Source: an uncultured Dysosmobacter sp. | GTDB taxonomy: Bacteria; Bacillota; Clostridia; Oscillospirales; Oscillospiraceae | NCBI RefSeq assembly: GCF_947631165.1 | Contig: NZ_CANRKH010000001.1 | Span: 146,395-210,394, forward strand | Length of the DNA stretch: 64,000 nt | Direction of reading: 5' to 3' | Shown: one piece after another, positions 1 to 64,000 of the stretch | Layout of the letters: every line of letters starts with the position of its first letter | Position numbering within the stretch: the first letter of the stretch is position 1 | Notes under the pieces: model-generated | What the model was told of the DNA's origin: nothing | The model's database searches: none | Seen by the model: only the letters and a program-made list of their open reading frames with translations | Position numbers and translations under genes: made by a program

Positions 1-51
1 CGCTGCTGGCATTAAAAAAACGTTTTGAAGAGATTCAAGGAGGAGAAGAAG

Positions 52-363
52 ATGCTGCTGCTGAATATTGACTACATTCCCGGAAAGGAACTGGAACCCC
101 TTGGCATCGTGAAGGGAACCGTGGTCCAATCCAAAAACTTCGGCAAGGACTTTATGGCCGGTATGAAGACCCTGGTGGGCGGTGAGATCACCGGCTACAC
201 TGAAATGCTGAACGAGGCCCGCCAGATCGCCACCAAGCGGATGGTGGACGAGGCCGCGGCTCTGGGCGCCGACGCCGTCATCAATATCCGCTACGGCTCG
301 TCCGCCGTGATGCAGGGAGCCGCTGAGGTCATCGCCTACGGCACGGCAGTAAAATATCTGTGA
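52..363 (+). CDS. YbjQ/UPF0145-family small protein
   Basis: ORF 25..363. ATG at 52 lies 5-8 nt after AAGGAGGAG (38-46). The translation pattern (GKDFMAG.KTLVGGEI.GYTEML..AR..A..RM..EA..LGADAVINIRY) fits the YbjQ family as I remember it. Confidence 0.8.
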   Translation: MLLLNIDYIPGKELEPLGIVKGTVVQSKNFGKDFMAGMKTLVGGEITGYTEMLNEARQIATKRMVDEAAALGADAVINIRYGSSAVMQGAAEVIAYGTAVKYL

Positions 364-1085
364 TGCGCGTCACCTTTTTAGCGCACAGCGGTTTCCTGGT
401 GGAGCTGCCGTCAGTGACGCTGCTATTCGACTGGTGGAAGGGGGAGCTTCCGGCCCTGCGGCCGGAGATCCCCCTGCTGGTCTTTGTCAGCCACCGCCAC
501 CCGGACCACTTCTCGCCCGCCATTTTCGCCCTAAACGACGGCCCGCGGGAGATACTCTTTTTGCTGGGAAAGGACATCAGGCTGTCCCCCCGGAACCTGG
601 CCCGATGGGGCGTTTCCCAAGAGACCGCCGGGAAATGCCTGTCCCTGGGTGGGAACAACATAGTCTCTCCCCTGTCTGGCGTTTCGGTGGAGACGCTGCC
701 CTCCACCGACGAAGGCGTGGCCTTTCTGGTCACGGCGGATGGGCGGACGTTGTTCCACGCCGGGGACCTGAACTGGTGGCACTGGGAGGGCGAGGACAAA
801 GCCTGGAACCGAAACATGGAGGTCAATTTCCAGCGGTACACGGAGCCTCTGCGGGGGCGGCGCATTGACCTGGCCATGCTGCCGCTGGACCCCCGGCTGG
901 GCGAATCGGGCTTCTGGGGGCCCCGATATTTCCTGGAACTGGCGGACATCGCCCGCTTCCTGCCCATGCACCAGTGGGGAGAGTTTGGCTTTACGAAACA
1001 GTTTTTGGAGCGGTTCCCGGAGTTCAAATCCTGCACGGTGCCTGTGGAGAAAACCGGGCAGTGCTTTGATCTTGACAGGCCATGA
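360..1085 (+). CDS. MBL-fold metallo-hydrolase
   Basis: 241-aa ORF with an HRHPDHF (HxHxDH) motif. GTG/ATG start at 360/363 overlaps the stop of the upstream gene. Confidence 0.75.
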   Translation: MMRVTFLAHSGFLVELPSVTLLFDWWKGELPALRPEIPLLVFVSHRHPDHFSPAIFALNDGPREILFLLGKDIRLSPRNLARWGVSQETAGKCLSLGGNNIVSPLSGVSVETLPSTDEGVAFLVTADGRTLFHAGDLNWWHWEGEDKAWNRNMEVNFQRYTEPLRGRRIDLAMLPLDPRLGESGFWGPRYFLELADIARFLPMHQWGEFGFTKQFLERFPEFKSCTVPVEKTGQCFDLDRP

Positions 1086-1123
1086 CAAATTCCTTACAAT
1101 GATTTGAAAGGGAGGGATGGACT

Positions 1124-1429
1124 ATGCAGATCGACGGCAACGAACTGGCTATTTTGCAGAACGACCTGGATCGGGAGGGCCGCCACGAGGAGGCCATGGC
1201 CATCAAAAAAGAATTTCTGAAGCAGGTCCGGGAGAGCGGCGACCACTGCCCCTGCAAGGAGGCCTGCCCCCACCACGGCAACTGCTTCGAGTGCGTCACA
1301 CTGCACCGGGGCCACCGGGACCACCTGCCCATGTGCATGTGGGACATGGTGAATGAGCGGCTCCACAAGCTGTCTCTGATGACGGAGGGCACGCTGCGTA
1401 CATACGAGGACGCGCACAAGAACGACTGA
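1124..1429 (+). CDS. Cys/His-rich hypothetical protein
   Basis: 101-aa ORF with GGGAGGGA upstream. Contains CPCKEACPHHGNCFECVTLHRGHRDHLPMC, probably metal-binding. Family not recognised. Confidence 0.6.
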   Translation: MQIDGNELAILQNDLDREGRHEEAMAIKKEFLKQVRESGDHCPCKEACPHHGNCFECVTLHRGHRDHLPMCMWDMVNERLHKLSLMTEGTLRTYEDAHKND

Positions 1430-1446
1430 CCAGAAAATGAAAAACA

Positions 1447-1487
1447 CCGGAAGGGCGGTGCTCCGCAATGGGGTGCCGCCCTTCCGG
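1447..1487. terminator. Bidirectional stem-loop terminator
   Basis: CCGGAAGGGCGG (1447-1458) pairs with CCGCCCTTCCGG (1476-1487). A-run upstream and T-rich sequence downstream. Confidence 0.7.
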
Positions 1488-1802
1488 CTGAATGATCGTT
1501 TTTGACTGGGCCAATATCCCTTCATGCACAGCGCAGCCTGCTTTTTTGCGGCAGCATAAGCGTTATGCCCGCCGCACCCAGGGCCACCACGCCGCACACG
1601 ACCAGCATGGCCAGTCCTCCAGTTCCCAGGCGGAGCGATCCTCTTGGAGCTGCATAAAGAACACTGCGCCGCAGCAGAAGGCGATGGCAAAATACAGCAG
1701 CGCCCGGTCCAGTCAATAAGCGGTCCCAGTCCAGCTTAAAAAATCCCTGAACAAACATCTTGGGCCGCCTTCCTTACGGAGAGCGGCCCAGCGTGGTCCC
1801 TT

Positions 1803-2048
1803 TTATTCTTCAAACAGCTTGGCGGTGGGGATGTCCAACGCTTTCGCAATACAAAACAGTGTGTACAAAGACGGTGCGTGAATGCGGTCATTATTATTGG
1901 ATTCCAGCTGCCCAATAAAACTGGTGTTGCAGTCCACCATATCAGCCAGCTGCTCCTGCGTTAGTCCCTTTTTTCGCCGATAATAAGCAATACGCAATCC
2001 CAGAAGGCGGTATTGTTCCCGAAATCTCTCCTTGTTCTCTTTCCGCAC
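1803..2048 (-). CDS. XRE-family helix-turn-helix transcriptional regulator
   Basis: 81-aa ORF with ..KGLTQEQLADMV..NTSFIGQLE.. (HTH_3 pattern). Confidence 0.85.
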   Translation of the reverse strand: MRKENKERFREQYRLLGLRIAYYRRKKGLTQEQLADMVDCNTSFIGQLESNNNDRIHAPSLYTLFCIAKALDIPTAKLFEE

Positions 2049-2111
2049 GATACCGCCCCCTTTCCATATATGGTAGCATGGCTATTGGGCAAAGTTAATT
2101 GCTTAACAGAC

Positions 2112-2140
2112 TTGATTTATATGATAATAGATAATATAAT
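2112..2140 (+). promoter_or_regulatory. Sigma-A-like promoter for the small ORF at 2174
   Basis: TTGATT (2112-2117), 17-nt spacer, TATAAT (2135-2140), within an AT-rich divergent intergenic region. Confidence 0.55.
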
Positions 2141-2173
2141 TGTGTTGCAGATATAGAAGGGGGGATATGCTTT

Positions 2174-2338
2174 ATGAAAAAGACGGAATTAATGCTGGAC
2201 GACTATCTTTACGAATTTTACCGCAAGATCGGCGCGCAGGTGGGAAAAACGGCGGAGGAGGTCATGTCCGACGCGCTGTTCCGCTTCGCTGGGGAATCGT
2301 CCCTGCGGGCCATTGACAAGAAGGAACGCGGACGCTGA
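2174..2338 (+). CDS. 54-aa small protein, possibly ribbon-helix-helix-like
   Basis: Absent from the ORF track because it is under 60 aa. ATG at 2174 follows AGAAGGGGGG. Translation: MKKTELMLDDYLYEFYRKIGAQVGKTAEEVMSDALFRFAGESSLRAIDKKERGR. Its own promoter lies upstream and a perfect terminator immediately follows. Confidence 0.55.
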   Translation: MKKTELMLDDYLYEFYRKIGAQVGKTAEEVMSDALFRFAGESSLRAIDKKERGR

Positions 2339-2351
2339 TGCGTCCGCGTTC
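2324..2351. terminator. Bidirectional terminator hairpin
   Basis: GAACGCGGACGC-tgat-GCGTCCGCGTTC, a perfect 12-bp stem between convergent genes. Confidence 0.75.
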
Positions 2352-3740
2352 TTATCCCAGCGCCACGCCGGCGGCCAAAAAGGCCAGGGTCAGCAGCAGG
2401 AAGTATAAAATCAGCTTCCAGACGAATTTGACCCATTTGTCATAGGGCACATGGCCCAGGGCCAGGGCGCCCATCACCACCGCCGCCGTGGGCGTGATGA
2501 TGTTCACCAGACCGCTGGCGGACTGGAAGGCGGTGACCACCAGGTCTCCCCCCACTCCCGCGAACCGGCCCAGAGGCGCCATGATGGGTACCGACAGCGT
2601 GGCCAGCCCTGAGGAAGAGGGGATCAGGATGGTGAGCGGCAGATAAATGAGATACACCAGCAGCACAAAGCTGACCGGCCCCGCTCCCGCCAGGGCGTCC
2701 TCGCCCCAGTGGAGCACCGTGTCGGTGATGCGGCCGTCGTTCATCAGCACAGTGATCCCCCGGCTGATGCCGATGATGAGGGCGACGCCCAGCAGGTCCG
2801 CGCAGCCTGCCACGAAGGTCTCGGCGATCTCGCTCTCCCGCTGGCCGTCAATAAGGCCGATGACCACGCCGAACACCAGAAACAGAGCGCTCAGCTCCGG
2901 GAACCACCAGCCCAGCACCGGCAGGGGCAGGCCCATTTCGTCAAAGGGGATGACGCCGTACACCATGATGAGAAAGGCCAGGGTGAACAGAGCCATGATG
3001 ACTTTCCGTTTGGGCGTGAAGGGTACGGCCTCGTCCATGGACACCTTGATATTGCCGCCGCCCACACCCACCACGGACTTGGAGGGATTTTTCTTCACCT
3101 TGGCGGCATACGCCATCACGAACCAGATGGCGGCGGCCTCGAACACGACCCACTGGACCACTCGCAGCAGAATGCCCTCTCCCAGGGACACCCCGGCGAA
3201 GCCCGCCGCGATGCCGGTGGCAAAGGGGTTCACCGTGGAGCTGATGACGCCGGCTCCGGCTCCCAGCAGGATCACGGCGATGCCCACCACCGCGTCATAG
3301 CCCGCCGCCAGAAACACGGGGATCAGCAGGGGATAGAAGGCCATGGTCTCCTCCCACATGCCGTAGGTGGTGCCGCCCAGGCCGAAGAGCAGCATCAGGA
3401 TGGGGATGAGCCACTTCTCTCTGCCGCCCAGCCGCTGGATGATCGCGGCCACGCCGGCGTCCACCGCGCCGGTCTTCATCACCACGCCCAGAAAGCCGCC
3501 CACCATCAGGATGAACACGCACACGTCCACCGCGTCGTAAAAGCCGCTGAACGCTGCCTTCAGCACAGCGCCCACGCCCTGAGGCGACGGTTCCACAGCA
3601 TGGTAGGTGCCTGCCTGGGGCACGCCCTCCACATAGTCATAGGCCCCCGCCGGGATCAGCCAGGTGGCGATGGCCACCAGCACGATCAGCAGGAACAGGA
3701 TGGTATAGGCCGTGGGCATATGAAATTTGGCCTTGTTCAA
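2352..3740 (-). CDS. YfcC/DcuC-like anaerobic carrier, probable arginine/ornithine exchanger of the ADI operon
   Basis: 462-aa polytopic membrane protein. TTG start follows AAGAGGTG. It lies directly downstream of arcA and the OTCase gene on the same strand. Confidence 0.7.
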   Translation of the reverse strand: MNKAKFHMPTAYTILFLLIVLVAIATWLIPAGAYDYVEGVPQAGTYHAVEPSPQGVGAVLKAAFSGFYDAVDVCVFILMVGGFLGVVMKTGAVDAGVAAIIQRLGGREKWLIPILMLLFGLGGTTYGMWEETMAFYPLLIPVFLAAGYDAVVGIAVILLGAGAGVISSTVNPFATGIAAGFAGVSLGEGILLRVVQWVVFEAAAIWFVMAYAAKVKKNPSKSVVGVGGGNIKVSMDEAVPFTPKRKVIMALFTLAFLIMVYGVIPFDEMGLPLPVLGWWFPELSALFLVFGVVIGLIDGQRESEIAETFVAGCADLLGVALIIGISRGITVLMNDGRITDTVLHWGEDALAGAGPVSFVLLVYLIYLPLTILIPSSSGLATLSVPIMAPLGRFAGVGGDLVVTAFQSASGLVNIITPTAAVVMGALALGHVPYDKWVKFVWKLILYFLLLTLAFLAAGVALG

Positions 3741-3770
3741 AACGCAACACCTCTTTCAGAGAGTGAAGCG

Positions 3771-3806
3771 ATCAGAGATATTCTGTTGACCGGATATCTC
3801 TGATCT
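3771..3806 (-). promoter_or_regulatory. Intercistronic 12-bp stem-loop between the OTCase and carrier genes
   Basis: GATCAGAGATAT...ATATCTCTGATC, a perfect inverted repeat. Confidence 0.6.
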
Positions 3807-3843
3807 TTTATTCTTCATCTCATTCCTGATCTCCAATTCCTCA

Positions 3844-4842
3844 TTACTTCCCGATGGTGGCCACCAGCACGGCCTTGATGGAGTGCATCCGGTTCTCCGC
3901 CTCGTCAAACACCACAGAGTGCTTGGAGCGGAACACCTCGTCGGTGACCTCCCGGATGTCCACGCCCTTTTCCTTCCACTCCTTGGCAAGCTTCGTCTCA
4001 AAGTCGTGGAAGGAGGGCAGGCAGTGCATATACAGCACATTGGGGTTGCCGGTGGCTTTCAGCGTCTCCTCCGTGACCCGGTAGGGAGACAGCAGCTCCG
4101 CCCGCTCGGGGATCAGCGCTTCCTCGCCCATGGAGGCCCAGATGTCGCCGTAGATGACGTCGGCGTCCTTCAGATCCTTCAGGCTGTCGGTGATCTCGAT
4201 AAGCGCACCGGTCTCCCGGGCGGTGGCGAAGGTGGTTTTCACGATCTCCGGGTCCATTTCCTTCGCCAGCTTTTCCGGTCCCAAGCCCACGAAATGCATT
4301 CCCATTTTGGCCGCGCCGATCATCCACGCATAACACATGTTGTTCCGCACATCGCCGGGGAACACCACCTTGATCTGGTTCAGGGGCTTGTGACAATGCT
4401 CCTCGATGGTCATCATGTCCGCCAGGATCTGGGTCGGGTGGTCTGCGTCGGTGAGGCCGTTCCACACGGGAACACCGGAGTACTTGGCCAGGTCCTCCAC
4501 GCATTTCTGGTCGTAGCCCCGGTACTCGATGCCGTCGAAAAAGCGGCCCAGGACCTTGGCGGAATCCTCCAGAGATTCCTTTTTGCCCATCTGGGAGCTG
4601 CCCGCGTCCAGGTAGGTAACATGGGCGCCTTCCTGGGTCGCCGCCACCTCAAAGGAGCAGCGGGTACGGGTGGAGGTCTTTTCAAACAGCAGCACGATGT
4701 GCTTGCCCTTCATGGTAGGCTCACAGATGCCCGCCCGGCGCTTGGCCTTCAGGTCGTGGCCCAGGTCCAGCAGATAGCGGATCTCAGCGGGAGTAAAGTC
4801 CTGCAACGTCAAAAAGCTCCGGCCCTTCAAATTCACTGCCAT
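3844..4842 (-). CDS. arcB: Ornithine carbamoyltransferase (catabolic, ADI pathway)
   Basis: 332 aa with the STRTR, HPTQ, DIWASMG and HCLP motifs. Adjacent to arginine deiminase. Confidence 0.9.
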   Translation of the reverse strand: MAVNLKGRSFLTLQDFTPAEIRYLLDLGHDLKAKRRAGICEPTMKGKHIVLLFEKTSTRTRCSFEVAATQEGAHVTYLDAGSSQMGKKESLEDSAKVLGRFFDGIEYRGYDQKCVEDLAKYSGVPVWNGLTDADHPTQILADMMTIEEHCHKPLNQIKVVFPGDVRNNMCYAWMIGAAKMGMHFVGLGPEKLAKEMDPEIVKTTFATARETGALIEITDSLKDLKDADVIYGDIWASMGEEALIPERAELLSPYRVTEETLKATGNPNVLYMHCLPSFHDFETKLAKEWKEKGVDIREVTDEVFRSKHSVVFDEAENRMHSIKAVLVATIGK

Positions 4843-5133
4843 AGTTCAGTTCTCCTCTTCATTCAATTACAAATTAGATTGGGAGTGCGATAAGAAATAC
4901 CCGGATGGACGGAATATCGCTTATCCCTTGATCCTTATCCAGCATCCCATTTCTTCCCGCGCAGTCACGGGTCCTCTCTCTTCCTTTCGCAGCAGCAAAA
5001 GAAGCAACTGAAATCATTTTCGCCGCGGCGTGTACGTGGCGAAAATTCCCCGATCTGTTTGCCCTTGGGGCAAACACACCAGTGACCGATATCACTGGTG
5101 GTGGGGTAGTTAGGAGGGGAGCCTGCTCCCCTC

Positions 5134-6357
5134 CTAGGGCGTTTCCCTCCACAATGGCATGCTCATGCACCTCGGTCCGCCCCGGCCCCGGCTCAGTTCC
5201 GCGCTGGGGATGGTGTGGATGCGGATGCCTGCCTCTTCCAATGAGCGGTTGGTGACATAGTTCCGGGAGTATACCACCACCTCACCGGGGCCAATGGCCA
5301 GGGTGTTGCTGCCGTCGCTCCACTGCTCCCGGGCGGCGTCGATCTCGCTGCCCTGTCCGCAGGGAATCAAAGTCACCTTGTCCAAATGCAGGTGCTCCTT
5401 CAAAATATCCTCCAGCCGCCCATCCTCCTGGCGGATCTTCATCTTCCGATTCTCATCCAGCTCCATGACGAACACCGTGATGCTGGAGAGGATATTGGGG
5501 TGAACGGTAAATTTGTCCCGGTCCACCATGGTGAACACCGTGTCCAGATGCATGAAGGAGCGGGTCTTGGGAATGTTGAAGGCCAGCACCTTTTGGAAGC
5601 CCGTCGGGCCGTTCAGCACCGCTTCTGCCAGGGTATCGATGGAGTCCTCCCGCGTCCGCTGGGAGATGCCCACCGCCAGCACCTCCGGAGAGAGCACCAG
5701 GATATCGCCGCCCTCCAGCGAGCTGGCCTCGCCCCGGTCATACCAGCGGGGTGCATGCATATATTCCGGATTGTGCTCAAAAATGAATTTACCGAACAGC
5801 GTCTCCCGGTTCCGGGTCGCGGTGTGCATCTTATGGATGGAAACGCCGGTGCCGATGGTGGCAAAGGGATCTCTCGTAAAGTAGAGGTTGGGCATAGGGT
5901 CGATGGCGAAGGGATAACCGTCCTCCACGGCGGAAAGATGGTCACCCAGTCTGCCGCTCTGTATCCGAAGCTGGTCCTTGCGGACGCCGGCCATCATGGT
6001 GGAGACCATCTCCCTGTCCGGCATCCTGCCCAGAAAGTCCGTCAGAATCTCCCGGGTCCGGGCATCCTGCACGCCGGATTCCTCCAGAAACTGGCGGATG
6101 AGGTCGTTTCGCACCTCGCCGCTGGTCAGGGAATTTACCACCAGATCGGTGAGATAGACCACCTCCACGCCCTGGCCGCGGAGGCACTCGGCAAAGGCGT
6201 CGTGCTCCCGCTGGGCCTCCCGCAGATAGGGGATGTCATCAAACAGCAGCCGCTCCAGATACTCCGGCATCAGATTTTCCAGCTCCATGCCCGGCCGGTG
6301 CAGCATCACCTTTTTCAGCCGTCCGATCTCGGAGGTGTTATGGATCCCAGTTTTCAA
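5134..6357 (-). CDS. arcA: Arginine deiminase
   Basis: 407 aa. N-terminus ..SEIGRLKKVMLHRPG.E and C-terminal ..GGPRCMSMPL are typical of ArcA. TTG start follows AAGGAG. Confidence 0.9.
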   Translation of the reverse strand: MKTGIHNTSEIGRLKKVMLHRPGMELENLMPEYLERLLFDDIPYLREAQREHDAFAECLRGQGVEVVYLTDLVVNSLTSGEVRNDLIRQFLEESGVQDARTREILTDFLGRMPDREMVSTMMAGVRKDQLRIQSGRLGDHLSAVEDGYPFAIDPMPNLYFTRDPFATIGTGVSIHKMHTATRNRETLFGKFIFEHNPEYMHAPRWYDRGEASSLEGGDILVLSPEVLAVGISQRTREDSIDTLAEAVLNGPTGFQKVLAFNIPKTRSFMHLDTVFTMVDRDKFTVHPNILSSITVFVMELDENRKMKIRQEDGRLEDILKEHLHLDKVTLIPCGQGSEIDAAREQWSDGSNTLAIGPGEVVVYSRNYVTNRSLEEAGIRIHTIPSAELSRGRGGPRCMSMPLWRETP

Positions 6358-6457
6358 ACAGGCTCACTCCTTTTCAGGGTCGAAATGATTTGCGCTCGTC
6401 CAATAGGATTTCTGGTTTTTCCGCTTTCATGCGCGGATTTGAAAAATCGCGCAAAAA

Positions 6458-6486
6458 AAGAGGACCAGAACGTGTCTGGTCCTCTT
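6458..6486 (-). terminator. Rho-independent terminator (minus strand)
   Basis: AAGAGGACCAGA/TCTGGTCCTCTT stem, followed on the minus strand by TTTTTTT. Confidence 0.75.
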
Positions 6487-6650
6487 TCAGCTTGTTTCAG
6501 AACATGAACGCCATCACGTTCAGCCGGACGCCGAAGCCGGACAGGGGCAGCGCCGCCAGCAGGGCGGCGGCCATAACCGTCGTTTCCTTCTTCTTGGATG
6601 TTTTATAGTGCGTCTATTTGTTCAAACGGATCTTTTTGAAAGAAGGGTTC

Positions 6651-6681
6651 AAAAAACGCGGGAGATCTGAGATCTCTCGCG
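6651..6681 (-). terminator. Rho-independent terminator of the XRE gene (minus strand)
   Basis: CGCGGGAGATC/GATCTCTCGCG stem with one mismatch, followed on the minus strand by TTTTTTG. Confidence 0.65.
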
Positions 6682-6703
6682 TCCTATAACACTGTCTCAC
6701 TGC

Positions 6704-6955
6704 CTATTGGTCTGACAGCAGCGCATCCGTTGTCACGCCAAACACCTGTGCAATCGCTTTCAGCTCAATGTCCGTTACAAAGCGGTTGCCGCTTTCAATG
6801 CATTGAACTGTATTCTTACTGAAATCCAGTCCTTGCAGCTGCAATTTGTCCGCCAAGCTCTTCTGCGAACACTTGGGCACCATGGCAAGCCGTAGCTTGG
6901 CTACTTTCGTCCCACAGAGATTCAATTTTCCATCTCGAGCTTTCGTCTTATACAT
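6704..6955 (-). CDS. XRE-family HTH transcriptional regulator
   Basis: 83 aa with ..SQKSLADKLQL.G.DFSKNTVQCIESGNR.. (HTH_3 pattern). Confidence 0.8.
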   Translation of the reverse strand: MYKTKARDGKLNLCGTKVAKLRLAMVPKCSQKSLADKLQLQGLDFSKNTVQCIESGNRFVTDIELKAIAQVFGVTTDALLSDQ

Positions 6956-7056
6956 AAGCGCCTCTTTTGACCTGTTGTGCTTGTCATTGAGGCTATTTTA
7001 TGTAATAATAAGGGTTAAATTGACCAGCACTGCTGGTTTTTTCAGGAGGCTTTCCT

Positions 7057-7323
7057 ATGGATAACCAACTTCTTCTATTGCAGGCTCTGGCAAAATGGAT
7101 GGAACGGGAGCGGATCAGCGTCTCGTTCCGCTGCCCGCCGGCCCCGGACCGGGCCTTTTGGGCCAATGTGCTGCAGGAGCAAGAAAACGAGGACTATCGA
7201 ACTCTGGAGCAGATCGCCGCTTGCCTGCGGAAGGACACTTCCGACTTCGACTGCATTGAGGAGATCGAAGCGCTGGTAGCCCAGCGGGGCTTTGATACCG
7301 CGCCCCGCCACGATTTCGGATAA
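7057..7323 (+). CDS. Hypothetical protein
   Basis: 88-aa ORF divergent from the XRE gene. No family recognised. Confidence 0.45.
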   Translation: MDNQLLLLQALAKWMERERISVSFRCPPAPDRAFWANVLQEQENEDYRTLEQIAACLRKDTSDFDCIEEIEALVAQRGFDTAPRHDFG

Positions 7324-7430
7324 TCCTGTTTCCTGATAAAAATCTTTGAAACGTTTTTTTGCGGCGCACCGCGCCGCCGCGCCTGCGGCGCGCAGGAAAC
7401 GTATTGACGATGTCACCGGCGGCATTTCTC

Positions 7431-7464
7431 AAAAACGGCGGGGAACGCTTGCTCCCCGCCGTTT
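7431..7464. terminator. Bidirectional terminator
   Basis: AAAAACGGCGGGGA...TCCCCGCCGTTT hairpin just after the livF stop. Confidence 0.75.
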
Positions 7465-7466
7465 GC

Positions 7467-8177
7467 TCAGTTGTGCTTGCCCAGATATGCTTCCTTGACC
7501 CGCTCATCCGCCAACAGCTCCGCGCCAGTGCCGCTCATGGTGATGTTGCCGGTCTCCAGCACGTAGGCCAGGTCCGCGATCTTCAGGGCCATGTTGGCGT
7601 TCTGCTCGATCAGCAGCACCGTCACCCCCTGGCGGTTGATCTCCTGAATGATCTTGAAAATGTCCTGCACCACCAGGGGCGCCAGGCCCAAGGACGGCTC
7701 ATCCAGCATCATCAGCTTGGGGCGGGACATCAGCGCCCGGCCCACGGCCAGCATCTGCTGCTCGCCGCCGGACAGAGTCCCCGCCAGCTGCCAGGACCGC
7801 TCCTCCAGCCGGGGAAACAGACTGTAGACCCACCGGATATCCTTTTCGATCTCCGCCTTGTCCTTGCGGAGGTAGGCGCCGATCTTCAGATTTTCCAGCA
7901 CCGTCATGTCCGGGAACACCCGGCGCCCCTCGGGACTCATGGCGATACCGGCGCTGATGATCCGGTCAATGGGCTTGCCCAGCAGCTCCGCGCCGTTCCA
8001 CTGGATGGAGCCGGACTGGGCCTTCACCAGACCGGTGATGGTCCGCAGAGTCGTGGACTTGCCCGCACCGTTGGCGCCGATCAGGGTCACGATCTTGCCG
8101 TCGGGCACCTCCAGAGAAATGCCCCGCAGGGCCTGGATACCGCCGTAGGCCACATGGAGGTTTTCAATTTTAAGCAT
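7467..8177 (-). CDS. livF: Branched-chain amino acid ABC transporter ATP-binding protein
   Basis: GANGAGKST, LSGGEQQMLAVGRAL and MMLDEPSLGLAP motifs. The start at MLKIENL overlaps the livG stop by 8 nt. Confidence 0.9.
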   Translation of the reverse strand: MLKIENLHVAYGGIQALRGISLEVPDGKIVTLIGANGAGKSTTLRTITGLVKAQSGSIQWNGAELLGKPIDRIISAGIAMSPEGRRVFPDMTVLENLKIGAYLRKDKAEIEKDIRWVYSLFPRLEERSWQLAGTLSGGEQQMLAVGRALMSRPKLMMLDEPSLGLAPLVVQDIFKIIQEINRQGVTVLLIEQNANMALKIADLAYVLETGNITMSGTGAELLADERVKEAYLGKHN

Positions 8178-9107
8178 CGTCGGCCACCCCCAAATATGCG
8201 TCAATGACACGCTGATTGTTTTGGATCTCCGCCGGGGTCCCCTGGGCGATCAGCTTGCCGAAGTCCAGGACGTAGATGCGGTCGGAGATGTCCATGACCA
8301 GATCCATGTGGTGCTCGATGAGGAACACGGTGAGATCGAATTGGTCCCGGATCTGGCCGATGAAAGCGGTCAGCTCGTCGGTCTCCTGGGGGTTCATGCC
8401 CGCCGCCGGCTCGTCCAGCAGCAGCAGCTTCGGCTCCGCCGCCAAGGCCCGGGCGATCTCCAGCCGCCGCTGCTTGCCGTAGGGCAGGCTGGTGGCCAGC
8501 TCGTCCTTCACGTCGTCCAGCTCCACGATCTCCAGCAGGCGCGCGACCTCCTCCCGCTGGGCCGCCTCCTCCTTCCGGTTCATGCGGAAGGTCGCCGAGA
8601 ACACATTGCTGGTGGTGCGGCAGTGCTTGGCGATCAGCACGTTGTCGAACACCGTCTGGGACTTCCACAGGCGGATGTTCTGGAAGGTGCGGGCCATGCC
8701 CAGCTTAGTGATCTTGTCCGGGGTCGGGGCCAGCACATGGCTGGTGAACACATTAGGATCCCGCTCCTTTTCTGCCTCACGGCGCTTGGCCAGGGCCTCG
8801 TCACCCTCTCCCGGCAGCCTCTCCAGCTTGTATTTGCCGGTGTACAGCTCCGGATGCTCCCCCTTGTAGATCTTCTTCATTTTGCCCTGCGGGTGGTTGC
8901 GGACGATGGTTTTTCCCAAAAAGGATACACGGCCATTTGTGGGTTGATACACGCCGGTTACCACATTGAATGCGGTGGTCTTGCCAGCGCCGTTGGGGCC
9001 GATGAGGGCCACGATCTCGCCCTTGTTGATCTCCAGGTTCAAATTGTCCACAGCCACCACGCCGCCGAACTGCATGGTGACGTTTTCGATTTTCAGCATA
9101 TTCTCAC

Positions 9108-9111
<4 letters not shown>
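8170..9111 (-). CDS. livG: Branched-chain amino acid ABC transporter ATP-binding protein with an internal ~55-aa insertion
   Basis: GPNGAGKTT, ARTFQNIRL and LLLLDEPAAGM motifs. 313 aa, against ~255 aa as I recall for LivG. Confidence 0.85.
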
Positions 9112-10231
<1,120 letters not shown>

Positions 10232-10235
<4 letters not shown>

Positions 10236-11119
10236 ACCTTCTCCTCCAGCTTCTCTCCAAAGAGGCCGGTGGGCTTCAGGCACAGCACCAGGATCAGCAG
10301 CGCGAAGGTGAAGGCGTCGCTGAAGGTAGAATAGCCAAGGGCCCGGATGATGTTCTCGCAAATGCCGATGATGAAGCCGCCCACCACAGCGCCGGGGATG
10401 GAGCCGATGCCGCCGAACACGGCGGCCACGAAGGCTTTCAGGCCCGGCATGGTGCCCACGGTGGGGCTGACTGTGGAATAATTGCTGAAAAACAGGAAGG
10501 ATCCCACCGCCGCCAGGAACGAACCGATGACGAAGGTCATGGAAATGACGCCGTTGATCTTCACGCCCATGAGCCGTGCCGTCTCAAAATCCCGGGAAGC
10601 GGCCCGCATGGCAAGGCCGATCTTCGTCCGCTTGATCAGCAGCAGCAAGATCAGGATCAGCACCACCGTCAAAATCGGTGTGATGACGGTGACCCGCTTG
10701 GTCTCCTGGCCCAGGATCACCACCTTGTCGCTGATCCAGGGAATGACAGGATACTGCTGCGGCTGGCCGCCGGTGATATACCACATCAGATTCTGCAGCA
10801 GATAGCTGACGCCGATGGCGGAGATCATCACGGACATCCGGGGGGCAGAGCGCAGAGGCTTATAGGCCAGGCGCTCCACTGTGAAGCCCAGCAGCACTGT
10901 TACAAAGATGGTAAAGGGAATCGCCAGATACACCGGCATAACGGTAATGGCGTAAAACATCACGAAGCCCGCCACGGTAAAAATGTCACCGTGGGCGAAG
11001 TTGATCAGACGCAGAATGCCATAGACCATGGTGTAGCCCAGGGCGATCAGCGCGTACTGCCCGCCTGCGGAAATACCCGCCAGCAGCGTCGGCAGCATGG
11101 TTTGGGTAAATGTTTGCAT
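10232..11119 (-). CDS. livH: Branched-chain amino acid ABC transporter permease
   Basis: 295-aa membrane protein with INFAHGD, typical of LivH. Confidence 0.85.
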
Positions 11120-11213
11120 ACTTCTCTCCTTCCTTTTAGAACGCGCGCCGGTTTTCCACCGGGCGGGGGCGCGCGCCGCCCCCTGGAAAGCCGGCGGCCT
11201 TATAGCCGCATGA

Positions 11214-11242
11214 GGCAGCGGAGGGAGTTTCCCTCCGCTGCC
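11214..11242 (-). promoter_or_regulatory. Intercistronic stem-loop between the binding-protein and permease genes
   Basis: GGCAGCGGAGGG/CCCTCCGCTGCC, a perfect 12-bp stem. This is the usual position for differential mRNA stability in ABC operons. Confidence 0.6.
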
Positions 11243-11267
11243 TGCAAAAGGCTGTTTTTCAGCCGGA

Positions 11268-12467
11268 TCAGCCGTTCAGGCCCTGCTCCTTCACAGAGTA
11301 GAACTCGCCCTTGTCTGTATCCACGCCCTTGATGAAGATGATGTTCTTATCCACATCGCCCTCTTCATCAAACTTCACGTCGCCGGTAACGCCGGTATAG
11401 GTCACGCTGGCCAGCGCGTCCTTGATGGTGGCGGAATCCGTGCTGTCGGCGGCCTTGATGGCCTCGATGGCCACCATGTAAGCGTCATAGCCCAAAGCGG
11501 AGACGGCGGAAACCGTATCCGTGCCGCCGTTGTTGGACAGCTTGTCGCTGTTGGCGTTCAGCCAGCTCTGGAAACCGCTCATAAAGTCCGCGGCGGCCTG
11601 GGAAGCGCCTTCATCATAGAAGGTGGAGAAATACACGTCGGCACCGGACTTGCTGGCGGCCTGGAGGATAACGGCGTCATCCCAGGTGTCGCCGGCGATC
11701 AGAGGAATACCAGCAGAGGCAGCCTGATCGATCAGCAGAGAGGCCACGGTGGTAGAGGTGGGCGCGAAAATCACGTCGGCGCCGGCGTTCTTGGCGGCGT
11801 TGACGAAGCCGGACATATCGGTATTGCCGGCGGGGTTCTTATCGGCTACCACCTGAATGCCCAGGCGGCCGCACTCCTGGCTGAAATACTCGCCCAGGCC
11901 CTCGGAGTAGTCGTCGCCCAGTTCGGTGAACACATAGGCCACCTTGGCGTCAAACTCGTCCTTGGCCAGGTTGGCCAGCACACTGCCCTGGAAGGGATCC
12001 AGATAGCAGACACGGAAGTAGTAGGGGTTGCCCAGGGTCACGCCGGGGTTGGTGCAGGAGCAGCCGATGGCGGGAATGCTGGCCTCTTCAAACACGGGAG
12101 CCGCCGCCATGGACACACCGGAGCCGTAAGAGCCAAGCACCACGGCCACGCCGGCGCTCACCAGCTGCTGCGCGGCGGAAACGCCCTTGTCGTTCTCGGA
12201 CTGGTTGTCCACGGGCACGACCTCTACCTGGTACTCCTCGCCGCCGATGGTGACGGTAGGCGTCACGGAGTTGGCGTACTCAATGCCCAGAACTTCCTTC
12301 TTGCCGCCGGCGCCGTTGGCGCCGGAAGAGGGCTCATAGATTCCGATCTTAATGACCTTGGCGCCGTCATCGGAGACTTCGGAACCGCTGTCGCCGCCGC
12401 AGGCCGCCAGGCTCAGGGTCATGACCAGCGCCAGCAAAAGTGCAAAGAGCTTTTTCATTCTTTTCAT
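11268..12467 (-). CDS. Liv-type (HAAT family) substrate-binding lipoprotein
   Basis: 399 aa. Signal peptide with lipobox LSLAAC. First gene of the liv operon. Confidence 0.85.
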   Translation of the reverse strand: MKRMKKLFALLLALVMTLSLAACGGDSGSEVSDDGAKVIKIGIYEPSSGANGAGGKKEVLGIEYANSVTPTVTIGGEEYQVEVVPVDNQSENDKGVSAAQQLVSAGVAVVLGSYGSGVSMAAAPVFEEASIPAIGCSCTNPGVTLGNPYYFRVCYLDPFQGSVLANLAKDEFDAKVAYVFTELGDDYSEGLGEYFSQECGRLGIQVVADKNPAGNTDMSGFVNAAKNAGADVIFAPTSTTVASLLIDQAASAGIPLIAGDTWDDAVILQAASKSGADVYFSTFYDEGASQAAADFMSGFQSWLNANSDKLSNNGGTDTVSAVSALGYDAYMVAIEAIKAADSTDSATIKDALASVTYTGVTGDVKFDEEGDVDKNIIFIKGVDTDKGEFYSVKEQGLNG

Positions 12468-12765
12468 CCTCCATTTCAGTGGAAACAGCCTTCTGTCTCC
12501 CAGATGAAAGCTATTTTATGGGTTCCTGTCCGTCTTTGCAAGATGAATAATATACAGAAAGATTTCCCCCTTTCCGCAGTTTTCAAAACTTTTTCCACTG
12601 CTTTTTTCGTTTTTGTCCTTTTCTCATGGACATTTCAAAACTGGCTCTCCATTTTTGTAAAACATTTGTCCTCGAATCAGAGACATTTTATTTGGTCATT
12701 TTGCCGAAATCCTTTGTGAAATTTTGTAGCCGTTCTGGCGGTATCGCCCGCAAAAAGCCAAATAA

Positions 12766-12787
12766 GGGGCTGCCTGCCGGCAGCCCC
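12766..12787 (-). terminator. ftsH terminator
   Basis: GGGGCTGCC-tgcc-GGCAGCCCC, followed on the minus strand by a T-rich tract. Confidence 0.7.
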
Positions 12788-12811
12788 TCTTGCTGATCTC
12801 AGTGCGATATG

Positions 12812-14680
12812 TCAATTTCCGGCTCCCGTGGCAGGCTCCGCCGCACCGTCCACCAGCCGCAGGAACTCCTCTCGCTCCAAGGTCTCATGCTCCAGCAGAT
12901 ACCGGGCCACGGTGTCCAGCGTTTCCCGCCGCTCCCGCAGAATGGTCTCGCACCGCTGATAGGCAGCGCCTACCACAGTCTTGATCTCCTCGTCGATCTG
13001 GGCGGCCACGGCCTCGGAATAGCTGCGGCCCTGGCTCATGGTGCGGCCAATGAACACCTCGTCATGGCCGGAATCAAAGGCCACAGTCCCCATGCTCTCA
13101 CTCATGCCATAGCAGGCCACCATCTTCCTGGCGATGGCGGTGGCTCGCTGGATATCATTGCTGGCACCGGTGGAAATATCCCCCAGGCACAGCTTTTCGG
13201 CGACCCGACCGCCCAACAGGGCGACGATCTGATCCTCCATATACCGCTTGGAGAGGTAGGAGCGGTCCTCCTCCGGCAGGGAGATGGTCATGCCGCCCGC
13301 CTGCCCCCGGGGCACGATGGTGATGCGGCTCACAGGATCCTGGTCCGGCAGCGCATGCATCACCACGGCGTGGCCCGCCTCGTGCCAGGCCGTCAGCTCC
13401 CGCTCGTGCTGGGGGATGACCCGGCTCCGCTTCTCTGGGCCGGCAATAACCTTGATCTCCGCCTCCCGTAGATCTGCCATGGTGATCATGGGGCGGTCCT
13501 GGCGGCCCGCCAGCAGCGCGCCCTCGTTGATAAGGTTCTCCAGATCTGCGCCGGTAAAACCAGCCGTGCCCTGGGCCAGCTTTCTTAGATCCACGTCCTC
13601 CGCCAGCGGCTTGCCCTTGGCGTGTACCTTCAGGATCTCCTCCCGGCCTTTGATGTCCGGCAGGCCCACGTAGATCTGCCGGTCAAAGCGGCCAGGCCGC
13701 AGCAAGGCTGGGTCCAGTACATCCGCCCGGTTGGTGGCTGCCAGCACCACCACGCCCTCGTTGGCGGCGAAGCCGTCCATCTCCACCAAAAGCTGGTTCA
13801 GCGTCTGCTCCCGCTCGTCATGGCCGCCGCCCAGGCCCGTGCCGCGCTGGCGGCCCACCGCGTCGATCTCATCGATAAAGACGATGGCGGGGGCGGTCCG
13901 CTTGGCCTGGTCGAACAGATCCCGGACCCGGCTGGCGCCCACGCCCACATACAGCTCCACGAAGTCGGAACCGGAGATGGACAGAAATCCCACGCCCGCC
14001 TCCCCGGCCACAGCCTTGGCAAGCAGGGTCTTGCCGGTGCCCGGAGGGCCCACCAGCAGCACGCCCTTGGGGATACGCGCCCCCAGGGCGATATACTTCT
14101 TGGGATCCTTCAAAAACTCCACGATCTCTCGAAGTTCTTCCTTTTCCTCATCGGCGCCGGCCACATCGTCAAAGGTCACCTTTTTGTCCTGCTCATTCAG
14201 GGTTCGGGTCCGGGCGGCACCGAACTTTGCCATGCGGTCCGCTCCCATACCGCCGCCCTGCGCACGAACGACGAAAACATAAAACATGACGCCCATGACC
14301 AGCAATGTCAGCACCCAGGGAAGGATGATCTCCAGCCAGTTGGTGGAGGCAGGCTCCGGGTAATCGTAGGACTTCAAAATGCCCTTGGCGTACTGGTCCT
14401 GGACCAGGTCGTTCAGATCGTCGTAAAACAGCTGAAAATCATACAGCTTATACCGAACGGTGGCGGAGCCGTTCAATTCCTCCCGCAGAGTCATGGTCAG
14501 CCTGCTGCCGCTGTCGATGGTGAATGCCTCCACCTTCTCCTGCAAAAACAGCTGCCGGACCTGAGAGTATTCCAGCTGGGCGGACTGGTCGTTGGCCTGC
14601 CACAGCCAGCTCATGCACAGAAAAATGACCAGCGCCAGAAAGATAAAGCTGAAATTGGACATGCGATTCTGCTTCGTCAA
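12812..14680 (-). CDS. ftsH: ATP-dependent zinc metalloprotease FtsH
   Basis: GPPGTGKT Walker A, HEAGHA zinc site and an N-terminal TM segment. A TTG at 14680 lies 6 nt after GGAGGG. An alternative ATG is at 14662. The ORF-track start at 14803 is an upstream extension. Confidence 0.92.
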
Positions 14681-14712
14681 ATAGGTCCCTCCTTTGGGAT
14701 ATCGCGATGGAT

Positions 14713-14796
14713 TTATTTCGCGTAGACTTCCGGCTTCAGCACGCCGATATAGGGTATATTGCGGTATTGCTGGCAGTAGTCCAGGCCATAGCCCAT
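14713..14796 (-). pseudogene. Orphan duplicate of the hpt 3' end (last ~26 codons plus stop)
   Basis: Encodes [26 protein letters not shown]; authentic hpt ends [26 protein letters not shown]. 14759-14795 is identical to 14992-15028 (37 nt). Confidence 0.8.
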
Positions 14797-14945
14797 TTCC
14801 CACCGGACACAGTCCGGCGGGAGCCCTTTTATCAGACTGGAACGGCCCGAAATAAATGCGGCCCGTTCCGAGGTTTCGCTCCGCGAAACGCTCGTGCGCC
14901 GTGACCGGCGCCCCGCTGTGCGGGGCCGTGGCGGGCTATGGCCCA

Positions 14946-15497
14946 TCAGCCGGAATAGACCTCCGGCTTTAAAACGCCGATATAAGGTACGTTGCGGTAT
15001 TGCTGGCAGTAGTCCAGGCCATAGCCCACCACGAACTCGTCCGGGACCACAAAGCCCGCCAGGTCAGCATTGATGGCTTTGGTGCGGCGGGAGGGCTTAT
15101 CCAGCAGCGTCACAATGGTGATGGAGGCCGCGCCCTTGGTGATAAAGTAATCCTTCAGAAAAGCCAACGTATTGCCGGAGTCCAGAATGTCCTCCACGAC
15201 GATCAGGTCCCGGCCGGTAATATCCTGCTGGATGTCATGGTTGATATGGACCCGGCCGGAGGAAACAGTGGCGTTTTCATAGGAGCTGACGGCAATAAAC
15301 TCCACGTCGCTCTTCAGCTGGCAGGCCCGCACCAGATCCGCCATAAATACGAAGGAACCCTTCAGCACACTGAGGAACAGCGGATTTTTCCCCTGGAACT
15401 TATCATACAGGGCGTCGCCCATCTCTGCAATGCGGGTTTTCAGCTCCTCTTCTGTCACCAGGACCTTCAGGATGTCGTTTTCCATCTCACTTCTCAT
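14946..15497 (-). CDS. hpt: Hypoxanthine phosphoribosyltransferase
   Basis: 183 aa from [12 protein letters not shown]-binding motif [14 protein letters not shown]. Conserved tilS-hpt-ftsH order. Confidence 0.9.
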
Positions 15498-16842
15498 GGT
15501 CGTTCTCCTCTGTCTTTTTCTGGATTTGAATGAACCGGCAGGGTCCTCCCTCCGGCAGGAATTCCGTATCCACTCCCAGCCGCCACACGGCGGCCAGTCT
15601 TCCGTCTGCGTAAACAGCGGGCAGGCGGTCTCGCTCTTCCAGGCCAATGCCCTGGTCCAGGCACAGCCGCTTCACGCTCCGGCTCCCCCTGGCCCCCGGC
15701 AGGGTCAGCCGCGCACCCGGCGGGGCCGGGGCCACGGTCAGGCGGCCTCTCTCTTCCGGACTGGGCAGGCGCAGGGACAAGCCCTCCCCCTCCCGGCGGT
15801 CCAGCAGAGTCAGCCTATAGCCGCCCCAAGTCAAAGGCACTCCCCATTCCAGAGCCGCTATGCCGGGAAGGGCTTTCCACCGCGTCAGGAACAGCCGTCC
15901 CCGCTCCCGCCGGGCTGTCACGCCCCCAGGCAGGTCTATGGAACACTCGTTTTGCAGGGAAAAAATGGCATCGAGGTGGACGGCGCCGAAATCCTTGCGG
16001 CCAATCCCCAACTGGTCTAGCAGCAGCAACAACAGCCGGGGCCGAAGGGGCTGCGGCGCCAGCCGCAGATCCTCCCAGGGAAAGGACACCCAGCCAGGGC
16101 CGGTACCCAGCCCCACAAACGTCCGCCGGGCCTGTTCGTCCAGATAGTGGTCTGCCTCCCTTGCCCAGGCAGCGGCTCTGTTAATGTGCTCTGCCGTTTT
16201 GGGATTTAGTTCCCGCAGAAGCGGCATCACTTGAATCCGCAGGAAATTCCGGCTGGCGGCATCCGGGTCGGCGTTGGTCTCGTCCTCCATATGGGGGACG
16301 CTCCAGGCAGTTGCGTACTCCCGTAATTCTGCCCTGGTCACATCCAGCAGCGGACGGCAGAGAATTCCCCGCCGCCGCTCCATCCCGCCAAGGCCCTTCA
16401 GACCCGTTCCCCGGATGAGGTTCAGCAGCACCGTTTCAGCGTTATCATCGGCGTGGTGGGCAGTACAGACCAGGGAACAGCCCTCTGCCTCCGCCGCCTT
16501 GGTCAAAAAGGCGTAGCGCAGGGTCCGGGCAGCTTCCTCAACGGAAAGCCCTTCCTGCTTAGCAAAGTCCCGGACCTCCCCCCGTCCCACGGTCAGGGGA
16601 ATCCCCCACGTTTTGCAGGTCTCCCGAACGAAGGATTCATCCCTGTCCGCCGCCTCCCCCCGGAGGCAGTGGTTGAAATGGGCGGCTACCACCTGGCCCC
16701 CCCGCTCCGCGCACCAGGCGTTCAACATATGCAGAAGGCACATGGAGTCCAGTCCTCCAGAGACGGCACACAGCGCCCGCTCCCCAGATCCTGGCAGGCA
16801 GTACGCCGGGGCCTGTTCCAAAAGGTCAGTCCTCGTCATCAT
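15487..16842 (-). CDS. tilS: tRNA(Ile)-lysidine synthase
   Basis: PP-loop SGGLDS near the N-terminus. I take the start at MMTRTD, which overlaps the dnaB end by 17 nt. The ORF-track start at 17076 is an extension. Confidence 0.85.
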   Translation of the reverse strand: MMTRTDLLEQAPAYCLPGSGERALCAVSGGLDSMCLLHMLNAWCAERGGQVVAAHFNHCLRGEAADRDESFVRETCKTWGIPLTVGRGEVRDFAKQEGLSVEEAARTLRYAFLTKAAEAEGCSLVCTAHHADDNAETVLLNLIRGTGLKGLGGMERRRGILCRPLLDVTRAELREYATAWSVPHMEDETNADPDAASRNFLRIQVMPLLRELNPKTAEHINRAAAWAREADHYLDEQARRTFVGLGTGPGWVSFPWEDLRLAPQPLRPRLLLLLLDQLGIGRKDFGAVHLDAIFSLQNECSIDLPGGVTARRERGRLFLTRWKALPGIAALEWGVPLTWGGYRLTLLDRREGEGLSLRLPSPEERGRLTVAPAPPGARLTLPGARGSRSVKRLCLDQGIGLEERDRLPAVYADGRLAAVWRLGVDTEFLPEGGPCRFIQIQKKTEENDHEK

Positions 16843-18178
16843 ACCGTTTGTCCAATGTGGCGAATGTCGTGTATTCCGGCATCCAGCGCAGTTCCACCTT
16901 GCCGGTCTCGCCGTGGCGGTTTTTCGCCACGATGCACTCGGCGATGTTGTGCTTTTCCGAGTCTTCATTATAATAGTCATCCCGATACAGGAACAGCACG
17001 ATGTCTGCGTCCTGCTCGATGGCACCGGATTCCCGGAGGTCCGACAGCATGGGCCGCTTGTCATCCCGCTTCTCATTGGCGCGGGAGAGCTGGCTCAGGC
17101 AGATGACGGGAACATTCAATTCCTTGGCCATGATCTTCAGCATGCGGGACATATCGCTGACCACCTGCTGGCGGTTCTCATTGCCCCGGCTGCTGCCGCC
17201 GGCGGAGGACATCAGCTGCAGATAGTCGATGACCACCAGGCCCAGGTCATCCAGGCGGCGGCACTTGGCGTTCATATCCGCCACCGTCAGCATGGGGTTG
17301 TCGTCGATGCGGATGTCCAGTCTGGTCAGCACCGTGGCGGCTCCAGCGATCTTCTCCCAGTCGGTCTCCCGCAGATTGCCGGTCTTGAGCCGGTTGTTCT
17401 CCACCAGCGCCTCGGAGGACAGCAGGCGGGTCGCCAGCTGCTCCCGGGACATTTCCAGGGAAAACACCGCCACTGTCTTTTTGGTTCCCTTGGCCACGTT
17501 CAGGGCGATGTTCAGGGCAAAGGAGGTCTTGCCCATGCCGGGCCGGGCGGCCAGCAGGATCAGGTCCGACTTGTTCAATCCGGTGATCTTCTGGTCCACG
17601 GCGGAAAGGCCCGTGGACAGGCCCGGCAGATGGTTCTCGCTCTCGCTCATCTCACTGAGGCGGTCCAGCACATCCGGCAGCACCTGCCGCAGAGGCACCA
17701 TGGCCTGCGCCCCCTGGCCCCGGCGAATGGCATACACCTTCTGCTCGGCGGCCTCCAGGATCTCTCCGGCCTCTCCCATGCCCTCCTGCACCAGGGCGGT
17801 GATCTCTGCCGCCGCCTGGGCCACGCTCCGCAGCAGCGCCTTATCCCGCACGATGGCCACATATTCCATCACATTAGCGCTGGTGGGCGTGATCTCCATC
17901 AGCTGAGCCAGGTAGGATCGGGTCGTATCCGGATCGTAAACGCCGGTTTTCTGCATCTCCTCACAGACGGTGATGCCGTCAATGGGTTTGGCGTAGGAGA
18001 ACATGGTATAGATGGTCTCAAAGATCTCCCGGTTCTGCCGCAGATAGAAATCTTCCGGGCGCAGCTTATCCATCACGTCCTTGACGCAGCCCGCGTCGAT
18101 GAGCATGGAGCCAAGCACCGCCTGCTCGCCCTCCAGGGAGTGGGGCATCTGCCGCAGCAGCAAGTCCTCGTTGGCCAT
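16826..18178 (-). CDS. dnaB: Replicative DNA helicase
   Basis: 450 aa. Walker A ARPGMGKT, and the N-terminal motif P.SLEGEQAVLGSML. Confidence 0.93.
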   Translation of the reverse strand: MANEDLLLRQMPHSLEGEQAVLGSMLIDAGCVKDVMDKLRPEDFYLRQNREIFETIYTMFSYAKPIDGITVCEEMQKTGVYDPDTTRSYLAQLMEITPTSANVMEYVAIVRDKALLRSVAQAAAEITALVQEGMGEAGEILEAAEQKVYAIRRGQGAQAMVPLRQVLPDVLDRLSEMSESENHLPGLSTGLSAVDQKITGLNKSDLILLAARPGMGKTSFALNIALNVAKGTKKTVAVFSLEMSREQLATRLLSSEALVENNRLKTGNLRETDWEKIAGAATVLTRLDIRIDDNPMLTVADMNAKCRRLDDLGLVVIDYLQLMSSAGGSSRGNENRQQVVSDMSRMLKIMAKELNVPVICLSQLSRANEKRDDKRPMLSDLRESGAIEQDADIVLFLYRDDYYNEDSEKHNIAECIVAKNRHGETGKVELRWMPEYTTFATLDKRYDDED

Positions 18179-18256
18179 CTGTCGTTTACCTCCAAAGGAA
18201 ATTTCTCAGCCAGGCGCCCGCCGGCAGGCGGCGGGCCACGCACGTTTTTCCGGTCC

Positions 18257-18706
18257 TTACTTCTCCTCGAACACGGATACGTACACCGTGCCGGTGACCT
18301 CAAAGCCCAGCTTGGCCTTGACCTGATAGCTGCCAAAGGCCTTGATGGGGTCCTCCAGCACCAGCTTCTGCTTGGGGATGTCCACGCCGTACTGGGCCTT
18401 CAATCCGTCGCTGATCTCCTTGGTGGTCACAGCCCCGAACAGGCGGCCGCCTGCGCCGGCCTTGGCGGTGAGCTTCACCATGCACTCCTTCAGCTTTTCG
18501 GCGGTGGCCTCGGCCTCCGCCTTCTGGCGGGCTTCCTCAGCCTTCCGGGCCTTTTCCTTCAGGTTCATGGTGTTGATAGCGTCAGTCGTGGCGGCGATGG
18601 CCAGCTTCCGGGGCAGGAGGAAATTCCGGGCGTAGCCCTCGGAAACCTCCACCAGCTGGCCCTTCTTGCCCTGGCCCTTCACATCCTGCTGTAAAATCAC
18701 TTTCAT
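18257..18706 (-). CDS. rplI: 50S ribosomal protein L9
   Basis: 149 aa: [36 protein letters not shown]. Confidence 0.95.
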
Positions 18707-18954
18707 TTGTCATTCTCCTTATTTTCTGGATCTTCCAATTCTTTCAGCCGTTTTTCCAAGGCGTCCAGCCGCTCCTCCTGGCTCAGCCAGACGGAAATTA
18801 CAATTGCTGCTATAAAAAACGATCACCGCGCCGGTGCCTTAAGAGTGCCGGGAGAGGTCAAAAAGCAGTCCCCCGCCGAAAAAGAAGGCTGCTTCGATGA
18901 CCACCATGCACGCGAAAAATTTCCCAGGAACTTTTTCATGGGCATCTGTCTCAT
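18703..18954 (-). pseudogene. Decayed small membrane-protein gene filling the gdpP-rplI gap
   Basis: A slot of exactly 84 codons with ATGA overlaps at both ends. It has an in-frame TGA, and the central hydrophobic segments (MVVIEAAFFFGGGLLFDL, GTGAVIVF) read in another frame. Confidence 0.4.
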
Positions 18955-20945
18955 TTCTCGAAATAAGCGTCGATGGCATCTGTCAGCCGGCTTCGCACGG
19001 CCAGCACGTCGCTGCCGGCGACACGGCCTCCGGCGGTGGAGGAATTCCCGCCGCCGCCCAGAGCCTCCAGGATCACCTGGACGTTGATCTCGCCCAGAGA
19101 GCGGGCGGACATCAGCACATCCTCGCCGCTGCGGTAGAGCACGAAGGACGCCTTGACCCCCTTGAGGGTCAGCAGCTCGTCGGCGGCCTGGGCCGCCGTG
19201 ACCCGCTCCACGCCGTCCTGAGGCACCACCGCCAGGGCGATGTCCTCCCGATACAGCTCCGCCCGGCGGATAATGTCGTAACGGGAGACCATGTCGCTCA
19301 GGTCGTTCTGGAACAGGCGCTGGACGTCCGCCGTGTCGGCTCCCGCCCGGCGCAGGAACGCCGCCGCCTCAAAGGTGCGGCCGCCAGTGCGGAGGGAGAA
19401 GTGCTTGGTGTCCAGCACGATGCCCGCCAGCAGCGCCTCCGCTTCCTCCCGCAGGAGATCCGTCGGCTCCACCATGTATTGCAGCAGCTCCGTCACCAGT
19501 TCGGAGGCGGAGGAGGCATACGGCTCATGGAAGCTGAATGCCGCGTTCTCGATATATTTGGCCGCGCGGCGGTGGTGATCGATGACGGCGACCCGGTTGC
19601 AGGACTCCAGAAGCTGGGGGTTTTCCACCATATCCGGCCGGTTGGTGTCCACCACCACCAGCAGAGCTCCGGGGCGCATCTTCAAGAACGCGTCGCTGCC
19701 GGAGATGAACACATCTGCGTATTCTGGCATGGCCCGCAGCTTTTTCAGCACGGCCTCTGAAGCGTTGTGCTCCAGATCAATCACGATCTGCGCCCGTTTC
19801 CCCTGCCTTCTGGCGGCGCAGCAGATGCCTACGGCGGCGCCCACAGCATCCATATCCGCAAAGCTGTGGCCCATGACATAGATCTCCGTGGCGTCGGCCA
19901 CCAGCTCGCTGAGGGCGTTGGCCATGACCCGGGACTTGACCTTGGTGCGCTTTTCCGTGGTCTTGGCCCGGCCTCCATAAAAGGCAAAGTCCACACGGCC
20001 CCGGACTACCGCCTGGTCGCCGCCCCGGCTGAGGGCCATCTCCATAGACAGATTGGCGTTCTTATACAGCTCTGGGATGCTGTCAGCATCCTTGCCGATG
20101 CCGATGGACAGCGTGGGGTGGACGCCCTCCCCCACCTTGATATCCCGTATAGCATCCAGCACGGAAAACTTTTCTGCGGCGAAGTGGTCGTAATACTGCT
20201 CCTCAAACAGGAAGAGGTAGCGGTCCCGTTCGGTCTTGAGCAGCAGACCGTCGCCTGCCGCCGCCCAGTTGTTCAGTTTTTCGTCGATCTGGGCCAAAAC
20301 GGCGCTGCGGGCCGTGTCGGCACAGGCCTTCATCAGGTCCTCGTAATTGTCCACCATCAGCAGAGCCAGCACTGGGCGGGTCGCGGTATAGGTCTCCCGC
20401 AGCAGGTCGTCGTCGGTGGTGTCGACCCAATAGGTGGTGGCCACCAGATTCTGCTCTCCGCCGCGGCCCTTAGCCCGGACCAGGCTGCCGTAGACCCGGA
20501 AGCGGCGGTTGTTCATCAGGACCCGCTCCGGACATTCCTGCTTTCCCTCCAGCAGCCACTGTACAGGGAAGGCCGGCACCGCGTCCTCCACCTTCATCTC
20601 AAACAGGTGCTCCCGCACCCCCGCCAGCTGCAGGAAGTCCTCGTTGCTCCAGATGACCTCCCCGGTGTCGGGCCGGAACACCATAATGGGCAAGGGTGAA
20701 TTGATCAAGGTCGATTTGCTGGCGGTGTCCACGCTGCCGGTAACGCTGTCGATGTATTGCAGCACATTTTGACGGCGTTTCTGGTTGCTTTTGGAAAAAT
20801 AGAAGTACAGGATCACTGTAGCGGCCGCTTCCGCTGCCGCCAGCACCGGGCTCACCGGAACGGCGGCCGCCGCAAACAGCGCCAAGCACAGAAAGTACAG
20901 CTTCAAATTCGGTTCCAGCAGACGGGAGAGTTTTTTATTATTCAT
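18951..20945 (-). CDS. gdpP: GdpP-like DHH/DHHA1 phosphodiesterase (putative c-di-AMP phosphodiesterase)
   Basis: Two N-terminal TM helices, a central PAS/degenerate GGDEF-like region, a DHH motif (IDHHRR) and a C-terminal GGGGN where GGGH is expected. Conserved position upstream of rplI-dnaB. I take the start at MNNKKLS. Confidence 0.8.
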   Translation of the reverse strand: MNNKKLSRLLEPNLKLYFLCLALFAAAAVPVSPVLAAAEAAATVILYFYFSKSNQKRRQNVLQYIDSVTGSVDTASKSTLINSPLPIMVFRPDTGEVIWSNEDFLQLAGVREHLFEMKVEDAVPAFPVQWLLEGKQECPERVLMNNRRFRVYGSLVRAKGRGGEQNLVATTYWVDTTDDDLLRETYTATRPVLALLMVDNYEDLMKACADTARSAVLAQIDEKLNNWAAAGDGLLLKTERDRYLFLFEEQYYDHFAAEKFSVLDAIRDIKVGEGVHPTLSIGIGKDADSIPELYKNANLSMEMALSRGGDQAVVRGRVDFAFYGGRAKTTEKRTKVKSRVMANALSELVADATEIYVMGHSFADMDAVGAAVGICCAARRQGKRAQIVIDLEHNASEAVLKKLRAMPEYADVFISGSDAFLKMRPGALLVVVDTNRPDMVENPQLLESCNRVAVIDHHRRAAKYIENAAFSFHEPYASSASELVTELLQYMVEPTDLLREEAEALLAGIVLDTKHFSLRTGGRTFEAAAFLRRAGADTADVQRLFQNDLSDMVSRYDIIRRAELYREDIALAVVPQDGVERVTAAQAADELLTLKGVKASFVLYRSGEDVLMSARSLGEINVQVILEALGGGGNSSTAGGRVAGSDVLAVRSRLTDAIDAYFEK

Positions 20946-21051
20946 AGGCAAACACTCCTTATACCGCATGCTACGCATACTAATAGGTGTATAGTATATC
21001 ATTTTTATAAGTTGGGTGCAACGAAAATGTAAAAAAACCGTCCGCCACGCC

Positions 21052-21088
21052 AAAAAAACCAGCGCCGCCACAGGGGCGGCGCCGTGGG
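21052..21088 (-). terminator. Terminator of the LacI-family gene
   Basis: GCGCCGCC/GGCGGCGC stem, followed on the minus strand by TTTTTTT. Confidence 0.65.
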
Positions 21089-21188
21089 ATCACCGGTCCT
21101 TAGACCGTTCGATCCGGAAAAGGGCCGGGCGCGTGACGGCGCGGTTCCGTTCCATAATGGTTTTCCCTCTTTCCCTGTGGAAAAAGCC

Positions 21189-22211
21189 TCAGAGCGTCTC
21201 GGCGTTCAGGATGGGGCTGTCGGAGTAGAAGCAGTCCCGCTCCGGCAGCTTGTGCTCCGTCAGGGCCCGAAACAGCACCGACAGCGCCTGATAGCTCTGG
21301 TAGGCCAGGTCCTGGCCGATGGTAAAGTCCACCAGACCCTCTTTTAAAAACCGCTGGATGTCCGGCCCGTTGTCATGGGACAGGACGCGGACCCTGCCCG
21401 TCCGCCCCTGGCGGCGGATGGCCTCCACGCAGGCGGTGACGCTGAAGTTTGCCATGTAGATATACGCCAGGTCCGGGTCCTCCGCCAGAGCCGCCTCCAC
21501 GGCCCGCAGGGTCTCGTCATAGTCGTCATGGGTCGCAGCGATCCGGCAATCCTCCCGGCGGAAACCCAGATCCGCCAGCCGCTCCAGAAAACCGTCGGCC
21601 CGGGCCTTGTGTCCGGCGTAGGCGGGGCCGGCGTAGACCAGCAGCAGGGGATCTCCGGGCCGCAGGAATTTGGCGGCGATCTCCCCCGCCACCCGGCCCG
21701 CGTGGTGGGCGTCCTCCCCCACATAGCACAGCCGGGGCGCGGTGGGAATGTCGGAGTTGAAGGTGACCACAGGGATATGCCTGTCCGCCAGTTCCGCCAG
21801 CTTCTCCCGGGTCTCCCGGCTGTCGGACGCGCAGAGCGCCACCGCCTGGGCACCGTTCCCCACTTCCTCATCCAATATTTTCAGGCAGGCCTCCCCCTCT
21901 GGGGGATAGGTCCGCACATTGACGCTGACGTTGTAATCCCGGTGCTCCTCCCGGAAGCGGGTCACGCCCGCCCCCACCGCGTCGCCGATGTAGACCTTCC
22001 ACTCCGGCTGGATCACCGCCAGCCGCCGGGGCGTGCCGCTGGTGGCCAAAGCGCTGGCCATACGGTTGGGATGGTAATCCAGCTCCTCCATCACTTGAAG
22101 GATGCGGGTCCGCACCTCCTCCTTGACGTACGGCCGGTCGTGAAGGACCCGATCCACGGTGCCGATGGAGACCCCCGCCTTCTCTGCGATCATTTTGATG
22201 GTCGCCCGCAT
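21189..22211 (-). CDS. LacI-family transcriptional regulator
   Basis: N-terminal HTH ATIKMIAEKAGVSIGTVDRVL. The start at 22211 follows GAGGAGGAGG. Confidence 0.85.
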   Translation of the reverse strand: MRATIKMIAEKAGVSIGTVDRVLHDRPYVKEEVRTRILQVMEELDYHPNRMASALATSGTPRRLAVIQPEWKVYIGDAVGAGVTRFREEHRDYNVSVNVRTYPPEGEACLKILDEEVGNGAQAVALCASDSRETREKLAELADRHIPVVTFNSDIPTAPRLCYVGEDAHHAGRVAGEIAAKFLRPGDPLLLVYAGPAYAGHKARADGFLERLADLGFRREDCRIAATHDDYDETLRAVEAALAEDPDLAYIYMANFSVTACVEAIRRQGRTGRVRVLSHDNGPDIQRFLKEGLVDFTIGQDLAYQSYQALSVLFRALTEHKLPERDCFYSDSPILNAETL

Positions 22212-22583
22212 GATCCTCCTCCTCTGCATTATGTTAACGTGCACATCATATGCATTTTTGCAGGATTTGTCAAGTTCTTTTCCGCTGTTTATAGGCACAG
22301 TGAACATAGCCCAAAATTTTGGTATACAAATGCCCCAAAAGGTGATATACTATATCAGCTGAGCGTCGAGACGTGATCCGTCTCCGCTGTTTTCGTATTT
22401 TACCGTGAGACGCGCTTCTCCCGGTCAAATAGATCCAGAGCCTCATATGAAACGGGACATGACGTGACCGAATCCCTGCCGGCGAAACGGGGCCGCGCAG
22501 GCTACGGACGCCTGTTTTTTCCATGCGCTTTTTTCTGCGGAGGCTCCTCTACATATCCAAAACAAAGGAGTATTTCTATCACT

Positions 22584-24242
22584 ATGGCAGAAAAACTGAA
22601 GATCATTCCCCTGGGCGGTCTGAACGAGATCGGCAAAAACATGACCGCCTATGAGTACGGCGGCGAGATCATCGTGGTGGACTGCGGCATGGCCTTTCCC
22701 GGGGACGACATGTACGGCATCGATTCCATCATCCCTGACGTCACCTACCTCATCAAGAACCGCGCCCGCATCCGGGGCCTGTTCATAACCCACGGCCATG
22801 AGGACCATGTGGGAGCCATCCCCTATGTGCTCAAGCAGGTCAATATCCCCATTTACTGCACCCGCTTCACCGCCGGACTGATCCGGCTGAAGCTGGAGGA
22901 GCACCAGCTGGTGAAATCCACCAAGCTCATCACCGTGGACCCGGGCAAATCCGTCCGGGCAGGCAAATTCACCGTGGAATTCATCCATGTGAACCACTCC
23001 ATCGCCGACTCCGTGGCCTTTGCCATCCACACCAAGATGGGCATCGTGGTCCATACCGGCGACTTCAAGATCGACTCCACCCCTATCGACGGCGAGGTGA
23101 TCGACCTGGCCCGCTTCGGCGAGCTGGGCAAGGAGGGGGTCCTGGCGCTGTGCGCCGACTCCACCAATGTGGAGCGCCCCGGCTTCACCCCCTCGGAAAA
23201 GACGGTGGGCGCCACCTTTGCCCGCCAGTTCCAGAACTGCGATGAGCGCATCATCGTCACCACTTTCGCCTCCAACGTCCACCGCATCCAGCAGGTGCTG
23301 GACGCCGCCGCCCAGTGCGGGCGGAAGGTGGCCGTCACCGGCCGCAGCATGGAGAACATGATGAAGGTCTCCACGGAGCTGGGCTATATGAGGGTCCCCA
23401 AAAACACCCTGATGGACATCAGCAAGATCAAGAGCCTTCCCAAAAACAAGCAGGTCATCGTCACCACCGGCTCTCAGGGTGAGGAGATGAGCGCCCTGTA
23501 CCGCATGGCCTTTTCGACCCACAAGCAAGTGGAGCTGGGCGCGGGAGACAAGGTCATCATCTCCGCCTCCGCTATCCCCGGCAACGAGGTGACGGTGGGC
23601 CGGGTCGTCAACGAGCTGTTCCGCAAGGGCGTGAAGGTGGTCTACAACAAGGCCGATATGCTCCATGTCTCCGGCCACGCCTGCCAGGAGGAGCTGAAGA
23701 TCATTCACGCGCTGACGAAGCCCCGGTTCTTCATTCCTCTTCACGGCGAGCAGCGGATGCTGCAGATCCACAGCCAGCTTGCCCAGGACATGGGCATGGA
23801 CCGCAGCCACATCGCCATCGCGGACAACGGCTCCGTCATTGAGATGACCACCAAGACATTGAAGCTCAACGGCACCGTACCCTCCGGCGAGGTGTATGTG
23901 GACGGCAGCGGCGTGGGCGACGTGGGCGCCGTGGTGATGCGGGACCGCAAACGTCTGGCAGAGGACGGCATGGTGGTGGTCGTGCTGCCCATCTCCTCCC
24001 ACAACGGCGACCTGCTGGCGCCGCCGGAGATCATAACCCGGGGCTTCATCTATGTGAAGGAGTCCGGAGACCTGATGAAGGACCTGCAGACCGTGGCCAT
24101 GGACGCAGCGGATTCCATCTCCCGCCGGCGCGGGCGGGACGACGGCGAGCTGCGGGGCGCGGTAAAGTCTGCCGTCAGCAGCTATCTGTTCAAAAACACC
24201 AAGCGCAGTCCCATGGTCATCCCCGTTGTGACCCGGCTGTAA
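22584..24242 (+). CDS. rnj: Ribonuclease J
   Basis: 552 aa from MAEKLKIIPLGGLNEIGKN. Beta-lactamase motif HGHEDHVGA. RBS AAAGGAG. Confidence 0.92.
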   Translation: MAEKLKIIPLGGLNEIGKNMTAYEYGGEIIVVDCGMAFPGDDMYGIDSIIPDVTYLIKNRARIRGLFITHGHEDHVGAIPYVLKQVNIPIYCTRFTAGLIRLKLEEHQLVKSTKLITVDPGKSVRAGKFTVEFIHVNHSIADSVAFAIHTKMGIVVHTGDFKIDSTPIDGEVIDLARFGELGKEGVLALCADSTNVERPGFTPSEKTVGATFARQFQNCDERIIVTTFASNVHRIQQVLDAAAQCGRKVAVTGRSMENMMKVSTELGYMRVPKNTLMDISKIKSLPKNKQVIVTTGSQGEEMSALYRMAFSTHKQVELGAGDKVIISASAIPGNEVTVGRVVNELFRKGVKVVYNKADMLHVSGHACQEELKIIHALTKPRFFIPLHGEQRMLQIHSQLAQDMGMDRSHIAIADNGSVIEMTTKTLKLNGTVPSGEVYVDGSGVGDVGAVVMRDRKRLAEDGMVVVVLPISSHNGDLLAPPEIITRGFIYVKESGDLMKDLQTVAMDAADSISRRRGRDDGELRGAVKSAVSSYLFKNTKRSPMVIPVVTRL

Positions 24243-24481
24243 CGCAGGCCGCAAAAGGCCGGAGGGCAGCAGCTCTACGGTCTTTTATAGTCGGCACAGT
24301 TGAAAAGACCCTAAAAAAGTCTTTTCCATGCAATGTTGCACAGCAGCATTGCATAGCCGCATACGCGGTCCTCTGTGCCTGACTTCATGGGAAACGCATA
24401 TGCGCTTTGCGCATCGACGGACCAGCGGTCCGTCGGTTGAAAAGGAGTACTTTCTTCTTTTCACCCGCGTTGACTGTATCA

Positions 24482-24519
24482 AGAGCGCCCGGACCGAAGC
24501 TCGGTCCGGGCGCTCTTTT
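24482..24519 (+). terminator. Strong 16-bp stem terminator
   Basis: AGAGCGCCCGGACCGA/TCGGTCCGGGCGCTCT, followed by TTTT on the plus strand. Confidence 0.75.
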
Positions 24520-24530
24520 GACGAATGAAC

Positions 24531-25181
24531 TTATGATCCTTCCAGGCTGTCTCCGTCCTTCGGAGCGGTCTCCGGCATATACTTGCGAAACGCCCGCTCC
24601 ATGGGCAGGGACCAGAACAGCGCCGCGGCGCAGGGCATCACCATCACCGGCAGCCACAGCATCCAGATGGAGACGGCCGCCAGGGCCGCCACGACCACCA
24701 CCGCCAGCGTATAGGGCAGATAGCCGATGGCAAACCGCAGGGACGCTGTCACCAGTCCCATCGGGCGGAAGGTGAACCGCGACAGCAGGGGAAAGCTCCA
24801 GCACATGGCTCCCAGCGGCAGCAGCGACGCCACACAGAACGCGACCAGCAGCACCGCCTCCCCCTTTGCGTCCGCCGCCTGCATCCGCCAGAGCAGCTGC
24901 AGGATGGCCAGCAGCGCCGCCAGTACCGCGCCCCAGAGCACCGTGACCACGGCAGAGACTCCCAATTCCCGGCGGAAGGTGCGCAGAAAGCGCTTCCAGG
25001 GAGAGCGGTCCCCGCCCCGTATCCCACGGGCCGCCGCGTCATACAGGGCGGCGGTGGCGGCACCCAGCGTGACGACCGGCAGGGAGCAGAAAGCCCACAG
25101 CAGGCTCAGGGACAGCAGATCCACCAGACGGCACAGCCAGGGCCATATGCCCCGCTCCGGGTCAAACAACGGCGAGGCCAT
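24531..25181 (-). CDS. DUF624/YesL-family membrane protein
   Basis: I take the start at MASPLFDP. The WLCRLVDLLSLSLLW...VTLGAATAALY pattern is typical of YesL-like proteins found next to sugar ABC systems. Confidence 0.7.
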   Translation of the reverse strand: MASPLFDPERGIWPWLCRLVDLLSLSLLWAFCSLPVVTLGAATAALYDAAARGIRGGDRSPWKRFLRTFRRELGVSAVVTVLWGAVLAALLAILQLLWRMQAADAKGEAVLLVAFCVASLLPLGAMCWSFPLLSRFTFRPMGLVTASLRFAIGYLPYTLAVVVVAALAAVSIWMLWLPVMVMPCAAALFWSLPMERAFRKYMPETAPKDGDSLEGS

Positions 25182-25185
25182 CGGC

Positions 25186-25857
25186 TCACACCAGCTCCGG
25201 CACCAGCTTGGCCAGCGTTTCCGCCAAGCGGGCATGACCGGCCTTTGTCAGGTGCATGAAATCGATCTGGTTGAATTCGCAGCCCACCTCGTTGGTATCC
25301 AGAAAATGGACGCCATTCTCAGCGGCGACCCGGCGGAATTCCGCCGGGACCCGGCGGGATTTCTCCGCACAGGAGGGCCCCATGGTCCCCATTTCATCAG
25401 CCACTGGAGAAGTGAGGACCCCTTCGCTGATAATGGGCGGCGCCATGACCAGAATATTGGGCTTTCCAGCCGGTCCCCAGCAGTCCACGGTCTTGGCCTT
25501 CTGGATCAGGCGGCGCATCCCAAGCCCGATGGCAAAGGGGTTGACCCCGAAGCGCTCCTTGGTATCGTTGGTGCCCAGCATGATGATGAGCAGACTCACC
25601 GGCTCGTGGCTCTTCAGGCAGGGATATAGGTAGTGGATCGCGTCCAATCCCTCATACAGAGGGTCCTCAAAGACCGTGGTGCGGCCGGAGAGGCCCTCCT
25701 CCACCACCAAATATTCGTCCCCCAGCGCCTTTTGCAGCAGGCAGGTCCAGCGCTCGTTCTCATTGAAGCGAGCCAGAGCGGGGTCGGCGCAGTCGTTAGG
25801 GTCGGCACAGTAGCCGTGGGTGTTGGAGTCGCCCAGGCAGATGATATGCTTTTTCAT
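25186..25857 (-). CDS. SGNH/GDSL hydrolase (candidate sialate O-acetylesterase)
   Basis: SGNH blocks GDSNTHG, GLSGR, GTND and DFMHL. Located in the nan locus. Confidence 0.75.
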   Translation of the reverse strand: MKKHIICLGDSNTHGYCADPNDCADPALARFNENERWTCLLQKALGDEYLVVEEGLSGRTTVFEDPLYEGLDAIHYLYPCLKSHEPVSLLIIMLGTNDTKERFGVNPFAIGLGMRRLIQKAKTVDCWGPAGKPNILVMAPPIISEGVLTSPVADEMGTMGPSCAEKSRRVPAEFRRVAAENGVHFLDTNEVGCEFNQIDFMHLTKAGHARLAETLAKLVPELV

Positions 25858-25874
25858 TGCGTCTCTCCACCTTC

Positions 25875-27254
25875 TTATTTGATCTCCGGCAGGCTGGCGG
25901 CGGCGGCTGACTGACCCACGCGGCGGAACTTTTCGTCCGGCAGGGTCGGATCGATGGCGGCGGCCACCTCCGGATACTCGTCCGCCAAAACGCTCTTGCA
26001 GGTGGCGAGGATCAGATCGCCGCCCCGGCCGGACATGACCCGGCCCAGCAGCAGCACATGCTTGAAGCGATACAGATCGAAATACAGCGCCAGGGAGTGG
26101 GCCAGATACACGCCGATGGAGCGGTAGATGGCCTCGGCGGGGCTGCCCTCGGTCTCCATCAGCTTTTGGACCTCCTTCAGCTTCTCGGCGGGAGACAGCT
26201 CCTCCGCCAGATGGATGCCAGCGGCGGGAGCCAGCTTGATGACCGCGTCCTGTGAGAAGTACTTCACGCCGCAGCCGATGTCGCCGGACCACTCGTCCCG
26301 CATGGCGGTGGGAGCGGCGTCCACGGGGACAAACGCCAACTCATTGAGCCAGCCGGTGATGCGGCCCTGGTCGTCCACATAGCCCACGGCCTCACTGGTC
26401 CCCATGGCGATGCCCAGCACGTTGTTGTCCTCCAGGCTCATGGTGCCCGCCAGCGCGGACACGTCGCCGTCGTTGACCACGGCGTACGGCACATCGCCGA
26501 AGGTATCGGTGATGGCGCGGATATAGATGTCCTTCACCTTGGCGTCGAACAGGTCCTTGGGGACCTGCAGAAACAGAGAGGCGTTCATGGTGCGGTTGTT
26601 GATATACACGCCGGCGGAGGAAACGCCCACGGCGTCAACCCGGGGCATATGCTCGGCGGCGGACTTCAGGGCGGAGACGATGCCGTTATAGTGGTAATCC
26701 GGGTCCGCCGTGACCTTGGGGAACCAAACCACCTCTTCGCTGTAAACGCTCTCGCCGTCGATGACGGCGGAGACCTTCCGGTCGCTGCCGCCGGCGTCAA
26801 AGCCGATGCGGCAGCCCTCCAGATGGCCGCCCATGGCCTTGGGGCAATCCTTGGCCTGGGGGACCTGGTCCACCAGCACCACCTCAAAGGGATGCTCAAA
26901 GACATTGGCCATATAGTCCCAGTCAAAGGCCTGACAGCCTTCGGCGCTGTACGCCTCCCGCAGATATTCGTAAATGCCCTGGTCGCCGGACACGTAGATC
27001 TTGAAGCCGCCCTTCATCCAGAGCATGGTCTTGACGACCCGGTTGACGTAGTAGCGGTCCGCCTGGGCCAGCTCCTCCGTGCCGTGGATAAAGGTCTGGC
27101 ACACGGCCATCTGCCCGTCGGCCCTTTCAACGGCCAGGCCCAGGGGCTTCTTCGCGTCCTTCAAAAACGCCTGGTTGAACTGGTGCAGCGGGACAAAGGC
27201 AGGGTCCAGCTCAGGCACATGGCGGGGGTTCACTTCGATTCCATAACAATTCAT
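25875..27254 (-). CDS. ROK-like/ASKHA sugar kinase with an N-terminal extension (putative N-acetylhexosamine kinase)
   Basis: GFDAGGSDRK, VGVSSAGV and VNDGDVSALAG are ROK-like, but I saw no CxCGxxGC zinc motif. Start at MNCYGIE follows GGAGG. About 150 aa precede the kinase fold. Confidence 0.65.
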   Translation of the reverse strand: MNCYGIEVNPRHVPELDPAFVPLHQFNQAFLKDAKKPLGLAVERADGQMAVCQTFIHGTEELAQADRYYVNRVVKTMLWMKGGFKIYVSGDQGIYEYLREAYSAEGCQAFDWDYMANVFEHPFEVVLVDQVPQAKDCPKAMGGHLEGCRIGFDAGGSDRKVSAVIDGESVYSEEVVWFPKVTADPDYHYNGIVSALKSAAEHMPRVDAVGVSSAGVYINNRTMNASLFLQVPKDLFDAKVKDIYIRAITDTFGDVPYAVVNDGDVSALAGTMSLEDNNVLGIAMGTSEAVGYVDDQGRITGWLNELAFVPVDAAPTAMRDEWSGDIGCGVKYFSQDAVIKLAPAAGIHLAEELSPAEKLKEVQKLMETEGSPAEAIYRSIGVYLAHSLALYFDLYRFKHVLLLGRVMSGRGGDLILATCKSVLADEYPEVAAAIDPTLPDEKFRRVGQSAAAASLPEIK

Positions 27255-27367
27255 CTTCCATACCTCCACATCAGAAATCAGAGCGGGCACTTCATGTTCT
27301 TGTATCATATCACACCACGGACAGCTTGTCACCATGGATTGATAATTATTTTCACGATTTATTTTTA

Positions 27368-27396
27368 TTGAAAATTTCTTTCTCATTTGCTAGAAT
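27368..27396 (+). promoter_or_regulatory. Sigma-A-like promoter for the epimerase gene
   Basis: TTGAAA (27368-27373), 17-nt spacer, TAGAAT (27391-27396). Confidence 0.5.
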
Positions 27397-27437
27397 AGAT
27401 TTGTGCTCCCGCGGCGCACCGCGGACTATTTTTTGAA

Positions 27438-28661
27438 ATGAGGTGTGTTCCATTGGATACAAGGCAATTGCTTCAGGAAAGCCGTTCCTGGATCCAGGAC
27501 CAACTGGATACCTGCGTGGATTTTTGGCTGAAAAACGGAATGGACAAGACCCATGGCGGCGTTTACACCTGTCTGGACCGGAAGGGCGAGATCTACTCCA
27601 CTGACAAAAGCGTGTGGATGCAGGGCCGCTGCGGATGGATCTTCGCCTATCTGTGCCACGTATACGGTCCCAAACCGGAGTGGCTGGCAGCTTCCAAGAG
27701 CTGCATCGACTTTCTGGAGGACCACTGCCGCAATCCCCAGGCGGGCAACCGGCTGTATTTCACCGTCACCGAGGACGGCCAACCCCTGCGGCAGCGGCGC
27801 TATTATTTCTCCGAAGCCTTTTACGCCCTGGCCAACGCCGAGTACTACGGCGTCACCGGCGAGGCGGAGCATTTAAAGCGCGCCCGCTGGGCCTATGACC
27901 TGTACTGGAATCTGGCCCACGGCGCGCCGGACCCCACGGGCCTGGGGCCCAAAACCATTTCCGATACCCGCACCGGCCGCGCCTTCGGCACGCCCATGAT
28001 CATTCTGAACGTCACTGGCGTGATGCTGCGGGTCGACCCGGAGCGGAAGGCCCTGTATGAGGAGCGCGCCCAGGCCTGTGTGGATGAGATCTTTAGATAC
28101 CACGTCCACCCGGAGTTGAAGTGCGTGCTGGAAAACGTGGCCGAGGACGGCACTCCCCGCCTGTATTACACCGAGGGCCGCACCGTCAATCCTGGTCACG
28201 ACATTGAGGGCGTCTGGTTCCTGCTGGAGCACGCCCAGCGCACCGGCGACCGGGAGCTGGTGAAAAAAGCGGTCCAGATCTTCGACTGGGCCATTGAGGC
28301 TGGCTGGGACAAGGAGTACGGCGGACTGCTGTACTTTACCGACTGCCTGGGCAAGCCCCCCGAGGCCTATGAGCACGACATGAAGCTGTGGTGGCCCCAC
28401 GACGAGATCCTGATCTCCTCCATGATGATCTATCGGGACACCGGCGACGAAGCGTATCTGGAGTGGTTCAAAAAGACCTTGGATTACTGCAAGGCCCACT
28501 TTGCCGATCCGGAGTACGGCGAGTGGTACGGCTACCTGCGGCGGGACGGCCTGCCCACAATGCCTTCCACCAAAGGCTCCACCTTCAAGGGTCCCTTCCA
28601 CCTGCCCCGAATGCTCATCATGGTGGACACCATGATCGGCGAGATCTTGGATCGGGCCTGA
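27438..28661 (+). CDS. N-acylglucosamine 2-epimerase (AGE/RenBP family)
   Basis: 407 aa with an (alpha/alpha)6-type pattern: DFWL.NG.D..HGG.Y..LDR.G....TDK.VW.QGR. An in-frame TTG at 27453 has a better SD (GAGGTG) than the ATG at 27438. Confidence 0.8.
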   Translation: MRCVPLDTRQLLQESRSWIQDQLDTCVDFWLKNGMDKTHGGVYTCLDRKGEIYSTDKSVWMQGRCGWIFAYLCHVYGPKPEWLAASKSCIDFLEDHCRNPQAGNRLYFTVTEDGQPLRQRRYYFSEAFYALANAEYYGVTGEAEHLKRARWAYDLYWNLAHGAPDPTGLGPKTISDTRTGRAFGTPMIILNVTGVMLRVDPERKALYEERAQACVDEIFRYHVHPELKCVLENVAEDGTPRLYYTEGRTVNPGHDIEGVWFLLEHAQRTGDRELVKKAVQIFDWAIEAGWDKEYGGLLYFTDCLGKPPEAYEHDMKLWWPHDEILISSMMIYRDTGDEAYLEWFKKTLDYCKAHFADPEYGEWYGYLRRDGLPTMPSTKGSTFKGPFHLPRMLIMVDTMIGEILDRA

Positions 28662-28707
28662 CGGCCCCCGGTTTTTGCAAACATCAAACGTAAGAGGAGG
28701 CACTTCC

Positions 28708-29568
28708 ATGCCTTTTGGACAGCGAAATCTTCAGGAACGGATCAGCAGCGAGTATTACCAGCTCACCACCGCGGAACGGAAGGTGGCGGATTATGTGGTC
28801 GCCCACCAGCGGGATACCCAGTTCATGTCCATTTCGGACTTGGCAGAGGCCTGCGGCGTGGCGGAGGCAACGGTCTCCCGTTTCTGCCGCCGCTTGAAAT
28901 ACAAGGGCTACAACGCGTTTAAGCTGGCGGTGGCCAACGCCGCAGCCCAGCACACTGGTGAGCTGTTCCTGTCCGGCGAGATCTCGCCGGATGATCCGGT
29001 GCCGGACCTGTGCCAAAAGCTGTACGGCGCGGAGGTGGACGCCCTCGCCCAGACCCTGTCCATGGTCCGCCCGGAAAATGTGGTGGCCGCCGCCGACATC
29101 TTGTGCCGGTCCAAGCGGGTCCTGTGCATGGGCCAGGGCGGCTCCATGATCATGGCCGCCGAGGCGGCCCACCTGTTCTCCACCGCCATGCCGGGATTCA
29201 CGGCGATCATCGACTCCCATTTGCAGCTGATCGCCGCCGCCACTCTGACGGAGGAGGACTCGATCCTGTTCTTCTCCTATTCCGGCGCCACCAGGGATCT
29301 GATGGACCTGCTGGATGTGGCCCGTGACCGGCACTGCAAGGTGATCCTGGTGACCCACTACCCCCGCTCTCCCGCCGCCGCCCAGGCGGACGTCATCCTG
29401 CAGTGCGGCGCCAATGAAAATCCGCTGCAGCTTGGCTCCGTCCCCGCCCGCATAGCCCAGCTGTTCCTGGTGGACATTCTCTTCACCGAGGTCTGCCGCC
29501 GGAGCGAGGGCTCTGTCAAACAGGTCCGGGAACGGGTCGCTGACGCCCTTTCCTCCAAGCATATTTGA
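28708..29568 (+). CDS. RpiR-family transcriptional regulator (HTH plus SIS domain)
   Basis: Start at MPFGQRN follows GAGGAGG. LTTAERKVADYVV...ISDLAEACGVAEATVSRFCRRLGYKGY-type HTH_6, then a SIS domain. Confidence 0.85.
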   Translation: MPFGQRNLQERISSEYYQLTTAERKVADYVVAHQRDTQFMSISDLAEACGVAEATVSRFCRRLKYKGYNAFKLAVANAAAQHTGELFLSGEISPDDPVPDLCQKLYGAEVDALAQTLSMVRPENVVAAADILCRSKRVLCMGQGGSMIMAAEAAHLFSTAMPGFTAIIDSHLQLIAAATLTEEDSILFFSYSGATRDLMDLLDVARDRHCKVILVTHYPRSPAAAQADVILQCGANENPLQLGSVPARIAQLFLVDILFTEVCRRSEGSVKQVRERVADALSSKHI

Positions 29569-29638
29569 CAAGATCCGTCCTTTTTCTGAAAATTTTTATC
29601 TAAATCTTGTGTTCCTTGAAAATTTTTTCCAGATACTA

Positions 29639-29667
29639 TTGACAATATCTACAACATTTTATACAAT
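29639..29667 (+). promoter_or_regulatory. Sigma-A-like promoter for the nan ABC/nanA operon
   Basis: TTGACA (29639-29644), 17-nt spacer, TACAAT (29662-29667). Confidence 0.55.
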
Positions 29668-29728
29668 GCTTATGATATCGTAGTTAAAATTTACTGATAT
29701 CGGATTTTATCAAGGAGGACGTACATCT

Positions 29729-31075
29729 ATGAAGAAGTTTCTTGCACTTGTCCTGAGCCTGGCCATGGTCTTGAGCCTGGCCGCCTGCGGCGGCAACAAG
29801 GCCCCCGCAGAGGATACCAAACCCGCTGAGACCGACGAGCCCGCTCCTGCCGAAGCCACGCAGTCCATCGACCTGTGGGTCTACCCCGTGGGCGGCTGGG
29901 GCCAGGAGGATAACGTCAAAGCCCTGACCGACGCCTTCACCGCTGAGACCGGCATCGAGGTCAAGGTGGAGTACCTGGCCTATGCTGACGGTGACGACAA
30001 GGTCAACACCGCCATCACCGGCAAGAACCAGCCCGACCTGATCATGGAAGGTCCCGAGCGCCTGGTGGCCAACTGGGGTGCCAAGGGCTACATGGTGGAC
30101 CTGTCCGACATGCTGGATGACACCGACAAGAGCGAACTGATCGCGGCCGCCCTGACTCCCTGCATCAATGCCGAGGGCAAAATGTATGAGTATCCCATGT
30201 GCATGACCGCCCACTGCATGGCCGTCAACCTGGACGCCTTCAAGGCGGCCGGCGCTGACCAGTACCTGGACCTGGAGAACCGCACTTGGAGCACTGAGAA
30301 CTTCAAGAAGGCCGTGGCGGCTCTGTACGATCACTTCGGTGGCACCGTGGCCGCTGTGTACTGCAAGGGCCAGGGCGGCGACCAGGGAACCCGTGCTCTG
30401 ATCAACAACATGTACGGCGGCGCCTACACCAACGCCGACCACACCGCCTACACCTGGGACGATCCCAAGAACGTGCAGGCCATTGAGGAACTGCTGGCCA
30501 TGGACGGCATCGCCTTTGACGCCTCTCTGGAGGGCGGCGACGAGATCGCCAAGTTCTATCAGGGCGTTCTGAAGATGGCCTTCTGCTGGAACAGCGCCCA
30601 GCAGATCAATCCTAACAACGCCAACACCGGCGAGGGCAAGACCGTCACCGGTGAGGAGATCGTCTACATGAACTTCCCCACTCCCGACGGCAGCCCTGCT
30701 GAGCTATGCGGCGGCATCTGGGGCTTCGGCATCTTCGACAAGGGCGATGCCGCCCGTATCGACGCTGCCAAACAGTTTATCAAGTTCATGTGCGACTCTG
30801 CGCACACCAAGGATGCCGTGTCTACCTCCACCTTCTTCCCCGCCCGTACCGCTGCCGAGGGCACCGACCTGAGCAAGGTCTCCGATAATGTGATGCTCAA
30901 CGAGTACGCCGCCCTCATGGTCCCCAATATGGGCGACTACTACAACGTCATCAAGGGCTGGGCCGCTCAGCGCACCGAGTGGTGGAACATGCTGCAGGAG
31001 ATCGGCAACGGTGCTGATATCAACGAGACCATTGCCGCCCGCATGGCCAATGCCAACGCCGCCGCCCAAGGCTGA
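29729..31075 (+). CDS. Sugar ABC transporter substrate-binding lipoprotein (candidate sialic acid binder)
   Basis: 448 aa. Lipobox LSLAAC. Family-1 SBP pattern. Located in the nan locus. Confidence 0.8.
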   Translation: MKKFLALVLSLAMVLSLAACGGNKAPAEDTKPAETDEPAPAEATQSIDLWVYPVGGWGQEDNVKALTDAFTAETGIEVKVEYLAYADGDDKVNTAITGKNQPDLIMEGPERLVANWGAKGYMVDLSDMLDDTDKSELIAAALTPCINAEGKMYEYPMCMTAHCMAVNLDAFKAAGADQYLDLENRTWSTENFKKAVAALYDHFGGTVAAVYCKGQGGDQGTRALINNMYGGAYTNADHTAYTWDDPKNVQAIEELLAMDGIAFDASLEGGDEIAKFYQGVLKMAFCWNSAQQINPNNANTGEGKTVTGEEIVYMNFPTPDGSPAELCGGIWGFGIFDKGDAARIDAAKQFIKFMCDSAHTKDAVSTSTFFPARTAAEGTDLSKVSDNVMLNEYAALMVPNMGDYYNVIKGWAAQRTEWWNMLQEIGNGADINETIAARMANANAAAQG

Positions 31076-31167
31076 TAGATCCATCCAAAACCACTTCCCG
31101 CATTAAGAAGGGCTGCGCGCCCCTTCCCCGCGCGTAACGGGGGAGGGGCGTTCCTTTTCTTCCGGAT

Positions 31168-31214
31168 GGAGATGCGCATGACCGGCCGATGGCCGGCCTG
31201 TGATGCGCATCTCC
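31168..31214 (+). promoter_or_regulatory. Intercistronic stem-loop after the SBP gene
   Basis: GGAGATGCGCAT...ATGCGCATCTCC, a 12-bp stem enclosing a CCGGCC/GGCCGG inner hairpin. Confidence 0.6.
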
Positions 31215-31250
31215 ACCCGCATACAGCTTTTGAGAGAGGAGAGATTCGTT

Positions 31251-32159
31251 TTGGCAAAACAGCCTAGATCCACCATGAGCCGGGCGCTGGTGCGGCGCGA
31301 GACCATCTCCGGCTATATGTTCCTGCTGCCCAGTCTGATCTTCTTCCTTGGCTTCGTCATCATCCCCATGTTCATCTGCATCTACACCAGCCTGACCAGC
31401 GCCAATATGAATGATCCTGGCAGCTTCGTGGGCTTCCAGAACTTTATGGACCTGTTCCACGACAAGACGTTTATGATGTCGCTGAAGAATACCTTCCTCA
31501 TCGTGATCGTCAGTGTGCCCACCGTATGCGCATTTTCCCTCTGGGTGTCCTCCGCGATTTATAAGATGAAGGGCCCCGCCCTGTCCGCCTTCCGCTGCAT
31601 CTTCTACCTGCCCGTGGTCACTGGCTCCGTGGCTGTCACCGTGGTGTGGAAGTGGATGTTCGACAATTACACCGGCCTGTTCAATGCCGTGCTGAAAGGC
31701 TCCGGCGTGATCAAGGATAACATCAACTTCCTGGGTACGCCAGGGATCGCTATCTGGTGCATCATTCTGATCCTGTTCACCACCTCTGTGGGCCAGCCTA
31801 TCGTGCTGTACGTCTCCGCGCTGGGCAACGTGGACCAGTCCTTGGTGGAGGCTGCCGAGGTGGACGGCGCCACCAACATGCAGGTGTTCTGGAAGATCAA
31901 GTGGCCCCAGATCATGCCCACGACCCTGTATATCCTGGTCATCACCACCATCAACTCCTTCCAGTGCTTCGCCCTGATCCAGCTGCTGACCCAGGGCGGC
32001 TCGGACACCAACACGGTGATGTACTACATTTACTACACCGCCTTCAAGCTCACGGAGCAGGCCGGCCACTTCGGCTATGCCAACGCCATGGGCGTCATCC
32101 TGGCCATCTTCATCGGACTGCTCTCTGCGCTGCAGTTCCGGCTGGCGAAAGAAAAGTAA
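31251..32159 (+). CDS. Sugar ABC transporter permease (MalF/UgpA-like)
   Basis: A TTG at 31251 lies 7 nt after GGAGAG; an alternative ATG is at 31275. Polytopic protein with an EAA-like loop (EAAEVDGA). Confidence 0.8.
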   Translation: MAKQPRSTMSRALVRRETISGYMFLLPSLIFFLGFVIIPMFICIYTSLTSANMNDPGSFVGFQNFMDLFHDKTFMMSLKNTFLIVIVSVPTVCAFSLWVSSAIYKMKGPALSAFRCIFYLPVVTGSVAVTVVWKWMFDNYTGLFNAVLKGSGVIKDNINFLGTPGIAIWCIILILFTTSVGQPIVLYVSALGNVDQSLVEAAEVDGATNMQVFWKIKWPQIMPTTLYILVITTINSFQCFALIQLLTQGGSDTNTVMYYIYYTAFKLTEQAGHFGYANAMGVILAIFIGLLSALQFRLAKEK

Positions 32160-32174
32160 GGGGGGGACAGAGAT

Positions 32175-33098
32175 ATGAAGATCACATCCGGCCGCACCAA
32201 GGCTTACCGTATCCTCAGCGTCGTCGTTCTGATCGTGCTGGCAATCCTGTTCCTGTTCCCGCTGTACTGGATCATTACTGGCGCTTTCAAACCCGCCGTG
32301 GACATCTACGCCACAGAACCCGTTTGGTTTCCCTCCGAGTGGACCAAAGCCAATTTCGATAAACTGTTCGGCATGCGCTCTGCGCCTCTGTGGGAGCTGG
32401 CGGTGCCCTTCTCCAGGGCCATCACCGGCGAAACTGTATACTTTTCCGTGGGGCCCACTGTCCCCGGCGCTATCCGCTGGCTGGTAAACACCGTGTTCAT
32501 GTCCGTCATGGCCATGATCCTCACCTGCCTTACCGCCGCCATGGCCGGCTATGCCCTGGCCAAGAAGCGGTTCGTGGGCCGTACATTGCTGTTTTCTCTG
32601 ATCGTGTGCGCCATGGCCCTGCCTAAGCAGGTCATCCTGATCCCGCTGATCCGCGAGATGTCCGCTCTGCATCTGGTGAACACCCTGTGGGCCGTCATCT
32701 TCCCCACAGTGGGCTGGCCCTTCGGCGTATTTTTGATGAAACAGTTTGCAGAAGGCATTCCCGGCGAGATCCTGGAGGCCGCCCGGGTTGACGGCGCGGG
32801 CGAGATCCGCACCTTCACCACCATCGTCCTGCCCATGGTCAAACCCGGCGTAGGCGCGCTGGCCATCTTCACCTTCATCAACAGCTGGAACGACTACTTC
32901 ATGCAGTTGGTCATGCTGAGCAGCAACGCCAACTACACCATTTCCCTGGGCATCGCCACCATGCAGGCAGAGACCTCTGTGGATATGGGCTTGCTGATGG
33001 CCGGTGCCGCCCTGGCTGCCGCCCCCATCATCATCGTGTTCCTGATCTTCCAGAAGTACTTCACGCAGGGCATCACCATGGGCGCTGTGAAGGGATGA
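32175..33098 (+). CDS. Sugar ABC transporter permease (MalG/UgpE-like)
   Basis: 307 aa with EAARVDGAGEIRTF, an EAA motif. Confidence 0.85.
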   Translation: MKITSGRTKAYRILSVVVLIVLAILFLFPLYWIITGAFKPAVDIYATEPVWFPSEWTKANFDKLFGMRSAPLWELAVPFSRAITGETVYFSVGPTVPGAIRWLVNTVFMSVMAMILTCLTAAMAGYALAKKRFVGRTLLFSLIVCAMALPKQVILIPLIREMSALHLVNTLWAVIFPTVGWPFGVFLMKQFAEGIPGEILEAARVDGAGEIRTFTTIVLPMVKPGVGALAIFTFINSWNDYFMQLVMLSSNANYTISLGIATMQAETSVDMGLLMAGAALAAAPIIIVFLIFQKYFTQGITMGAVKG

Positions 33099-33144
33099 TC
33101 GGAAAAACGTATCAAACAGCGATTTCCCGGTATACTGAAAAAGA

Positions 33145-34071
33145 ATGGAGCGTTTGATCGCTATGAAAGACATTGCCAAGTATCAGGGCATTTTCCCCGC
33201 GTTTTATGCCTGCTATGACGCCGAGGGAGCCATCGATCCCCAGGCGGTCCGCGAGCTGACCCAGTATTTCGTGGACAAATGCGTCAAGGGATTGTATGTG
33301 GGCGGTTCCTCCGGCGAGTGCATCTATCAGTCCGTGGCGGAGCGCAAGCTGGTGCTGGAGAACGTGATGGCCGTCGCCAAGGGCAAGCTGACCATCATTG
33401 CCCATGTGGCCTGCAACAACACCGCTGACTCCCGGGAGCTGGCCGCTCACGCCGAATCCCTGGGCGTGGACGCCATTGCCTCCATCCCCCCCATTTACTT
33501 CCACCTGCCTGACCACGCCATCGCCAAGTACTGGAACGACATCTCCGACGCCGCTCCCAACACCGATTTCGTCATCTACAACATCCCCCAGCTGGCCGGC
33601 GTGGCTCTGAACACCGGACTGTTGAAGGAGATGCTGAAGAATCCCCGGGTCATCGGCGTGAAGAACTCCTCCATGCCTGTGCAGGATATCCAAATGTGGA
33701 AGGACGAAGGCGCCGTCGTGTTCAACGGCCCCGACGAGCAGCTGCTGGGCGGCCTGTCCATGGGCGCTGACGGCGGCATCGGCGGCACCTACGGCGCCAT
33801 GCCGGAGCTGTTCCTGAAGATCCGGGAGCTGTTCCTGGCTGGAAAAATGGAAGAAGCCCGGGAGGTCCAGAATGAGGCCTGCCGCATCATCTACAAGATG
33901 TGCTCCGCCCATGGCAACATGTACGCCGTCATCAAGGCCGTCCTCCGCAAGCAGGGCGGGCCCGACTGCGGCTCTGTCCGTCTGCCGCTGGCGCCCCTGG
34001 TCCCCGGCGATGAGGCCGTGGTGGACGAGGTGGCCGCCATGATCGCCGCCGCCATCGCCAAGTACTGCTGA
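33145..34071 (+). CDS. nanA: N-acetylneuraminate lyase (DapA/NAL family)
   Basis: DapA-family pattern (GLYVGGSSGE...). Located in the nan locus. An alternative ATG is at 33163. Confidence 0.8.
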   Translation: MERLIAMKDIAKYQGIFPAFYACYDAEGAIDPQAVRELTQYFVDKCVKGLYVGGSSGECIYQSVAERKLVLENVMAVAKGKLTIIAHVACNNTADSRELAAHAESLGVDAIASIPPIYFHLPDHAIAKYWNDISDAAPNTDFVIYNIPQLAGVALNTGLLKEMLKNPRVIGVKNSSMPVQDIQMWKDEGAVVFNGPDEQLLGGLSMGADGGIGGTYGAMPELFLKIRELFLAGKMEEAREVQNEACRIIYKMCSAHGNMYAVIKAVLRKQGGPDCGSVRLPLAPLVPGDEAVVDEVAAMIAAAIAKYC

Positions 34072-34102
34072 AATCCATCGCGAAACAGAAGGAGAAACCA
34101 CT

Positions 34103-34855
34103 ATGAGGATCTATCAGGAGGCGGATTACGAAGCTATGAGCCGCCGTGCCGCCAACCTCATTTCCGCCGAGGTCATCCGCCGTCCGGACTGCGTGCTGGG
34201 CCTGGCCACCGGCTCGACCCCTATCGGCACCTACAAGCAGCTGACCGTCTGGAACCAGCGGGGCGACTTTAGCTTCAAGGAGGTCCGCACCGTCAATCTG
34301 GACGAGTACAAGGGCCTGCCCCCGACCCATGACCAGAGCTACCGCTATTTTATGCAGACCAACTTCTTTGACCACATCGACATCGACGTGGCCAACACCT
34401 ATGTGCCCGACGGTCTGGCCGCCGATCCTGACGCTGAGTGCGCCCGGTACGACGAGCTGGTCCGCTCCCTGGGCTATGCCGACCTGCAGCTGCTGGGCCT
34501 GGGCCGCAACGGCCACATCGGCTTCAACGAGCCCTGCGGCAGCTATGTGAAGGAGACCCATGTGGTGGATCTGACCCAGAGCACCATCGACGCCAACGCC
34601 CGGTTCTTCGCCAGCGCCGACGATGTGCCCCGCCAGGCACTGACCATGGGCATCGGCTGCATCATGGCCGCCCGCCGGGTCCTGCTAATCGCCAGCGGCG
34701 CCGACAAGGCCGACGCCGTGTACAACGCGTTTTGCGGTCCCATCACGCCGGCGTGTCCTGCCTCCATCCTCCAGCTCCACAACGACATGGTCCTGGTGGG
34801 CGACAAGGCCGCGCTGAGCAAGCTGGTGGCTGCGGGGGTGGCTGTATGCGGATAA
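34103..34855 (+). CDS. nagB: Glucosamine-6-phosphate deaminase
   Basis: 250 aa with LGLATGSTP and LGLGRNGHIGFNEP. Confidence 0.9.
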   Translation: MRIYQEADYEAMSRRAANLISAEVIRRPDCVLGLATGSTPIGTYKQLTVWNQRGDFSFKEVRTVNLDEYKGLPPTHDQSYRYFMQTNFFDHIDIDVANTYVPDGLAADPDAECARYDELVRSLGYADLQLLGLGRNGHIGFNEPCGSYVKETHVVDLTQSTIDANARFFASADDVPRQALTMGIGCIMAARRVLLIASGADKADAVYNAFCGPITPACPASILQLHNDMVLVGDKAALSKLVAAGVAVCG

Positions 34856-35976
34856 CTGGCGCACGGGTATTTGATGCCCAGCAGGGCTTTGTATCCAAAG
34901 ACCTATGCATCGAGGGGGAGACGATCGCCCGGGAGGCGGCCGGCGCTGTCAGCGCTGGGGGCTGTTATTTGATTCCCGGCCTCACAGACCTTCACTTCCA
35001 CGGCTGCGTAGGCGAGGACTTCTCTGACGGCAGCGCCGAGGGCCTGGCACGGATCGCCCAGTATGAGCTGTCCCGGGGCGTAACGCAGATCTGCCCCGCC
35101 GGCATGACCCTGCTGGAGGAGCAGCTGACCAAGATCTGCCAAACTGCCGCCGCCCATAAGGCGGCGGGCGTTCCCGGCGCGGACTTGGAGGGCATCCACC
35201 TGGAGGGTCCCTTCCTCTGCGAAGCCAAAAAGGGCGCCCAGAACGGCGCCTGGCTCCACGATCCCGACCTCCCCATGCTCCGGCGGCTCCAGACAGCCGC
35301 TCAGGGGCTGGTGAAGCTGGTCACCGTGGCGCCTGAGCGGCCCGGCGCCATGGAGTTTATCCAGGGTGCCGCAGCGGACGGTATCACGGTCTCCGTGGGA
35401 CACACCACGGCAAACTATGACACCGCCAGCGCCGCCATGGACGCCGGCGCCACCCACTGCACCCACCTGTTCAACGCCATGCCACCCTTCACACATCGGG
35501 TGCCCGGCGTAGTGGGCGCAGCCTTTGACCATCCCGCCGTTCGGACAGAGCTGATCTGCGACGGCATCCACATCCACCCCAGCGTGGTGCGGGCCGCTTT
35601 CCGGCTCTTCGGCGCGGAGCGGATGGTGCTGATTTCCGACTCTCTCCGGGCCACCGGCATGCCCGACGGCCAGTATCCCTTCGGCGGCCAGGAGATCATC
35701 GTCAAGGGGCCCCGGGCCACGCTGGCCCACGACCCCAGCACTCTGGCGGGCTCCGTCACAGACTTGATGGGCTGCCTCAAAACGGCAGTTTCCTTCGGCA
35801 TCCCCCTGGCCGACGCGGTAACCGCTGCAGCAGTGAATCCCGCCAAGGTCCTAAGAATCTATGACCGGGTCGGCAGCCTGGATGTGGGCAAAACGGCCAA
35901 CATCGCCGTTTTGGACAAACATCTGGAGCTGAAGGCAGTTATTTTCCACGGCAAGGTGGTCTCCGGCGCTCTTTGA
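34846..35976 (+). CDS. nagA: N-acetylglucosamine-6-phosphate deacetylase
   Basis: Start MRITGARVF overlaps the nagB end by 10 nt. Motifs PGLTDLHFHG, HLEGPF and HLFNAM. Confidence 0.88.
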   Translation: MRITGARVFDAQQGFVSKDLCIEGETIAREAAGAVSAGGCYLIPGLTDLHFHGCVGEDFSDGSAEGLARIAQYELSRGVTQICPAGMTLLEEQLTKICQTAAAHKAAGVPGADLEGIHLEGPFLCEAKKGAQNGAWLHDPDLPMLRRLQTAAQGLVKLVTVAPERPGAMEFIQGAAADGITVSVGHTTANYDTASAAMDAGATHCTHLFNAMPPFTHRVPGVVGAAFDHPAVRTELICDGIHIHPSVVRAAFRLFGAERMVLISDSLRATGMPDGQYPFGGQEIIVKGPRATLAHDPSTLAGSVTDLMGCLKTAVSFGIPLADAVTAAAVNPAKVLRIYDRVGSLDVGKTANIAVLDKHLELKAVIFHGKVVSGAL

Positions 35977-36242
35977 GCCAATGAGGGCTGGCTGGTGAAA
36001 AAATCGTTGGCCGTAGGTCAAGGGTGTCTCTCTCAGCCTTTCCGCCGGGACCTTGCAAATACGCGTCCCCCCAAAAACCAGGGTCCGTCCTCTACTCCAT
36101 TTTTATAGGGGCGGACACCAACAAAAAGGAGGAAAAAACCGCCGGCCGGCGGTGCGGCAGTGTGGAGACCTGCCGTAAGCCCGTTCGCTCACGCGGCGGG
36201 GAGGCTTCAGCGCGGAGGCGCGGGAGTCACGGCCAATGTACC

Positions 36243-37358
36243 ATGTCAACTGTGAATCTGAAGGGCATCAAAAAGATCTACGACAACGCCGTCACCGCTG
36301 TCCATGATTTCGATCTGGACATCGCCGACAAGGAATTTATCGTGCTGGTGGGTCCTTCCGGCTGCGGCAAGTCCACCACGTTGCGGATGGTGGCCGGTCT
36401 GGAGGAGATCAGCGAAGGCGAGCTGTATATCGACGGCCGCCTGGTCAACGATGTGGAGCCAAAGGACCGGGACATCGCCATGGTGTTCCAGAGCTACGCC
36501 CTGTACCCCCACATGACCGTCAAGGAGAATATGGAGTTCCCCTTGAAGCTGAAAAAGGTACCCAAGGACGAGATCGACAAGCGGGTCAAAGACGCCGCCG
36601 AGATCCTGGGCATCACCCAGTACTTAGACCGCAAGCCCAAGGCTCTATCCGGCGGCCAGCGTCAGCGCGTGGCCATTGGCCGCGCCATCGTGCGGGAACC
36701 CAAGGTGCTGCTGATGGACGAACCCCTGTCCAACCTGGATGCCAAGCTCCGCAATGAGATGCGGGCCGAGATCATCAAGCTGCGCCAGCGGATCAACACC
36801 ACCTTCGTCTACGTCACCCATGACCAGACCGAGGCCATGACCCTGGCGGACCGCATCGTCATCATGAAGGATGGCTACATCCAGCAGATCGGCACGCCCC
36901 AGGAGGTTTTCGACCATCCCGCTAACATCTTCGTGGCCGGCTTCATCGGCACGCCGCAGATGAACTTCTTCGACGCCAAGCTGGTGAAGGACGGCGAGGG
37001 TTCCTACCACGCCGATGTATTTGGCACCAAGATCCTTTTGACCGATGAGACTCAGAAGGCTTTGGCCGGCATCGAGGCCAAGGACGTGGTCCTGGGCATT
37101 CGCCCGGAGCACATCCGTTTCACCGCCGATTCCGGCGACGGCATCCTGTCCGGTACCGTGGAGGTCTCTGAGATGATGGGCAGCGAGTACTATCTGCATG
37201 TCACCAGCAACGGCAAGGACGTGGTCCTGCGGGTCCCCACCGGCGACCTTCCCCAGGAGCTGCGGAGCGGCATCACCTATGGCACGCAGATGAACTTCAC
37301 CTTCCGTCCTGAATCCATCCACCTGTTTGACAAGGAAACTGAGAAAAACCTGGCCTGA
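36243..37358 (+). CDS. Sugar ABC transporter ATP-binding protein (MsiK/UgpC/MalK-like)
   Basis: GPSGCGKST, LSGGQRQRVAIGRA and LLMDEPLSNLD motifs, plus a C-terminal TOBE-like domain. I take the start at MSTVNLKG. Confidence 0.88.
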   Translation: MSTVNLKGIKKIYDNAVTAVHDFDLDIADKEFIVLVGPSGCGKSTTLRMVAGLEEISEGELYIDGRLVNDVEPKDRDIAMVFQSYALYPHMTVKENMEFPLKLKKVPKDEIDKRVKDAAEILGITQYLDRKPKALSGGQRQRVAIGRAIVREPKVLLMDEPLSNLDAKLRNEMRAEIIKLRQRINTTFVYVTHDQTEAMTLADRIVIMKDGYIQQIGTPQEVFDHPANIFVAGFIGTPQMNFFDAKLVKDGEGSYHADVFGTKILLTDETQKALAGIEAKDVVLGIRPEHIRFTADSGDGILSGTVEVSEMMGSEYYLHVTSNGKDVVLRVPTGDLPQELRSGITYGTQMNFTFRPESIHLFDKETEKNLA

Positions 37359-37377
37359 CAGTCAGGCATCCTCCAAC

Positions 37378-37414
37378 AAAAAAGGACCGTGGGATCTTCC
37401 ACGGTCCTTTTTTT
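37378..37414. terminator. Bidirectional terminator
   Basis: AAAAAAGGACCGTGG-gatctt-CCACGGTCCTTTTTTT. Confidence 0.8.
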
Positions 37415-37417
37415 ATT

Positions 37418-37867
37418 TCAGCCGACCCGCACCTTCACCACGCACTTGCGGCAAGGCTCCGGCTCGTCCACGGCGATGCCCGGCGCATGGGCATCCTCCG
37501 GCCAGAAGGCCACAAAGCGATCCCCTGTTACCAGAATCTTGTCCGTAGGGCCGTGGTGCAGCCAGATGTCCCCCTCAGGGCGGGCCTCCACCACCTCCGT
37601 CATGTCCTCCAGGGGAGCGATCCCCATCAGTTCCTGTCCGGAGATCAGGTACTGGATGTCCACGTACTTTCTGTGGGATTCCGGGGTCTCATTCACTGGC
37701 TTGTTCTCATAGCTCTGGATGAAGAAAAACAAGTTTTCTCCGTCCACCTCATACCGGCCATCCTCCAGCCTGGAAAAATCCGTGTCCCGCAGAAGCTCCA
37801 ATCCCCGCATAACGCCAGGATGTATCCCCCGATAGGTCTCCAGGTGCCTTGTCGTTCCATACAGCAT
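37418..37867 (-). CDS. YhcH/YjgK/YiaL-family protein (NanQ-like sialate anomerase/epimerase family)
   Basis: 149 aa from MLYGTTRHL. Contains DG.YE.DGEN.F...Q.Y......E.HRKY.D.Q and a cupin-like C-terminus. Confidence 0.75.
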   Translation of the reverse strand: MLYGTTRHLETYRGIHPGVMRGLELLRDTDFSRLEDGRYEVDGENLFFFIQSYENKPVNETPESHRKYVDIQYLISGQELMGIAPLEDMTEVVEARPEGDIWLHHGPTDKILVTGDRFVAFWPEDAHAPGIAVDEPEPCRKCVVKVRVG

Positions 37868-38087
37868 AGACTTTTTCCTTCCTTTCCACCTCGTTCCGCC
37901 TCCCTGGACAGTACGCCCGCCGGCGGTCAAAATCGCCCCAGAAAGCCGTGTCATTCTTTGCCCACTGAGGGTATCATAGCGCAATATTTCAGCCAAAGCA
38001 AGCAGTATCCGCCAAAAACGCCGCTCCCTTGCACAGCTCCATGCAAAAGGCCCCCCTTGCGCCCCAAATCATGAAAGGAGGGAGCCT

Positions 38088-38393
38088 ATGACGAACGAGG
38101 AAGTGGCCGTTGCTCTGGACGGACACCTGCATGAGATCCGTTCCCTAAAACACCGTATGGACGCCGTAGAGCAAAATCAAAAGACCCTGCACAGCATTGC
38201 CGCTTCAGTAGCGGTGATGGCGGAACAGCAGAAGGGCATTTCAGAAAAAGTGGATGTTATCGACAGCAAGGTGGACGCGCTGGAGCAGCAGCCTGGCAAG
38301 CGCTGGGAAAGCCTGGTGGATAAGCTGCTTTGGAGCGCAGCCGGGGCGGCGGCGCTGTGGCTGCTGTCCGGCGCTCCGGGTGCGGGACTGTAA
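38088..38393 (+). CDS. XhlA-like small membrane protein (prophage lysis-module type)
   Basis: 101 aa. N-terminal coiled-coil (HEIRSLKHRMDAVEQNQKTL...) and a C-terminal TM helix (LLWSAAGAAALWLL). This is the architecture of the haemolysin XhlA family. Confidence 0.55.
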   Translation: MTNEEVAVALDGHLHEIRSLKHRMDAVEQNQKTLHSIAASVAVMAEQQKGISEKVDVIDSKVDALEQQPGKRWESLVDKLLWSAAGAAALWLLSGAPGAGL

Positions 38394-38692
38394 ATGGCGC
38401 AGCCTGGGTCCTGGCTGCAGCCGCCCTGCTGGACTACGCCAGCGCCCACAGCCTCCTGACCGCCGGCGGATATCTTCCTGGCGACCTGGTCTTTCTGCGG
38501 TTCGATAAGAAACGGACCTCTTCCCAGCATATCGGTCTGGTGGAAGGGGTCCTGGCGAACGGCCGCCTGCGGACCATCGAGGGAAACACAGGCCTGGAAA
38601 ATGACGCCAACGGCGATCAGGTCCAGCGACGGGTCAGGGAACCCTGGCAGACGCTGGGAGCCTACCGCCCAGAGTACGAGGAGGAGAACGAC
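38393..38692 (+). pseudogene. 5'-truncated CHAP-type peptidoglycan hydrolase remnant
   Basis: The frame reads ...PGDLVFLRFDKKRTSSQHIGLVEGV..GRLRTIEGNTG..., the His and EGN half of a CHAP domain. No start codon is present, and the Cys-bearing N-terminal half is missing. Confidence 0.6.
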
Positions 38693-38913
38693 ATGGATCA
38701 AGCAGCCTTTAATAAGCTGGCGGACGCGTGGCTGGAAAGCCGGGCCGGGCTGGCCCCCAGCATCCAGACAGAGGAAGGGCAAGCGGCCCGGACTTGGGCG
38801 GGATCATCCTGGGAGACACCCGGGGCCGAAAGCAGTATCGGAGCTTCTGTACCCGGGAGCAGGTCCTGCTGTTCCTTTACCGGCTGGTCCACACAGGCTT
38901 GGAGAAGCAGTAA
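38693..38913 (+). pseudogene. Frameshifted small prophage-type ORF
   Basis: MDQAAFNKLADAWLESRAGLAPS..ARTWAG continues in another frame as GIILGDTRGRKQYRSFCTREQVLLFLYRLV. A 1-nt shift lies near 38797 (gcggga). Confidence 0.5.
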
Positions 38914-38947
38914 AAAATCCGGCGGCAAGTTGCCGCCGGATTTTTTT
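38913..38947. terminator. Bidirectional terminator
   Basis: AAAAAATCCGGCGGCA-agt-TGCCGCCGGATTTTTTT. Confidence 0.8.
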
Positions 38948-38957
38948 CATCGTTCCA

Positions 38958-41900
38958 TCACATCAGATTGTACAGGATCTTCGCCATCTGGCCCCGGGTG
39001 ATGTTGTTGTTGGGCCTGAAGCTGCCGTCGGTATAGCCGCCGATGATACCCTGGGCCACCATGGTCTGGATGTAGTAGGTGGCATAAGCGGGGATCTTGG
39101 CAGTGTCCGTAAAGGTCAGGCTGACGGTGGCATAGCCCTTGGACTGGGTCCGGCCGATCATGGTGGCAGCCTGGGCGCGGGTCAAGGAGCTGTTGGGATT
39201 GAAATACATCCTGCCGTCCCTGCCGGTGGAACCGTTGATGATCCCTTCGGAATACAGCGCCTTGATGGCGGGAATGGCGTAGGCCGCGATCTTGTCATTG
39301 TCGGCGAAAGGCAGGGTCACGCCGGTGTACTTGCTCTCGTCCAATCCCAGGTAGCGGTACAGCATCACGGCGAACTGAGCCCGGGTGATGTTCTGGTTGG
39401 GCCGGAAGGTGCCGTCGTCATAGCCGGTGGTGACACCGGCGTTGTACAGGTGGTCCACATAGGTGGCCGCCCAGTAATCGTTGATGTCGGTGAACTGATG
39501 GGCCACGCCGTAAGGCTCCACATCCACAGATGCCCGGCCGATGTTGCCGGAGCCGTCCTTGGCGGTAATGGTGACCCGCATGGCCGCGTGGCTGTCGCCG
39601 GGGCCGGGCAGGGCCACCGTCACCCTGCCGGTGGCCTGGTCATACAGGAAGTCATAGGCACCGCCATTGTAGGATACGGAAATGGCGGATTTCGGCAGCA
39701 GGCCGTCCACGTTGTCCTCCACGGTGGCCGTCACCTGCCAGTTCTGGTTATCCAGAGAGGCAGTGACTGCGGGCGCCGTCTGGTCCAGGCTGCTGTATGC
39801 CGCTGTGAACTGGTCCAGATAAATGGCACCTCTGGTGCCCGGCTGATAGGCGGTCTCGCCGTTCTCGTCCACATAGGCCGGGCCGTGGACGTACAGGCCG
39901 GTGATGGCAGTGGTGCCGGCGGGCATGGCGCTCTGGACCGGCATCCAGCCGGTGAAGTCCAGCGTGACCTGATCCGTGTTCGTCACATTGCCGGCGGCGT
40001 CCATGGTCTCAATGCCCAGCACGTTGCCGGAATTGTCGCCGTAGACCCAGAAGGTCACCATGGAGGTGCCGGGGAAGGCGTAGGATACCGGTACCTGCAC
40101 AAAGCCGGAGGAAGCGTCATAGTCCAGTTTGCCGGAGGCCTTGCCATAGCGGACCAGCTCCATATTGCGGTTCTGGCTCAGACTGATGCCGCTGTCCGCC
40201 AAAGCGGTGAACTCCGCCTCAAAGTCCTCCACCGTGCGGTACGCGGCCTTGGAGACCGTCACGCTGATGGACGCGCTGCGCCCGCCGGCGGAGACGGTGA
40301 TGGTCCCGGTGCCGGGTGCTGTGGCGGAGAACTGGCCCCACTGGTCAATGGTGCCGATGCCGCCGTCTACCGTCCAGGTAAAGGCCTCCGGGTCCGCCTT
40401 CAGGGGCAGGTGGCTGTAAGCCGCCGTGGCGGTCAGCGATGTGACGGTGCCGGGCGCCGCAGTCAGGGAAGTCAGCAGCTTGCCGCTGGCGTCCCGGATG
40501 GCTACATCGTCCGGCGTCTTGATGGCGTGGACGGTGGTAACGCCCTGCTTGCCGCCGCTCTCGGCGGTGACGGTGATATCGCCGCCCCGGCTGGGCGTGG
40601 TCAGGACATTGCCGTCCAGGTCACCGTCGCTGGCCCACAGATCATACCGCTTTTCCATGGGAATGAAATTGGTGTCTACAGCGGCAGCGGAGATATTCAC
40701 CTTGCTGCCCGCCAGCACGTAGCTGTAGTCGGCGCTGACATAGAAATGGCTCAGCCGTCCGCTGGGCTCCCAGTCCGCCACCAGGAAGATCTGGTTGGAC
40801 ACGGCCCGCTCCGCGTTGTCGGAGGGGGAGTTGATGGTCTTGGCCTCCGTCTCGTCCGGCTCCGTGATGGCCAGGGTGGTGGAGCCGCCGCCGTCCAGGC
40901 ACAGCGCCGTCTCGCAGCCCAGCTCGATCATCCGCTGGGCCACCTGGGTCATGGAGGCGCCGATGGAATGGCCGGACTTCCGGCCGTCGATGGTGTAGAA
41001 GATCAGAGTCCCGTCGGCCTTCTGGCCCACGGCGGTGCGGGGATTGGACCCGGCCTGAAGCCCGGAGACTATGGCGCCGTTCTCCACCAGAGAATACAGA
41101 GCGCCCACGGCATACTCTACGTCCTCCCACTCGCTGCTGGCAGCTTCCACGGTAATAGTGATCTCGCTGCCCACAGGGATGTTCCGCAGCGCGTCCACAT
41201 AATAGCTGCTGGACTGAAGATTGGCGGACAGCACCACTTCACCCTTGTTGATGGCGGTGGCGGCAGTAGTGGTTTCCACCACCCGGTCCACCGTCAGCGT
41301 CACGGTCCCGCCGATGGCAAGGGGGCCCTCCTCCACGGTGCAGACCACGTCCACACCGGCCTCCGTGTTGCCGGTGGTGTGCTTGGCATTGAAATCATAC
41401 GTATAGAGGTAAATGCCGCCTGTGGCCGCCCGGGCCTTGTTCACGCCGCCCAGGGTCCGGATCACCTCCGTGGGGGTGCCGTAGCCGAGGTCCGCGGTCA
41501 CCTTGACGCCCGGTTTGCCCAGCACGGCGGAGCCGTCCCGCCGGAAGCCGATGGCGTAGTACCCGGCATCGCTGCTGCGCAGCTGCCCATCAGTCACCAC
41601 GATGCCGATGGGCAGGCCGTTGTTCACATTGTAAAAGTCGCCGTTGATGCCCGCTACCACCCGGTAGCCCTTGGCCTCCTCCAGCGTTTTCGCCATGGCG
41701 GAGACCTTGCTCCGGTCCGTCAGCACATCGCCGTAGGTCACAATGGGGGTCACGTCGACGTTGGGGGCGTAGGTGATGAAGTTCTCCGTCCGCAGATCAG
41801 ACTGGGACGTGCTCCAGAACACGTTGGTGGAGAGCTGGGTCTCCTGATTCAGCAGCGTGTCTTTGCTGGTCAGATCCTCACCCAGCGCCTCGGATGCGGC

Positions 41901-41975
41901 GGCAGGCAGGGTCAGAGACGCCAGCAGAGTCAAAGCCAACAGGATCGACAAAAATTTGCGGGAAAGCTGCTTCAT
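38958..41975 (-). CDS. Secreted SLH-anchored surface protein with a phosphodiester glycosidase (NAGPA/DUF2233-like) domain and Ig-like repeats
   Basis: 1005 aa with a signal peptide. ALCLDGGGSTTLA is typical of DUF2233. Three C-terminal SLH repeats (FTD...W....V..L...G...GY.DGTFRPN..ITRAQ.A). Confidence 0.75.
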   Translation of the reverse strand: MKQLSRKFLSILLALTLLASLTLPAAASEALGEDLTSKDTLLNQETQLSTNVFWSTSQSDLRTENFITYAPNVDVTPIVTYGDVLTDRSKVSAMAKTLEEAKGYRVVAGINGDFYNVNNGLPIGIVVTDGQLRSSDAGYYAIGFRRDGSAVLGKPGVKVTADLGYGTPTEVIRTLGGVNKARAATGGIYLYTYDFNAKHTTGNTEAGVDVVCTVEEGPLAIGGTVTLTVDRVVETTTAATAINKGEVVLSANLQSSSYYVDALRNIPVGSEITITVEAASSEWEDVEYAVGALYSLVENGAIVSGLQAGSNPRTAVGQKADGTLIFYTIDGRKSGHSIGASMTQVAQRMIELGCETALCLDGGGSTTLAITEPDETEAKTINSPSDNAERAVSNQIFLVADWEPSGRLSHFYVSADYSYVLAGSKVNISAAAVDTNFIPMEKRYDLWASDGDLDGNVLTTPSRGGDITVTAESGGKQGVTTVHAIKTPDDVAIRDASGKLLTSLTAAPGTVTSLTATAAYSHLPLKADPEAFTWTVDGGIGTIDQWGQFSATAPGTGTITVSAGGRSASISVTVSKAAYRTVEDFEAEFTALADSGISLSQNRNMELVRYGKASGKLDYDASSGFVQVPVSYAFPGTSMVTFWVYGDNSGNVLGIETMDAAGNVTNTDQVTLDFTGWMPVQSAMPAGTTAITGLYVHGPAYVDENGETAYQPGTRGAIYLDQFTAAYSSLDQTAPAVTASLDNQNWQVTATVEDNVDGLLPKSAISVSYNGGAYDFLYDQATGRVTVALPGPGDSHAAMRVTITAKDGSGNIGRASVDVEPYGVAHQFTDINDYWAATYVDHLYNAGVTTGYDDGTFRPNQNITRAQFAVMLYRYLGLDESKYTGVTLPFADNDKIAAYAIPAIKALYSEGIINGSTGRDGRMYFNPNSSLTRAQAATMIGRTQSKGYATVSLTFTDTAKIPAYATYYIQTMVAQGIIGGYTDGSFRPNNNITRGQMAKILYNLM

Positions 41976-42145
41976 GATGTACCTCCATATGTTTCACGCC
42001 GTTCAGTCTACATAACACCAGTAAGCATAGCACATTTTCCCCGCAAAGTAAATGAAGAAAGTGTTACAATTTCCGGTGTTTCCTCTCAAATTTTCCAATC
42101 TTAAAAAATGGGCTTTGCGGAAAAAGCATTTCCCTGAAAAACTTC

Positions 42146-42174
42146 TTGGAGAAATCGTCGTTCTGTATTACAAT
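42146..42174 (+). promoter_or_regulatory. Sigma-A-like promoter for the ferredoxin gene
   Basis: TTGGAG (42146-42151), 17-nt spacer, TACAAT (42169-42174). Confidence 0.45.
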
Positions 42175-42206
42175 AGAGGAAGTTCAGAGAAGGAAGGAGC
42201 CGCCCT

Positions 42207-42395
42207 ATGACCGTGACCGTCGACCCAACCCGCTGCATCGCCTGCGGGATGTGCGCCTATGCTGCCCCGGAGGTGTTCCGGGTGGTGGGCAGAGCGTCTG
42301 CCGTCATCGCCCAGCCTCAGCCGTCCCGGAGCTCCCGTGTTTGGGATGCCGCCAATGGCTGCCCGGTGAACGCCATTACCATCCGAAAAGACTGA
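42207..42395 (+). CDS. Small ferredoxin
   Basis: 62 aa with CIACGMC...C and a distal CP motif. RBS GAAGGAAGGAG. Confidence 0.8.
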   Translation: MTVTVDPTRCIACGMCAYAAPEVFRVVGRASAVIAQPQPSRSSRVWDAANGCPVNAITIRKD

Positions 42396-42400
42396 ACAAA

Positions 42401-42434
42401 GCCCGGCGGCTTCAGCCGCCGGGCCTCGCCTTTT
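42401..42434 (+). terminator. Ferredoxin gene terminator
   Basis: GCCCGGCGGC-ttca-GCCGCCGGGC, followed by a T-rich tail. Confidence 0.75.
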
Positions 42435-42494
42435 CCCGACTCGGATATCTCAGGCGGCGGCTGTTTGTCAGGGCTGCTCCATGCCTCCGCCCAT

Positions 42495-42527
42495 AAAAAA
42501 CGCCCTGGCGAAAGCCAGGGCGTTTTG
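42495..42527. terminator. Bidirectional terminator (serves the thiolase gene)
   Basis: AAAAACGCCCTGGC-gaaa-GCCAGGGCGTTTT. Confidence 0.8.
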
Positions 42528-42558
42528 TCCGTTTCTTGAACGATTACGCTTCAGAAGC

Positions 42559-43815
42559 TCAGCACTTCTCCACGACCACAGCGGTACCCATACCGCCGCC
42601 GATGCACAGCGTGGCCAGGCCCTTCTTGACCTCGGGGCGCTTCATCATCTCGTGGACCAGGGTCACGATGATACGGGCGCCGGAAGCGCCGACGGGATGG
42701 CCCAGGGAGATGGCGCCGCCGTTGACGTTGACCTTGCTCATGTCAAAGCCCAGCTCACGAGCCACGGCGATGGACTGAGCGGCAAAGGCCTCGTTGGCCT
42801 CCACCAGGTCGATGTCGTCGATGGTGACGCCGGCCTTGGCCATAGCAGCGCGGGAAGCGGGAACAGGGCCAACGCCCATGATCTTGGGATCGACGCCGCC
42901 CTGGCCCCAGCCGATCAGCTTGACCATGGGCTTCAGGCCGTACTTCTCCACAGCCTCGCCGGAGGCCAGCACGATGGCGGCGGCGCCGTCGTTGATGCCG
43001 GAGGCATTGGCAGCGGTGACGCGCTGCTGGCCCTTGTCATCGGTCTCCTTGCAACCGGTAGGCTCAAAGGTGTGCACGACCTGGGGAGCGGGGGACTCGG
43101 GACCTACGGGGAAAGCGCCCCGCAGCTTGGAAATGCCCTCGGCGGTAACACCGGCGCGGGGGAATTCGTCGACCTTGAAGTCCACGACCTGCTTCTTGAC
43201 CTTCACAGGCACCGGCACGATCTCGTCGTCGAAGCGGCCGGACTTCTGGGCGGCCTCAGCTTTCTGCTGGGAGGCAGCGGCAAACTCGTCCTGCTCCTGG
43301 CGGGTTATGCCCCAGACGTCGTTGATGTTCTCAGCGGTGGTGCCCATATGATAGTTGTTGTAAGCGTCCCACAGGCCGTCCTTGATCATAGTGTCCACCA
43401 GCTTCTTGTCGCCCATGCGGGCGCCCCAGCGGGCGTCGGGAGCGGCATAGGGGGCGGCGCTCATGTTCTCGGTGCCGCCGCAGACCACGATATCGGAATC
43501 GCCGGCCAGGATGGAGCGGGCGCCCTCGATGACGGACTTCATACCGGAACCGCAGACCATGCCCACGGTGTAAGCGGGAACAGAATAGGGGATACCAGCC
43601 TTGATGGAGACCTGGCGGGCAACGTTCTGGCCCAGGCCTGCGGTCAGGATGCAGCCGAACATCAGCTCGTCCACCTGCTCAGGGCTAACACCGGCACGAT
43701 TCAGAGCCTCCTTGACGACGATAGCGCCCATCTCGGCAGCGGGGGTGTTCTTCAGGGAGCCGCCAAAGGAACCAATAGCGGTTCTGCAGCAATTTACGAT
43801 GTACAGGTCTTTCAT
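42559..43815 (-). CDS. Acetyl-CoA C-acetyltransferase (thiolase II) with a ~25-aa insertion
   Basis: Start at [19 protein letters not shown]. Motifs [11 protein letters not shown] and GGGMGTA. 418 aa, against ~392 aa as I recall for thiolase II. Confidence 0.88.
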
Positions 43816-44038
43816 GGGTGTTCCTCCATTTTTCCTTAAATTTTTGATTGACGGCGGTCCACGCCGCCTCGGATACAAAATCAAGCGAGCAGTGATTGTC
43901 AAAACTCTGACATAATTGTCAAAATTTTATCAATTGCGTAGCCATCAACTCCTCGCGAATTTCATTATAGGGGTTTTTTCCGTCCGCGTCAATGCAAATC
44001 TGGCTTTTTCATAAAATTTGTTAAATATTTGACAAAAT

Positions 44039-44075
44039 ATCCGCTATTTTCGTCACCTTGACGAAAATAGCGGAT
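44039..44075 (-). terminator. Terminator of the PrsA-like gene
   Basis: ATCCGCTATTTTCGTC/GACGAAAATAGCGGAT, a perfect 16-bp stem, followed on the minus strand by ATTTTG. Confidence 0.8.
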
Positions 44076-44087
44076 ACATACCTTTGT

Positions 44088-45119
44088 TCAGCTTTTCCGT
44101 CCTGCGGCGCGGAGATCCGCCAGCGCCTGGTAAAAGGCGGCGGCATCCAGGTCCCCGTAAGCGGCCTCTGTCTCCACCACCGCCTGCTCCGCTCCCCGCT
44201 GCAGCATGTGATCGAAGTAATCCTCTGTCAGCGCCTCTGGATCCAGCGGAAGCCGCCGGAGGATGGAAAAGCCCTCTTCCGACTCCAAAATGCCGGAACA
44301 CTGCCCCTCCTCCAGCGCTTTGGCCGCATCCAAAAGCGTACCAGACCACAGCTTCTCTTCTGGCAGCAGCGTACGGGGACCGGCAGGATCGTCTCCCGCT
44401 GCCGCTAAATCACTGAACACAGCTGCCTGGTCTGTTGCGTCGTTGAGCTGGGCAAAAAGTTTGGCTGCCCGCTGCCGGGCGGCCTCCCTGTCTTCCCCGG
44501 CAGCCACCAAGATGCGGTCCACCGTCAAAACGCCCTGTTCCTCCCCATAGTGGATCAAGTCCTCCTGTTTCGGTGCCAAAGGGCTGTCCGCCTCACCGGA
44601 AAGGCCCCACAGCTTTCCGTACAGCAGTCCGACCCCAGCCAGCTCTTCTGCCCGTTGGCGGTCCAGGCCCAAAGACGCAAGATCTGCCAGATAAGCCGCC
44701 TCGCCGCCCCGCTCCGCCGCCTGTTCCTCCCATTGGGCGGTCAGAATCTCCTGATCCGGCTCTGCCAGCGTACAGCCGTACTTATCCGCCCAGTTTTCCA
44801 CGGTGGCATACAGGGCCGTGTCCGCCAGGGCCTGATCCTTGGCATAGTCCGCCAGCGTCCCGCCGGCAACGGCAGTCTGCCAGTCCAGGGTCCCGCCAGT
44901 CTCCTGATAACGATCCCGGATGCGGTCGCAGGTATAGGCCAGCCAATACAGATACCGCCACCCCGGCACCGCCCGGCCATCCACTGTCAGCAGCGTCTCC
45001 TCCTCGGAGATCTCTGCCGCCCGGCCTAAAATAGGGGACGGGCCTTCTTCCCGCTCCCCGCTGCAGGCGGTCAGGAGCAGGCACAGCAAAAAACACAGCG
45101 CGGCTGCCCGTAATTTCAT
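44088..45119 (-). CDS. PrsA/SurA-like lipoprotein (putative peptidyl-prolyl isomerase/foldase)
   Basis: Start at MKLRAAAL. Lipobox LLTAC. C-terminal ..GILESEEGFSILRRL resembles a PpiC-type rotamase core. Confidence 0.6.
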   Translation of the reverse strand: MKLRAAALCFLLCLLLTACSGEREEGPSPILGRAAEISEEETLLTVDGRAVPGWRYLYWLAYTCDRIRDRYQETGGTLDWQTAVAGGTLADYAKDQALADTALYATVENWADKYGCTLAEPDQEILTAQWEEQAAERGGEAAYLADLASLGLDRQRAEELAGVGLLYGKLWGLSGEADSPLAPKQEDLIHYGEEQGVLTVDRILVAAGEDREAARQRAAKLFAQLNDATDQAAVFSDLAAAGDDPAGPRTLLPEEKLWSGTLLDAAKALEEGQCSGILESEEGFSILRRLPLDPEALTEDYFDHMLQRGAEQAVVETEAAYGDLDAAAFYQALADLRAAGRKS

Positions 45120-45617
45120 CGCTTCCACTTCCTCTCCCCCAGGTCGTCCCTCCATGTATATGCAGGGGTGGAGAGATATAGAAGCACAGTGGTGTGATTT
45201 CCCATTTTAATCATAGAGTATTTCAAAATGGGATCATTTAAAAAGGAGTATCCAAAATCATTCGCAATGTATTTGAGCTGAGAGGACAGTTAGATCATGA
45301 AAACTTTCATCTCAATCTGTCATTTTCCCGCCGTTTGCACCGTTCTATCTCGCCGCATAACGCAAAGCGAAATGGCGTTTATTTACCTAAAAGGGGTACC
45401 ACTTGCCTATTACAGGCTGAACTGCAATAAATCTATCGGCAAGTATCTGCGCGGTTAGCAAACAGCGAACCATACCTACGTAAATTGTTCTGACTACCCG
45501 GCTTGGTTTGATAAGTCAGGTGGTCGACGCAGAATTCCGACCAGCAACTGTTCTCTTACACTCTTTTGACCCTTGATTAGCATTCATGTGGTAAATACAT
45601 GGATTCTAAAACCACCA

Positions 45618-46652
45618 CTATTTCCCTTTCGAAATATCTCGAACGCTATTTCCCTCGCTAAGAATAGGCGAAAAAACCACGTTCCGTTTTGGGTCGTCAG
45701 GTTTTCTAATTCGCTCCATCATTAGGTCGGCTGCTGCGGTTGCGATTGCTACATCATCAAGACAAACCGTAGTAAGTGCGAGTCCGCTTTTCTTTGGAGC
45801 GGGAAGATAGTCCGAGCAAATGATACTTAAATCTTGGGGTATTCGTTTTCCGCCGAGAACAAACGCATCAATGATGCCGGAAGCTAGGGTACTGTTCATA
45901 CAAAATACACCGGTTGCGGAATAATCCCCACGTAGAAAACGCAAAGCAAATTCGTAACCATCATCATAAGTGAAGTTAGTTGGAAGAATGTTGCAGTCAT
46001 TAATGACCATTCCATTCTCTTTATAGGCCTCTCGAATCCCCCAAATTCTATTGCGCGAGGTTGCAGATTCATAAGTGCCACTGAGAATCATGATATCAGT
46101 GTGGCCGTTTTTGATAAAGTGACTACCGCCTATCAATCCAGCAGTGAAATTGTCAATGCTTACGACGTCTAGATTTAGAGTATTAGGATAATGATTTATC
46201 AGCACAATGGGACAATTGGAGTTGCGAATATCATCGTTAAAATCCGAATAGCCGACATAGCTCAAAATAAATATGCCCAAAAATTCACTGTGAGTCAGTT
46301 TTTTCAGATAATACTCCATGGTGGACCGGCTGCCACAGCAGTCTAGGGTAAACACAACACATCCCAGTTCTTTGAAATATCGGGTTAATGTTTGTATATA
46401 TCGAACATGTGTTGCCTGTGCATAGCTTATGGAGAGGTCCAGGGATATGACTGCAACGGCCTTTGATCCAAAGAGGCTCGCATGTTTGGACTTATACCCC
46501 AATTTTCTGATAGCTTTATCGATTTCTAATCGTGCACCTTCGCTAACAGATCCTTTGTTGGTAATCGCACGAGAAATGGTGGACTTAGATAGGCCAGTTT
46601 CTTTAACAATATCATCAATAGTAACTTTCAATGTTTTTTTGCCCCTTTCCAA
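45618..46652 (-). CDS. LacI-family transcriptional regulator
   Basis: 344 aa. N-terminal HTH VTIDDIVKETGLSKSTISRAITNKG, then a periplasmic-binding-protein-like sensor domain. Confidence 0.85.
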   Translation of the reverse strand: MERGKKTLKVTIDDIVKETGLSKSTISRAITNKGSVSEGARLEIDKAIRKLGYKSKHASLFGSKAVAVISLDLSISYAQATHVRYIQTLTRYFKELGCVVFTLDCCGSRSTMEYYLKKLTHSEFLGIFILSYVGYSDFNDDIRNSNCPIVLINHYPNTLNLDVVSIDNFTAGLIGGSHFIKNGHTDIMILSGTYESATSRNRIWGIREAYKENGMVINDCNILPTNFTYDDGYEFALRFLRGDYSATGVFCMNSTLASGIIDAFVLGGKRIPQDLSIICSDYLPAPKKSGLALTTVCLDDVAIATAAADLMMERIRKPDDPKRNVVFSPILSEGNSVRDISKGK

Positions 46653-46701
46653 TTAATTAATTAATTCATTTTAGCATATATCCTATGGAATGGGAAGAGA
46701 C

Positions 46702-46893
46702 TGGGAAAAACATCATTAAATGGGAAAAAGGCCATTTGGTGGGAAAAATGTCAACAATACTTGGTTAATAACAACAATTTACATATCTAAACGATGTAAA
46801 TCCAACCAAAATAATAAAAAAGATTGACAATGCTTGGCAAATATGGCATAGTATAGAGGGAAAGATGTCAATTTAATATTGGGAAAAACATCA
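46702..46893 (+). repeat. Array of five same-orientation copies of a ~13-14-nt motif, (T)GGGAAARAYRTCA
   Basis: Copies at 46702-46715, 46721-46734 (degenerate), 46740-46753, 46858-46870 and 46880-46893. The first three are spaced 19 bp apart. Confidence 0.7.
46824..46852 (+). promoter_or_regulatory. Candidate promoter of the island's plus-strand operon
   Basis: TTGACA (46824-46829), 17-nt spacer, CATAGT (46847-46852). Two repeat copies lie just downstream. Confidence 0.45.
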
Positions 46894-46913
46894 ATAGGAA
46901 AGAGGGAAACGCT

Positions 46914-47723
46914 ATGGAGTATAAAGATATCCGAGTATATGATGCTGGGGACCAAGTATCGGTAATTGAACTGAACCACCCCGAAAAACTTAATGCACTG
47001 ACCGATTATACCTGGGAAGAAATTGTGGACGCTCTCAAGAAAATAGAGATGGATGACACAGTCAACGCCGTTCTATTCAAAGGCGCCGGAAAGTCGTTCT
47101 GCGCTGGATTTGACATCGGGGAATCCACAAAAAACGGAAACTCCGACGCATGGGGGCAGTGGCTGTCATTCAAACGTTCTGATGAGTGCCATAATTATTT
47201 GTGGGATTTCCCAAAACCGACTGTCTTCGCAGTACAAGGATATTGCCTGGGAGGCGGATTTGAGCTAGCAAGCTTGGGTGATTTTGTCGTCTGTTCCGAG
47301 GATGCCGTGTTTGGGGAGACAGAACTGCGTTTTTGCTTGACACCTGGAACACGAGATGTATTTCTACTGGGCCTTCGCAATGCAAAAGAAATTATGATGC
47401 TGGCAGAAAAGTTCAGCGCACAGGATGCCTTGCGGTTGGGTGTTGTCAGCAGAGTATTTCCTGTGGACAAGCTGGATACAGAAGCTTTGAAGATAGCGAA
47501 GAAGTTAGCAAAGATGCCTACGGAAACTATGCAGTTGACCAAGCATATGCTCAACAAAGTTACCGATATTCAAGGCATGAAAATTATGGGGTCCTGGTCA
47601 TGGGATACCTTCCTAGCGGCAAAGCTGATAGTTCCCAAAGTTCGTCAAGAATTCAATAAAATCGGCGAAGAGCAAGGCATGAAGGCTGCTTTCAAATGGT
47701 TGAATGATCGCTACGATGATTAA
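46914..47723 (+). CDS. Enoyl-CoA hydratase/isomerase (crotonase) family protein 1
   Basis: 269 aa with GAGKSFCAGFD, GYCLGGGFELA and FGETEL, so both catalytic-Glu positions are present. Confidence 0.85.
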   Translation: MEYKDIRVYDAGDQVSVIELNHPEKLNALTDYTWEEIVDALKKIEMDDTVNAVLFKGAGKSFCAGFDIGESTKNGNSDAWGQWLSFKRSDECHNYLWDFPKPTVFAVQGYCLGGGFELASLGDFVVCSEDAVFGETELRFCLTPGTRDVFLLGLRNAKEIMMLAEKFSAQDALRLGVVSRVFPVDKLDTEALKIAKKLAKMPTETMQLTKHMLNKVTDIQGMKIMGSWSWDTFLAAKLIVPKVRQEFNKIGEEQGMKAAFKWLNDRYDD

Positions 47724-47762
47724 TCACCGTAGTTATCATAAATAAAATGGAGGAAAAAGAAG

Positions 47763-49061
47763 ATGAAAAAGTTTCTAGTTATCATTTTGGCACTTTTCAT
47801 GCTAGTCAGTATGACCGCTTGTGGCAAAGCACCTGCGGGAGAACCTGTTGCTGAACCAGAGAAGCCGGCTGACGTTGCGTACAACACAGAAGTAGAACCC
47901 TTCAGGGTCGCTGTGTTTATCGCACTAACTGGCGCAAACGCAAACTCTGCTGTTTTCCAGATTCAGGCTCTTGACCTAGCTGTTGAGCAAATCAATAATC
48001 ATGGCGGCATTGAGGGTCTGGATGGTGCCCCCATCGAACTAGTGTATTGCGATAACATGAGCGATGCTAATGCAATGAAGACTGTTGTTGAAAACGCGCT
48101 GGAGGATGAGTCAATTAATTTTGCTATGTTCCCGCTGGCTTCTACCTATACCGCACCTGCAATCGCCACTCTGTCTAAGCTGCAGTGTCCCGCTTTGACC
48201 ACTTCTCAGGCTGACTCCATCTTTGATCAGGGTTGCGACTACATCTATGGTATTGCACAGGTTTCCTCTAAGGCCGCTGCTGTTACAACCCAGTTCGTTT
48301 CTTATCTGGCCGAAAAGTACGGCGTAGATACTTCCAGAATCGGCTGCGTCGCCGTTGACAATGATTATGGCCGTATGAACATGGAAACTTTTGAAAAAAG
48401 ATATAGTGCGATGGATGGCTATGAGCTGATTTACTCCGAAGCATATCCTGCAGATACTGCCGATATGTCCTCTATTGTTACTGCTCTGAAAAACAAGGAT
48501 GTCCAGCTGCTCCACTCCATCAATTTGGATCAGGATGGCAAATTGTTTTTTGCCACTATCAAAGGTATGAATTACAATCCCTTGGTTATCGGTGGTGGTT
48601 CCGGCATTATGTACCCCACTTTCATTGAGGCTTGCGGTCCTGTCCTGGAAGGGGTCCTGTCCGGCACTCATACCAACCCCAACGCTTCCAACACAGAAGA
48701 CGATGAGATGTTCCAGGAACTGAAAGCGATGTGCTACGATAAATATGGTCACTATGGCGGTGAGTTCTTGGTCTCTTACTACTCTCAAATGCAGGTGCTA
48801 CACCAGTTGCTGAACGAGACTAAGTCTTATGACCGTCAGGTCAACAACAAAGCCATGAAAGAACTGGAATTCCATACCCTGTTCCCGAAAATCGATGCTG
48901 ATGGCAACTACACAGATATCCAGTATTTCGATGAGAAGGGCACCAGCCCCAACTCTACCACTGAGATGGCTCAGTTTCAGTATGATGCCAATGGCGAACT
49001 GTGGCCTACCTGCGTATATCCTGAAGCCCTGGCATCTGCCGAGATTCAGTGGAACAGATAA
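47763..49061 (+). CDS. Liv-type (HAAT family, Peripla_BP_6-like) substrate-binding lipoprotein, ligand unknown
   Basis: 432 aa. Lipobox VSMTAC. Followed by LivHMGF-like genes. Confidence 0.8.
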   Translation: MKKFLVIILALFMLVSMTACGKAPAGEPVAEPEKPADVAYNTEVEPFRVAVFIALTGANANSAVFQIQALDLAVEQINNHGGIEGLDGAPIELVYCDNMSDANAMKTVVENALEDESINFAMFPLASTYTAPAIATLSKLQCPALTTSQADSIFDQGCDYIYGIAQVSSKAAAVTTQFVSYLAEKYGVDTSRIGCVAVDNDYGRMNMETFEKRYSAMDGYELIYSEAYPADTADMSSIVTALKNKDVQLLHSINLDQDGKLFFATIKGMNYNPLVIGGGSGIMYPTFIEACGPVLEGVLSGTHTNPNASNTEDDEMFQELKAMCYDKYGHYGGEFLVSYYSQMQVLHQLLNETKSYDRQVNNKAMKELEFHTLFPKIDADGNYTDIQYFDEKGTSPNSTTEMAQFQYDANGELWPTCVYPEALASAEIQWNR

Positions 49062-49099
49062 AGCAGTTTATCCGGTAAGATTATAGCAGGGGAAGGACC

Positions 49100-49497
49100 C
49101 TTCTCCCGCTATTTTCTAAGGAAGAGAGCTAAACAAAACCATCCAAAAGAAAAGCGGGGACGGGTCCGCAGATGAGACGGGGCGTAGACAAGCAAAAAGG
49201 CGTGCGCAGACCATCACTTTTTTCGAAAAGCCCTGCCATCCAGTTGCCGCTCTGGGCTGTGCGAAGTCCAGATACGTAAGCAGTTTGTCGTAGAACACAG
49301 CGGCACTTTAGGATGTAAACAGTGTCACGTCCCGAATAATTTCCTGTCGGTAGGTAGTGGCAATCCCTTTCTGGTAGAGTTTTCTCACAAGTCAATTTTA
49401 CCAGAAAGGGTCCCGCTTTCTACAATATTAGAGTGTCTTTATGGTTTTAGCCATGGCCGGAATCCCTTGTTATTATTGTAGCGCTTTGCCCATGGCT
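49100..49497 (-). mobile_element. Degenerate transposase-like repeat, copy A
   Basis: 49261-49497 aligns by eye at ~75% identity with 55862-56105. The minus-strand translation parallels copy B (..STRKGL..YRQEIIRDV..SAAVFYDKL..ADPS..) but carries stops and a 1-nt deletion. Confidence 0.65.
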
Positions 49498-49522
49498 ATC
49501 TAGGGGAATTTTGAGAGGTGAA

Positions 49523-50404
49523 ATGACGATGGGTTGGGCAATTTTTCAATCTTTGGTAAATGGCATACTTATGGGAGGTACATACGCGTTGCTTGCCGTC
49601 GGAACGACAATTATTTTTGGTGTCATGCGTATGATCAACTTTGCCAGCAGCGCATTCATCATGCTGGGAATGTACGTTGCATGGTGGGCATGCAATCTGT
49701 TTCATGCAGGCGTATACGTTACACTTCCGTTCTCTGTTTTGGTCTTGGCGATATTGGCCTACCTTAGCTTTAAGCTTGCAATTGAAAAGGTAATGTTTCG
49801 AGATGCAGCGTCAGTTATTATCGTTACAATCGGTTTGATGTACGTGTTGCAGAACATCACTCTTATGATATTTGGCACAACTCCTCTAAACATTTTCTCT
49901 GATTTACGTATGAAATTCTATACGGTTTTAGGCATTACCACTCAAGCAATTCGTCTGATTTCTTTTGGCACATCAGTACTGTTGACCGTTATACTGGCAC
50001 TTGTAATCAATAAAACTTCTTATGGCAGATGCATGCGTGCAACCTCAGAAAGTCAGGAGATCGCTCAGATTTTAGGTGTGAACGCAAAGTTTGTATTTAT
50101 CTCCGCATGGATTATTGGTATTGTGCTTACGGGCATCGCAGGAACAATCATGTCCCCGCTGTATAACATTACAATTGGCGTCGGCAGCATTTTTGGATCC
50201 ACAGCTCTTATTGCCATTGTCTTAGGCGGTATGGGTGATATCAGGGGCGCATTTATATCCGGTATCGCGCTGGGCATTGTAGAGGCATTAGTCAGCGTGT
50301 TCGTTGCTCCTGAGTTAGGTCAGTCCGCAACATTCATCTTGTTCCTGGTGGTTATGAGATTCAAACCTCAGGGCCTGTTTGGGAGGGGGGAGCGTGTAGC
50401 ATGA
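49523..50404 (+). CDS. HAAT-family ABC permease (LivH-like)
   Basis: Polytopic membrane protein with MRMINFAS. ATG at 49523 or 49529 follows GAGAGGTG. Confidence 0.85.
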   Translation: MTMGWAIFQSLVNGILMGGTYALLAVGTTIIFGVMRMINFASSAFIMLGMYVAWWACNLFHAGVYVTLPFSVLVLAILAYLSFKLAIEKVMFRDAASVIIVTIGLMYVLQNITLMIFGTTPLNIFSDLRMKFYTVLGITTQAIRLISFGTSVLLTVILALVINKTSYGRCMRATSESQEIAQILGVNAKFVFISAWIIGIVLTGIAGTIMSPLYNITIGVGSIFGSTALIAIVLGGMGDIRGAFISGIALGIVEALVSVFVAPELGQSATFILFLVVMRFKPQGLFGRGERVA

Positions 50405-51426
50405 TTAATGATACTCTGAAAGGGCAGTTTTTTAAGAAGAGCACATTATTTGTATTGATTCCTGTTTTTCTGGTTGCACTCCTACTTCCTATGGTATTTA
50501 ACTCATTTTACATTATGTCCGTGCTGATTAACTGCCTGTTGTTTGCCTCTATGGGGTATGCTTGGAACCTTATTTCCGGCTATGGTGGCATGGTCTCCAT
50601 CTGTCACGCAGGATTCATTGCAATTGGGGCATACACGTGTTTCTTGATGTATATCAATTTTGGCATATCTCCGATTTTGTCCATGCCAATCGGAATACTG
50701 ATCTGCTATATCTTTGCTACGATCATGGGTCGGATTACTCTGAAATACAGAGGGCCGTTCTTTTCAATCAGCACTATAGTGTTTATTGAATTGTTTAGAA
50801 CCATGTTAATGTATTTCAAAGATATCACTAATGGTTCTTCGGGACTGGTCATTCCTTATTCCGAACCAGACCCACTGAACCTGCTATTTCCGAATAACGT
50901 TCCGTATTATTACATTGCTTTGGTGGTATTGCTTCTTTGTATGCTTGTATGCTGGCTTTTTATCAACTCCAAATCTGGCTACTACCTGCGTACGATCAAG
51001 GGCGATCAAGATGCCGCAGAGTCCTTAGGCATTGACGCGATGAGGGTTAAACTTCGCTCCTTTCAGTTGAGTGCTGTTATGACATCCGTAATCGGCGCTG
51101 TGTATGCACTGTTCTTTACCTACATTGAGCCGGCCACCATCTGCTCCATGGATCTGTCTATCAAAATCTGCTCTATCGTAATTATTGGAGGTATAGGTAC
51201 TTTCTTTGGCCCTCTGATTGGTGCGTTTGTATTGATTCCCTTGAGTGAGGTGGCATTGAGAGTATTCCCTGATGGCGGTGCGCAATTGTTCTATGGACTA
51301 GGTCTGATTATCATTATCCTGGTGCTGCCAGGCGGCATTGAATCCTTGTTCTCTAAACATCTCATTCCATATATCAGGAAGAAGAAAACCCTTTGTAACA
51401 AGGACAAGGAGCGTGATGTATCATGA
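50401..51426 (+). CDS. HAAT-family ABC permease (LivM-like)
   Basis: 341-aa membrane protein. ATGA overlap with the upstream gene. Confidence 0.85.
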   Translation: MINDTLKGQFFKKSTLFVLIPVFLVALLLPMVFNSFYIMSVLINCLLFASMGYAWNLISGYGGMVSICHAGFIAIGAYTCFLMYINFGISPILSMPIGILICYIFATIMGRITLKYRGPFFSISTIVFIELFRTMLMYFKDITNGSSGLVIPYSEPDPLNLLFPNNVPYYYIALVVLLLCMLVCWLFINSKSGYYLRTIKGDQDAAESLGIDAMRVKLRSFQLSAVMTSVIGAVYALFFTYIEPATICSMDLSIKICSIVIIGGIGTFFGPLIGAFVLIPLSEVALRVFPDGGAQLFYGLGLIIIILVLPGGIESLFSKHLIPYIRKKKTLCNKDKERDVS

Positions 51427-52142
51427 GTGAGATTTTGACAATCAAGGATCTATCTATATCGTTTGGCGGAACAAAGGCAGTTCAACATCTCAGCTTTAAT
51501 GTAAATGAAGGCGAAATCTTGGGTATGATTGGCCCCAACGGTTCTGGCAAGTCCACCACAATCAATCTTATTACCGGCGTTTATAAAATGGATTCCGGTG
51601 AGATTTTCTTTGACGGGAAACCTATCACAAATAAGATGGACGTGAAAGATCGCGCACGTATGGGTCTGGGCAGAACGTTCCAAACGCCAAAGCCTTTCGG
51701 TCACATGACGGTCTATGATAATATTCTGGCGATTGCCTTGCAGAAGTACAACTTTAAAGAAGCAAGAGTGCACACGGAAGAGATCCTAAAAATCACTGAG
51801 TTAAATAGCGTTCGGGATTTGTTAGGAGCAAAGTTGCCTATTGAGCAACGCAAATGGTTGGATTTTGCAAGGACCTTGGCCACGGAACCTAAACTGGTAA
51901 TGATGGACGAGGCCTTGAGCGGCCTGAATATCACGGAAATGAACGAGAGTGTGGAAATGATAAGACGCATCAATAAGGAGCTGAACCTGACCATAATCTT
52001 TATTGAGCATGTGATGAAAGCAATAGTATCTCTGTGTGATAGAGTTCTGGTTTTGAACGAAGGCACATGGCTGGCAGAGGGCAAGCCAGAGGAAATTCTA
52101 GCAAAGTCCGAAGTCATTCAGGCGTACATAGGAGGAGAATGA
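51423..52142 (+). CDS. HAAT-family ABC ATP-binding protein (LivG-like)
   Basis: GPNGSGKST, GRTFQTPKPF and MMDEALSGLN motifs. 239 aa, without the insertion seen in the core livG. Confidence 0.88.
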   Translation: MSEILTIKDLSISFGGTKAVQHLSFNVNEGEILGMIGPNGSGKSTTINLITGVYKMDSGEIFFDGKPITNKMDVKDRARMGLGRTFQTPKPFGHMTVYDNILAIALQKYNFKEARVHTEEILKITELNSVRDLLGAKLPIEQRKWLDFARTLATEPKLVMMDEALSGLNITEMNESVEMIRRINKELNLTIIFIEHVMKAIVSLCDRVLVLNEGTWLAEGKPEEILAKSEVIQAYIGGE

Positions 52143-52852
52143 TGGGGGAGATTTTACGTATTGATAACCTATGTGCAGGCTATGGCGATTTGCAGGTGCT
52201 TTTTGACGTAAACCTGCATGTTAACGAGGGTGAGATTGTGTCTCTGGTTGGCTCAAACGGCGCAGGAAAAACAACGCTTCTGCGTTTGATCTCTGGCCTG
52301 GAGAAAATCAAGAGTGGTACCATTACCTATCGGGGAGAAGATCTTTCCAAGTATAAGCCTTATCAGCGTGCGTCTCTAGGTATTTCACATATTCCTCAAG
52401 GCAGAGGTATTCTCAGAAAGTTATCTGTCAAAGAAAACTTGGCGTTGGGTGGGCTAAATAAAAACGCTGCCAATGTCAACGAAAAAATTGAAGAGGCTTA
52501 TGTGAGATTCCCTATTCTGAAGGAGCGCCAAAATCAGGTAGCTGGTTCTCTGAGTGGCGGTGAGCAACAGATGCTGGCCATTTCCAGAGCATTGATTATG
52601 AATCCCAAGATTATTATCATGGATGAACCGTCTATGGGCCTTGCCCCCATCGTGGTGAAAGAGGTTTTCAATATCATTAAGAATCTTGCCGACAGCGGAT
52701 TGTCTATTTTGTTGATTGAGCAGAATCTTGTCCAGGCTTTGGGTGTTGCCCACCGCGGCTATGTCATTGAAACCGGACGCATTGTGATGGAAGGCGGCGG
52801 TAAAGAACTTCTTGCGCGAAAAGATATCCAGACTGCTTATCTGGGCATTTAA
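52139..52852 (+). CDS. HAAT-family ABC ATP-binding protein (LivF-like)
   Basis: Start at MMGEILRI overlaps the upstream stop. Motifs GSNGAGKTT, LSGGEQQMLAISRAL and IIMDEPSMGLAP. Confidence 0.88.
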   Translation: MMGEILRIDNLCAGYGDLQVLFDVNLHVNEGEIVSLVGSNGAGKTTLLRLISGLEKIKSGTITYRGEDLSKYKPYQRASLGISHIPQGRGILRKLSVKENLALGGLNKNAANVNEKIEEAYVRFPILKERQNQVAGSLSGGEQQMLAISRALIMNPKIIIMDEPSMGLAPIVVKEVFNIIKNLADSGLSILLIEQNLVQALGVAHRGYVIETGRIVMEGGGKELLARKDIQTAYLGI

Positions 52853-52955
52853 GGCATCCATTGACCAATCAATCATTCTGGGCTTTGCTATTAGAAAACG
52901 TGATTATATTTTAGACTCTGTGCTGAAAATGCCTCAAAAGAGCCATATTTTCAAT

Positions 52956-52989
52956 CCCCAAAGGCAGGTGGTTGCGTCTGCCTTTGGGG
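52956..52989. terminator. 12-bp stem-loop after the island ABC operon
   Basis: CCCCAAAGGCAG...CTGCCTTTGGGG, a perfect stem. There is no clear U-tract, so terminator function is uncertain. Confidence 0.45.
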
Positions 52990-53341
52990 CAAGCATAGCT
53001 CGATCACGCTTGCCAACCCATCTTATGGAATAATTTTGCCGATGATCTCCAGAAATTTTTCCTGCTTCGTTTTCTTCTTGGGTAGCTATACGCAATATTG
53101 TGATGCACAGTGAGCGAATCGGAGTTTTACTTGCCCTAGCTTTAATGAATTCATCACATCTGTTTCCTATCTGGCAGTGTGGGTTAAATCAAAGTCTCCT
53201 TCAGTATTTTTGCGGCTATTTGGGTTGCCTTTGCTTGCCAAGCCACAACTCCCAAATGAGCACTGGCTTAATATTGGTGCAAGAGGAGGATCATCTGCAA
53301 AACGGCTGCTCCTCTTCTGGTTAATCAGAATAGGAGGAAAT

Positions 53342-54346
53342 ATGTCAAAGTTTACAAATTGGCCGAAGGTGGAACTTCATCGCCACATTGAAGGCAGTAT
53401 GCGAGTGAATACTTATGTTGAGCTTGCCAGAAAAAACGGCGTTGAAATGCCTTCTTGGGAAAAAGATTTTATCCGGCGGGAGATCGAACTGAGAGAGGAT
53501 GCGCCTCGGGATTTCTCTGGTTTTATCCGCGCTTTTACCTATCTTCGTGCCGTGTTGAAAGATAAGGAAGCGTTCACCAGAATTATTATCGAATGCATTG
53601 AGGATGCGGCAAAAGAGAATATCAAATATCTGGAGCTGCGCTTTAATCCCGGGGCACTGGTGAAAAATGGGATTCCTTACGAAGATATCATTTCCTCAGT
53701 GCATGAAGGTGTTCGCTATGGAGAAGCGCATAACGATATCCGTATTGGTATGATCGGTATCATCGGCCGAGATATGCCTCCTGAACTGTGCGAAAAGGCG
53801 ACTGAATTTTGCGTCAAATATGCTCATAACGGCATTGACGGCATTGATTTGGCCGGAGCAGAAACCAATTCTCCGACACCATTTAAACCCTATTTCGATT
53901 GTGCAAGAAATGCCTCCCTGTTCGTGACAAACCATGCCGCAGAAATTTACGCACCCACCAACATTATCGAATCGATTGAACAGAATAACGCTATCCGCAT
54001 CGGACATGCAACACGGGTCATGCAATCTGCAGAGGCGCTTCAGTGCTTAAAGAATCACCAAGTATTGGTAGAGGGATGCTTGATAAGCAATATTTTTACT
54101 GGAGCAATTGATAAAATTGAGAACCACCCGTTGCACGAACTATACAAGATGGGAATTCCCGTTTTGATGAATACCGACGACCCTGCTGTTTTAGGAGAGA
54201 TTGCACTGGAAGATGAGTATCAGATTGCACAGGATGTACTGGGCTTTACAGACGAAGAGATTCAAAATACGATCATCAGAAGTCTTGATTACATTTTCAG
54301 ACCTGAATTAAAAAAAGAGTTACTTCCAAAATTTGTATTTTCGTAA
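53342..54346 (+). CDS. Adenosine/adenine-deaminase-family zinc amidohydrolase (substrate unknown)
   Basis: Start follows TAGGAGGAAAT. Motifs: ELHRHIEGS (HxH), GIDLAGAE, NHAAE (HAGE equivalent), RIGHA, EGCLISN and NTDDP. Confidence 0.8.
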   Translation: MSKFTNWPKVELHRHIEGSMRVNTYVELARKNGVEMPSWEKDFIRREIELREDAPRDFSGFIRAFTYLRAVLKDKEAFTRIIIECIEDAAKENIKYLELRFNPGALVKNGIPYEDIISSVHEGVRYGEAHNDIRIGMIGIIGRDMPPELCEKATEFCVKYAHNGIDGIDLAGAETNSPTPFKPYFDCARNASLFVTNHAAEIYAPTNIIESIEQNNAIRIGHATRVMQSAEALQCLKNHQVLVEGCLISNIFTGAIDKIENHPLHELYKMGIPVLMNTDDPAVLGEIALEDEYQIAQDVLGFTDEEIQNTIIRSLDYIFRPELKKELLPKFVFS

Positions 54347-54367
54347 CTCAACATGCTAGGAGGAACT

Positions 54368-55558
54368 ATGACAAAAGCATTAGAAGGAATTAGAGTTATT
54401 GATCTTGGGCGATATATTGCAGCGCCTTATGGCGCCATGATGATGGCGGACATGGGAGCGGATGTTATCCGCATAGATAAGCCCGGTGGAGAACCAGATC
54501 GTCGTCTGCGCCCCTTCGTTGAGGGGACCAGCATCTATGCACAGACATTTAATAGAAATAAACGATGCATAACCCTGAATTTGAGAACTGAGGAAGGCAA
54601 GCAATACCTGATTGAAATGATTAAGAAAGCGGATGTCCTTATTAATAATTTCAGGCCCGGTATCATGGACAGTATGGGCTTGTCCTTTGAAAAAATTCAG
54701 GAGTTAAACCCCAGAATGATCGTTGCCAGTATTTCCGGCTTTGGCCAGAAGGGTCCGTTAAAAGATCGGGCCGCATTTGACGGAATTCCCACTGCCATGG
54801 CAGGGGTTATGTATGAAAATTTTTCCTACGGCAAGGGTCCCAAACCTTTTGGTACGCCTGTGGCCGATGTAACTACTGCATACATCAATCTTATCGCTAT
54901 TCTCATGGCATTGTTGCAGAGAGAAAAAACCGGCAAGGGGCAATATATTGACACAGCAATGACGGACTGTATGGTACCCTATCTGGAATCCATGATCCCG
55001 ACATATTTTGTAAACGGCCCAACTCCAAATTTTGGGAAGCGCAACGGCGGCGACCCTACCTCTGCACCGGCCAATGTTTTCAAAGCCAGCGACGGCTACG
55101 TATATATTCATGCTGGTATTAGTGCACATTATATACTGCTGGCTGATATGATCGGTGATGAGCGGCTAAATCGGCCGGAGTACCGGGATCAAAATTACAG
55201 ACGCGACCACTTTGAAGAAGTAGAAGCTGTGGTAGGCGAATGGGTTGCAAAACATACTGCCAAGGAAGTGGAAGATGCGGTATCAGCTTTAGGAATTCCC
55301 ACTTCGAAGTTGAATACCATCGGCGATCTACTGGAGTCCGATTACGTGAAATCTCGCAATCAGATTATATGGATGGAGGTCCCTGGCATTGAGGGGAAGT
55401 ATCCTTTCCCAGGGAGCCCGCTAAAACTATCCGATTGCATGGTGGACACATATAAGTCATGCGGTGTAGCGGGTTGTGATAACGATGAGGTATTCAAAGA
55501 TATCTTCGGCCTGGACGAGGCGAAGATTGCGGAATTAAGAGAAAAAGGAATCATTTAA
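54368..55558 (+). CDS. Type III (CaiB/BaiF/Frc-family) CoA-transferase
   Basis: Start at MTKALEGIRVIDLGRYIAAPYGAMMMADMGADVIRIDKP follows AGGAGG. Contains ISGFGQKGP...AAFD, carrying the catalytic-Asp region. Confidence 0.85.
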   Translation: MTKALEGIRVIDLGRYIAAPYGAMMMADMGADVIRIDKPGGEPDRRLRPFVEGTSIYAQTFNRNKRCITLNLRTEEGKQYLIEMIKKADVLINNFRPGIMDSMGLSFEKIQELNPRMIVASISGFGQKGPLKDRAAFDGIPTAMAGVMYENFSYGKGPKPFGTPVADVTTAYINLIAILMALLQREKTGKGQYIDTAMTDCMVPYLESMIPTYFVNGPTPNFGKRNGGDPTSAPANVFKASDGYVYIHAGISAHYILLADMIGDERLNRPEYRDQNYRRDHFEEVEAVVGEWVAKHTAKEVEDAVSALGIPTSKLNTIGDLLESDYVKSRNQIIWMEVPGIEGKYPFPGSPLKLSDCMVDTYKSCGVAGCDNDEVFKDIFGLDEAKIAELREKGII

Positions 55559-55559
55559 T

Positions 55560-56105
55560 ATCGAGAGATGAGCAAAGCTGCCCAAAGGCACTCCTGCCCA
55601 GAAGCTTTAAATTGGGAGTCGTGGCATCCGCAGTCCGTGCGCGGAGCATAAGTCTACTTGAATCGGGGACATTCTCGGTCAATAGAAAGCCTGTAGTCAT
55701 CAGGAATCGTTTTGTATTGGATTCAGCCCCGGTTTTTCTTCCCATTGTTCCAGTTTTGTGGTACAGGGCACAGTCTGGGTCGGCTTTGGAGTGGTTTTCC
55801 GACTTGAACTTATCCCTGGAAAAGGATCTTGGATTGTTCTGTTTTGTGTTCGCGGCAACGAGCGTAGCGTTCAGACCGGTAAACAGCTTGCCGCAGAATA
55901 CTGCGGCACTTCGGGATGTGAACGGAATCACGTCCTGGATAATTTCCTGTCGGTAGATAGCGGCCAGTCCCTTTCTGGTTGAGTTTTTTCGCGAGTCAAT
56001 TTTACTAAAAAAGGTCCCGCTTTTCACAATGTGGAGTGAATTCCGGTTTTAGCCATGGCCGGGATCCCTTACTATTACTGTGTTTTTAGAGTTTTTCTCA
56101 TGGCT
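55560..56105 (-). mobile_element. Degenerate transposase-like repeat, copy B (158-codon ORF still open)
   Basis: Minus-strand ORF 55551..56027 reads ..LVAANTKQN....SKADPDCALYHK...TTGFLLTENVPDS. This resembles the region around the DPDA/first DDE block of IS5/IS1182-type transposases, but it is far too short. Confidence 0.55.
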
Positions 56106-56133
56106 GTTTAACATCTAATATCGGAGGGATACC

Positions 56134-57279
56134 ATGGATTTCGAATTGACAAAAGCGCAGGAGCAGTTCAGGAAAACGATACGCGGGTTCACAGAGAATG
56201 AAATCAGGCCGATAGCAGGTGCTGTGGATCGCTATGAAGCTACCGTCGACGACAACATAAAAAAGCTTGCCGCGTTGCATATCAACGGCATTGCCATCCC
56301 CGTCGAAGAGGGTGGCGCAGGTGGCGATCATGTCTGCTATGCTATTGCCTGCGAGGAAGTGGCCAAGGCATGTACGTCCACTGCAACCCTGGTGAGCGCT
56401 AAACTGGCTGGCCTTCTTATTGAGATGCTCTATTACTACGGCACTCCAGCGCAAAAGGAAAAATATCTTCAGCCCTTCTTGCAGGGTGAGTTGGAAGGGT
56501 GTTTCGGCCTAACTGAGCCGGAAGCGGGATCTGACCCCGGTCGTCTGTGTACTACGGCGATAAAAGATGGCAGCAACTATATCATTAATGGCACGAAGAC
56601 ATTTATCACCGGCGCCCCTCTGGCGGATTTTGCTATTGTGATGGCATCTACCAATAAGAGTTTGGGGACCAAAGGCATCACTGCATTCCTGGTTGACTGC
56701 GATACTCCAGGCTTCTCAAAAGGAAAACCGGAACAGAAGATGGGCCAGCGCGGCTTGCCTGTGGGCGAGTTGATCATGAAGAATGTCGTGGTTCCTGAAA
56801 CAGCAATTATTGGTAAAGAGGGCATGGGTTTTCGCTTGGCCATGAAATCTCTGGACTGTGGCCGTTTAGGCATTGCTTCTGTGGCACTTGGTATTGCTGA
56901 AGGCGCATATGAAGCAGCTGTGAAGTATTCCAAGGAGCGTGTTCAGTTTGGTGCACCGATTTGTAATAATCAGGCCATTCAGTTCATGTTGACTGATATG
57001 AAGATGCGTATTGATGCCGCACAATTGCTGGTATATCGGGCAGCCGTATCTAAGGATAAGGGTAGTTCATCGTTCCCCTTTGAGGCATCAATGGCAAAGG
57101 TATATGCATCTGAAGTAGCAATGTTTGTCACAACAAAAGCCGTTCAGATTCACGGAGGCTATGGTTACATGAATGACTATCCTGTAGAACGTATGATGCG
57201 TGATGCGAAGCTGACAGAAATTTACGAGGGCACCAGCGAAATCCAACGTATGGTTTTGGCTAGAACGATCTTAAAATAA
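56134..57279 (+). CDS. Butyryl-CoA-dehydrogenase-like acyl-CoA dehydrogenase
   Basis: 381 aa. MDFELTKAQE..., GLTEPEAGSD and C-terminal RDAKLTEIYEGTSEIQRMV closely parallel clostridial Bcd from memory. Confidence 0.88.
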   Translation: MDFELTKAQEQFRKTIRGFTENEIRPIAGAVDRYEATVDDNIKKLAALHINGIAIPVEEGGAGGDHVCYAIACEEVAKACTSTATLVSAKLAGLLIEMLYYYGTPAQKEKYLQPFLQGELEGCFGLTEPEAGSDPGRLCTTAIKDGSNYIINGTKTFITGAPLADFAIVMASTNKSLGTKGITAFLVDCDTPGFSKGKPEQKMGQRGLPVGELIMKNVVVPETAIIGKEGMGFRLAMKSLDCGRLGIASVALGIAEGAYEAAVKYSKERVQFGAPICNNQAIQFMLTDMKMRIDAAQLLVYRAAVSKDKGSSSFPFEASMAKVYASEVAMFVTTKAVQIHGGYGYMNDYPVERMMRDAKLTEIYEGTSEIQRMVLARTILK

Positions 57280-57297
57280 TATAGGGGTGGTTTGATT

Positions 57298-58104
57298 ATG
57301 AAATTAATAGTCTGCATCAAGCAAGTTCCTGATACGACGGAAGTTAAGCTTGATCCAAAAACCGGCACATTAATTCGTGACGGTGTTCCCAGTATCATTA
57401 ACCCCGATGATAGAGCCGCCCTTGAGGTAGCTCTGAAGATGAAGGATGCTAATTTAGGAACCACGGTCACTGTAATTTGCATGGGCCCAAAGCAGGCAGA
57501 TGCCGCGGTACGTGAAGCGTTGGCCATGGGTGCAGATAGTGCCATAATTGTCAGTGATCGTGCATTTGCGGGCAGTGATACCTGGGCGACAGCCAACGTT
57601 ATTTCCTCGGCAATTCAGAAGATTATGGATTATGACTTAGTGTTCTGTGGTCGTCAGGCGATCGATGGCGATACTGCGCAAGTTGGGCCTCAGATTGCCG
57701 AGCGCCTGAACATCCCTCAGGTAACCTATGCTAGGAGCGTCAAGGTTCTTGGAGATAGTCGTTATGAGGTGTGTCGTGAGTTGGACGACGAACAGCAGAT
57801 CGTCGAAGTAACAGGGCCGGCATTAATTACCGTTGTACATGGTTTGGAGCCGATTCGCTATCCCGATTTCAGACGTATTTTCCAAGCGTATAGTGGTGTA
57901 TTTGAGGTGCTCAACTGGTCTCAGGAAGAGCTGAAGATCGATGCCAACAAAATTGGCCTAAAGAGTTCTCCTACTAATGTAAAGTGTACTTTCCCGCCGG
58001 AACTGCGGAAGTCAGGTATTCGTCTGGAGGGTACCAATGAAGAAATGGTCAAGCAGCTATTTGATAATATGCTTGGCGAGCACATCTTGAAAAGGAGGGC
58101 TTGA
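57298..58104 (+). CDS. etfB: Electron transfer flavoprotein beta subunit
   Basis: MKLIVCIKQVPD... and GRQAIDGDTAQVGPQIAE. Confidence 0.9.
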   Translation: MKLIVCIKQVPDTTEVKLDPKTGTLIRDGVPSIINPDDRAALEVALKMKDANLGTTVTVICMGPKQADAAVREALAMGADSAIIVSDRAFAGSDTWATANVISSAIQKIMDYDLVFCGRQAIDGDTAQVGPQIAERLNIPQVTYARSVKVLGDSRYEVCRELDDEQQIVEVTGPALITVVHGLEPIRYPDFRRIFQAYSGVFEVLNWSQEELKIDANKIGLKSSPTNVKCTFPPELRKSGIRLEGTNEEMVKQLFDNMLGEHILKRRA

Positions 58105-58106
58105 GA

Positions 58107-59120
58107 ATGTCTATTGATATAAAACTTTGCAAAGACGTGTGGGTTTTTATTGAGATCAAAGATAAAAAAATTGAGAATACTTCGCTTGAATTATTGGGCG
58201 TTGGCAAAATGCTGGCTGCAGATCTAAAACAGAAACTGTGTGCAGTTGTTCTTGGCAAAGATGTGACTCAGTACACAAGTTTGCTGTTCTCATTTGGCGC
58301 AGACGTAGTTTATAACTGTGAACACGAACTGTTGGAGACATATACCACAGATGCTTTCACAAACGTTCTTGATGAGATTGTCAAAGAGAAAAAGCCTGAC
58401 ATTTTTCTCTTTGGTGCCACCAATGTGGGAAGGGATTTGGCACCTAGGTTGGCTGCACGGTTGAACACTGGCTTAACTGCGGACTGCACGGCACTATCCA
58501 TTGACCCTGAAAGCCGACTGCTACAACAGACACGCCCTGCCTTTGGTGGAAATATCATGGCAACCATCATCAATCCCACGCATCGTCCACAAATGGCCAC
58601 AGTTCGTCCCGGTGTTATGAATAAAATTGATCCCAAAGAGTGTTATGGCATTGTAGAAAACTATCCAGTCAAACTTCCTGCCGAAAATCTTCGTGTACAG
58701 ATAAAGAAGATCATCAAAAATATCTCCAAGAATGTGAATCTTGTGGATGCGGATATCATTGTATCTGGTGGTCGAGGCCTGGGTGGCCCTGAAGGATTTG
58801 AGCTTATCCAGCAGCTAGCCAATGCACTGGGCGGTGTCGTAGGCGCTTCCCGCGCAGCGGTGGACAGCGGATGGATTTCTAATGATCACCAGGTTGGTCA
58901 GACCGGAAAAACTGTCAAGCCTATGATTTATATAGCTTGCGGTATTTCTGGTGCCATTCAGCATCAAGCCGGCATGACAGGTAGCAAGTGTATCATTGCA
59001 ATTAACAAAAATCCGGATTGCTCAATGATGAAAATAGCAAACTACGCTTTGTGCGGAGATCTGTACGATATTATTCCATTAATGGTCAAGACCATTCAAG
59101 AACAAAATATTACGAAGTGA
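58107..59120 (+). CDS. etfA: Electron transfer flavoprotein alpha subunit
   Basis: ATG follows AAGGAGGG. C-terminal FAD domain: VSGGRGLG, GASRAAVDSGW, QVGQTGK.V.P..YIACGISGAIQH. Confidence 0.9.
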   Translation: MSIDIKLCKDVWVFIEIKDKKIENTSLELLGVGKMLAADLKQKLCAVVLGKDVTQYTSLLFSFGADVVYNCEHELLETYTTDAFTNVLDEIVKEKKPDIFLFGATNVGRDLAPRLAARLNTGLTADCTALSIDPESRLLQQTRPAFGGNIMATIINPTHRPQMATVRPGVMNKIDPKECYGIVENYPVKLPAENLRVQIKKIIKNISKNVNLVDADIIVSGGRGLGGPEGFELIQQLANALGGVVGASRAAVDSGWISNDHQVGQTGKTVKPMIYIACGISGAIQHQAGMTGSKCIIAINKNPDCSMMKIANYALCGDLYDIIPLMVKTIQEQNITK

Positions 59121-59131
59121 GGCAGGGCATT

Positions 59132-59944
59132 ATGGAATTTACACAAATTATTTATCAGAAAGAACAATTTGTTTCCACGATTATCCTTAACCGTCCTGAA
59201 AAGTTAAACGCATTGACCGATGTGATGTTGCGAGAAGTTAGAGAAGCGTTGAGAGATTCTGATGCAGATGACAACATCCGAGTCATTATTCTAAAGGGAG
59301 CAGGGCGTGCGTTCTCTGCCGGATTTGATCTGTCCCCTGAAGTCTCCACCTATTCTACCGCACAGGAATGGCGCGGGCATATTACCAATGGAAATGAAAC
59401 TTTCCGGACAATTTGGGAAATTGAGAAGCCCGTGATTGCCATGGTACAGGGCTATTGCCTAGGAGGGGCCTTCGATTTTACGATGTCCTGCGATATTGTT
59501 ATTTCCTCTGATAAGGGCGTATTTGGTGAACCAGAGAATTTATTTGGCGGGGTTCCTATGTATCTGTTGTTGCCATATATCACGAATATGCGCGTTGTTC
59601 GCAGAATTTTGCTGACCGGCGAGAACTTCTCAGCACAACAGGCGCTGGATTGGAATCTGATTTCCTATGTGGTACAGCATGACAGATTGGAGGAGGAAAC
59701 TCTGAAATTGGCCAAGCGTATCGCAGCCCTACCCTTTGGCACACCGCAATTGAATAAACGCACTCTGAATCGTATTTACGATAATATGGGCGCGAAGGAA
59801 GCCATTATGACAAGTGGCGACGCCGCAATTTGGGCATTGTCACGAGCCAAAGAGCCGGAATTGAGTGAGTTCTTTGAGAAAGTTAACACAATCGGAACAA
59901 AGGCTGCCCTCAAGTGGCGCAATGATAAATTCGAGCAGTTGTAA
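59132..59944 (+). CDS. Enoyl-CoA hydratase/isomerase (crotonase) family protein 2
   Basis: 270 aa with GAGRAFSAGFD, GYCLGGAFDF (Asp at the first catalytic-Glu position) and FGEPEN. The C-terminal tail is paralogous to crotonase 1. Confidence 0.85.
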   Translation: MEFTQIIYQKEQFVSTIILNRPEKLNALTDVMLREVREALRDSDADDNIRVIILKGAGRAFSAGFDLSPEVSTYSTAQEWRGHITNGNETFRTIWEIEKPVIAMVQGYCLGGAFDFTMSCDIVISSDKGVFGEPENLFGGVPMYLLLPYITNMRVVRRILLTGENFSAQQALDWNLISYVVQHDRLEEETLKLAKRIAALPFGTPQLNKRTLNRIYDNMGAKEAIMTSGDAAIWALSRAKEPELSEFFEKVNTIGTKAALKWRNDKFEQL

Positions 59945-59980
59945 TGTCATTTCCTAGAAATGAAGGAGTATGGGTGTTGC

Positions 59981-60061
59981 CCGTCCGGAGCGTCCACACT
60001 GTCAGCGTTCCGGAAGCGGGTCAGTGAGGTGGACATAGCGGCACTCCTGGAGACCATCGTA
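59981..60061 (+). mobile_element. Short transposase N-terminal (DUF772-like) fragment
   Basis: PSGASTLSAFRKRVSEVDIAALLETIV resembles the ..hsTLsrFRkRl....i..Lf..iv block of IS5/IS1182-type transposases. About 27 codons only. Confidence 0.4.
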
Positions 60062-60083
60062 TCGTTAAAAGTTGGGCCTGACG

Positions 60084-60139
60084 ACAAAAAGAAAAACTGG
60101 GCTGGGACAGTGTTTTCTCTGCCCAGTTTTTCTTTTTGT
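60084..60139. terminator. Perfect 19-bp hairpin at the right island border
   Basis: ACAAAAAGAAAAACTGGGC (60084-60102) pairs with GCCCAGTTTTTCTTTTTGT (60121-60139). The loop is 18 nt. Confidence 0.7.
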
Positions 60140-60293
60140 CAACAGGTCCATTATTATGCCTTATTCGGGAAAAACGACAAAGTATTGTGGAAATCTGTGA
60201 TGCAAGTGGGGTGCGAATAATTTGGGGATAACCTCTAAGAACATATCCGCCAAAGGCGGAACACAGCAATTCCCACCTCCTAATTCCTAGTTT

Positions 60294-63200
60294 TTAAGAG
60301 TTTTCTGGCGATGATCTGCCGCCCGCCAGCTTCAGGTCCTCCACCAAGGCCAGGGCCGTTTCCAGAACATCGGCGCCGGGCTTCAGCTTCAGCGTCAGGG
60401 CCGGGGTGTCGCCGGCGGCAATGGTGACACGTCCCCTGTACTTGCTCAGGCTGCACACGGCCACCAATGCTTCCGGCCGGAACACGCCCAGGGTCAGCTT
60501 CAGCATATCCTTCTTCTGGGAGATGTCCGACACCCCCGCCTTAGCGGCGGCGGCCCGGAGCAGAGCCACATCCAGCAGCGCCAGCACGCTCTTGGGCGCT
60601 TCGCCGTAGCGGTCCAGCAGCTCATCCAGCAGGTCCGAAGCATCCTCGTTGGTGCGGATGGCGGCGATACGCCGGTACAGATCCATCCGCTGCTCCGGGG
60701 CGGGGACATAGCGGTCCGGGATATTGGCGTTGACCGTCAGATCGGCGGAGCACTCCGTTTCGATCTGCTTCTCCTGGCCCTGTTCCTCCAGCACCGCCTC
60801 CTCCAGCAGCTTCAGATACAGGTCATAGCCCACGCTCATGAGGTAGCCGGACTGCTCCGGCCCCAGCAGGTTGCCCGCACCCCGGATCTCCAGATCCCGC
60901 ATGGCGATCTTGAAGCCGGAGCCGAACTCCACATACTCTCGGATAGCAGAGAGGCGCTTGGCGGCAGTCTCCTGGAGAATTTTGCCCCGCCGGAAGGTGA
61001 GGTAGGCATAGGCCCGCCGGGCGCTGCGGCCGATGCGGCCCCGGATCTGATGGAGCTGCGCCAAGCCCATCCGGTCCGCGTCCTCGATGATGAGGGTGTT
61101 GACGTTGGGGATGTCTATACCGGTCTCGATGATGGTGGTGCAGACCAGGATGTCCGCCTCGCCGTCCACCATGGCCTGCATGACTCCGGACAGCTCCTGC
61201 TCCCCCATCTTTCCATGGCCCGTCACAATACGGACCTCCGGCCCCAGCAGCTTCTGGATGCGGGAGGCGGTGAGGTCGATGGTCTCGACCCGGTTGTGAA
61301 GATAATAGATCTGCCCGCTCCGAGCCAGTTCCTTCCGCATGGCATCCTCCAGAATGGTCCAGTCATGCTCCAACACATAGGTCTGCACTGGCTGACGGTC
61401 AGCTGGCGGCTCCTCGATGGTGCTCATATCCCGCAGGCCGGAAAGGGCCATGTTCAACGTCCGGGGGATGGGAGTCGCAGACAGGGTCAGCACATCCACC
61501 TGACGGCTCATCTCCTTCAGCCGCTCCTTGTGGGTCACGCCGAAGCGCTGCTCTTCGTCGATGATGAGCAGCCCCAGGTCGTGGAACTCCACGCCCTTCT
61601 GCAAGAGCTTGTGGGTCCCGATCAGCAGGTCCAATCCGCCAGTGCGGGCCGCCTCCAGGATGCGCTTTTGCTCCTTGGCGGCGGTGAACCGGGACAGCAC
61701 CTCGATCTTTACCGGAAAGTCCTTGAACCGTCCGCTGGCAGTGGCGTAATGCTGCTGGGCCAGCACAGTGGTAGGCACCAAAATGGCTGCCTGCTTCCCG
61801 TCCAGAATGCATTTCATCACAGCCCGCAGGGCCACCTCCGTCTTGCCATAGCCCACATCACCGCAGAGCAGACGGTCCATGGGCCGCGGCTTTTCCATGT
61901 CGCGCTTGATCTCTTCAATGGCCTGCAGCTGATCGTCGGTCTCGGCATAGGGAAATGCCTCCTCAAACTCCCGCTGCCAGGGAGAATCCGGAGAGAAAGC
62001 GAAGCCGGGGCGGCGCTGCCGCTCGGCGTACAGCTGCGTCAGGCCCTTGGCCAGGTCCTTGACAGCCTTTTTTGCTCGAGTCTTTTGCTTGGCCCACTCG
62101 GTGCCGCCCAGCTTGTTCAGTTTGGTTCGTTCCTGATCCTCTCCGCCGCCGATGTACTTGCTCACCTGGTCCAGTTGGGTCGCTGGGACGTACAGGCAGT
62201 CGCCTCCGGCGTAGTCGATCTTGATGTAATCCTTCTCCACACCGTCCACCGGCATCCGCTGGATGCCCGCAAACCGGCCTACGCCGTGATGAACGTGGAC
62301 CACCAGGTCCCCGGGGGTCAGATCCGTGTAGGACTGGATCTTCTGTCGGTTGGATTCCTTCTTCAGCCTCGCTCTCTTCTGGGACAGGGTGGTGAGCTGG
62401 CCCTCCGTCAGCAGCGCCAGACGCAGATACGGCCACTCACAGCCTGCCGACAGCGCTCCCACGGTAATTCGCACCTCTCCCGGCTGGGGCATGGCGGCGT
62501 TCCGCAGGTCCAGCACGGCGGGGATGCCCCGCTCTTCCAGCAGCCGGTGGAGATTCCGCCCCCGGCTCTCTCCGGCACAAAGCACCAGCACGGCGCTGCC
62601 GCTGTCCCGGTAATGCTTCAGGTCCGTAACCGCCGTTTCCAGGCTGCCGCCGTAAGAGCTGAGCTGCCGGGCGCTCATTGCCAGCAGGCCCTTGGGCCGC
62701 AAAGGATAGCGGGAGGTAGGCAGCGAATCCATCATCACAGTGGGGAAATCCTCAAGAGCGGCGTACAGCTCCTCGGCGGACAGCAGCAGCTTGGCGTGTT
62801 CCCCCGCCATGAAGCCTGCTTCCAGCAGAGCCTCCACATCCTGCTTGTTCTGCAGCAGTGTGGCTTTCACTCGCTCATCGACCCGGCCGCTCTCGCAGAA
62901 AAACACCACTGCGTCGGCGGGCAGATAGTGAACGCCTGCCGTGGTCTCCGGGTAAATGGCCGCCAGATACCGGTCCATCCCCCCCGGCTCCGCGCCGTTT
63001 TTCAGCCGCTCGCCGTCCTCCTGGAGGCGGGCCGCGGCGGCCCCAGTCTGGGTTTTTTTCTCCAGCTTTGACGCCAGCTTCAGCAGTGCCTCCCCCAGAC
63101 CGGCCAGTCCGCCCGGAGCGCTGCGGGGCAGTACCTCGGCGGCGGGCAGCAGCAGGGCCTTCTCCACATTGGCGGTCCGCCGCTGGGTCCCGGGGTCGAA

Positions 63201-63815
63201 AACGCCCATGGAGTCGATTTCGTCATCAAAGAACTCGCACCGCACCGGCTGCTCCATCAGAGGGGAGAACACGTCCAGGATGCCGCCCCGCAGGGCGAAC
63301 TGGCCCACGCCCTCCACTTGGCCGCAGCGGGTATAGCCCGCCGCCAGCAGGCTGTCCGCCAGCCGCTGCGGATCGGTCCGGCCCCCTACCTCCAGGGTCA
63401 CGGCCAGGCTTTTCAGAAGCCCCGGCGGCAGCGTCCGGGCCATCAGCGCGTCAGCGGTGGCCACTACTGCCCGCGCCTCTCCCTGGGCCAGGGCGTACAG
63501 CGCCGCCAGACGGCTCCGCTCCCAGTCCCGGGAGCTGACGGCTCCGGGACGGAACTGCCACTCCCGGCTCAGCAGCGTCACCGGCTCAACCCCCGTCAGG
63601 GTCCGCAGGTCCCCCGCCAACTGGCGGGCCTCCCGCTCATCGCCGCAGACAAACACCGCCGGACGGTCCGCAGCCGCCGCCACGGCGGCGCCCACACAGG
63701 CCCGCTGCACCGGCTGCAGACCGCTTACCGCCGCCGGGCAGCCGCCGTCCTCGACCCGGCGGACCAGCTCCGCCACCTCGGGAATGGTTTTCAATTGTTG
63801 TAGGAATTGTTCCAT
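60294..63815 (-). CDS. mfd: Transcription-repair coupling factor
   Basis: 1173 aa. Helicase motifs GDVGYGKTEVA and DEEQRFG, plus a TRG-type C-terminal region. Confidence 0.93.
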   Translation of the reverse strand: MEQFLQQLKTIPEVAELVRRVEDGGCPAAVSGLQPVQRACVGAAVAAAADRPAVFVCGDEREARQLAGDLRTLTGVEPVTLLSREWQFRPGAVSSRDWERSRLAALYALAQGEARAVVATADALMARTLPPGLLKSLAVTLEVGGRTDPQRLADSLLAAGYTRCGQVEGVGQFALRGGILDVFSPLMEQPVRCEFFDDEIDSMGVFDPGTQRRTANVEKALLLPAAEVLPRSAPGGLAGLGEALLKLASKLEKKTQTGAAAARLQEDGERLKNGAEPGGMDRYLAAIYPETTAGVHYLPADAVVFFCESGRVDERVKATLLQNKQDVEALLEAGFMAGEHAKLLLSAEELYAALEDFPTVMMDSLPTSRYPLRPKGLLAMSARQLSSYGGSLETAVTDLKHYRDSGSAVLVLCAGESRGRNLHRLLEERGIPAVLDLRNAAMPQPGEVRITVGALSAGCEWPYLRLALLTEGQLTTLSQKRARLKKESNRQKIQSYTDLTPGDLVVHVHHGVGRFAGIQRMPVDGVEKDYIKIDYAGGDCLYVPATQLDQVSKYIGGGEDQERTKLNKLGGTEWAKQKTRAKKAVKDLAKGLTQLYAERQRRPGFAFSPDSPWQREFEEAFPYAETDDQLQAIEEIKRDMEKPRPMDRLLCGDVGYGKTEVALRAVMKCILDGKQAAILVPTTVLAQQHYATASGRFKDFPVKIEVLSRFTAAKEQKRILEAARTGGLDLLIGTHKLLQKGVEFHDLGLLIIDEEQRFGVTHKERLKEMSRQVDVLTLSATPIPRTLNMALSGLRDMSTIEEPPADRQPVQTYVLEHDWTILEDAMRKELARSGQIYYLHNRVETIDLTASRIQKLLGPEVRIVTGHGKMGEQELSGVMQAMVDGEADILVCTTIIETGIDIPNVNTLIIEDADRMGLAQLHQIRGRIGRSARRAYAYLTFRRGKILQETAAKRLSAIREYVEFGSGFKIAMRDLEIRGAGNLLGPEQSGYLMSVGYDLYLKLLEEAVLEEQGQEKQIETECSADLTVNANIPDRYVPAPEQRMDLYRRIAAIRTNEDASDLLDELLDRYGEAPKSVLALLDVALLRAAAAKAGVSDISQKKDMLKLTLGVFRPEALVAVCSLSKYRGRVTIAAGDTPALTLKLKPGADVLETALALVEDLKLAGGRSSPENS

Positions 63816-64000
63816 GGCGCTGTTCCTTGTAAAAAATTTGGAATGTCATGTCAAAAAGGGAGCGTCCTCGCCCGCTGGGACGGGGCTCCCCGATATTGAA
63901 GTTTATGGCGCGAAAAAGCGTCCCATGCCCGAAACAAGCTTAAAACTGATCCATAAAAATCAGGCCGCACACATCTCATTTATGGGCAGGCTCTTAATTG

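Follow-up and report, generated by a model that had tools for sequence, protein, structure and literature searches.

Between a prsA-like lipoprotein gene and mfd, in a 64-kb stretch of DNA (the window) from a Dysosmobacter/Oscillibacter species (Oscillospiraceae; genome ~60% GC), lies an inserted block of genes that differs sharply from its surroundings (Table 1). GC content is 45.0% in the insert as compared to 60.4% and 64.3% in the left and right flanks, and every 1-kb interval outside it has a GC fraction of at least 0.527. GC change points placed by maximum likelihood fall at 45153 and 60306, close to the abrupt changes at 45160 and 60293 of the original prediction, which was made from the letters of the window. 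Tetranucleotide profiles correlate with the host profile at 0.93–0.97 outside the insert and at −0.05 to 0.18 inside, and GC3 is 0.39–0.52 for its genes as compared to 0.63–0.82 for the flanking genes. Function being equal, the contrast persists, with GC3 values of 0.46–0.52 in the Liv genes of the insert and 0.80–0.88 in those of the host. The GC, GC3 and tetranucleotide analyses that the prediction had called for all give a sharp discontinuity, and the insert has the host-deviating composition of a genomic island.

The insertion hit the ~110 bp that separate mfd from the prsA-like gene downstream of it. Alignment with a related locus (L027) puts the likely start of the prsA-like gene at the Met codon of 45119. 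Spacer sequence native to relatives can be aligned up to ~45204 and again from ~60268. Only 2.5 kb of the island is non-coding, including orphan end segments of 413 bp and 323 bp (the latter at 59945–60267).

Table 1 Features of the island and its borders (positions in the window).
Feature	Position	Strand	Description and basis
Host prsA-like (PpiC-type) lipoprotein gene	44088..45119	-	Weak Pfam Rotamase_2 match; orthologs adjoin mfd in relatives
Left junction repeat copy, ATTTCCCA	45197..45204	+	Once (GGGAATTCCCA) in empty site of L027
Inserted island	45205..60267		15,063 bp, 45% GC; change points, alignment of relatives' spacer, junctions in L081 and L083
Orphan non-coding left border segment	45205..45617		53-codon ORF at 45297-45458
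LacI-family regulator	45618..46652	-	Divergent from operon; Pfam LacI, Peripla_BP_3
Divergent control region	46653..46913		ATTTACAT-N9-ATGTAAAT and repeated GGGAAAAACATCA motif; alignment with L092/L093
ECH1, crotonase-family enoyl-CoA hydratase/isomerase	46914..47723	+	Pfam ECH_1, E = 2e-48
HAAT/Liv-type substrate-binding lipoprotein (SBP)	47763..49061	+	Pfam Peripla_BP_6
Decayed IS5-family transposase remnant	49194..49457	-	Residues ~5-94; tblastn with P0241/P0245/P0259, E = 1e-19 to 9e-21
livH, livM (permeases), livG, livF (ATPases)	49511..52852	+	Pfam BPD_transp_2 (two), ABC_tran (two)
Decayed second IS5/InsH-type transposase remnant	52923..53099	-	Residues 8-66, frameshifted, stop codons; tblastn E = 4e-5
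Adenosine-deaminase-family amidohydrolase	53342..54346	+	Pfam A_deaminase, E = 3e-71
Family III (CaiB/BaiF) CoA-transferase	54368..55558	+	Pfam CoA_transf_3, E = 8e-100
Collapsed IS5-family transposase remnant	55579..56024	-	Residues 3-63, 144-182, ~267-391 in pieces; phmmer, Pfam on matches, tblastn map
Acyl-CoA dehydrogenase, EtfB, EtfA	56134..59120	+	Pfam
ECH2, second crotonase-family protein	59132..59944	+	Pfam ECH_1
Long hairpin	60073..60150		32 pairs, 20-bp perfect core; repeat search and fold
Right junction repeat copy, AATTCCCA	60268..60275	+	Aligned to L027
Host mfd (transcription-repair coupling factor)	60294..63815	-	Pfam TRCF, CarD_TRCF_RID, UvrB_inter, helicase domains

Gene content and decayed IS5-family elements

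All 13 genes of the island could be assigned via Pfam and NCBIfam. The LacI-family gene faces away from a 12-gene operon with the order crotonase, HAAT ABC importer (five genes), adenosine-deaminase-family enzyme, family III CoA-transferase, acyl-CoA dehydrogenase, EtfBA and crotonase, the two crotonases being 37% identical. We infer that the regulator acts as a repressor of the operon; the two motifs of the divergent control region (Table 1) are candidate operators. Both the regulator and the complete Liv system are second copies, as predicted, with host counterparts at 21189–22307(-) and 7467–12467(-), respectively. The adenosine-deaminase-family protein scores 238.8 bits against TIGR01430, above the equivalog cut-off of 216.55, and carries the HxH, HAAE, GH and TDDP motifs, which would supply its catalytic metal and acid residues. 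All other specific NCBIfam equivalog models score below cut-off on the island proteins, including the best matches of the acyl-CoA dehydrogenase, EtfB and EtfA (AcrC, AcrB and AcrA). The CoA-transferase is identical to a 396-aa protein (P0001) from an 'uncultured Dysosmobacter sp.'.

The three long internal spacers of the operon each hold a remnant of an IS5-family transposase, all on the minus strand. These correspond to the three degenerate transposase-like fragments noted originally and are seen only by sensitive searches; the fragments as such give no Pfam domain match. Homologs of the first remnant carry DUF772/DDE_Tnp_1, the second matches a DUF772 transposase gene of Subdoligranulum at the nucleotide level (71.6%), and phmmer on the third returned 81 hits (best E = 4.7e-26). 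The fragments match transposases of IS5-family insertion sequences (DUF772 plus DDE_Tnp_1) of gut Oscillospiraceae at 40–65% amino acid identity. In contrast to those elements they are only 180–450 bp long, frameshifted and internally deleted, with ends and intact ORF lost, and no intact IS5-family element (DDE transposase with terminal inverted repeats) is present in the island. The mobility-related content of the island consists of these three remnants, and the likely history is that three IS5-family elements inserted into the operon spacers and decayed afterwards.

An integrative conjugative or mobilisable element or a prophage was considered and rejected, as each of the 13 ORFs was assigned to metabolism, transport or regulation, and integrase, relaxase, conjugation and phage genes are absent. 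Megablast of the island to phages and plasmids gave no hits. The earlier observation that integrase and tRNA are lacking is borne out by Pfam and ARAGORN, the latter finding no tRNA in the 64 kb, and the classical tRNA/tmRNA-adjacent position is not seen here.

The mfd/prsA-like locus in relatives and other assemblies

The original prediction held that the island splits a conserved gene junction. In 41 of 80 loci of related species mfd is followed after 37–803 bp by the prsA-like gene in the same orientation, and in 33 of those 41 the distance is at most 318 bp. None of these 41 species, all related Oscillibacter/Dysosmobacter, carries island genes at the locus, and the relatives' spacer matches both sides of the insert in the alignment that had been proposed as a check. 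The island is therefore absent from the syntenic site of its relatives in 41 species, and the claim of a split junction stands. The gene order given with it, pth-mfd-prsA-spoVT, agrees for the first three genes but not for spoVT, as a thiolase gene comes next here. A conspecific empty site was not recovered. In at least three further lineages the junction is occupied by other, different genes; this spacer is struck independently in other lineages.

The window probably comes from a metagenome-assembled genome, and an assembly or binning chimera, with a low-GC contig of another organism misjoined between two Dysosmobacter fragments, could make composition shift abruptly right where genes begin and end. 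The junctions are, however, present in three independent assemblies (L081, L082 and L083) of different samples. One (L081) carries the island with mfd and pth at 99.65% identity over 17.9 kb and reproduces the right junction; another (L083) carries thiolase, prsA-like, LacI and ECH1 genes with strain-specific indels and reproduces the left junction; the third (L082) matches at 100%. Additionally, the two flanks correspond exactly to the two parts of one spacer, which relatives have in uninterrupted form. Because three independent assemblies carry the junctions, the insert is not a chimera, and that reading is essentially refuted.

Junctions and possible modes of integration

An 8-bp duplication flanks the insert, with 7 of 8 positions equal between its copies and the junction placed via relatives with no more than 90% Mfd identity; TGGGAATT is single in L027 and occurs at both island ends here. 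As judged from this alignment, ATTTCCCA/AATTCCCA is a candidate target-site duplication or microhomology, and the imperfect match may also be due to chance. Neither direct repeats longer than 8 bp at the junctions nor terminal inverted repeats rise above shuffled controls. The original statement that there are no obvious direct repeats is thus mostly upheld, the imperfect 8-bp pair being the exception. A perfect 19-bp hairpin had been placed at the end of the island; the hairpin is real (fold −52.8 kcal/mol, z = −7.84), but its core is 20 bp and it sits 127 bp inside the right junction, where it is a probable bidirectional terminator.

Integration would have proceeded in the absence of a site-specific recombinase, leaving the imperfect 8-bp target duplication as sole scar. 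A transposition-type event could have left such a scar, and so could a circular intermediate that entered by one crossover at a microhomology. In the former case, flanking IS5-family copies could have mobilised the module as a composite transposon and made the duplication, the terminal copies being deleted later. Three IS5-family remnants within the island, the 8-bp repeat and the orphan end segments are in line with this, yet the remnants are internal rather than terminal, all in operon spacers, and the border segments show no transposase similarity even at E = 0.05. A homolog search with the left segment returned only itself. Together with the lack of inverted repeats, these observations led us to reject terminal IS copies as they stand, and delivery by copies since lost is unlikely.

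A circularised module may instead have integrated by illegitimate or microhomology recombination, or the island may have spread later between strains by homologous recombination via the mfd and prsA flanks. The related cluster described below is tandemly duplicated, with copies 98.8% identical; homologous recombination between such copies could cut out a single unit in circular form, and a single crossover at a putative 8-bp microhomology would leave the flanking repeat seen here. Set against this, neither a circular form nor a donor was observed. Recombinational spread fits the lower inter-strain divergence of the island (0.26%) as compared to the adjoining host DNA (0.72%; Fisher p = 1.4e-4), a comparison based on just 3.7 kb of host DNA. 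We regard these routes as possible but doubtful, if somewhat less so than composite-transposon delivery.

Related clusters and the predicted pathway

In a search of ~15 billion proteins, the full cluster closest to the island is that of a Saccharofermentanales MAG (GCA_050951865.1; L084/L092), with 42–70% amino acid identity; two JGI datasets (3300060679 and 3300002898) hold clusters identical to it. It contains collinear orthologs of all 13 island genes, including a divergent LacI (42% identical), and has a GC content of 48.7%, that of its genome, to which it is native. Its spacers are short (172, 24 and 37 bp) and free of IS remnants, in contrast to the IS-bearing spacers of the island, and its EtfA is fused to an N-terminal Fer4 (ferredoxin) domain that the island EtfA lacks. 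CarE, like the Saccharofermentanales EtfA, has an N-terminal ferredoxin domain. The island SBP is 60% identical to the SBPs of each of two distant cluster variants. For single genes, the best non-self match of the CoA-transferase is 51% identical, and ECH2, 70% identical to its Saccharofermentanales ortholog, has an 86% match on a 1-kb contig of 58% GC. No close donor was found among the ~15 billion proteins and, because the whole cluster has no relative beyond 42–70% there, the donor lineage is unsampled. The module would be a conserved portable unit, and its donor a lineage of similar GC.

These matches also bear on whether an ancestral region was lost repeatedly in relatives, its low GC being due to constraints of function or expression and not to a foreign origin. 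Spacer occupancy varies in other lineages, and gene content at the site does change. Nonetheless, 41 species lack the island, Liv genes of host and island differ in GC3, tetranucleotide profiles of island and host correlate at ~0, no other Oscillospiraceae has a CoA-transferase homolog above 51%, and the best full-cluster match is in Saccharofermentanales, which makes ancestral loss highly improbable. The region is very probably a 15.06-kb horizontally acquired metabolic genomic island in the mfd/prsA-like spacer, comprising a LacI plus operon module from an unsampled donor, with decayed IS5 elements and recombinase-free integration. As is common for catabolic genomic islands, it combines a composition break, absence from syntenic sites, a cargo of regulator, transporter and pathway genes, and IS debris. 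It differs from other such islands in lacking an integrase, a tRNA target, long att-like direct repeats and conjugation or mobilisation genes, and in targeting a short protein-gene spacer.

By family-level similarity, the operon would be a complete transporter-plus-enzyme module for an acid. A carboxylate would be taken up through the HAAT/Liv-type ABC transporter, an amidine-type amino group removed hydrolytically by the adenosine-deaminase-family enzyme, and the acid activated by the family III CoA-transferase. The thioester would then be processed by the two crotonases and the Acr/Bcd-like acyl-CoA dehydrogenase with EtfAB. The operon logic is the same as in carnitine (cai/fix), caffeate (car) and acrylate (acr) systems. 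With E. coli caiTABCDE/fixABCX the island shares a family III CoA-transferase (CaiB), crotonase (CaiD), acyl-CoA dehydrogenase (CaiA) and EtfBA-type FixAB, and this common set suggests a cycle of CoA transfer, (de)hydration and flavin redox on an imported acid. Unlike cai, the island uses a HAAT ABC importer in place of the BCCT antiporter CaiT, is devoid of CaiC ligase and FixCX, and has an extra adenosine-deaminase-family enzyme and a second crotonase.

A carnitine Cai system was rejected, since CaiB (150.2/413 bits) and CaiA (192.5/540 bits) models score far under their equivalog cut-offs. Also among the closest known systems are the clostridial acryloyl-CoA reductase AcrABC, butyryl-CoA dehydrogenase-EtfAB and the caffeyl-CoA reductase CarCDE. 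The acyl-CoA dehydrogenase, EtfB and EtfA of the island have the Acr models as best matches, and these too fall below cut-off (AcrC 468.5/640, AcrB 266.4/475 and AcrA 395.4/600 bits). In the literature searched, no pathway was found to combine an adenosine-deaminase-family enzyme with the chemistry of a CoA-transferase, a crotonase and ACAD-Etf. We advance only tentatively, as a reading that falls short of being probable, that the cargo encodes a catabolic or respiratory pathway yet to be characterised. Its adenosine-deaminase-family hydrolase would be obligately coupled to the HAAT importer, CoA-transferase and two crotonases, a core conserved at 42–70% amino acid identity in at least three lineages and completed by either ACAD-EtfAB or a glycyl-radical enzyme. 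Its substrate might be a metabolite of the gut or of anaerobic digesters for which breakdown via CoA thioesters is not yet known (e.g., an amino-substituted heterocyclic or dicarboxylic acid), and distant Clostridia might exchange the module as a ~13-kb unit free of dedicated mobility genes.

The island is a clean but ordinary, textbook case of horizontal gene transfer, its possible novelty confined to the encoded pathway. It is a further instance in which a whole module of regulator, transporter and pathway has entered the spacer between two protein genes in recombinase-free fashion, here in an uncultured gut Oscillospiraceae species. Identification of the substrate of the adenosine-deaminase-family/CoA-transferase module could point to a new way in which metabolites are turned over anaerobically by gut and digester communities.

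Compositional borders and the mfd–prsA-like junction

Base composition changes abruptly at both borders of the island. In 1-kb sliding windows over the whole 64 kb, GC content is 0.38–0.49 at 45–60 kb versus 0.53–0.68 elsewhere; the block 45156–60293 is 45.0% GC, with 60.4% on its left side and 64.3% on its right, and maximum-likelihood placement puts the change points at 45153 and 60306. Strand-symmetric tetranucleotide profiles of 5-kb windows correlate with the host profile at −0.05 to 0.18 in the block and at 0.93–0.97 outside it. GC3 of the 13 island genes is 0.39–0.52, and that of the flanking ORFs measured is 0.63–0.82 (prsA-like, 0.705; mfd, 0.821; plus-strand ORF 42481–43839, 0.627, later recognized as an antisense shadow of the thiolase gene). 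As a same-function control, host Liv transporter genes at 7467–11119(−) have GC3 values of 0.80–0.88 versus 0.46–0.52 for the island Liv genes. Taken together, these tests show that the discontinuity is real and sharp and that gene function does not explain it. The original prediction of a low-GC island with abrupt borders, at 45160–60293, is thereby reproduced, with change points at most 13 bp from those coordinates.

Antisense shadow ORFs are common in high-GC DNA. Two long, Pfam-negative plus-strand ORFs in the window are of this kind: 38601–42104(+) over a gene for an SLH/NAGPA-domain surface protein (38958–41975(−)), and 42481–43839(+) over the thiolase gene (42559–43902(−)).

A search with mfd returned 80 species-level loci, the nearest at 90% amino acid identity (uncultured Dysosmobacter, rabbit), followed by Oscillibacter and Dysosmobacter. 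By tblastn across all loci, 41 species have a prsA-like gene 3' of mfd and in the same orientation, at a gap of 37–803 bp (318 bp or less in 33), and the next conserved gene beyond it is also at its expected place. Island genes were found at the mfd–prsA position at none of the 80 loci. In the window, the two genes are 15.1 kb apart, and both sides of the insert align with the relatives' spacer. The native plus-strand sequence ends ...GTGATTTCCCA at 45204 and restarts AATTCCCACCTCC at 60268, and the junction motif is present once in L027, a relative with an empty spacer. The insert is therefore 45205–60267. It is bracketed by an imperfect 8-bp repeat (ATTTCCCA/AATTCCCA), and the rebuilt empty spacer of ~111 bp matches the ~105 bp of L027. 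The prsA-like gene probably starts at the Met at 45119. These alignments bear out the earlier proposal that the insertion split a conserved junction. Of the gene order given in its support, pth-mfd-prsA-spoVT, the first three genes are confirmed (pth from L081, an independent assembly of the island) and spoVT is not: the gene after prsA-like is the thiolase.

PrsA-like, Mfd, and the 401-aa CoA-transferase ORF had no counterpart in exact-protein look-ups. A metagenome scan with PrsA-like yielded a single locus at 61% identity, and so no conspecific empty site was recovered. The mfd–prsA junction appears to be a recurrent landing site in other Oscillospiraceae: the spacer holds a flavodiiron-type protein gene and a TetR regulator gene in L044 (13510–15760), two S41 peptidase (lipoprotein) genes in L037 (7710–10500), and a signal peptidase I gene in L031 (13535–14200), with an equal ~0.8-kb gap in L030 and L032–35. 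None of the inserts in L044, L037, and L031 is a strong compositional outlier.

Gene content and decayed IS5-family elements

The insert carries a LacI-family gene divergent from an operon (table below), and only ~2.5 kb of it is non-coding. The second LacI regulator and second Liv system noted originally are indeed additional to host copies, at 21189–22307(−) and 7467–12467(−), respectively. The adenosine-deaminase-family (ADA) enzyme scores 238.8 bits against TIGR01430 (cut-off 216.55), and the catalytic motifs HxH, HAAE, GH, and TDDP can be read in its sequence. Best models for the acyl-CoA dehydrogenase (ACAD), EtfB, and EtfA are those of acryloyl-CoA reductase AcrCBA, with scores below the equivalog cut-offs; those for the CoA-transferase (CoAT) are dicarboxylate CoA-transferases, likewise below cut-off. 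The island's gene content includes no integrase, relaxase, or phage genes, and the 64-kb window contains no tRNA and no credible Rfam match.

Coordinates of island genes and transposase remnants (window positions)
Feature	Position	Strand	Evidence
LacI-family regulator	45618–46652	−	
Crotonase ECH1	46914–47723		
HAAT/Liv-type substrate-binding protein	47763–49061		
IS5-family remnant	49194–49457	−	tblastn, residues ~5–94
Permeases livH, livM and ATPases livG, livF	49511–52852		
Remnant of a different IS5-type transposase	52923–53099	−	tblastn, residues 8–66
Adenosine-deaminase-family enzyme	53342–54346		TIGR01430
Family III CoA-transferase	54368–55558		
IS5-family remnant, collapsed mosaic	55579–56024	−	tblastn, residues 3–63, 144–182, ~267–391
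Acyl-CoA dehydrogenase	56134–57279		
EtfB	57292–58104		
EtfA	58101–59120		
Second crotonase ECH2	59132–59944		

Three operon spacers are unusually long (449, 489, and 575 bp), and neither the host flanks nor the 80 relatives contain copies of them. Those upstream of livH and ACAD share a ~205–215-nt repeat at 81% identity. A portable promoter or leader was considered for this repeat on several grounds: it has a promoter-like TTTACC-N18-TACAAT as well as a TGTGA-N6-TCAC box, a Subdoligranulum copy lies upstream of an AraC gene, Rfam and Pfam searches (the latter at E ≤ 10 on all stop-to-stop peptides) were negative, and substitutions show no codon periodicity. Three findings overturned the leader reading. 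In an exhaustive phmmer search, the minus-strand translation of 55554–56048 retrieved 81 IS5-family transposase relatives with DUF772 and DDE_Tnp_1 domains (best E = 4.7e-26; the single named one is from 'Oscillospiraceae bacterium 21-37'). The spacer lacking the repeat corresponds to the N-terminal DUF772 portion of a Subdoligranulum IS5-family transposase gene (71.6% nucleotide identity) and, with one frameshift, reads KKKTKQEKFLEIIGKIIP*DG...KGRRNHLPLGIENM. Together with the tblastn maps, which place all three on the minus strand, these matches establish that the three degenerate transposase-like fragments of the original prediction were correctly recognized. Decayed copies of both element types also occur in Subdoligranulum variabile replicons (L089:4001–4176, OY725848.1; L096:814–1652, OY725846.1); one copy sits immediately 5' of an AraC-family gene, and the records are unannotated over the regions looked at.

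In the border segments (413 and 323 bp), searches revealed neither transposase similarity nor protein homologs, and comparison with plasmids at the DNA and protein levels gave no match. Terminal repeats, whether inverted or direct, do not rise above shuffled controls. A hairpin at 60073–60150 (32 pairs, 20-bp perfect core, −52.8 kcal/mol, z = −7.8) lies 127 bp inside the right junction. Being 3' of the last operon gene and facing the mfd end, it is most simply read as a bidirectional terminator. The insert also contains a smaller hairpin, at 60246–60260(−), which has a T-rich tail. The lacI–ech1 control region contains a ATTTACAT-N9-ATGTAAAT palindrome and a motif common with the Saccharofermentanales clusters described below; both are candidate operators. 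Within 46700–46890, GGGAAAAACATCA occurs twice, and 45477–45499, 3' of lacI, holds a related ACAATTTAC(G/A)T copy. These repeats, too, may serve as operators.

Independent assemblies and homologous modules

Independent assemblies of the island were located by exact-protein look-up. L081 (Logan ERR13984339) spans LacI to pth at 99.65% over 17.9 kb, L082 (DRR855142) is 100% identical over 2.7 kb, and L083 (ENA ERZ27249596) spans thiolase, prsA-like, LacI, and ECH1. As these assemblies reproduce both junctions, the island is not an assembly chimera. Strain-specific indels of 46 bp and 18 bp mark the host part of L083, with zero SNPs in 2.66 kb of its island part; against window 43224–47869, these are a 46-bp indel at 43858–43905 and an in-frame 18-bp deletion in the prsA-like gene (44186–44203). 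Between L081 and window 46130–64000, 37 of 14,136 island positions differ (0.26%) versus 27 of 3,735 host positions (0.72%; Fisher p = 1.4e-4). This ~2.8-fold lower divergence than in adjoining host DNA would fit an island that reached these strains, or spread among them, once their divergence was under way, albeit on a small host sample of 3,735 positions.

The whole island has no megablast match among plasmids and phages. In a search of 5.8 billion protein clusters, the CoA-transferase has an identical copy ('uncultured Dysosmobacter sp.') and, beyond it, nothing closer than a 51% relative; ECH2 has one 86% amino acid relative and then a 70% match. Self aside, no island protein has a closer relative than the 86% sequence, which is on L091 (Logan ERR11637157, 1046 bp; 73% nucleotide identity), where an etfA end lies upstream. 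As the contig is 58% GC, a nearer form of the module, barely sampled, exists in an organism of higher GC content. The 51% and 70% matches belong to a Saccharofermentanales MAG (GCA_050951865.1) with collinear orthologs of 13/13 genes at 42–70% amino acid identity. Its cluster has the GC content of its genome (48.7%) and short spacers (172, 24, and 37 bp), and its EtfA has an N-terminal ferredoxin (Fer4) domain that is absent from the island EtfA. The shorter record, L084, had suggested a circular permutation of the island; this was ruled out by the longer L092 (1–20578), in which the first copy is collinear and a second stands in tandem after it, the two being 98.8% identical over 6.8 kb. Three further assemblies (L093–L095) have the same tandem arrangement.

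A second variant (L085–L088, ~60% GC) retains the ADA-Liv-ECH and CoAT-ECH core at 43–69% amino acid identity. In contrast to the island, it has a PFL-like glycyl-radical enzyme in place of ACAD and EtfBA and adds a 3-hydroxyacyl-CoA dehydrogenase, a crotonase, a thiolase, and a CdaR-type regulator. In L085 (567–13874), it adjoins MobC/relaxase, a phage replication gene, and IS21 genes. Given homologous clusters in Saccharofermentanales and in this variant, the module is portable as well as conserved; its immediate donor is an unsampled lineage.

Integration and predicted function

In relatives the mfd–prsA spacer is uninterrupted; here it holds approximately 15.06 kb of foreign DNA, with no recombinase, tRNA, or IS ends. 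Integration may have been by a transposition-like event or by a single crossover at microhomology; both routes would produce the 8-bp repeat. The source may have been a circularized unit, such as a tandem duplication of the Saccharofermentanales kind could generate, and later strain-to-strain spread may have proceeded by homologous recombination via the conserved flanks. Both the original observation and its interpretation as a horizontally acquired metabolic island are supported; the island is genuine and, as such, typical.

The island enzyme set parallels the cai/fix, car, and acr operons. From gene content, the predicted steps would be import, hydrolytic deamination by the ADA-family enzyme, CoA transfer, crotonase-catalyzed (de)hydration or ring hydrolysis, and flavin/ETF-linked oxidation or reduction. 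The ADA-family gene accompanies the transporter genes in each of the three cluster variants. Our literature search turned up neither a pathway built from this gene set nor a relevant account of Dysosmobacter islands. The more novel sides of the island are its unsampled donor and its uncharacterized deaminase/CoA pathway.

Follow-up and report, generated by a model that had tools for sequence, protein, structure and literature searches.

A horizontally acquired gene block in a gut Dysosmobacter genome, possibly an operon for catabolism of an imported acid with an adenine-type group

Described systems and the acquired block

Several described systems share parts of the gene set reported here. 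The E. coli carnitine system (CaiTABCDE + FixABCX) has a CoA-recycling type III CoA-transferase, a crotonase-family dehydratase, and an acyl-CoA-dehydrogenase-type enoyl-CoA reductase with Etf, and makes reductive use of an imported substituted short acid. In CarCDE and AcrABC, an acyl-CoA dehydrogenase and a bifurcating-type Etf reduce a specialised enoyl-CoA derived from an imported acid, and clostridial Bcd-EtfAB (PDB 5OL2) belongs to the crt-bcd-etf-hbd butyrate operon. Crotonase pairs acting as hydratase and ring hydrolase are found in the anaerobic benzoyl-CoA pathway (Dch/Oah, BadK/BadI).

The window analysed is a 64,000-nucleotide stretch of a gut Dysosmobacter genome, in which a ~14-kb block holds a 13-gene set whose composition is foreign to the host. 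With 45% GC vs 60-65% elsewhere, the block forms a low-GC island, and all 13 genes have a GC of 42-49% and a GC3 of 39-52%, compared with a GC3 of 70-82% in the host neighbours. The 13 genes were acquired horizontally as a single operon block. Open reading frames and family matches recovered 13/13 genes at the positions given in the first-pass annotation; twelve lie on the plus strand (46914-59944) and the LacI gene lies on the minus strand, just beyond the interval first stated. The motifs quoted for the deaminase, EtfB, and crotonase 2 are likewise present in the translations. The features are:

45618..46652, minus strand, LacI-family regulator (Pfam LacI and Peripla_BP_3/1/4), divergent from the operon
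46653..46913, no strand, control region with a promoter-like site and four motif copies
46914..47723, plus strand, crotonase 1 (GGGFE ... GETE; ECH_1, 165 bits)
47763..49061, plus strand, lipoprotein substrate-binding protein of a HAAT (Liv-type) ABC importer (Peripla_BP_6, 120.7 bits)
49276..49479, no strand, ~205-nt intergenic repeat, copy 1 (81% identical to 55879-56081)
49529..51426, plus strand, ABC permease 1 (49529-50404, UrtB/LivH-like match) and permease 2 (50401-51426, LivM/UrtC-like match)
51423..52852, plus strand, ABC ATPase 1 (51423-52142, LivG/UrtD-like match) and ATPase 2 (52142-52852, LivF/UrtE-like match)
53342..54346, plus strand, adenosine-deaminase-family hydrolase WP_298028980.1 (PF00962, 241.6 bits; TIGR01430, 238.8 bits)
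54368..55558, plus strand, type III (CaiB/BaiF) CoA-transferase (CoA_transf_3, 335 bits)
55879..56081, no strand, ~205-nt intergenic repeat, copy 2 (81% identical to copy 1)
56134..57279, plus strand, Bcd-like short-chain acyl-CoA dehydrogenase / enoyl-CoA reductase (structure matches)
57298..59120, plus strand, EtfB (57298-58104, bifurcating type by structure matches and motifs) and EtfA (58107-59120, family match)
59132..59944, plus strand, crotonase 2 (GGAFD ... GEPE; ECH_1, 148 bits)
60073..60150, no strand, hairpin with 35-bp arms, 86% complementary, at the island's right junction

A promoter-like site lies at 46824-46852, between the LacI and crotonase 1 genes. The motif GGGAAARAYRTCA has four exact copies in the control region (starts 46703, 46741, 46858, and 46881) and none outside it; with at most one mismatch, the whole window holds 7 matches vs 0.47 expected. 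A near-copy, GGGAAAACGTCA, is present in the LacI-crotonase 1 spacer of locus L027, and the GGGAAARAYRTCA copies may serve as operators. A 42% identical LacI orthologue occupies the equivalent position in L016 and L027. The LacI control proposed earlier fits the regulator present here but is not constant, as other lineages carry a LysR or a CdaR-type regulator (the latter in L014).

Three intergenic gaps measure 467, 489, and 575 bp, vs ~172, 8-23, and 36 bp at orthologous loci. The ~205-nt repeat sits in two of them and is absent at orthologous loci, and copy 2 has a weak relative in a Subdoligranulum variabile record. The IS scars named in the first-pass annotation are only partly borne out: the gaps are long and two carry the repeat, but no transposase fragment was found. 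The right-junction hairpin gives only spurious miRNA-like matches.

Conservation of the module and a sister cluster

Orthologues of all the genes are clustered in at least three other lineages (L006/L014; L010/L011; L013/L016/L027-L030), with 42-70% identity and 40-61% GC. Identities are 59-61% for the binding protein, 57-66% for the permeases, 58-70% for the ATPases, 44-70% for crotonase 2, and 51-67% for crotonase 1 (L010, L014, L016, L022, L025). Gene order is shuffled among the lineages around an invariant core: the Liv-type ABC importer, the deaminase directly after it, the type III CoA-transferase, and a pair of distinct crotonase paralogues. Because the same set recurs in unrelated contigs, it is not a chance grouping, and this neighbourhood conservation, the check that the first-pass annotation itself had proposed, supports the earlier view that the genes form one functional module. 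In one lineage the operon contains a glycyl-radical eliminase, and neither a dehydrogenase nor an Etf occurs within the stretch seen. Reduction is thus not a universal step, and the dehydrogenase-Etf genes are accessory to the core.

A sister cluster is found in human-gut genomes of Clostridia (L022, L025, and L031; HRGM_Genome_2646, Hadza metagenome). It shares orthologues of crotonase 1 (51-53%) and crotonase 2 (44-54%), CoA activation by a CoA-transferase (48%) or an acyl-CoA synthetase, and a CdaR-type regulator resembling that of L014. It is without the HAAT importer, the PF00962 deaminase, and the dehydrogenase-Etf, and has its own Bmp-type (nucleoside-type) ABC importer, MBL lactonase, two or three Fe alcohol dehydrogenases, and two 3-hydroxyacyl-CoA dehydrogenases, to which L022 adds an SDR, acetate kinase, and PduL. 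The solved relatives closest to the Bmp importer are mostly purine-nucleoside or amino-N-heterocycle binders.

Enzymes compared with their closest relatives

The claim that the catalytic motifs of the deaminase are intact is borne out by the translation (HRH, DLAGAE, NHAAE, NTDDP). The enzyme matches Add (PDB 6N91, 6N9M; TIGR01430) in fold, in Zn ligands, in its catalytic residues (Glu, His, and Asp), and in the contacts to purine N1, N3, and N7, retaining H15, H17, H214, D295, E217, H238, D296, and G184 (mouse numbering). It passes TIGR01430 (cut-off 216.55) and fails the PRK09358 equivalog models (e.g. 213 vs 459). Asp19 is replaced by Glu, a change that is not subfamily-specific because the nearest outgroup deaminases have Glu there as well. 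In 7/7 subfamily members Gly replaces M155 and Asp replaces H157; S103 is Asn, and numerous further conserved positions differ. Many positions lining the pocket are unlike those of the nearest deaminases.

Relatives at 43% identity or more comprise only 6 other 90%-identity protein clusters among 5.8 billion, and generic adenosine deaminases outside the subfamily are at most 38% identical. Unlike Add, this extremely rare subfamily has a unique genomic context and was met in no other: ATPase 2 is immediately followed by the deaminase gene in every related locus, an adjacency that survives rearrangement in lineages 43-56% identical. The predicted purine contacts point to an adenine-type group, and not to the carboxylate with a generic amino or amidine group suggested earlier; since all purine-contacting residues are kept, hydroxycinnamates, betaines, and plain dicarboxylates appear less likely as substrates.

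The CoA-transferase is nearest to curated families and structures acting on small dicarboxylates (mesaconate, oxalate, glutarate, hydroxymethylglutarate), every score being under the equivalog cut-offs. The best structural match for crotonase 2 is 4K29, a structure without assigned function. The Asp noted at its first catalytic Glu position (GGAFD) is real and kept in every orthologue examined, but Asp for Glu is weak evidence for the non-canonical chemistry then suggested.

Among structures, C. difficile Bcd (5OL2_C, 396 bits) is the best match for the dehydrogenase, ahead of CarC (328 bits), and the catalytic Glu is present (YEGTSE). The best structures for EtfB (5OL2_B, 6FAH_B, 4KPU_B, 7KOE, and 7QH2_B; 181-262 bits, 5OL2 highest) are all bifurcating complexes, vs 82-90 bits for non-bifurcating Etfs. 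EtfB carries DGDTAQVGP, RAFAG (RxFxG), and SPT, the b-FAD, NAD, and SPT markers, and the DGDTAQVGP-type motif, which the first-pass annotation had read in this way, is a marker of bifurcating Etfs (PMC9232219). By sequence, EtfB is of the bifurcating type, although it scores 345 vs a cut-off of 445 with the NCBIfam EtfB model. EtfA has no ferredoxin domain here, whereas the Saccharofermentanales orthologue has one. The dehydrogenase would probably run in the reductive direction.

None of the curated equivalog cut-offs for cai/fix, Acr, or glutarate enzymes was reached, in agreement with the earlier view that the locus matches none of them. Scores and cut-offs were 150/413 (CaiB), 192/540 (CaiA), 101/219 (FixA), 468.5/640 (AcrC), 266/475 (AcrB), and 395/600 (AcrA); Car was compared by PDB score alone, by which Bcd exceeds CarC. 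Unlike cai/fix, the module is without CaiT, CaiC, CaiE, and FixCX and has an ABC importer, a deaminase, two crotonase paralogues, and a clostridial bifurcating-type Etf. Unlike Car and Acr, it is without CarA, CarB, lactoyl-CoA dehydratase, and a family I propionate CoA-transferase, and its importer, deaminase, and CoA-transferase set it apart from the butyrate operon.

A candidate pathway and its alternatives

We tentatively favour, at somewhat less than even confidence, a catabolic operon, gained by horizontal transfer, that serves an imported carboxylic acid bearing an adenine-type (6-aminopurine-like) group. In its favour are the conserved module, the uniform foreign composition, the constant place of the deaminase behind ATPase 2, the intact active site of that enzyme, the likeness of the dehydrogenase and Etf to bifurcating Bcd-EtfAB, and sister clusters that combine both crotonases with a nucleoside-type Bmp importer, to which L025 adds a TRZ/ATZ-type nucleobase deaminase at the margin of the stretch seen. 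The acid would enter via the Liv-type ABC system, and its ring amino group would be hydrolysed off by the adenosine-deaminase-family enzyme, or the purine might be deaminated only after its release. The carboxylate would then receive CoA via the type III CoA-transferase, the donor being the end product of the pathway or else succinyl- or acetyl-CoA. Both crotonases would exploit the acidic alpha-proton of the thioester, first in a beta-elimination or dehydration and then in a second reaction (hydration, isomerisation, or elimination), giving a short enoyl-CoA. The Bcd-like dehydrogenase and bifurcating EtfAB would reduce this with NADH while also reducing ferredoxin, and the saturated acyl-CoA would pass its CoA on to a new molecule of substrate. 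Step order, crotonase roles, and substrate class are all provisional, and candidates such as N6-succinyladenosine-type conjugates, nucleoside 5'-carboxylic acids, and purinyl aldonic acids (e.g. eritadenine) are speculative.

Counting against an adenine-type substrate, the nearest solved relatives of the binding protein are plain amino-acid binders, with weak scores; the cluster has no linked gene for a nucleosidase or for purine salvage; a search for a riboswitch or other ligand clue found none; and the second deaminase of the sister cluster lies at the margin of a single locus. No candidate substrate fits all variants, the glycyl-radical lineage included.

An unlikely alternative is an acid N-linked to adenine or adenosine, such as an N6-(dicarboxyethyl) conjugate. 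CoA activation would come first, crotonase beta-elimination would expel adenine or adenosine, and the elimination would be irreversible because the deaminase destroys the released nucleophile; the dehydrogenase-Etf would convert the enoyl-CoA (e.g. fumaryl-CoA) to the acyl-CoA donor (succinyl-CoA). This accords with CoA-transferase relatives that use succinyl-CoA and C4-C6 dicarboxylates, with a deaminase that passes TIGR01430 and whose nearest relatives are true bacterial adenosine deaminases (6N91, 6N9M), and with an amino-acid-like importer, and it makes a nucleosidase unnecessary. However, it is purely chemical reasoning, the importer-deaminase pairing suggests that the deaminase acts on the imported compound, the many pocket-lining differences are unexpected for plain adenosine, and the glycyl-radical variant is left unexplained.

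It is still less likely that the pathway reduces a beta-hydroxy or beta-amino acid that lacks a heterocycle, along the lines of carnitine or beta-alanine, with the deaminase as ordinary purine salvage riding with the transporter. The parallel to CaiB/CaiD/CaiA/FixAB, the amino-acid-binder-like binding protein, and the generic adenosine deaminase model are in keeping with this, but the deaminase stays beside the transporter despite rearrangements, its subfamily is confined to this context, and the sister cluster uses a nucleoside-type importer, in one version with a different nucleobase deaminase nearby.

Quite improbable is a monocyclic amino-azine carboxylate, such as 4-aminopyrimidine-5-carboxylate (thiamine catabolite type), that would be deaminated, CoA-activated, and then hydrated and hydrolytically ring-opened by the crotonases. 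Dch/Oah and BadK/BadI offer a precedent, BadI is among the crotonase 1 matches (122 bits), and the sister proteins weakly match vitamin B6 catabolic families (4-pyridoxolactonase, 90-93 bits; FHMPC dehydrogenase, 104 and 148 bits; B6 ABC binding protein, 68-70 bits, the sister binding protein's only match). Those matches are far under cut-offs, however, and generic families score higher except for the binding protein; the kept D296, the purine N7 contact, would probably face the substrate carboxylate, and a Bcd-like dehydrogenase suits a small aliphatic enoyl-CoA.

That the block is a mosaic of genes with no functional link, or a pathway characterised before (cai/fix, Car, Acr, glutarate), is highly improbable despite the long repeat-bearing gaps and the family-level resemblance, given uniform foreign composition in 13/13 genes, conservation of the whole set elsewhere, CaiA, CaiB, FixA, AcrA, AcrB, AcrC, and glutarate equivalog scores far under cut-offs, the absence of the hallmark partners CaiT, CaiC, FixCX, CarAB, and Lcd, and a literature search for this gene set that found no matching pathway.

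Of the original interpretation, the single module, the scores short of the curated cut-offs for cai/fix, Acr, and glutarate, the EtfB type, and the Asp are retained, the mosaic caveat is dropped, and LacI control and the substrate are qualified. For the proposed adenine-type operon, reductive, CoA-dependent catabolism is the best reading of its overall mode, and the gene set recurs in a few other anaerobes.

The island and its control regions

The operon lies in a block of foreign composition (approximately 45.2-60.3 kb of the window), in which GC content drops from roughly 60-65% to 45%. In order, the island encodes a LacI regulator, crotonase 1, a lipoprotein binding protein, two permeases, two ATPases, a PF00962 deaminase, a type III CoA-transferase, an acyl-CoA dehydrogenase, EtfB, EtfA, and crotonase 2. 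All 13 genes of this island have 42-49% GC and 39-52% GC3, vs GC3 values of 70% and 82% for the two host genes that flank it. An independent assembly (L001) contains this island too, between the same flanks, and the island is one block rather than a mosaic. The first-pass annotation had left open that the genes are unrelated cargo; their uniform composition, and the fact that the set is kept together in other loci, contradict this.

Features of the island and its flanks (window coordinates)
44088-45155, minus strand: left flank, lipoprotein gene, function not known, without a Pfam match
45618-46652, minus strand: LacI regulator, divergent from the other 12 island genes, which are all on the plus strand
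49276-49479: non-coding repeat, copy 1, in the gap between the binding-protein and permease genes
55879-56081: non-coding repeat, copy 2, in the gap between the CoA-transferase and dehydrogenase genes
60294-63815, minus strand: right flank, mfd; Pfam domains are listed for the same gene in L001

The left junction is an AT-rich (36-47% GC) non-coding stretch of 462 bp (45156-45617) separating the host lipoprotein gene from the 3' end of lacI. At the right edge, adjoining the 3' end of mfd, is a hairpin (60073-60150; 35-nt arms, 86% complementary, 8-nt loop), part of which is similar to positions 200-258 of the orthologous loci L010/L011 and which may represent either a terminator or a remnant of the junction. 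The island junctions yielded no integrase, no tRNA, and no sequence directly repeating the right junction.

Three intergenic gaps are far longer than those of the orthologues, and two of the three share the roughly 205-nt repeat, whose two copies are 81% identical and which is present in none of the orthologous loci. The repeat contains a hairpin with 17-bp arms (CCCTTTCTGGTAGAGTT ... AATTTTACCAGAAAGGG), has a weak relative in a 73%-identical stretch of Subdoligranulum variabile record OY725848.1, and may be a small mobile or regulatory element. The gap between ATPase 2 and the deaminase (52853-53341) is 489 bp vs 8-23 bp in orthologous loci; it has no repeat partner and no Pfam or Rfam match, and may uncouple translation or house an internal promoter. 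The long gaps with a shared repeat are the basis of what was earlier described as IS scars; a Pfam search found no transposase remnants in them.

At 46703-46893, inside the spacer between LacI and crotonase 1, a promoter-like site (46824-46852; TTGACA, 17 nt, CATAGT, with an upstream TG) is flanked by four exact copies of GGGAAARAYRTCA, a sequence that in exact form is confined within the window to this spacer, and the equivalent spacer of the Saccharofermentanales locus L027 holds a similar copy (GGGAAAACGTCA). These repeats are a candidate operator. They are direct repeats, which is unusual, as LacI-type operators are palindromic. The island and three orthologous loci showed neither a riboswitch nor any other RNA clue.

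Conservation and rarity of the module

Each member of the deaminase subfamily on a long enough contig keeps the same gene company, and reciprocal comparisons indicate one-to-one orthology at 42-70% identity. The set recurs, with shuffled orders, in three groups of loci, so the earlier view of these genes as one module holds.

Gene order in orthologous loci
L006/L014 (GC 0.56-0.61): crotonase 2, glycyl-radical enzyme, binding protein, two permeases, two ATPases, deaminase; in a divergent part, CoA-transferase, crotonase 1, then a CdaR-type regulator
L010/L011 (GC 0.40): crotonase 2 (minus), LysR, ABC genes, deaminase, CoA-transferase, crotonase 1, dehydrogenase
L013/L016/L027-L030 (GC 0.48; Saccharofermentanales MAG GCA_050951865.1 and JGI or Logan contigs): ABC genes, deaminase, CoA-transferase, dehydrogenase, EtfB, EtfA with a ferredoxin domain, crotonase 2; in a second part, LacI (minus), crotonase 1, and a second copy of the ABC genes, deaminase and CoA-transferase

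The invariant core comprises the importer with the deaminase immediately behind its second ATPase, the CoA-transferase, and the crotonase pair. Closing the Saccharofermentanales order into a circle and cutting it between crotonase 2 and LacI gives the gene order of the window. The regulator differs among lineages: the LacI control proposed in the first-pass annotation extends to the window and the Saccharofermentanales loci, but LysR takes this place in L010/L011 and a CdaR-type regulator in L006/L014. The window and the Saccharofermentanales loci both carry the dehydrogenase-Etf genes, which the stretch seen in L006/L014 lacks; in L010 the dehydrogenase is encoded shortly before the contig ends.

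The sole lineage without dehydrogenase-Etf in the stretch seen, L006/L014, encodes a 757-aa glycyl-radical enzyme between crotonase 2 and the binding protein (L006 2853-5126; L014 6449-8722). It contains a GCVE eliminase loop (Cys and Glu) and an RVSGFSAYF glycyl motif, is nearest to propanediol dehydratase, CutC, and PflD, and falls far under every equivalog cut-off. No activating enzyme for it was found within 10 kb.

The Saccharofermentanales locus L027 (1-20600; GCA_050951865.1, JBMNJW010000008.1) contains a tandem duplication of the binding protein-permease-ATPase-deaminase-CoA-transferase block, with a period of 13.83 kb and 98.8% identity between the copies over 6.77 kb. Because the two CoA-transferase copies of L028 are just 90.6% identical, the duplication is no assembly artefact and is older in some strains. 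The head and tail of L029 overlap exactly over 79 nt.

Among 5.8 billion proteins, the deaminase subfamily consists of the window protein and only six other 90%-identity clusters at 43-56% identity; beyond these, matches are generic deaminases at ≤38% identity, from Chloroflexi where a source is named. Pattern scans for the binding protein yielded 0 matches in 185,579 GTDB species genomes and one short contig in JGI metagenomes, and a plasmid collection contained binding-protein relatives at 26-28% only. A crotonase 2 pattern scan of the same 185,579 species-representative genomes found no window-type cluster and, once (L031), a sister cluster described below; the other 79 loci are lone crotonases (≤41% identity, mostly Dehalococcoidia and Proteobacteria) without neighbouring cluster genes. 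The Saccharofermentanales version was encountered most often, its crotonase 2 being indexed in 33 collection blocks. Two distant CoA-transferase relatives (P0129, P0148) were set aside as they lie in unrelated gene contexts. The operon is real, conserved, and rare.

Predicted functions of the encoded proteins

Every motif quoted in the first-pass annotation was found in the translations. The deaminase is the same protein as WP_298028980.1, recorded as "adenosine deaminase [uncultured Dysosmobacter sp.]". It scores above the family cut-offs (TIGR01430, 238.8 vs 216.55; PF00962, 241.6 vs 27), below those of the PRK09358 equivalog models (213 vs 459, others lower), and its best structures are the bacterial adenosine deaminases 6N91 and 6N9M. 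Seven subfamily members were aligned with mouse adenosine deaminase, whose numbering is used here, and 113 outgroup sequences. The zinc ligands H15, H17, H214, and D295 and the catalytic or purine-contact residues E217, H238, D296, and G184 are kept in 7/7 members and are visible in comparison with 6N91. Met155 is replaced by Gly and His157 by Asp in all seven, Ser103 by Asn, and many further conserved positions are altered; Asp19 is Glu both in the subfamily and in the outgroup, and we take Glu at this position to be typical of ADA-family adenine deaminases. D19E, M155G, and H157D are near the ribose site, and position 155 presumably lines its 5' side. A literature search on the role of ADA Met155 or Plasmodium Asp172 found nothing, and the points on positions 19 and 155 are leads of little weight. 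Because the purine contacts are kept, the hydroxycinnamates, betaines, and plain dicarboxylates suggested earlier appear less likely as substrates.

The HAAT (Liv-type) importer is complete, with a Peripla_BP_6 lipoprotein binding protein, two BPD_transp_2 permeases, and two ATPases. Its substrate is probably not a branched-chain amino acid, because the proteins score below the LivJ, LivH, LivM, LivG, and LivF equivalog cut-offs. The CoA-transferase is full length (PF02515, 335 bits, residues 10-366) and contains the catalytic Asp motif of Frc and CaiB, GFGQxGP...[FY]D, which here reads SGFGQKGPLKDRAAFDGIPTAMAG. It scores far below the cut-offs of the Frc, YfdE, Mct, succinate-glutarate, and CaiB subfamilies (best 252.5 vs 700). 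The nearest curated families and structures are Mct, Frc, YfdE, succinate-glutarate, and succinate-hydroxymethylglutarate; its nearest relatives are small-dicarboxylate enzymes, often using succinyl-CoA.

The best structure for the reductase is the Clostridioides difficile Bcd-EtfAB complex (dehydrogenase, 396 bits; EtfB, 262 bits). EtfB scores 181-262 bits against bifurcating structures vs 82-90 bits against non-bifurcating Etfs, and contains the b-FAD motif DGDTAQVGP, the NAD motif RAFAG (RxFxG), and SPT. All three are described as segments that bifurcating EtfAB complexes conserve, and non-bifurcating Etfs lack the first of them (PMC9232219); the first-pass reading of DGDTAQVGP as a mark of bifurcating-type Etfs was correct, and the structure scores agree. 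By these motifs and scores, EtfB is of the bifurcating (group 2) type.

Crotonases 1 and 2 share 31-36% identity with each other and are conserved as separate paralogues. Both belong to the PRK08272/PRK08290 groups, which are without an assigned function, and match best the structure 4K29, whose function is not known. Crotonase 1 contains GGGFE and GETE, placing Glu at both positions equivalent to rat Glu144 and Glu164, with Gly at the first in the L016 orthologue. Crotonase 2 has Asp and Glu at these positions in all orthologues examined. The previously noted Asp at the first position is a kept feature, but is weak evidence for non-canonical chemistry: the catalytic residues alone do not choose among hydratase, isomerase, lyase, and hydrolase.

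Membership in the carnitine (cai/fix), acrylyl-CoA reductase (Acr), or glutarate pathway was rejected, as the first-pass annotation had anticipated: the scores fall well short of the equivalog cut-offs, and the loci lack the hallmark partner genes. Scores against cut-offs are 150/413, 192/540, and 101/219 for CaiB, CaiA, and FixA, and the CaiT antiporter, CaiC ligase, CaiE, and FixCX are absent from the 13 genes and related loci. For AcrABC they are 468.5/640 (AcrC), 266.4/475 (AcrB), and 395.4/600 (AcrA); for glutarate catabolism, 213.6/750 (succinate-glutarate CoA-transferase) and 279.2/470 (glutaryl-CoA dehydrogenase). A full-text literature search on gene-set combinations, pyridoxolactonase, and t6A catabolism found no matching pathway. 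The operon is best regarded as a new form of the reductive CoA-transferase/crotonase/bifurcating-reductase pathways, in which a nucleobase-type deaminase forms the front end.

A human-gut sister cluster and a proposed pathway

A sister cluster in human-gut assemblies (L022-L024; L031, HRGM_Genome_2646; L025/L026, including a Hadza sample) was reached through relatives of crotonase 2 with 54% and 44% identity. Its core consists of orthologues of crotonase 1 (51-53%) and crotonase 2, and CoA activation is represented either by a 48% CoA-transferase orthologue with a second type III transferase or by an ADP-forming acyl-CoA synthetase. Two 3-hydroxyacyl-CoA dehydrogenases, two or three Fe alcohol dehydrogenases, an MBL lactonase, a CdaR-type regulator, and a Bmp-type ABC importer are also encoded; L022 adds an SDR resembling sugar 1-dehydrogenases, acetate kinase, and PduL. 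Among solved structures, the Bmp binding protein is closest to the T. pallidum purine nucleoside receptor, Borrelia BmpA/BmpD, and the atrazine/guanine-binding AtzT; the crotonase pair and CoA activation thus recur with an importer of nucleoside or N-heterocycle type. A second kind of nucleobase deaminase lies beside them in one version: the edge of L025 holds the start of a TRZ/ATZ-type aminohydrolase, from the family of 8-oxoguanine, 5'-deoxyadenosine, and MTA/SAH deaminases. Several members weakly match vitamin B6 catabolic families, all far under cut-offs, so that a vitamin B6 reading of the sister cluster is no more than a weak lead. The sister cluster is more widespread than the window's cluster and is likewise without an assigned pathway.

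The analysis shows only which proteins are encoded, that the module is conserved, and that EtfB has bifurcating character; from this we infer a substrate and an order of steps whose proposed logic is modelled on Cai, Car, and phenyllactate-type reductive pathways. An acid would be imported, an adenine-type group deaminated hydrolytically, and the carboxylate given CoA by transfer. Two crotonase reactions using the alpha-proton of the thioester would follow, a beta-elimination or dehydration and then a hydration, isomerisation, or second elimination. The short enoyl-CoA would be reduced by the Bcd-like dehydrogenase with bifurcating EtfAB, and CoA handed back to new substrate.

The evidence leans toward an adenine-bearing carboxylic acid as the substrate without establishing it; such a purine-bearing acid is favoured mainly because of the importer and deaminase context of the sister cluster and the intact purine contacts of the window deaminase. 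Candidates considered are N6-succinyladenosine-type conjugates, nucleoside 5'-carboxylic acids, and purinyl aldonic acids. The first would yield fumaryl-CoA and then succinyl-CoA, which would be the CoA donor; the other two would fit the sugar-acid-type regulators and the diol-dehydratase-like glycyl-radical enzyme. No single candidate accounts for every cluster variant.

More tentatively, and as a reading we would ourselves call doubtful, the crotonase pair and type III CoA-transferase may be the core of an undescribed CoA-thioester dismantling of nucleoside- or nucleobase-linked acids in anaerobes, with the window and sister clusters as two entry branches of one pathway family. The activated carboxylate would let the crotonases cut the purine bond, or open a sugar-like chain, by beta-elimination and hydration; they would replace a nucleosidase or phosphorylase, and the enoyl-CoA product would feed the electron-bifurcating reductase. 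Entry would be by the HAAT importer and PF00962 deaminase in the window, and by the Bmp importer, lactonase, and alcohol dehydrogenases in the sister cluster.

The protein set is small and the list of candidate compounds short, making the question directly testable. If true, this would be a new substrate-specific branch of the reductive electron-sink pathways of gut and digester anaerobes, and the first such pathway fronted by a nucleobase-type deaminase. It would give functions to a rare adenosine deaminase subfamily, a crotonase paralogue pair, and an orphan glycyl-radical eliminase, all now annotated generically, and would link the three to a more widespread human-gut cluster that is equally without assignment.
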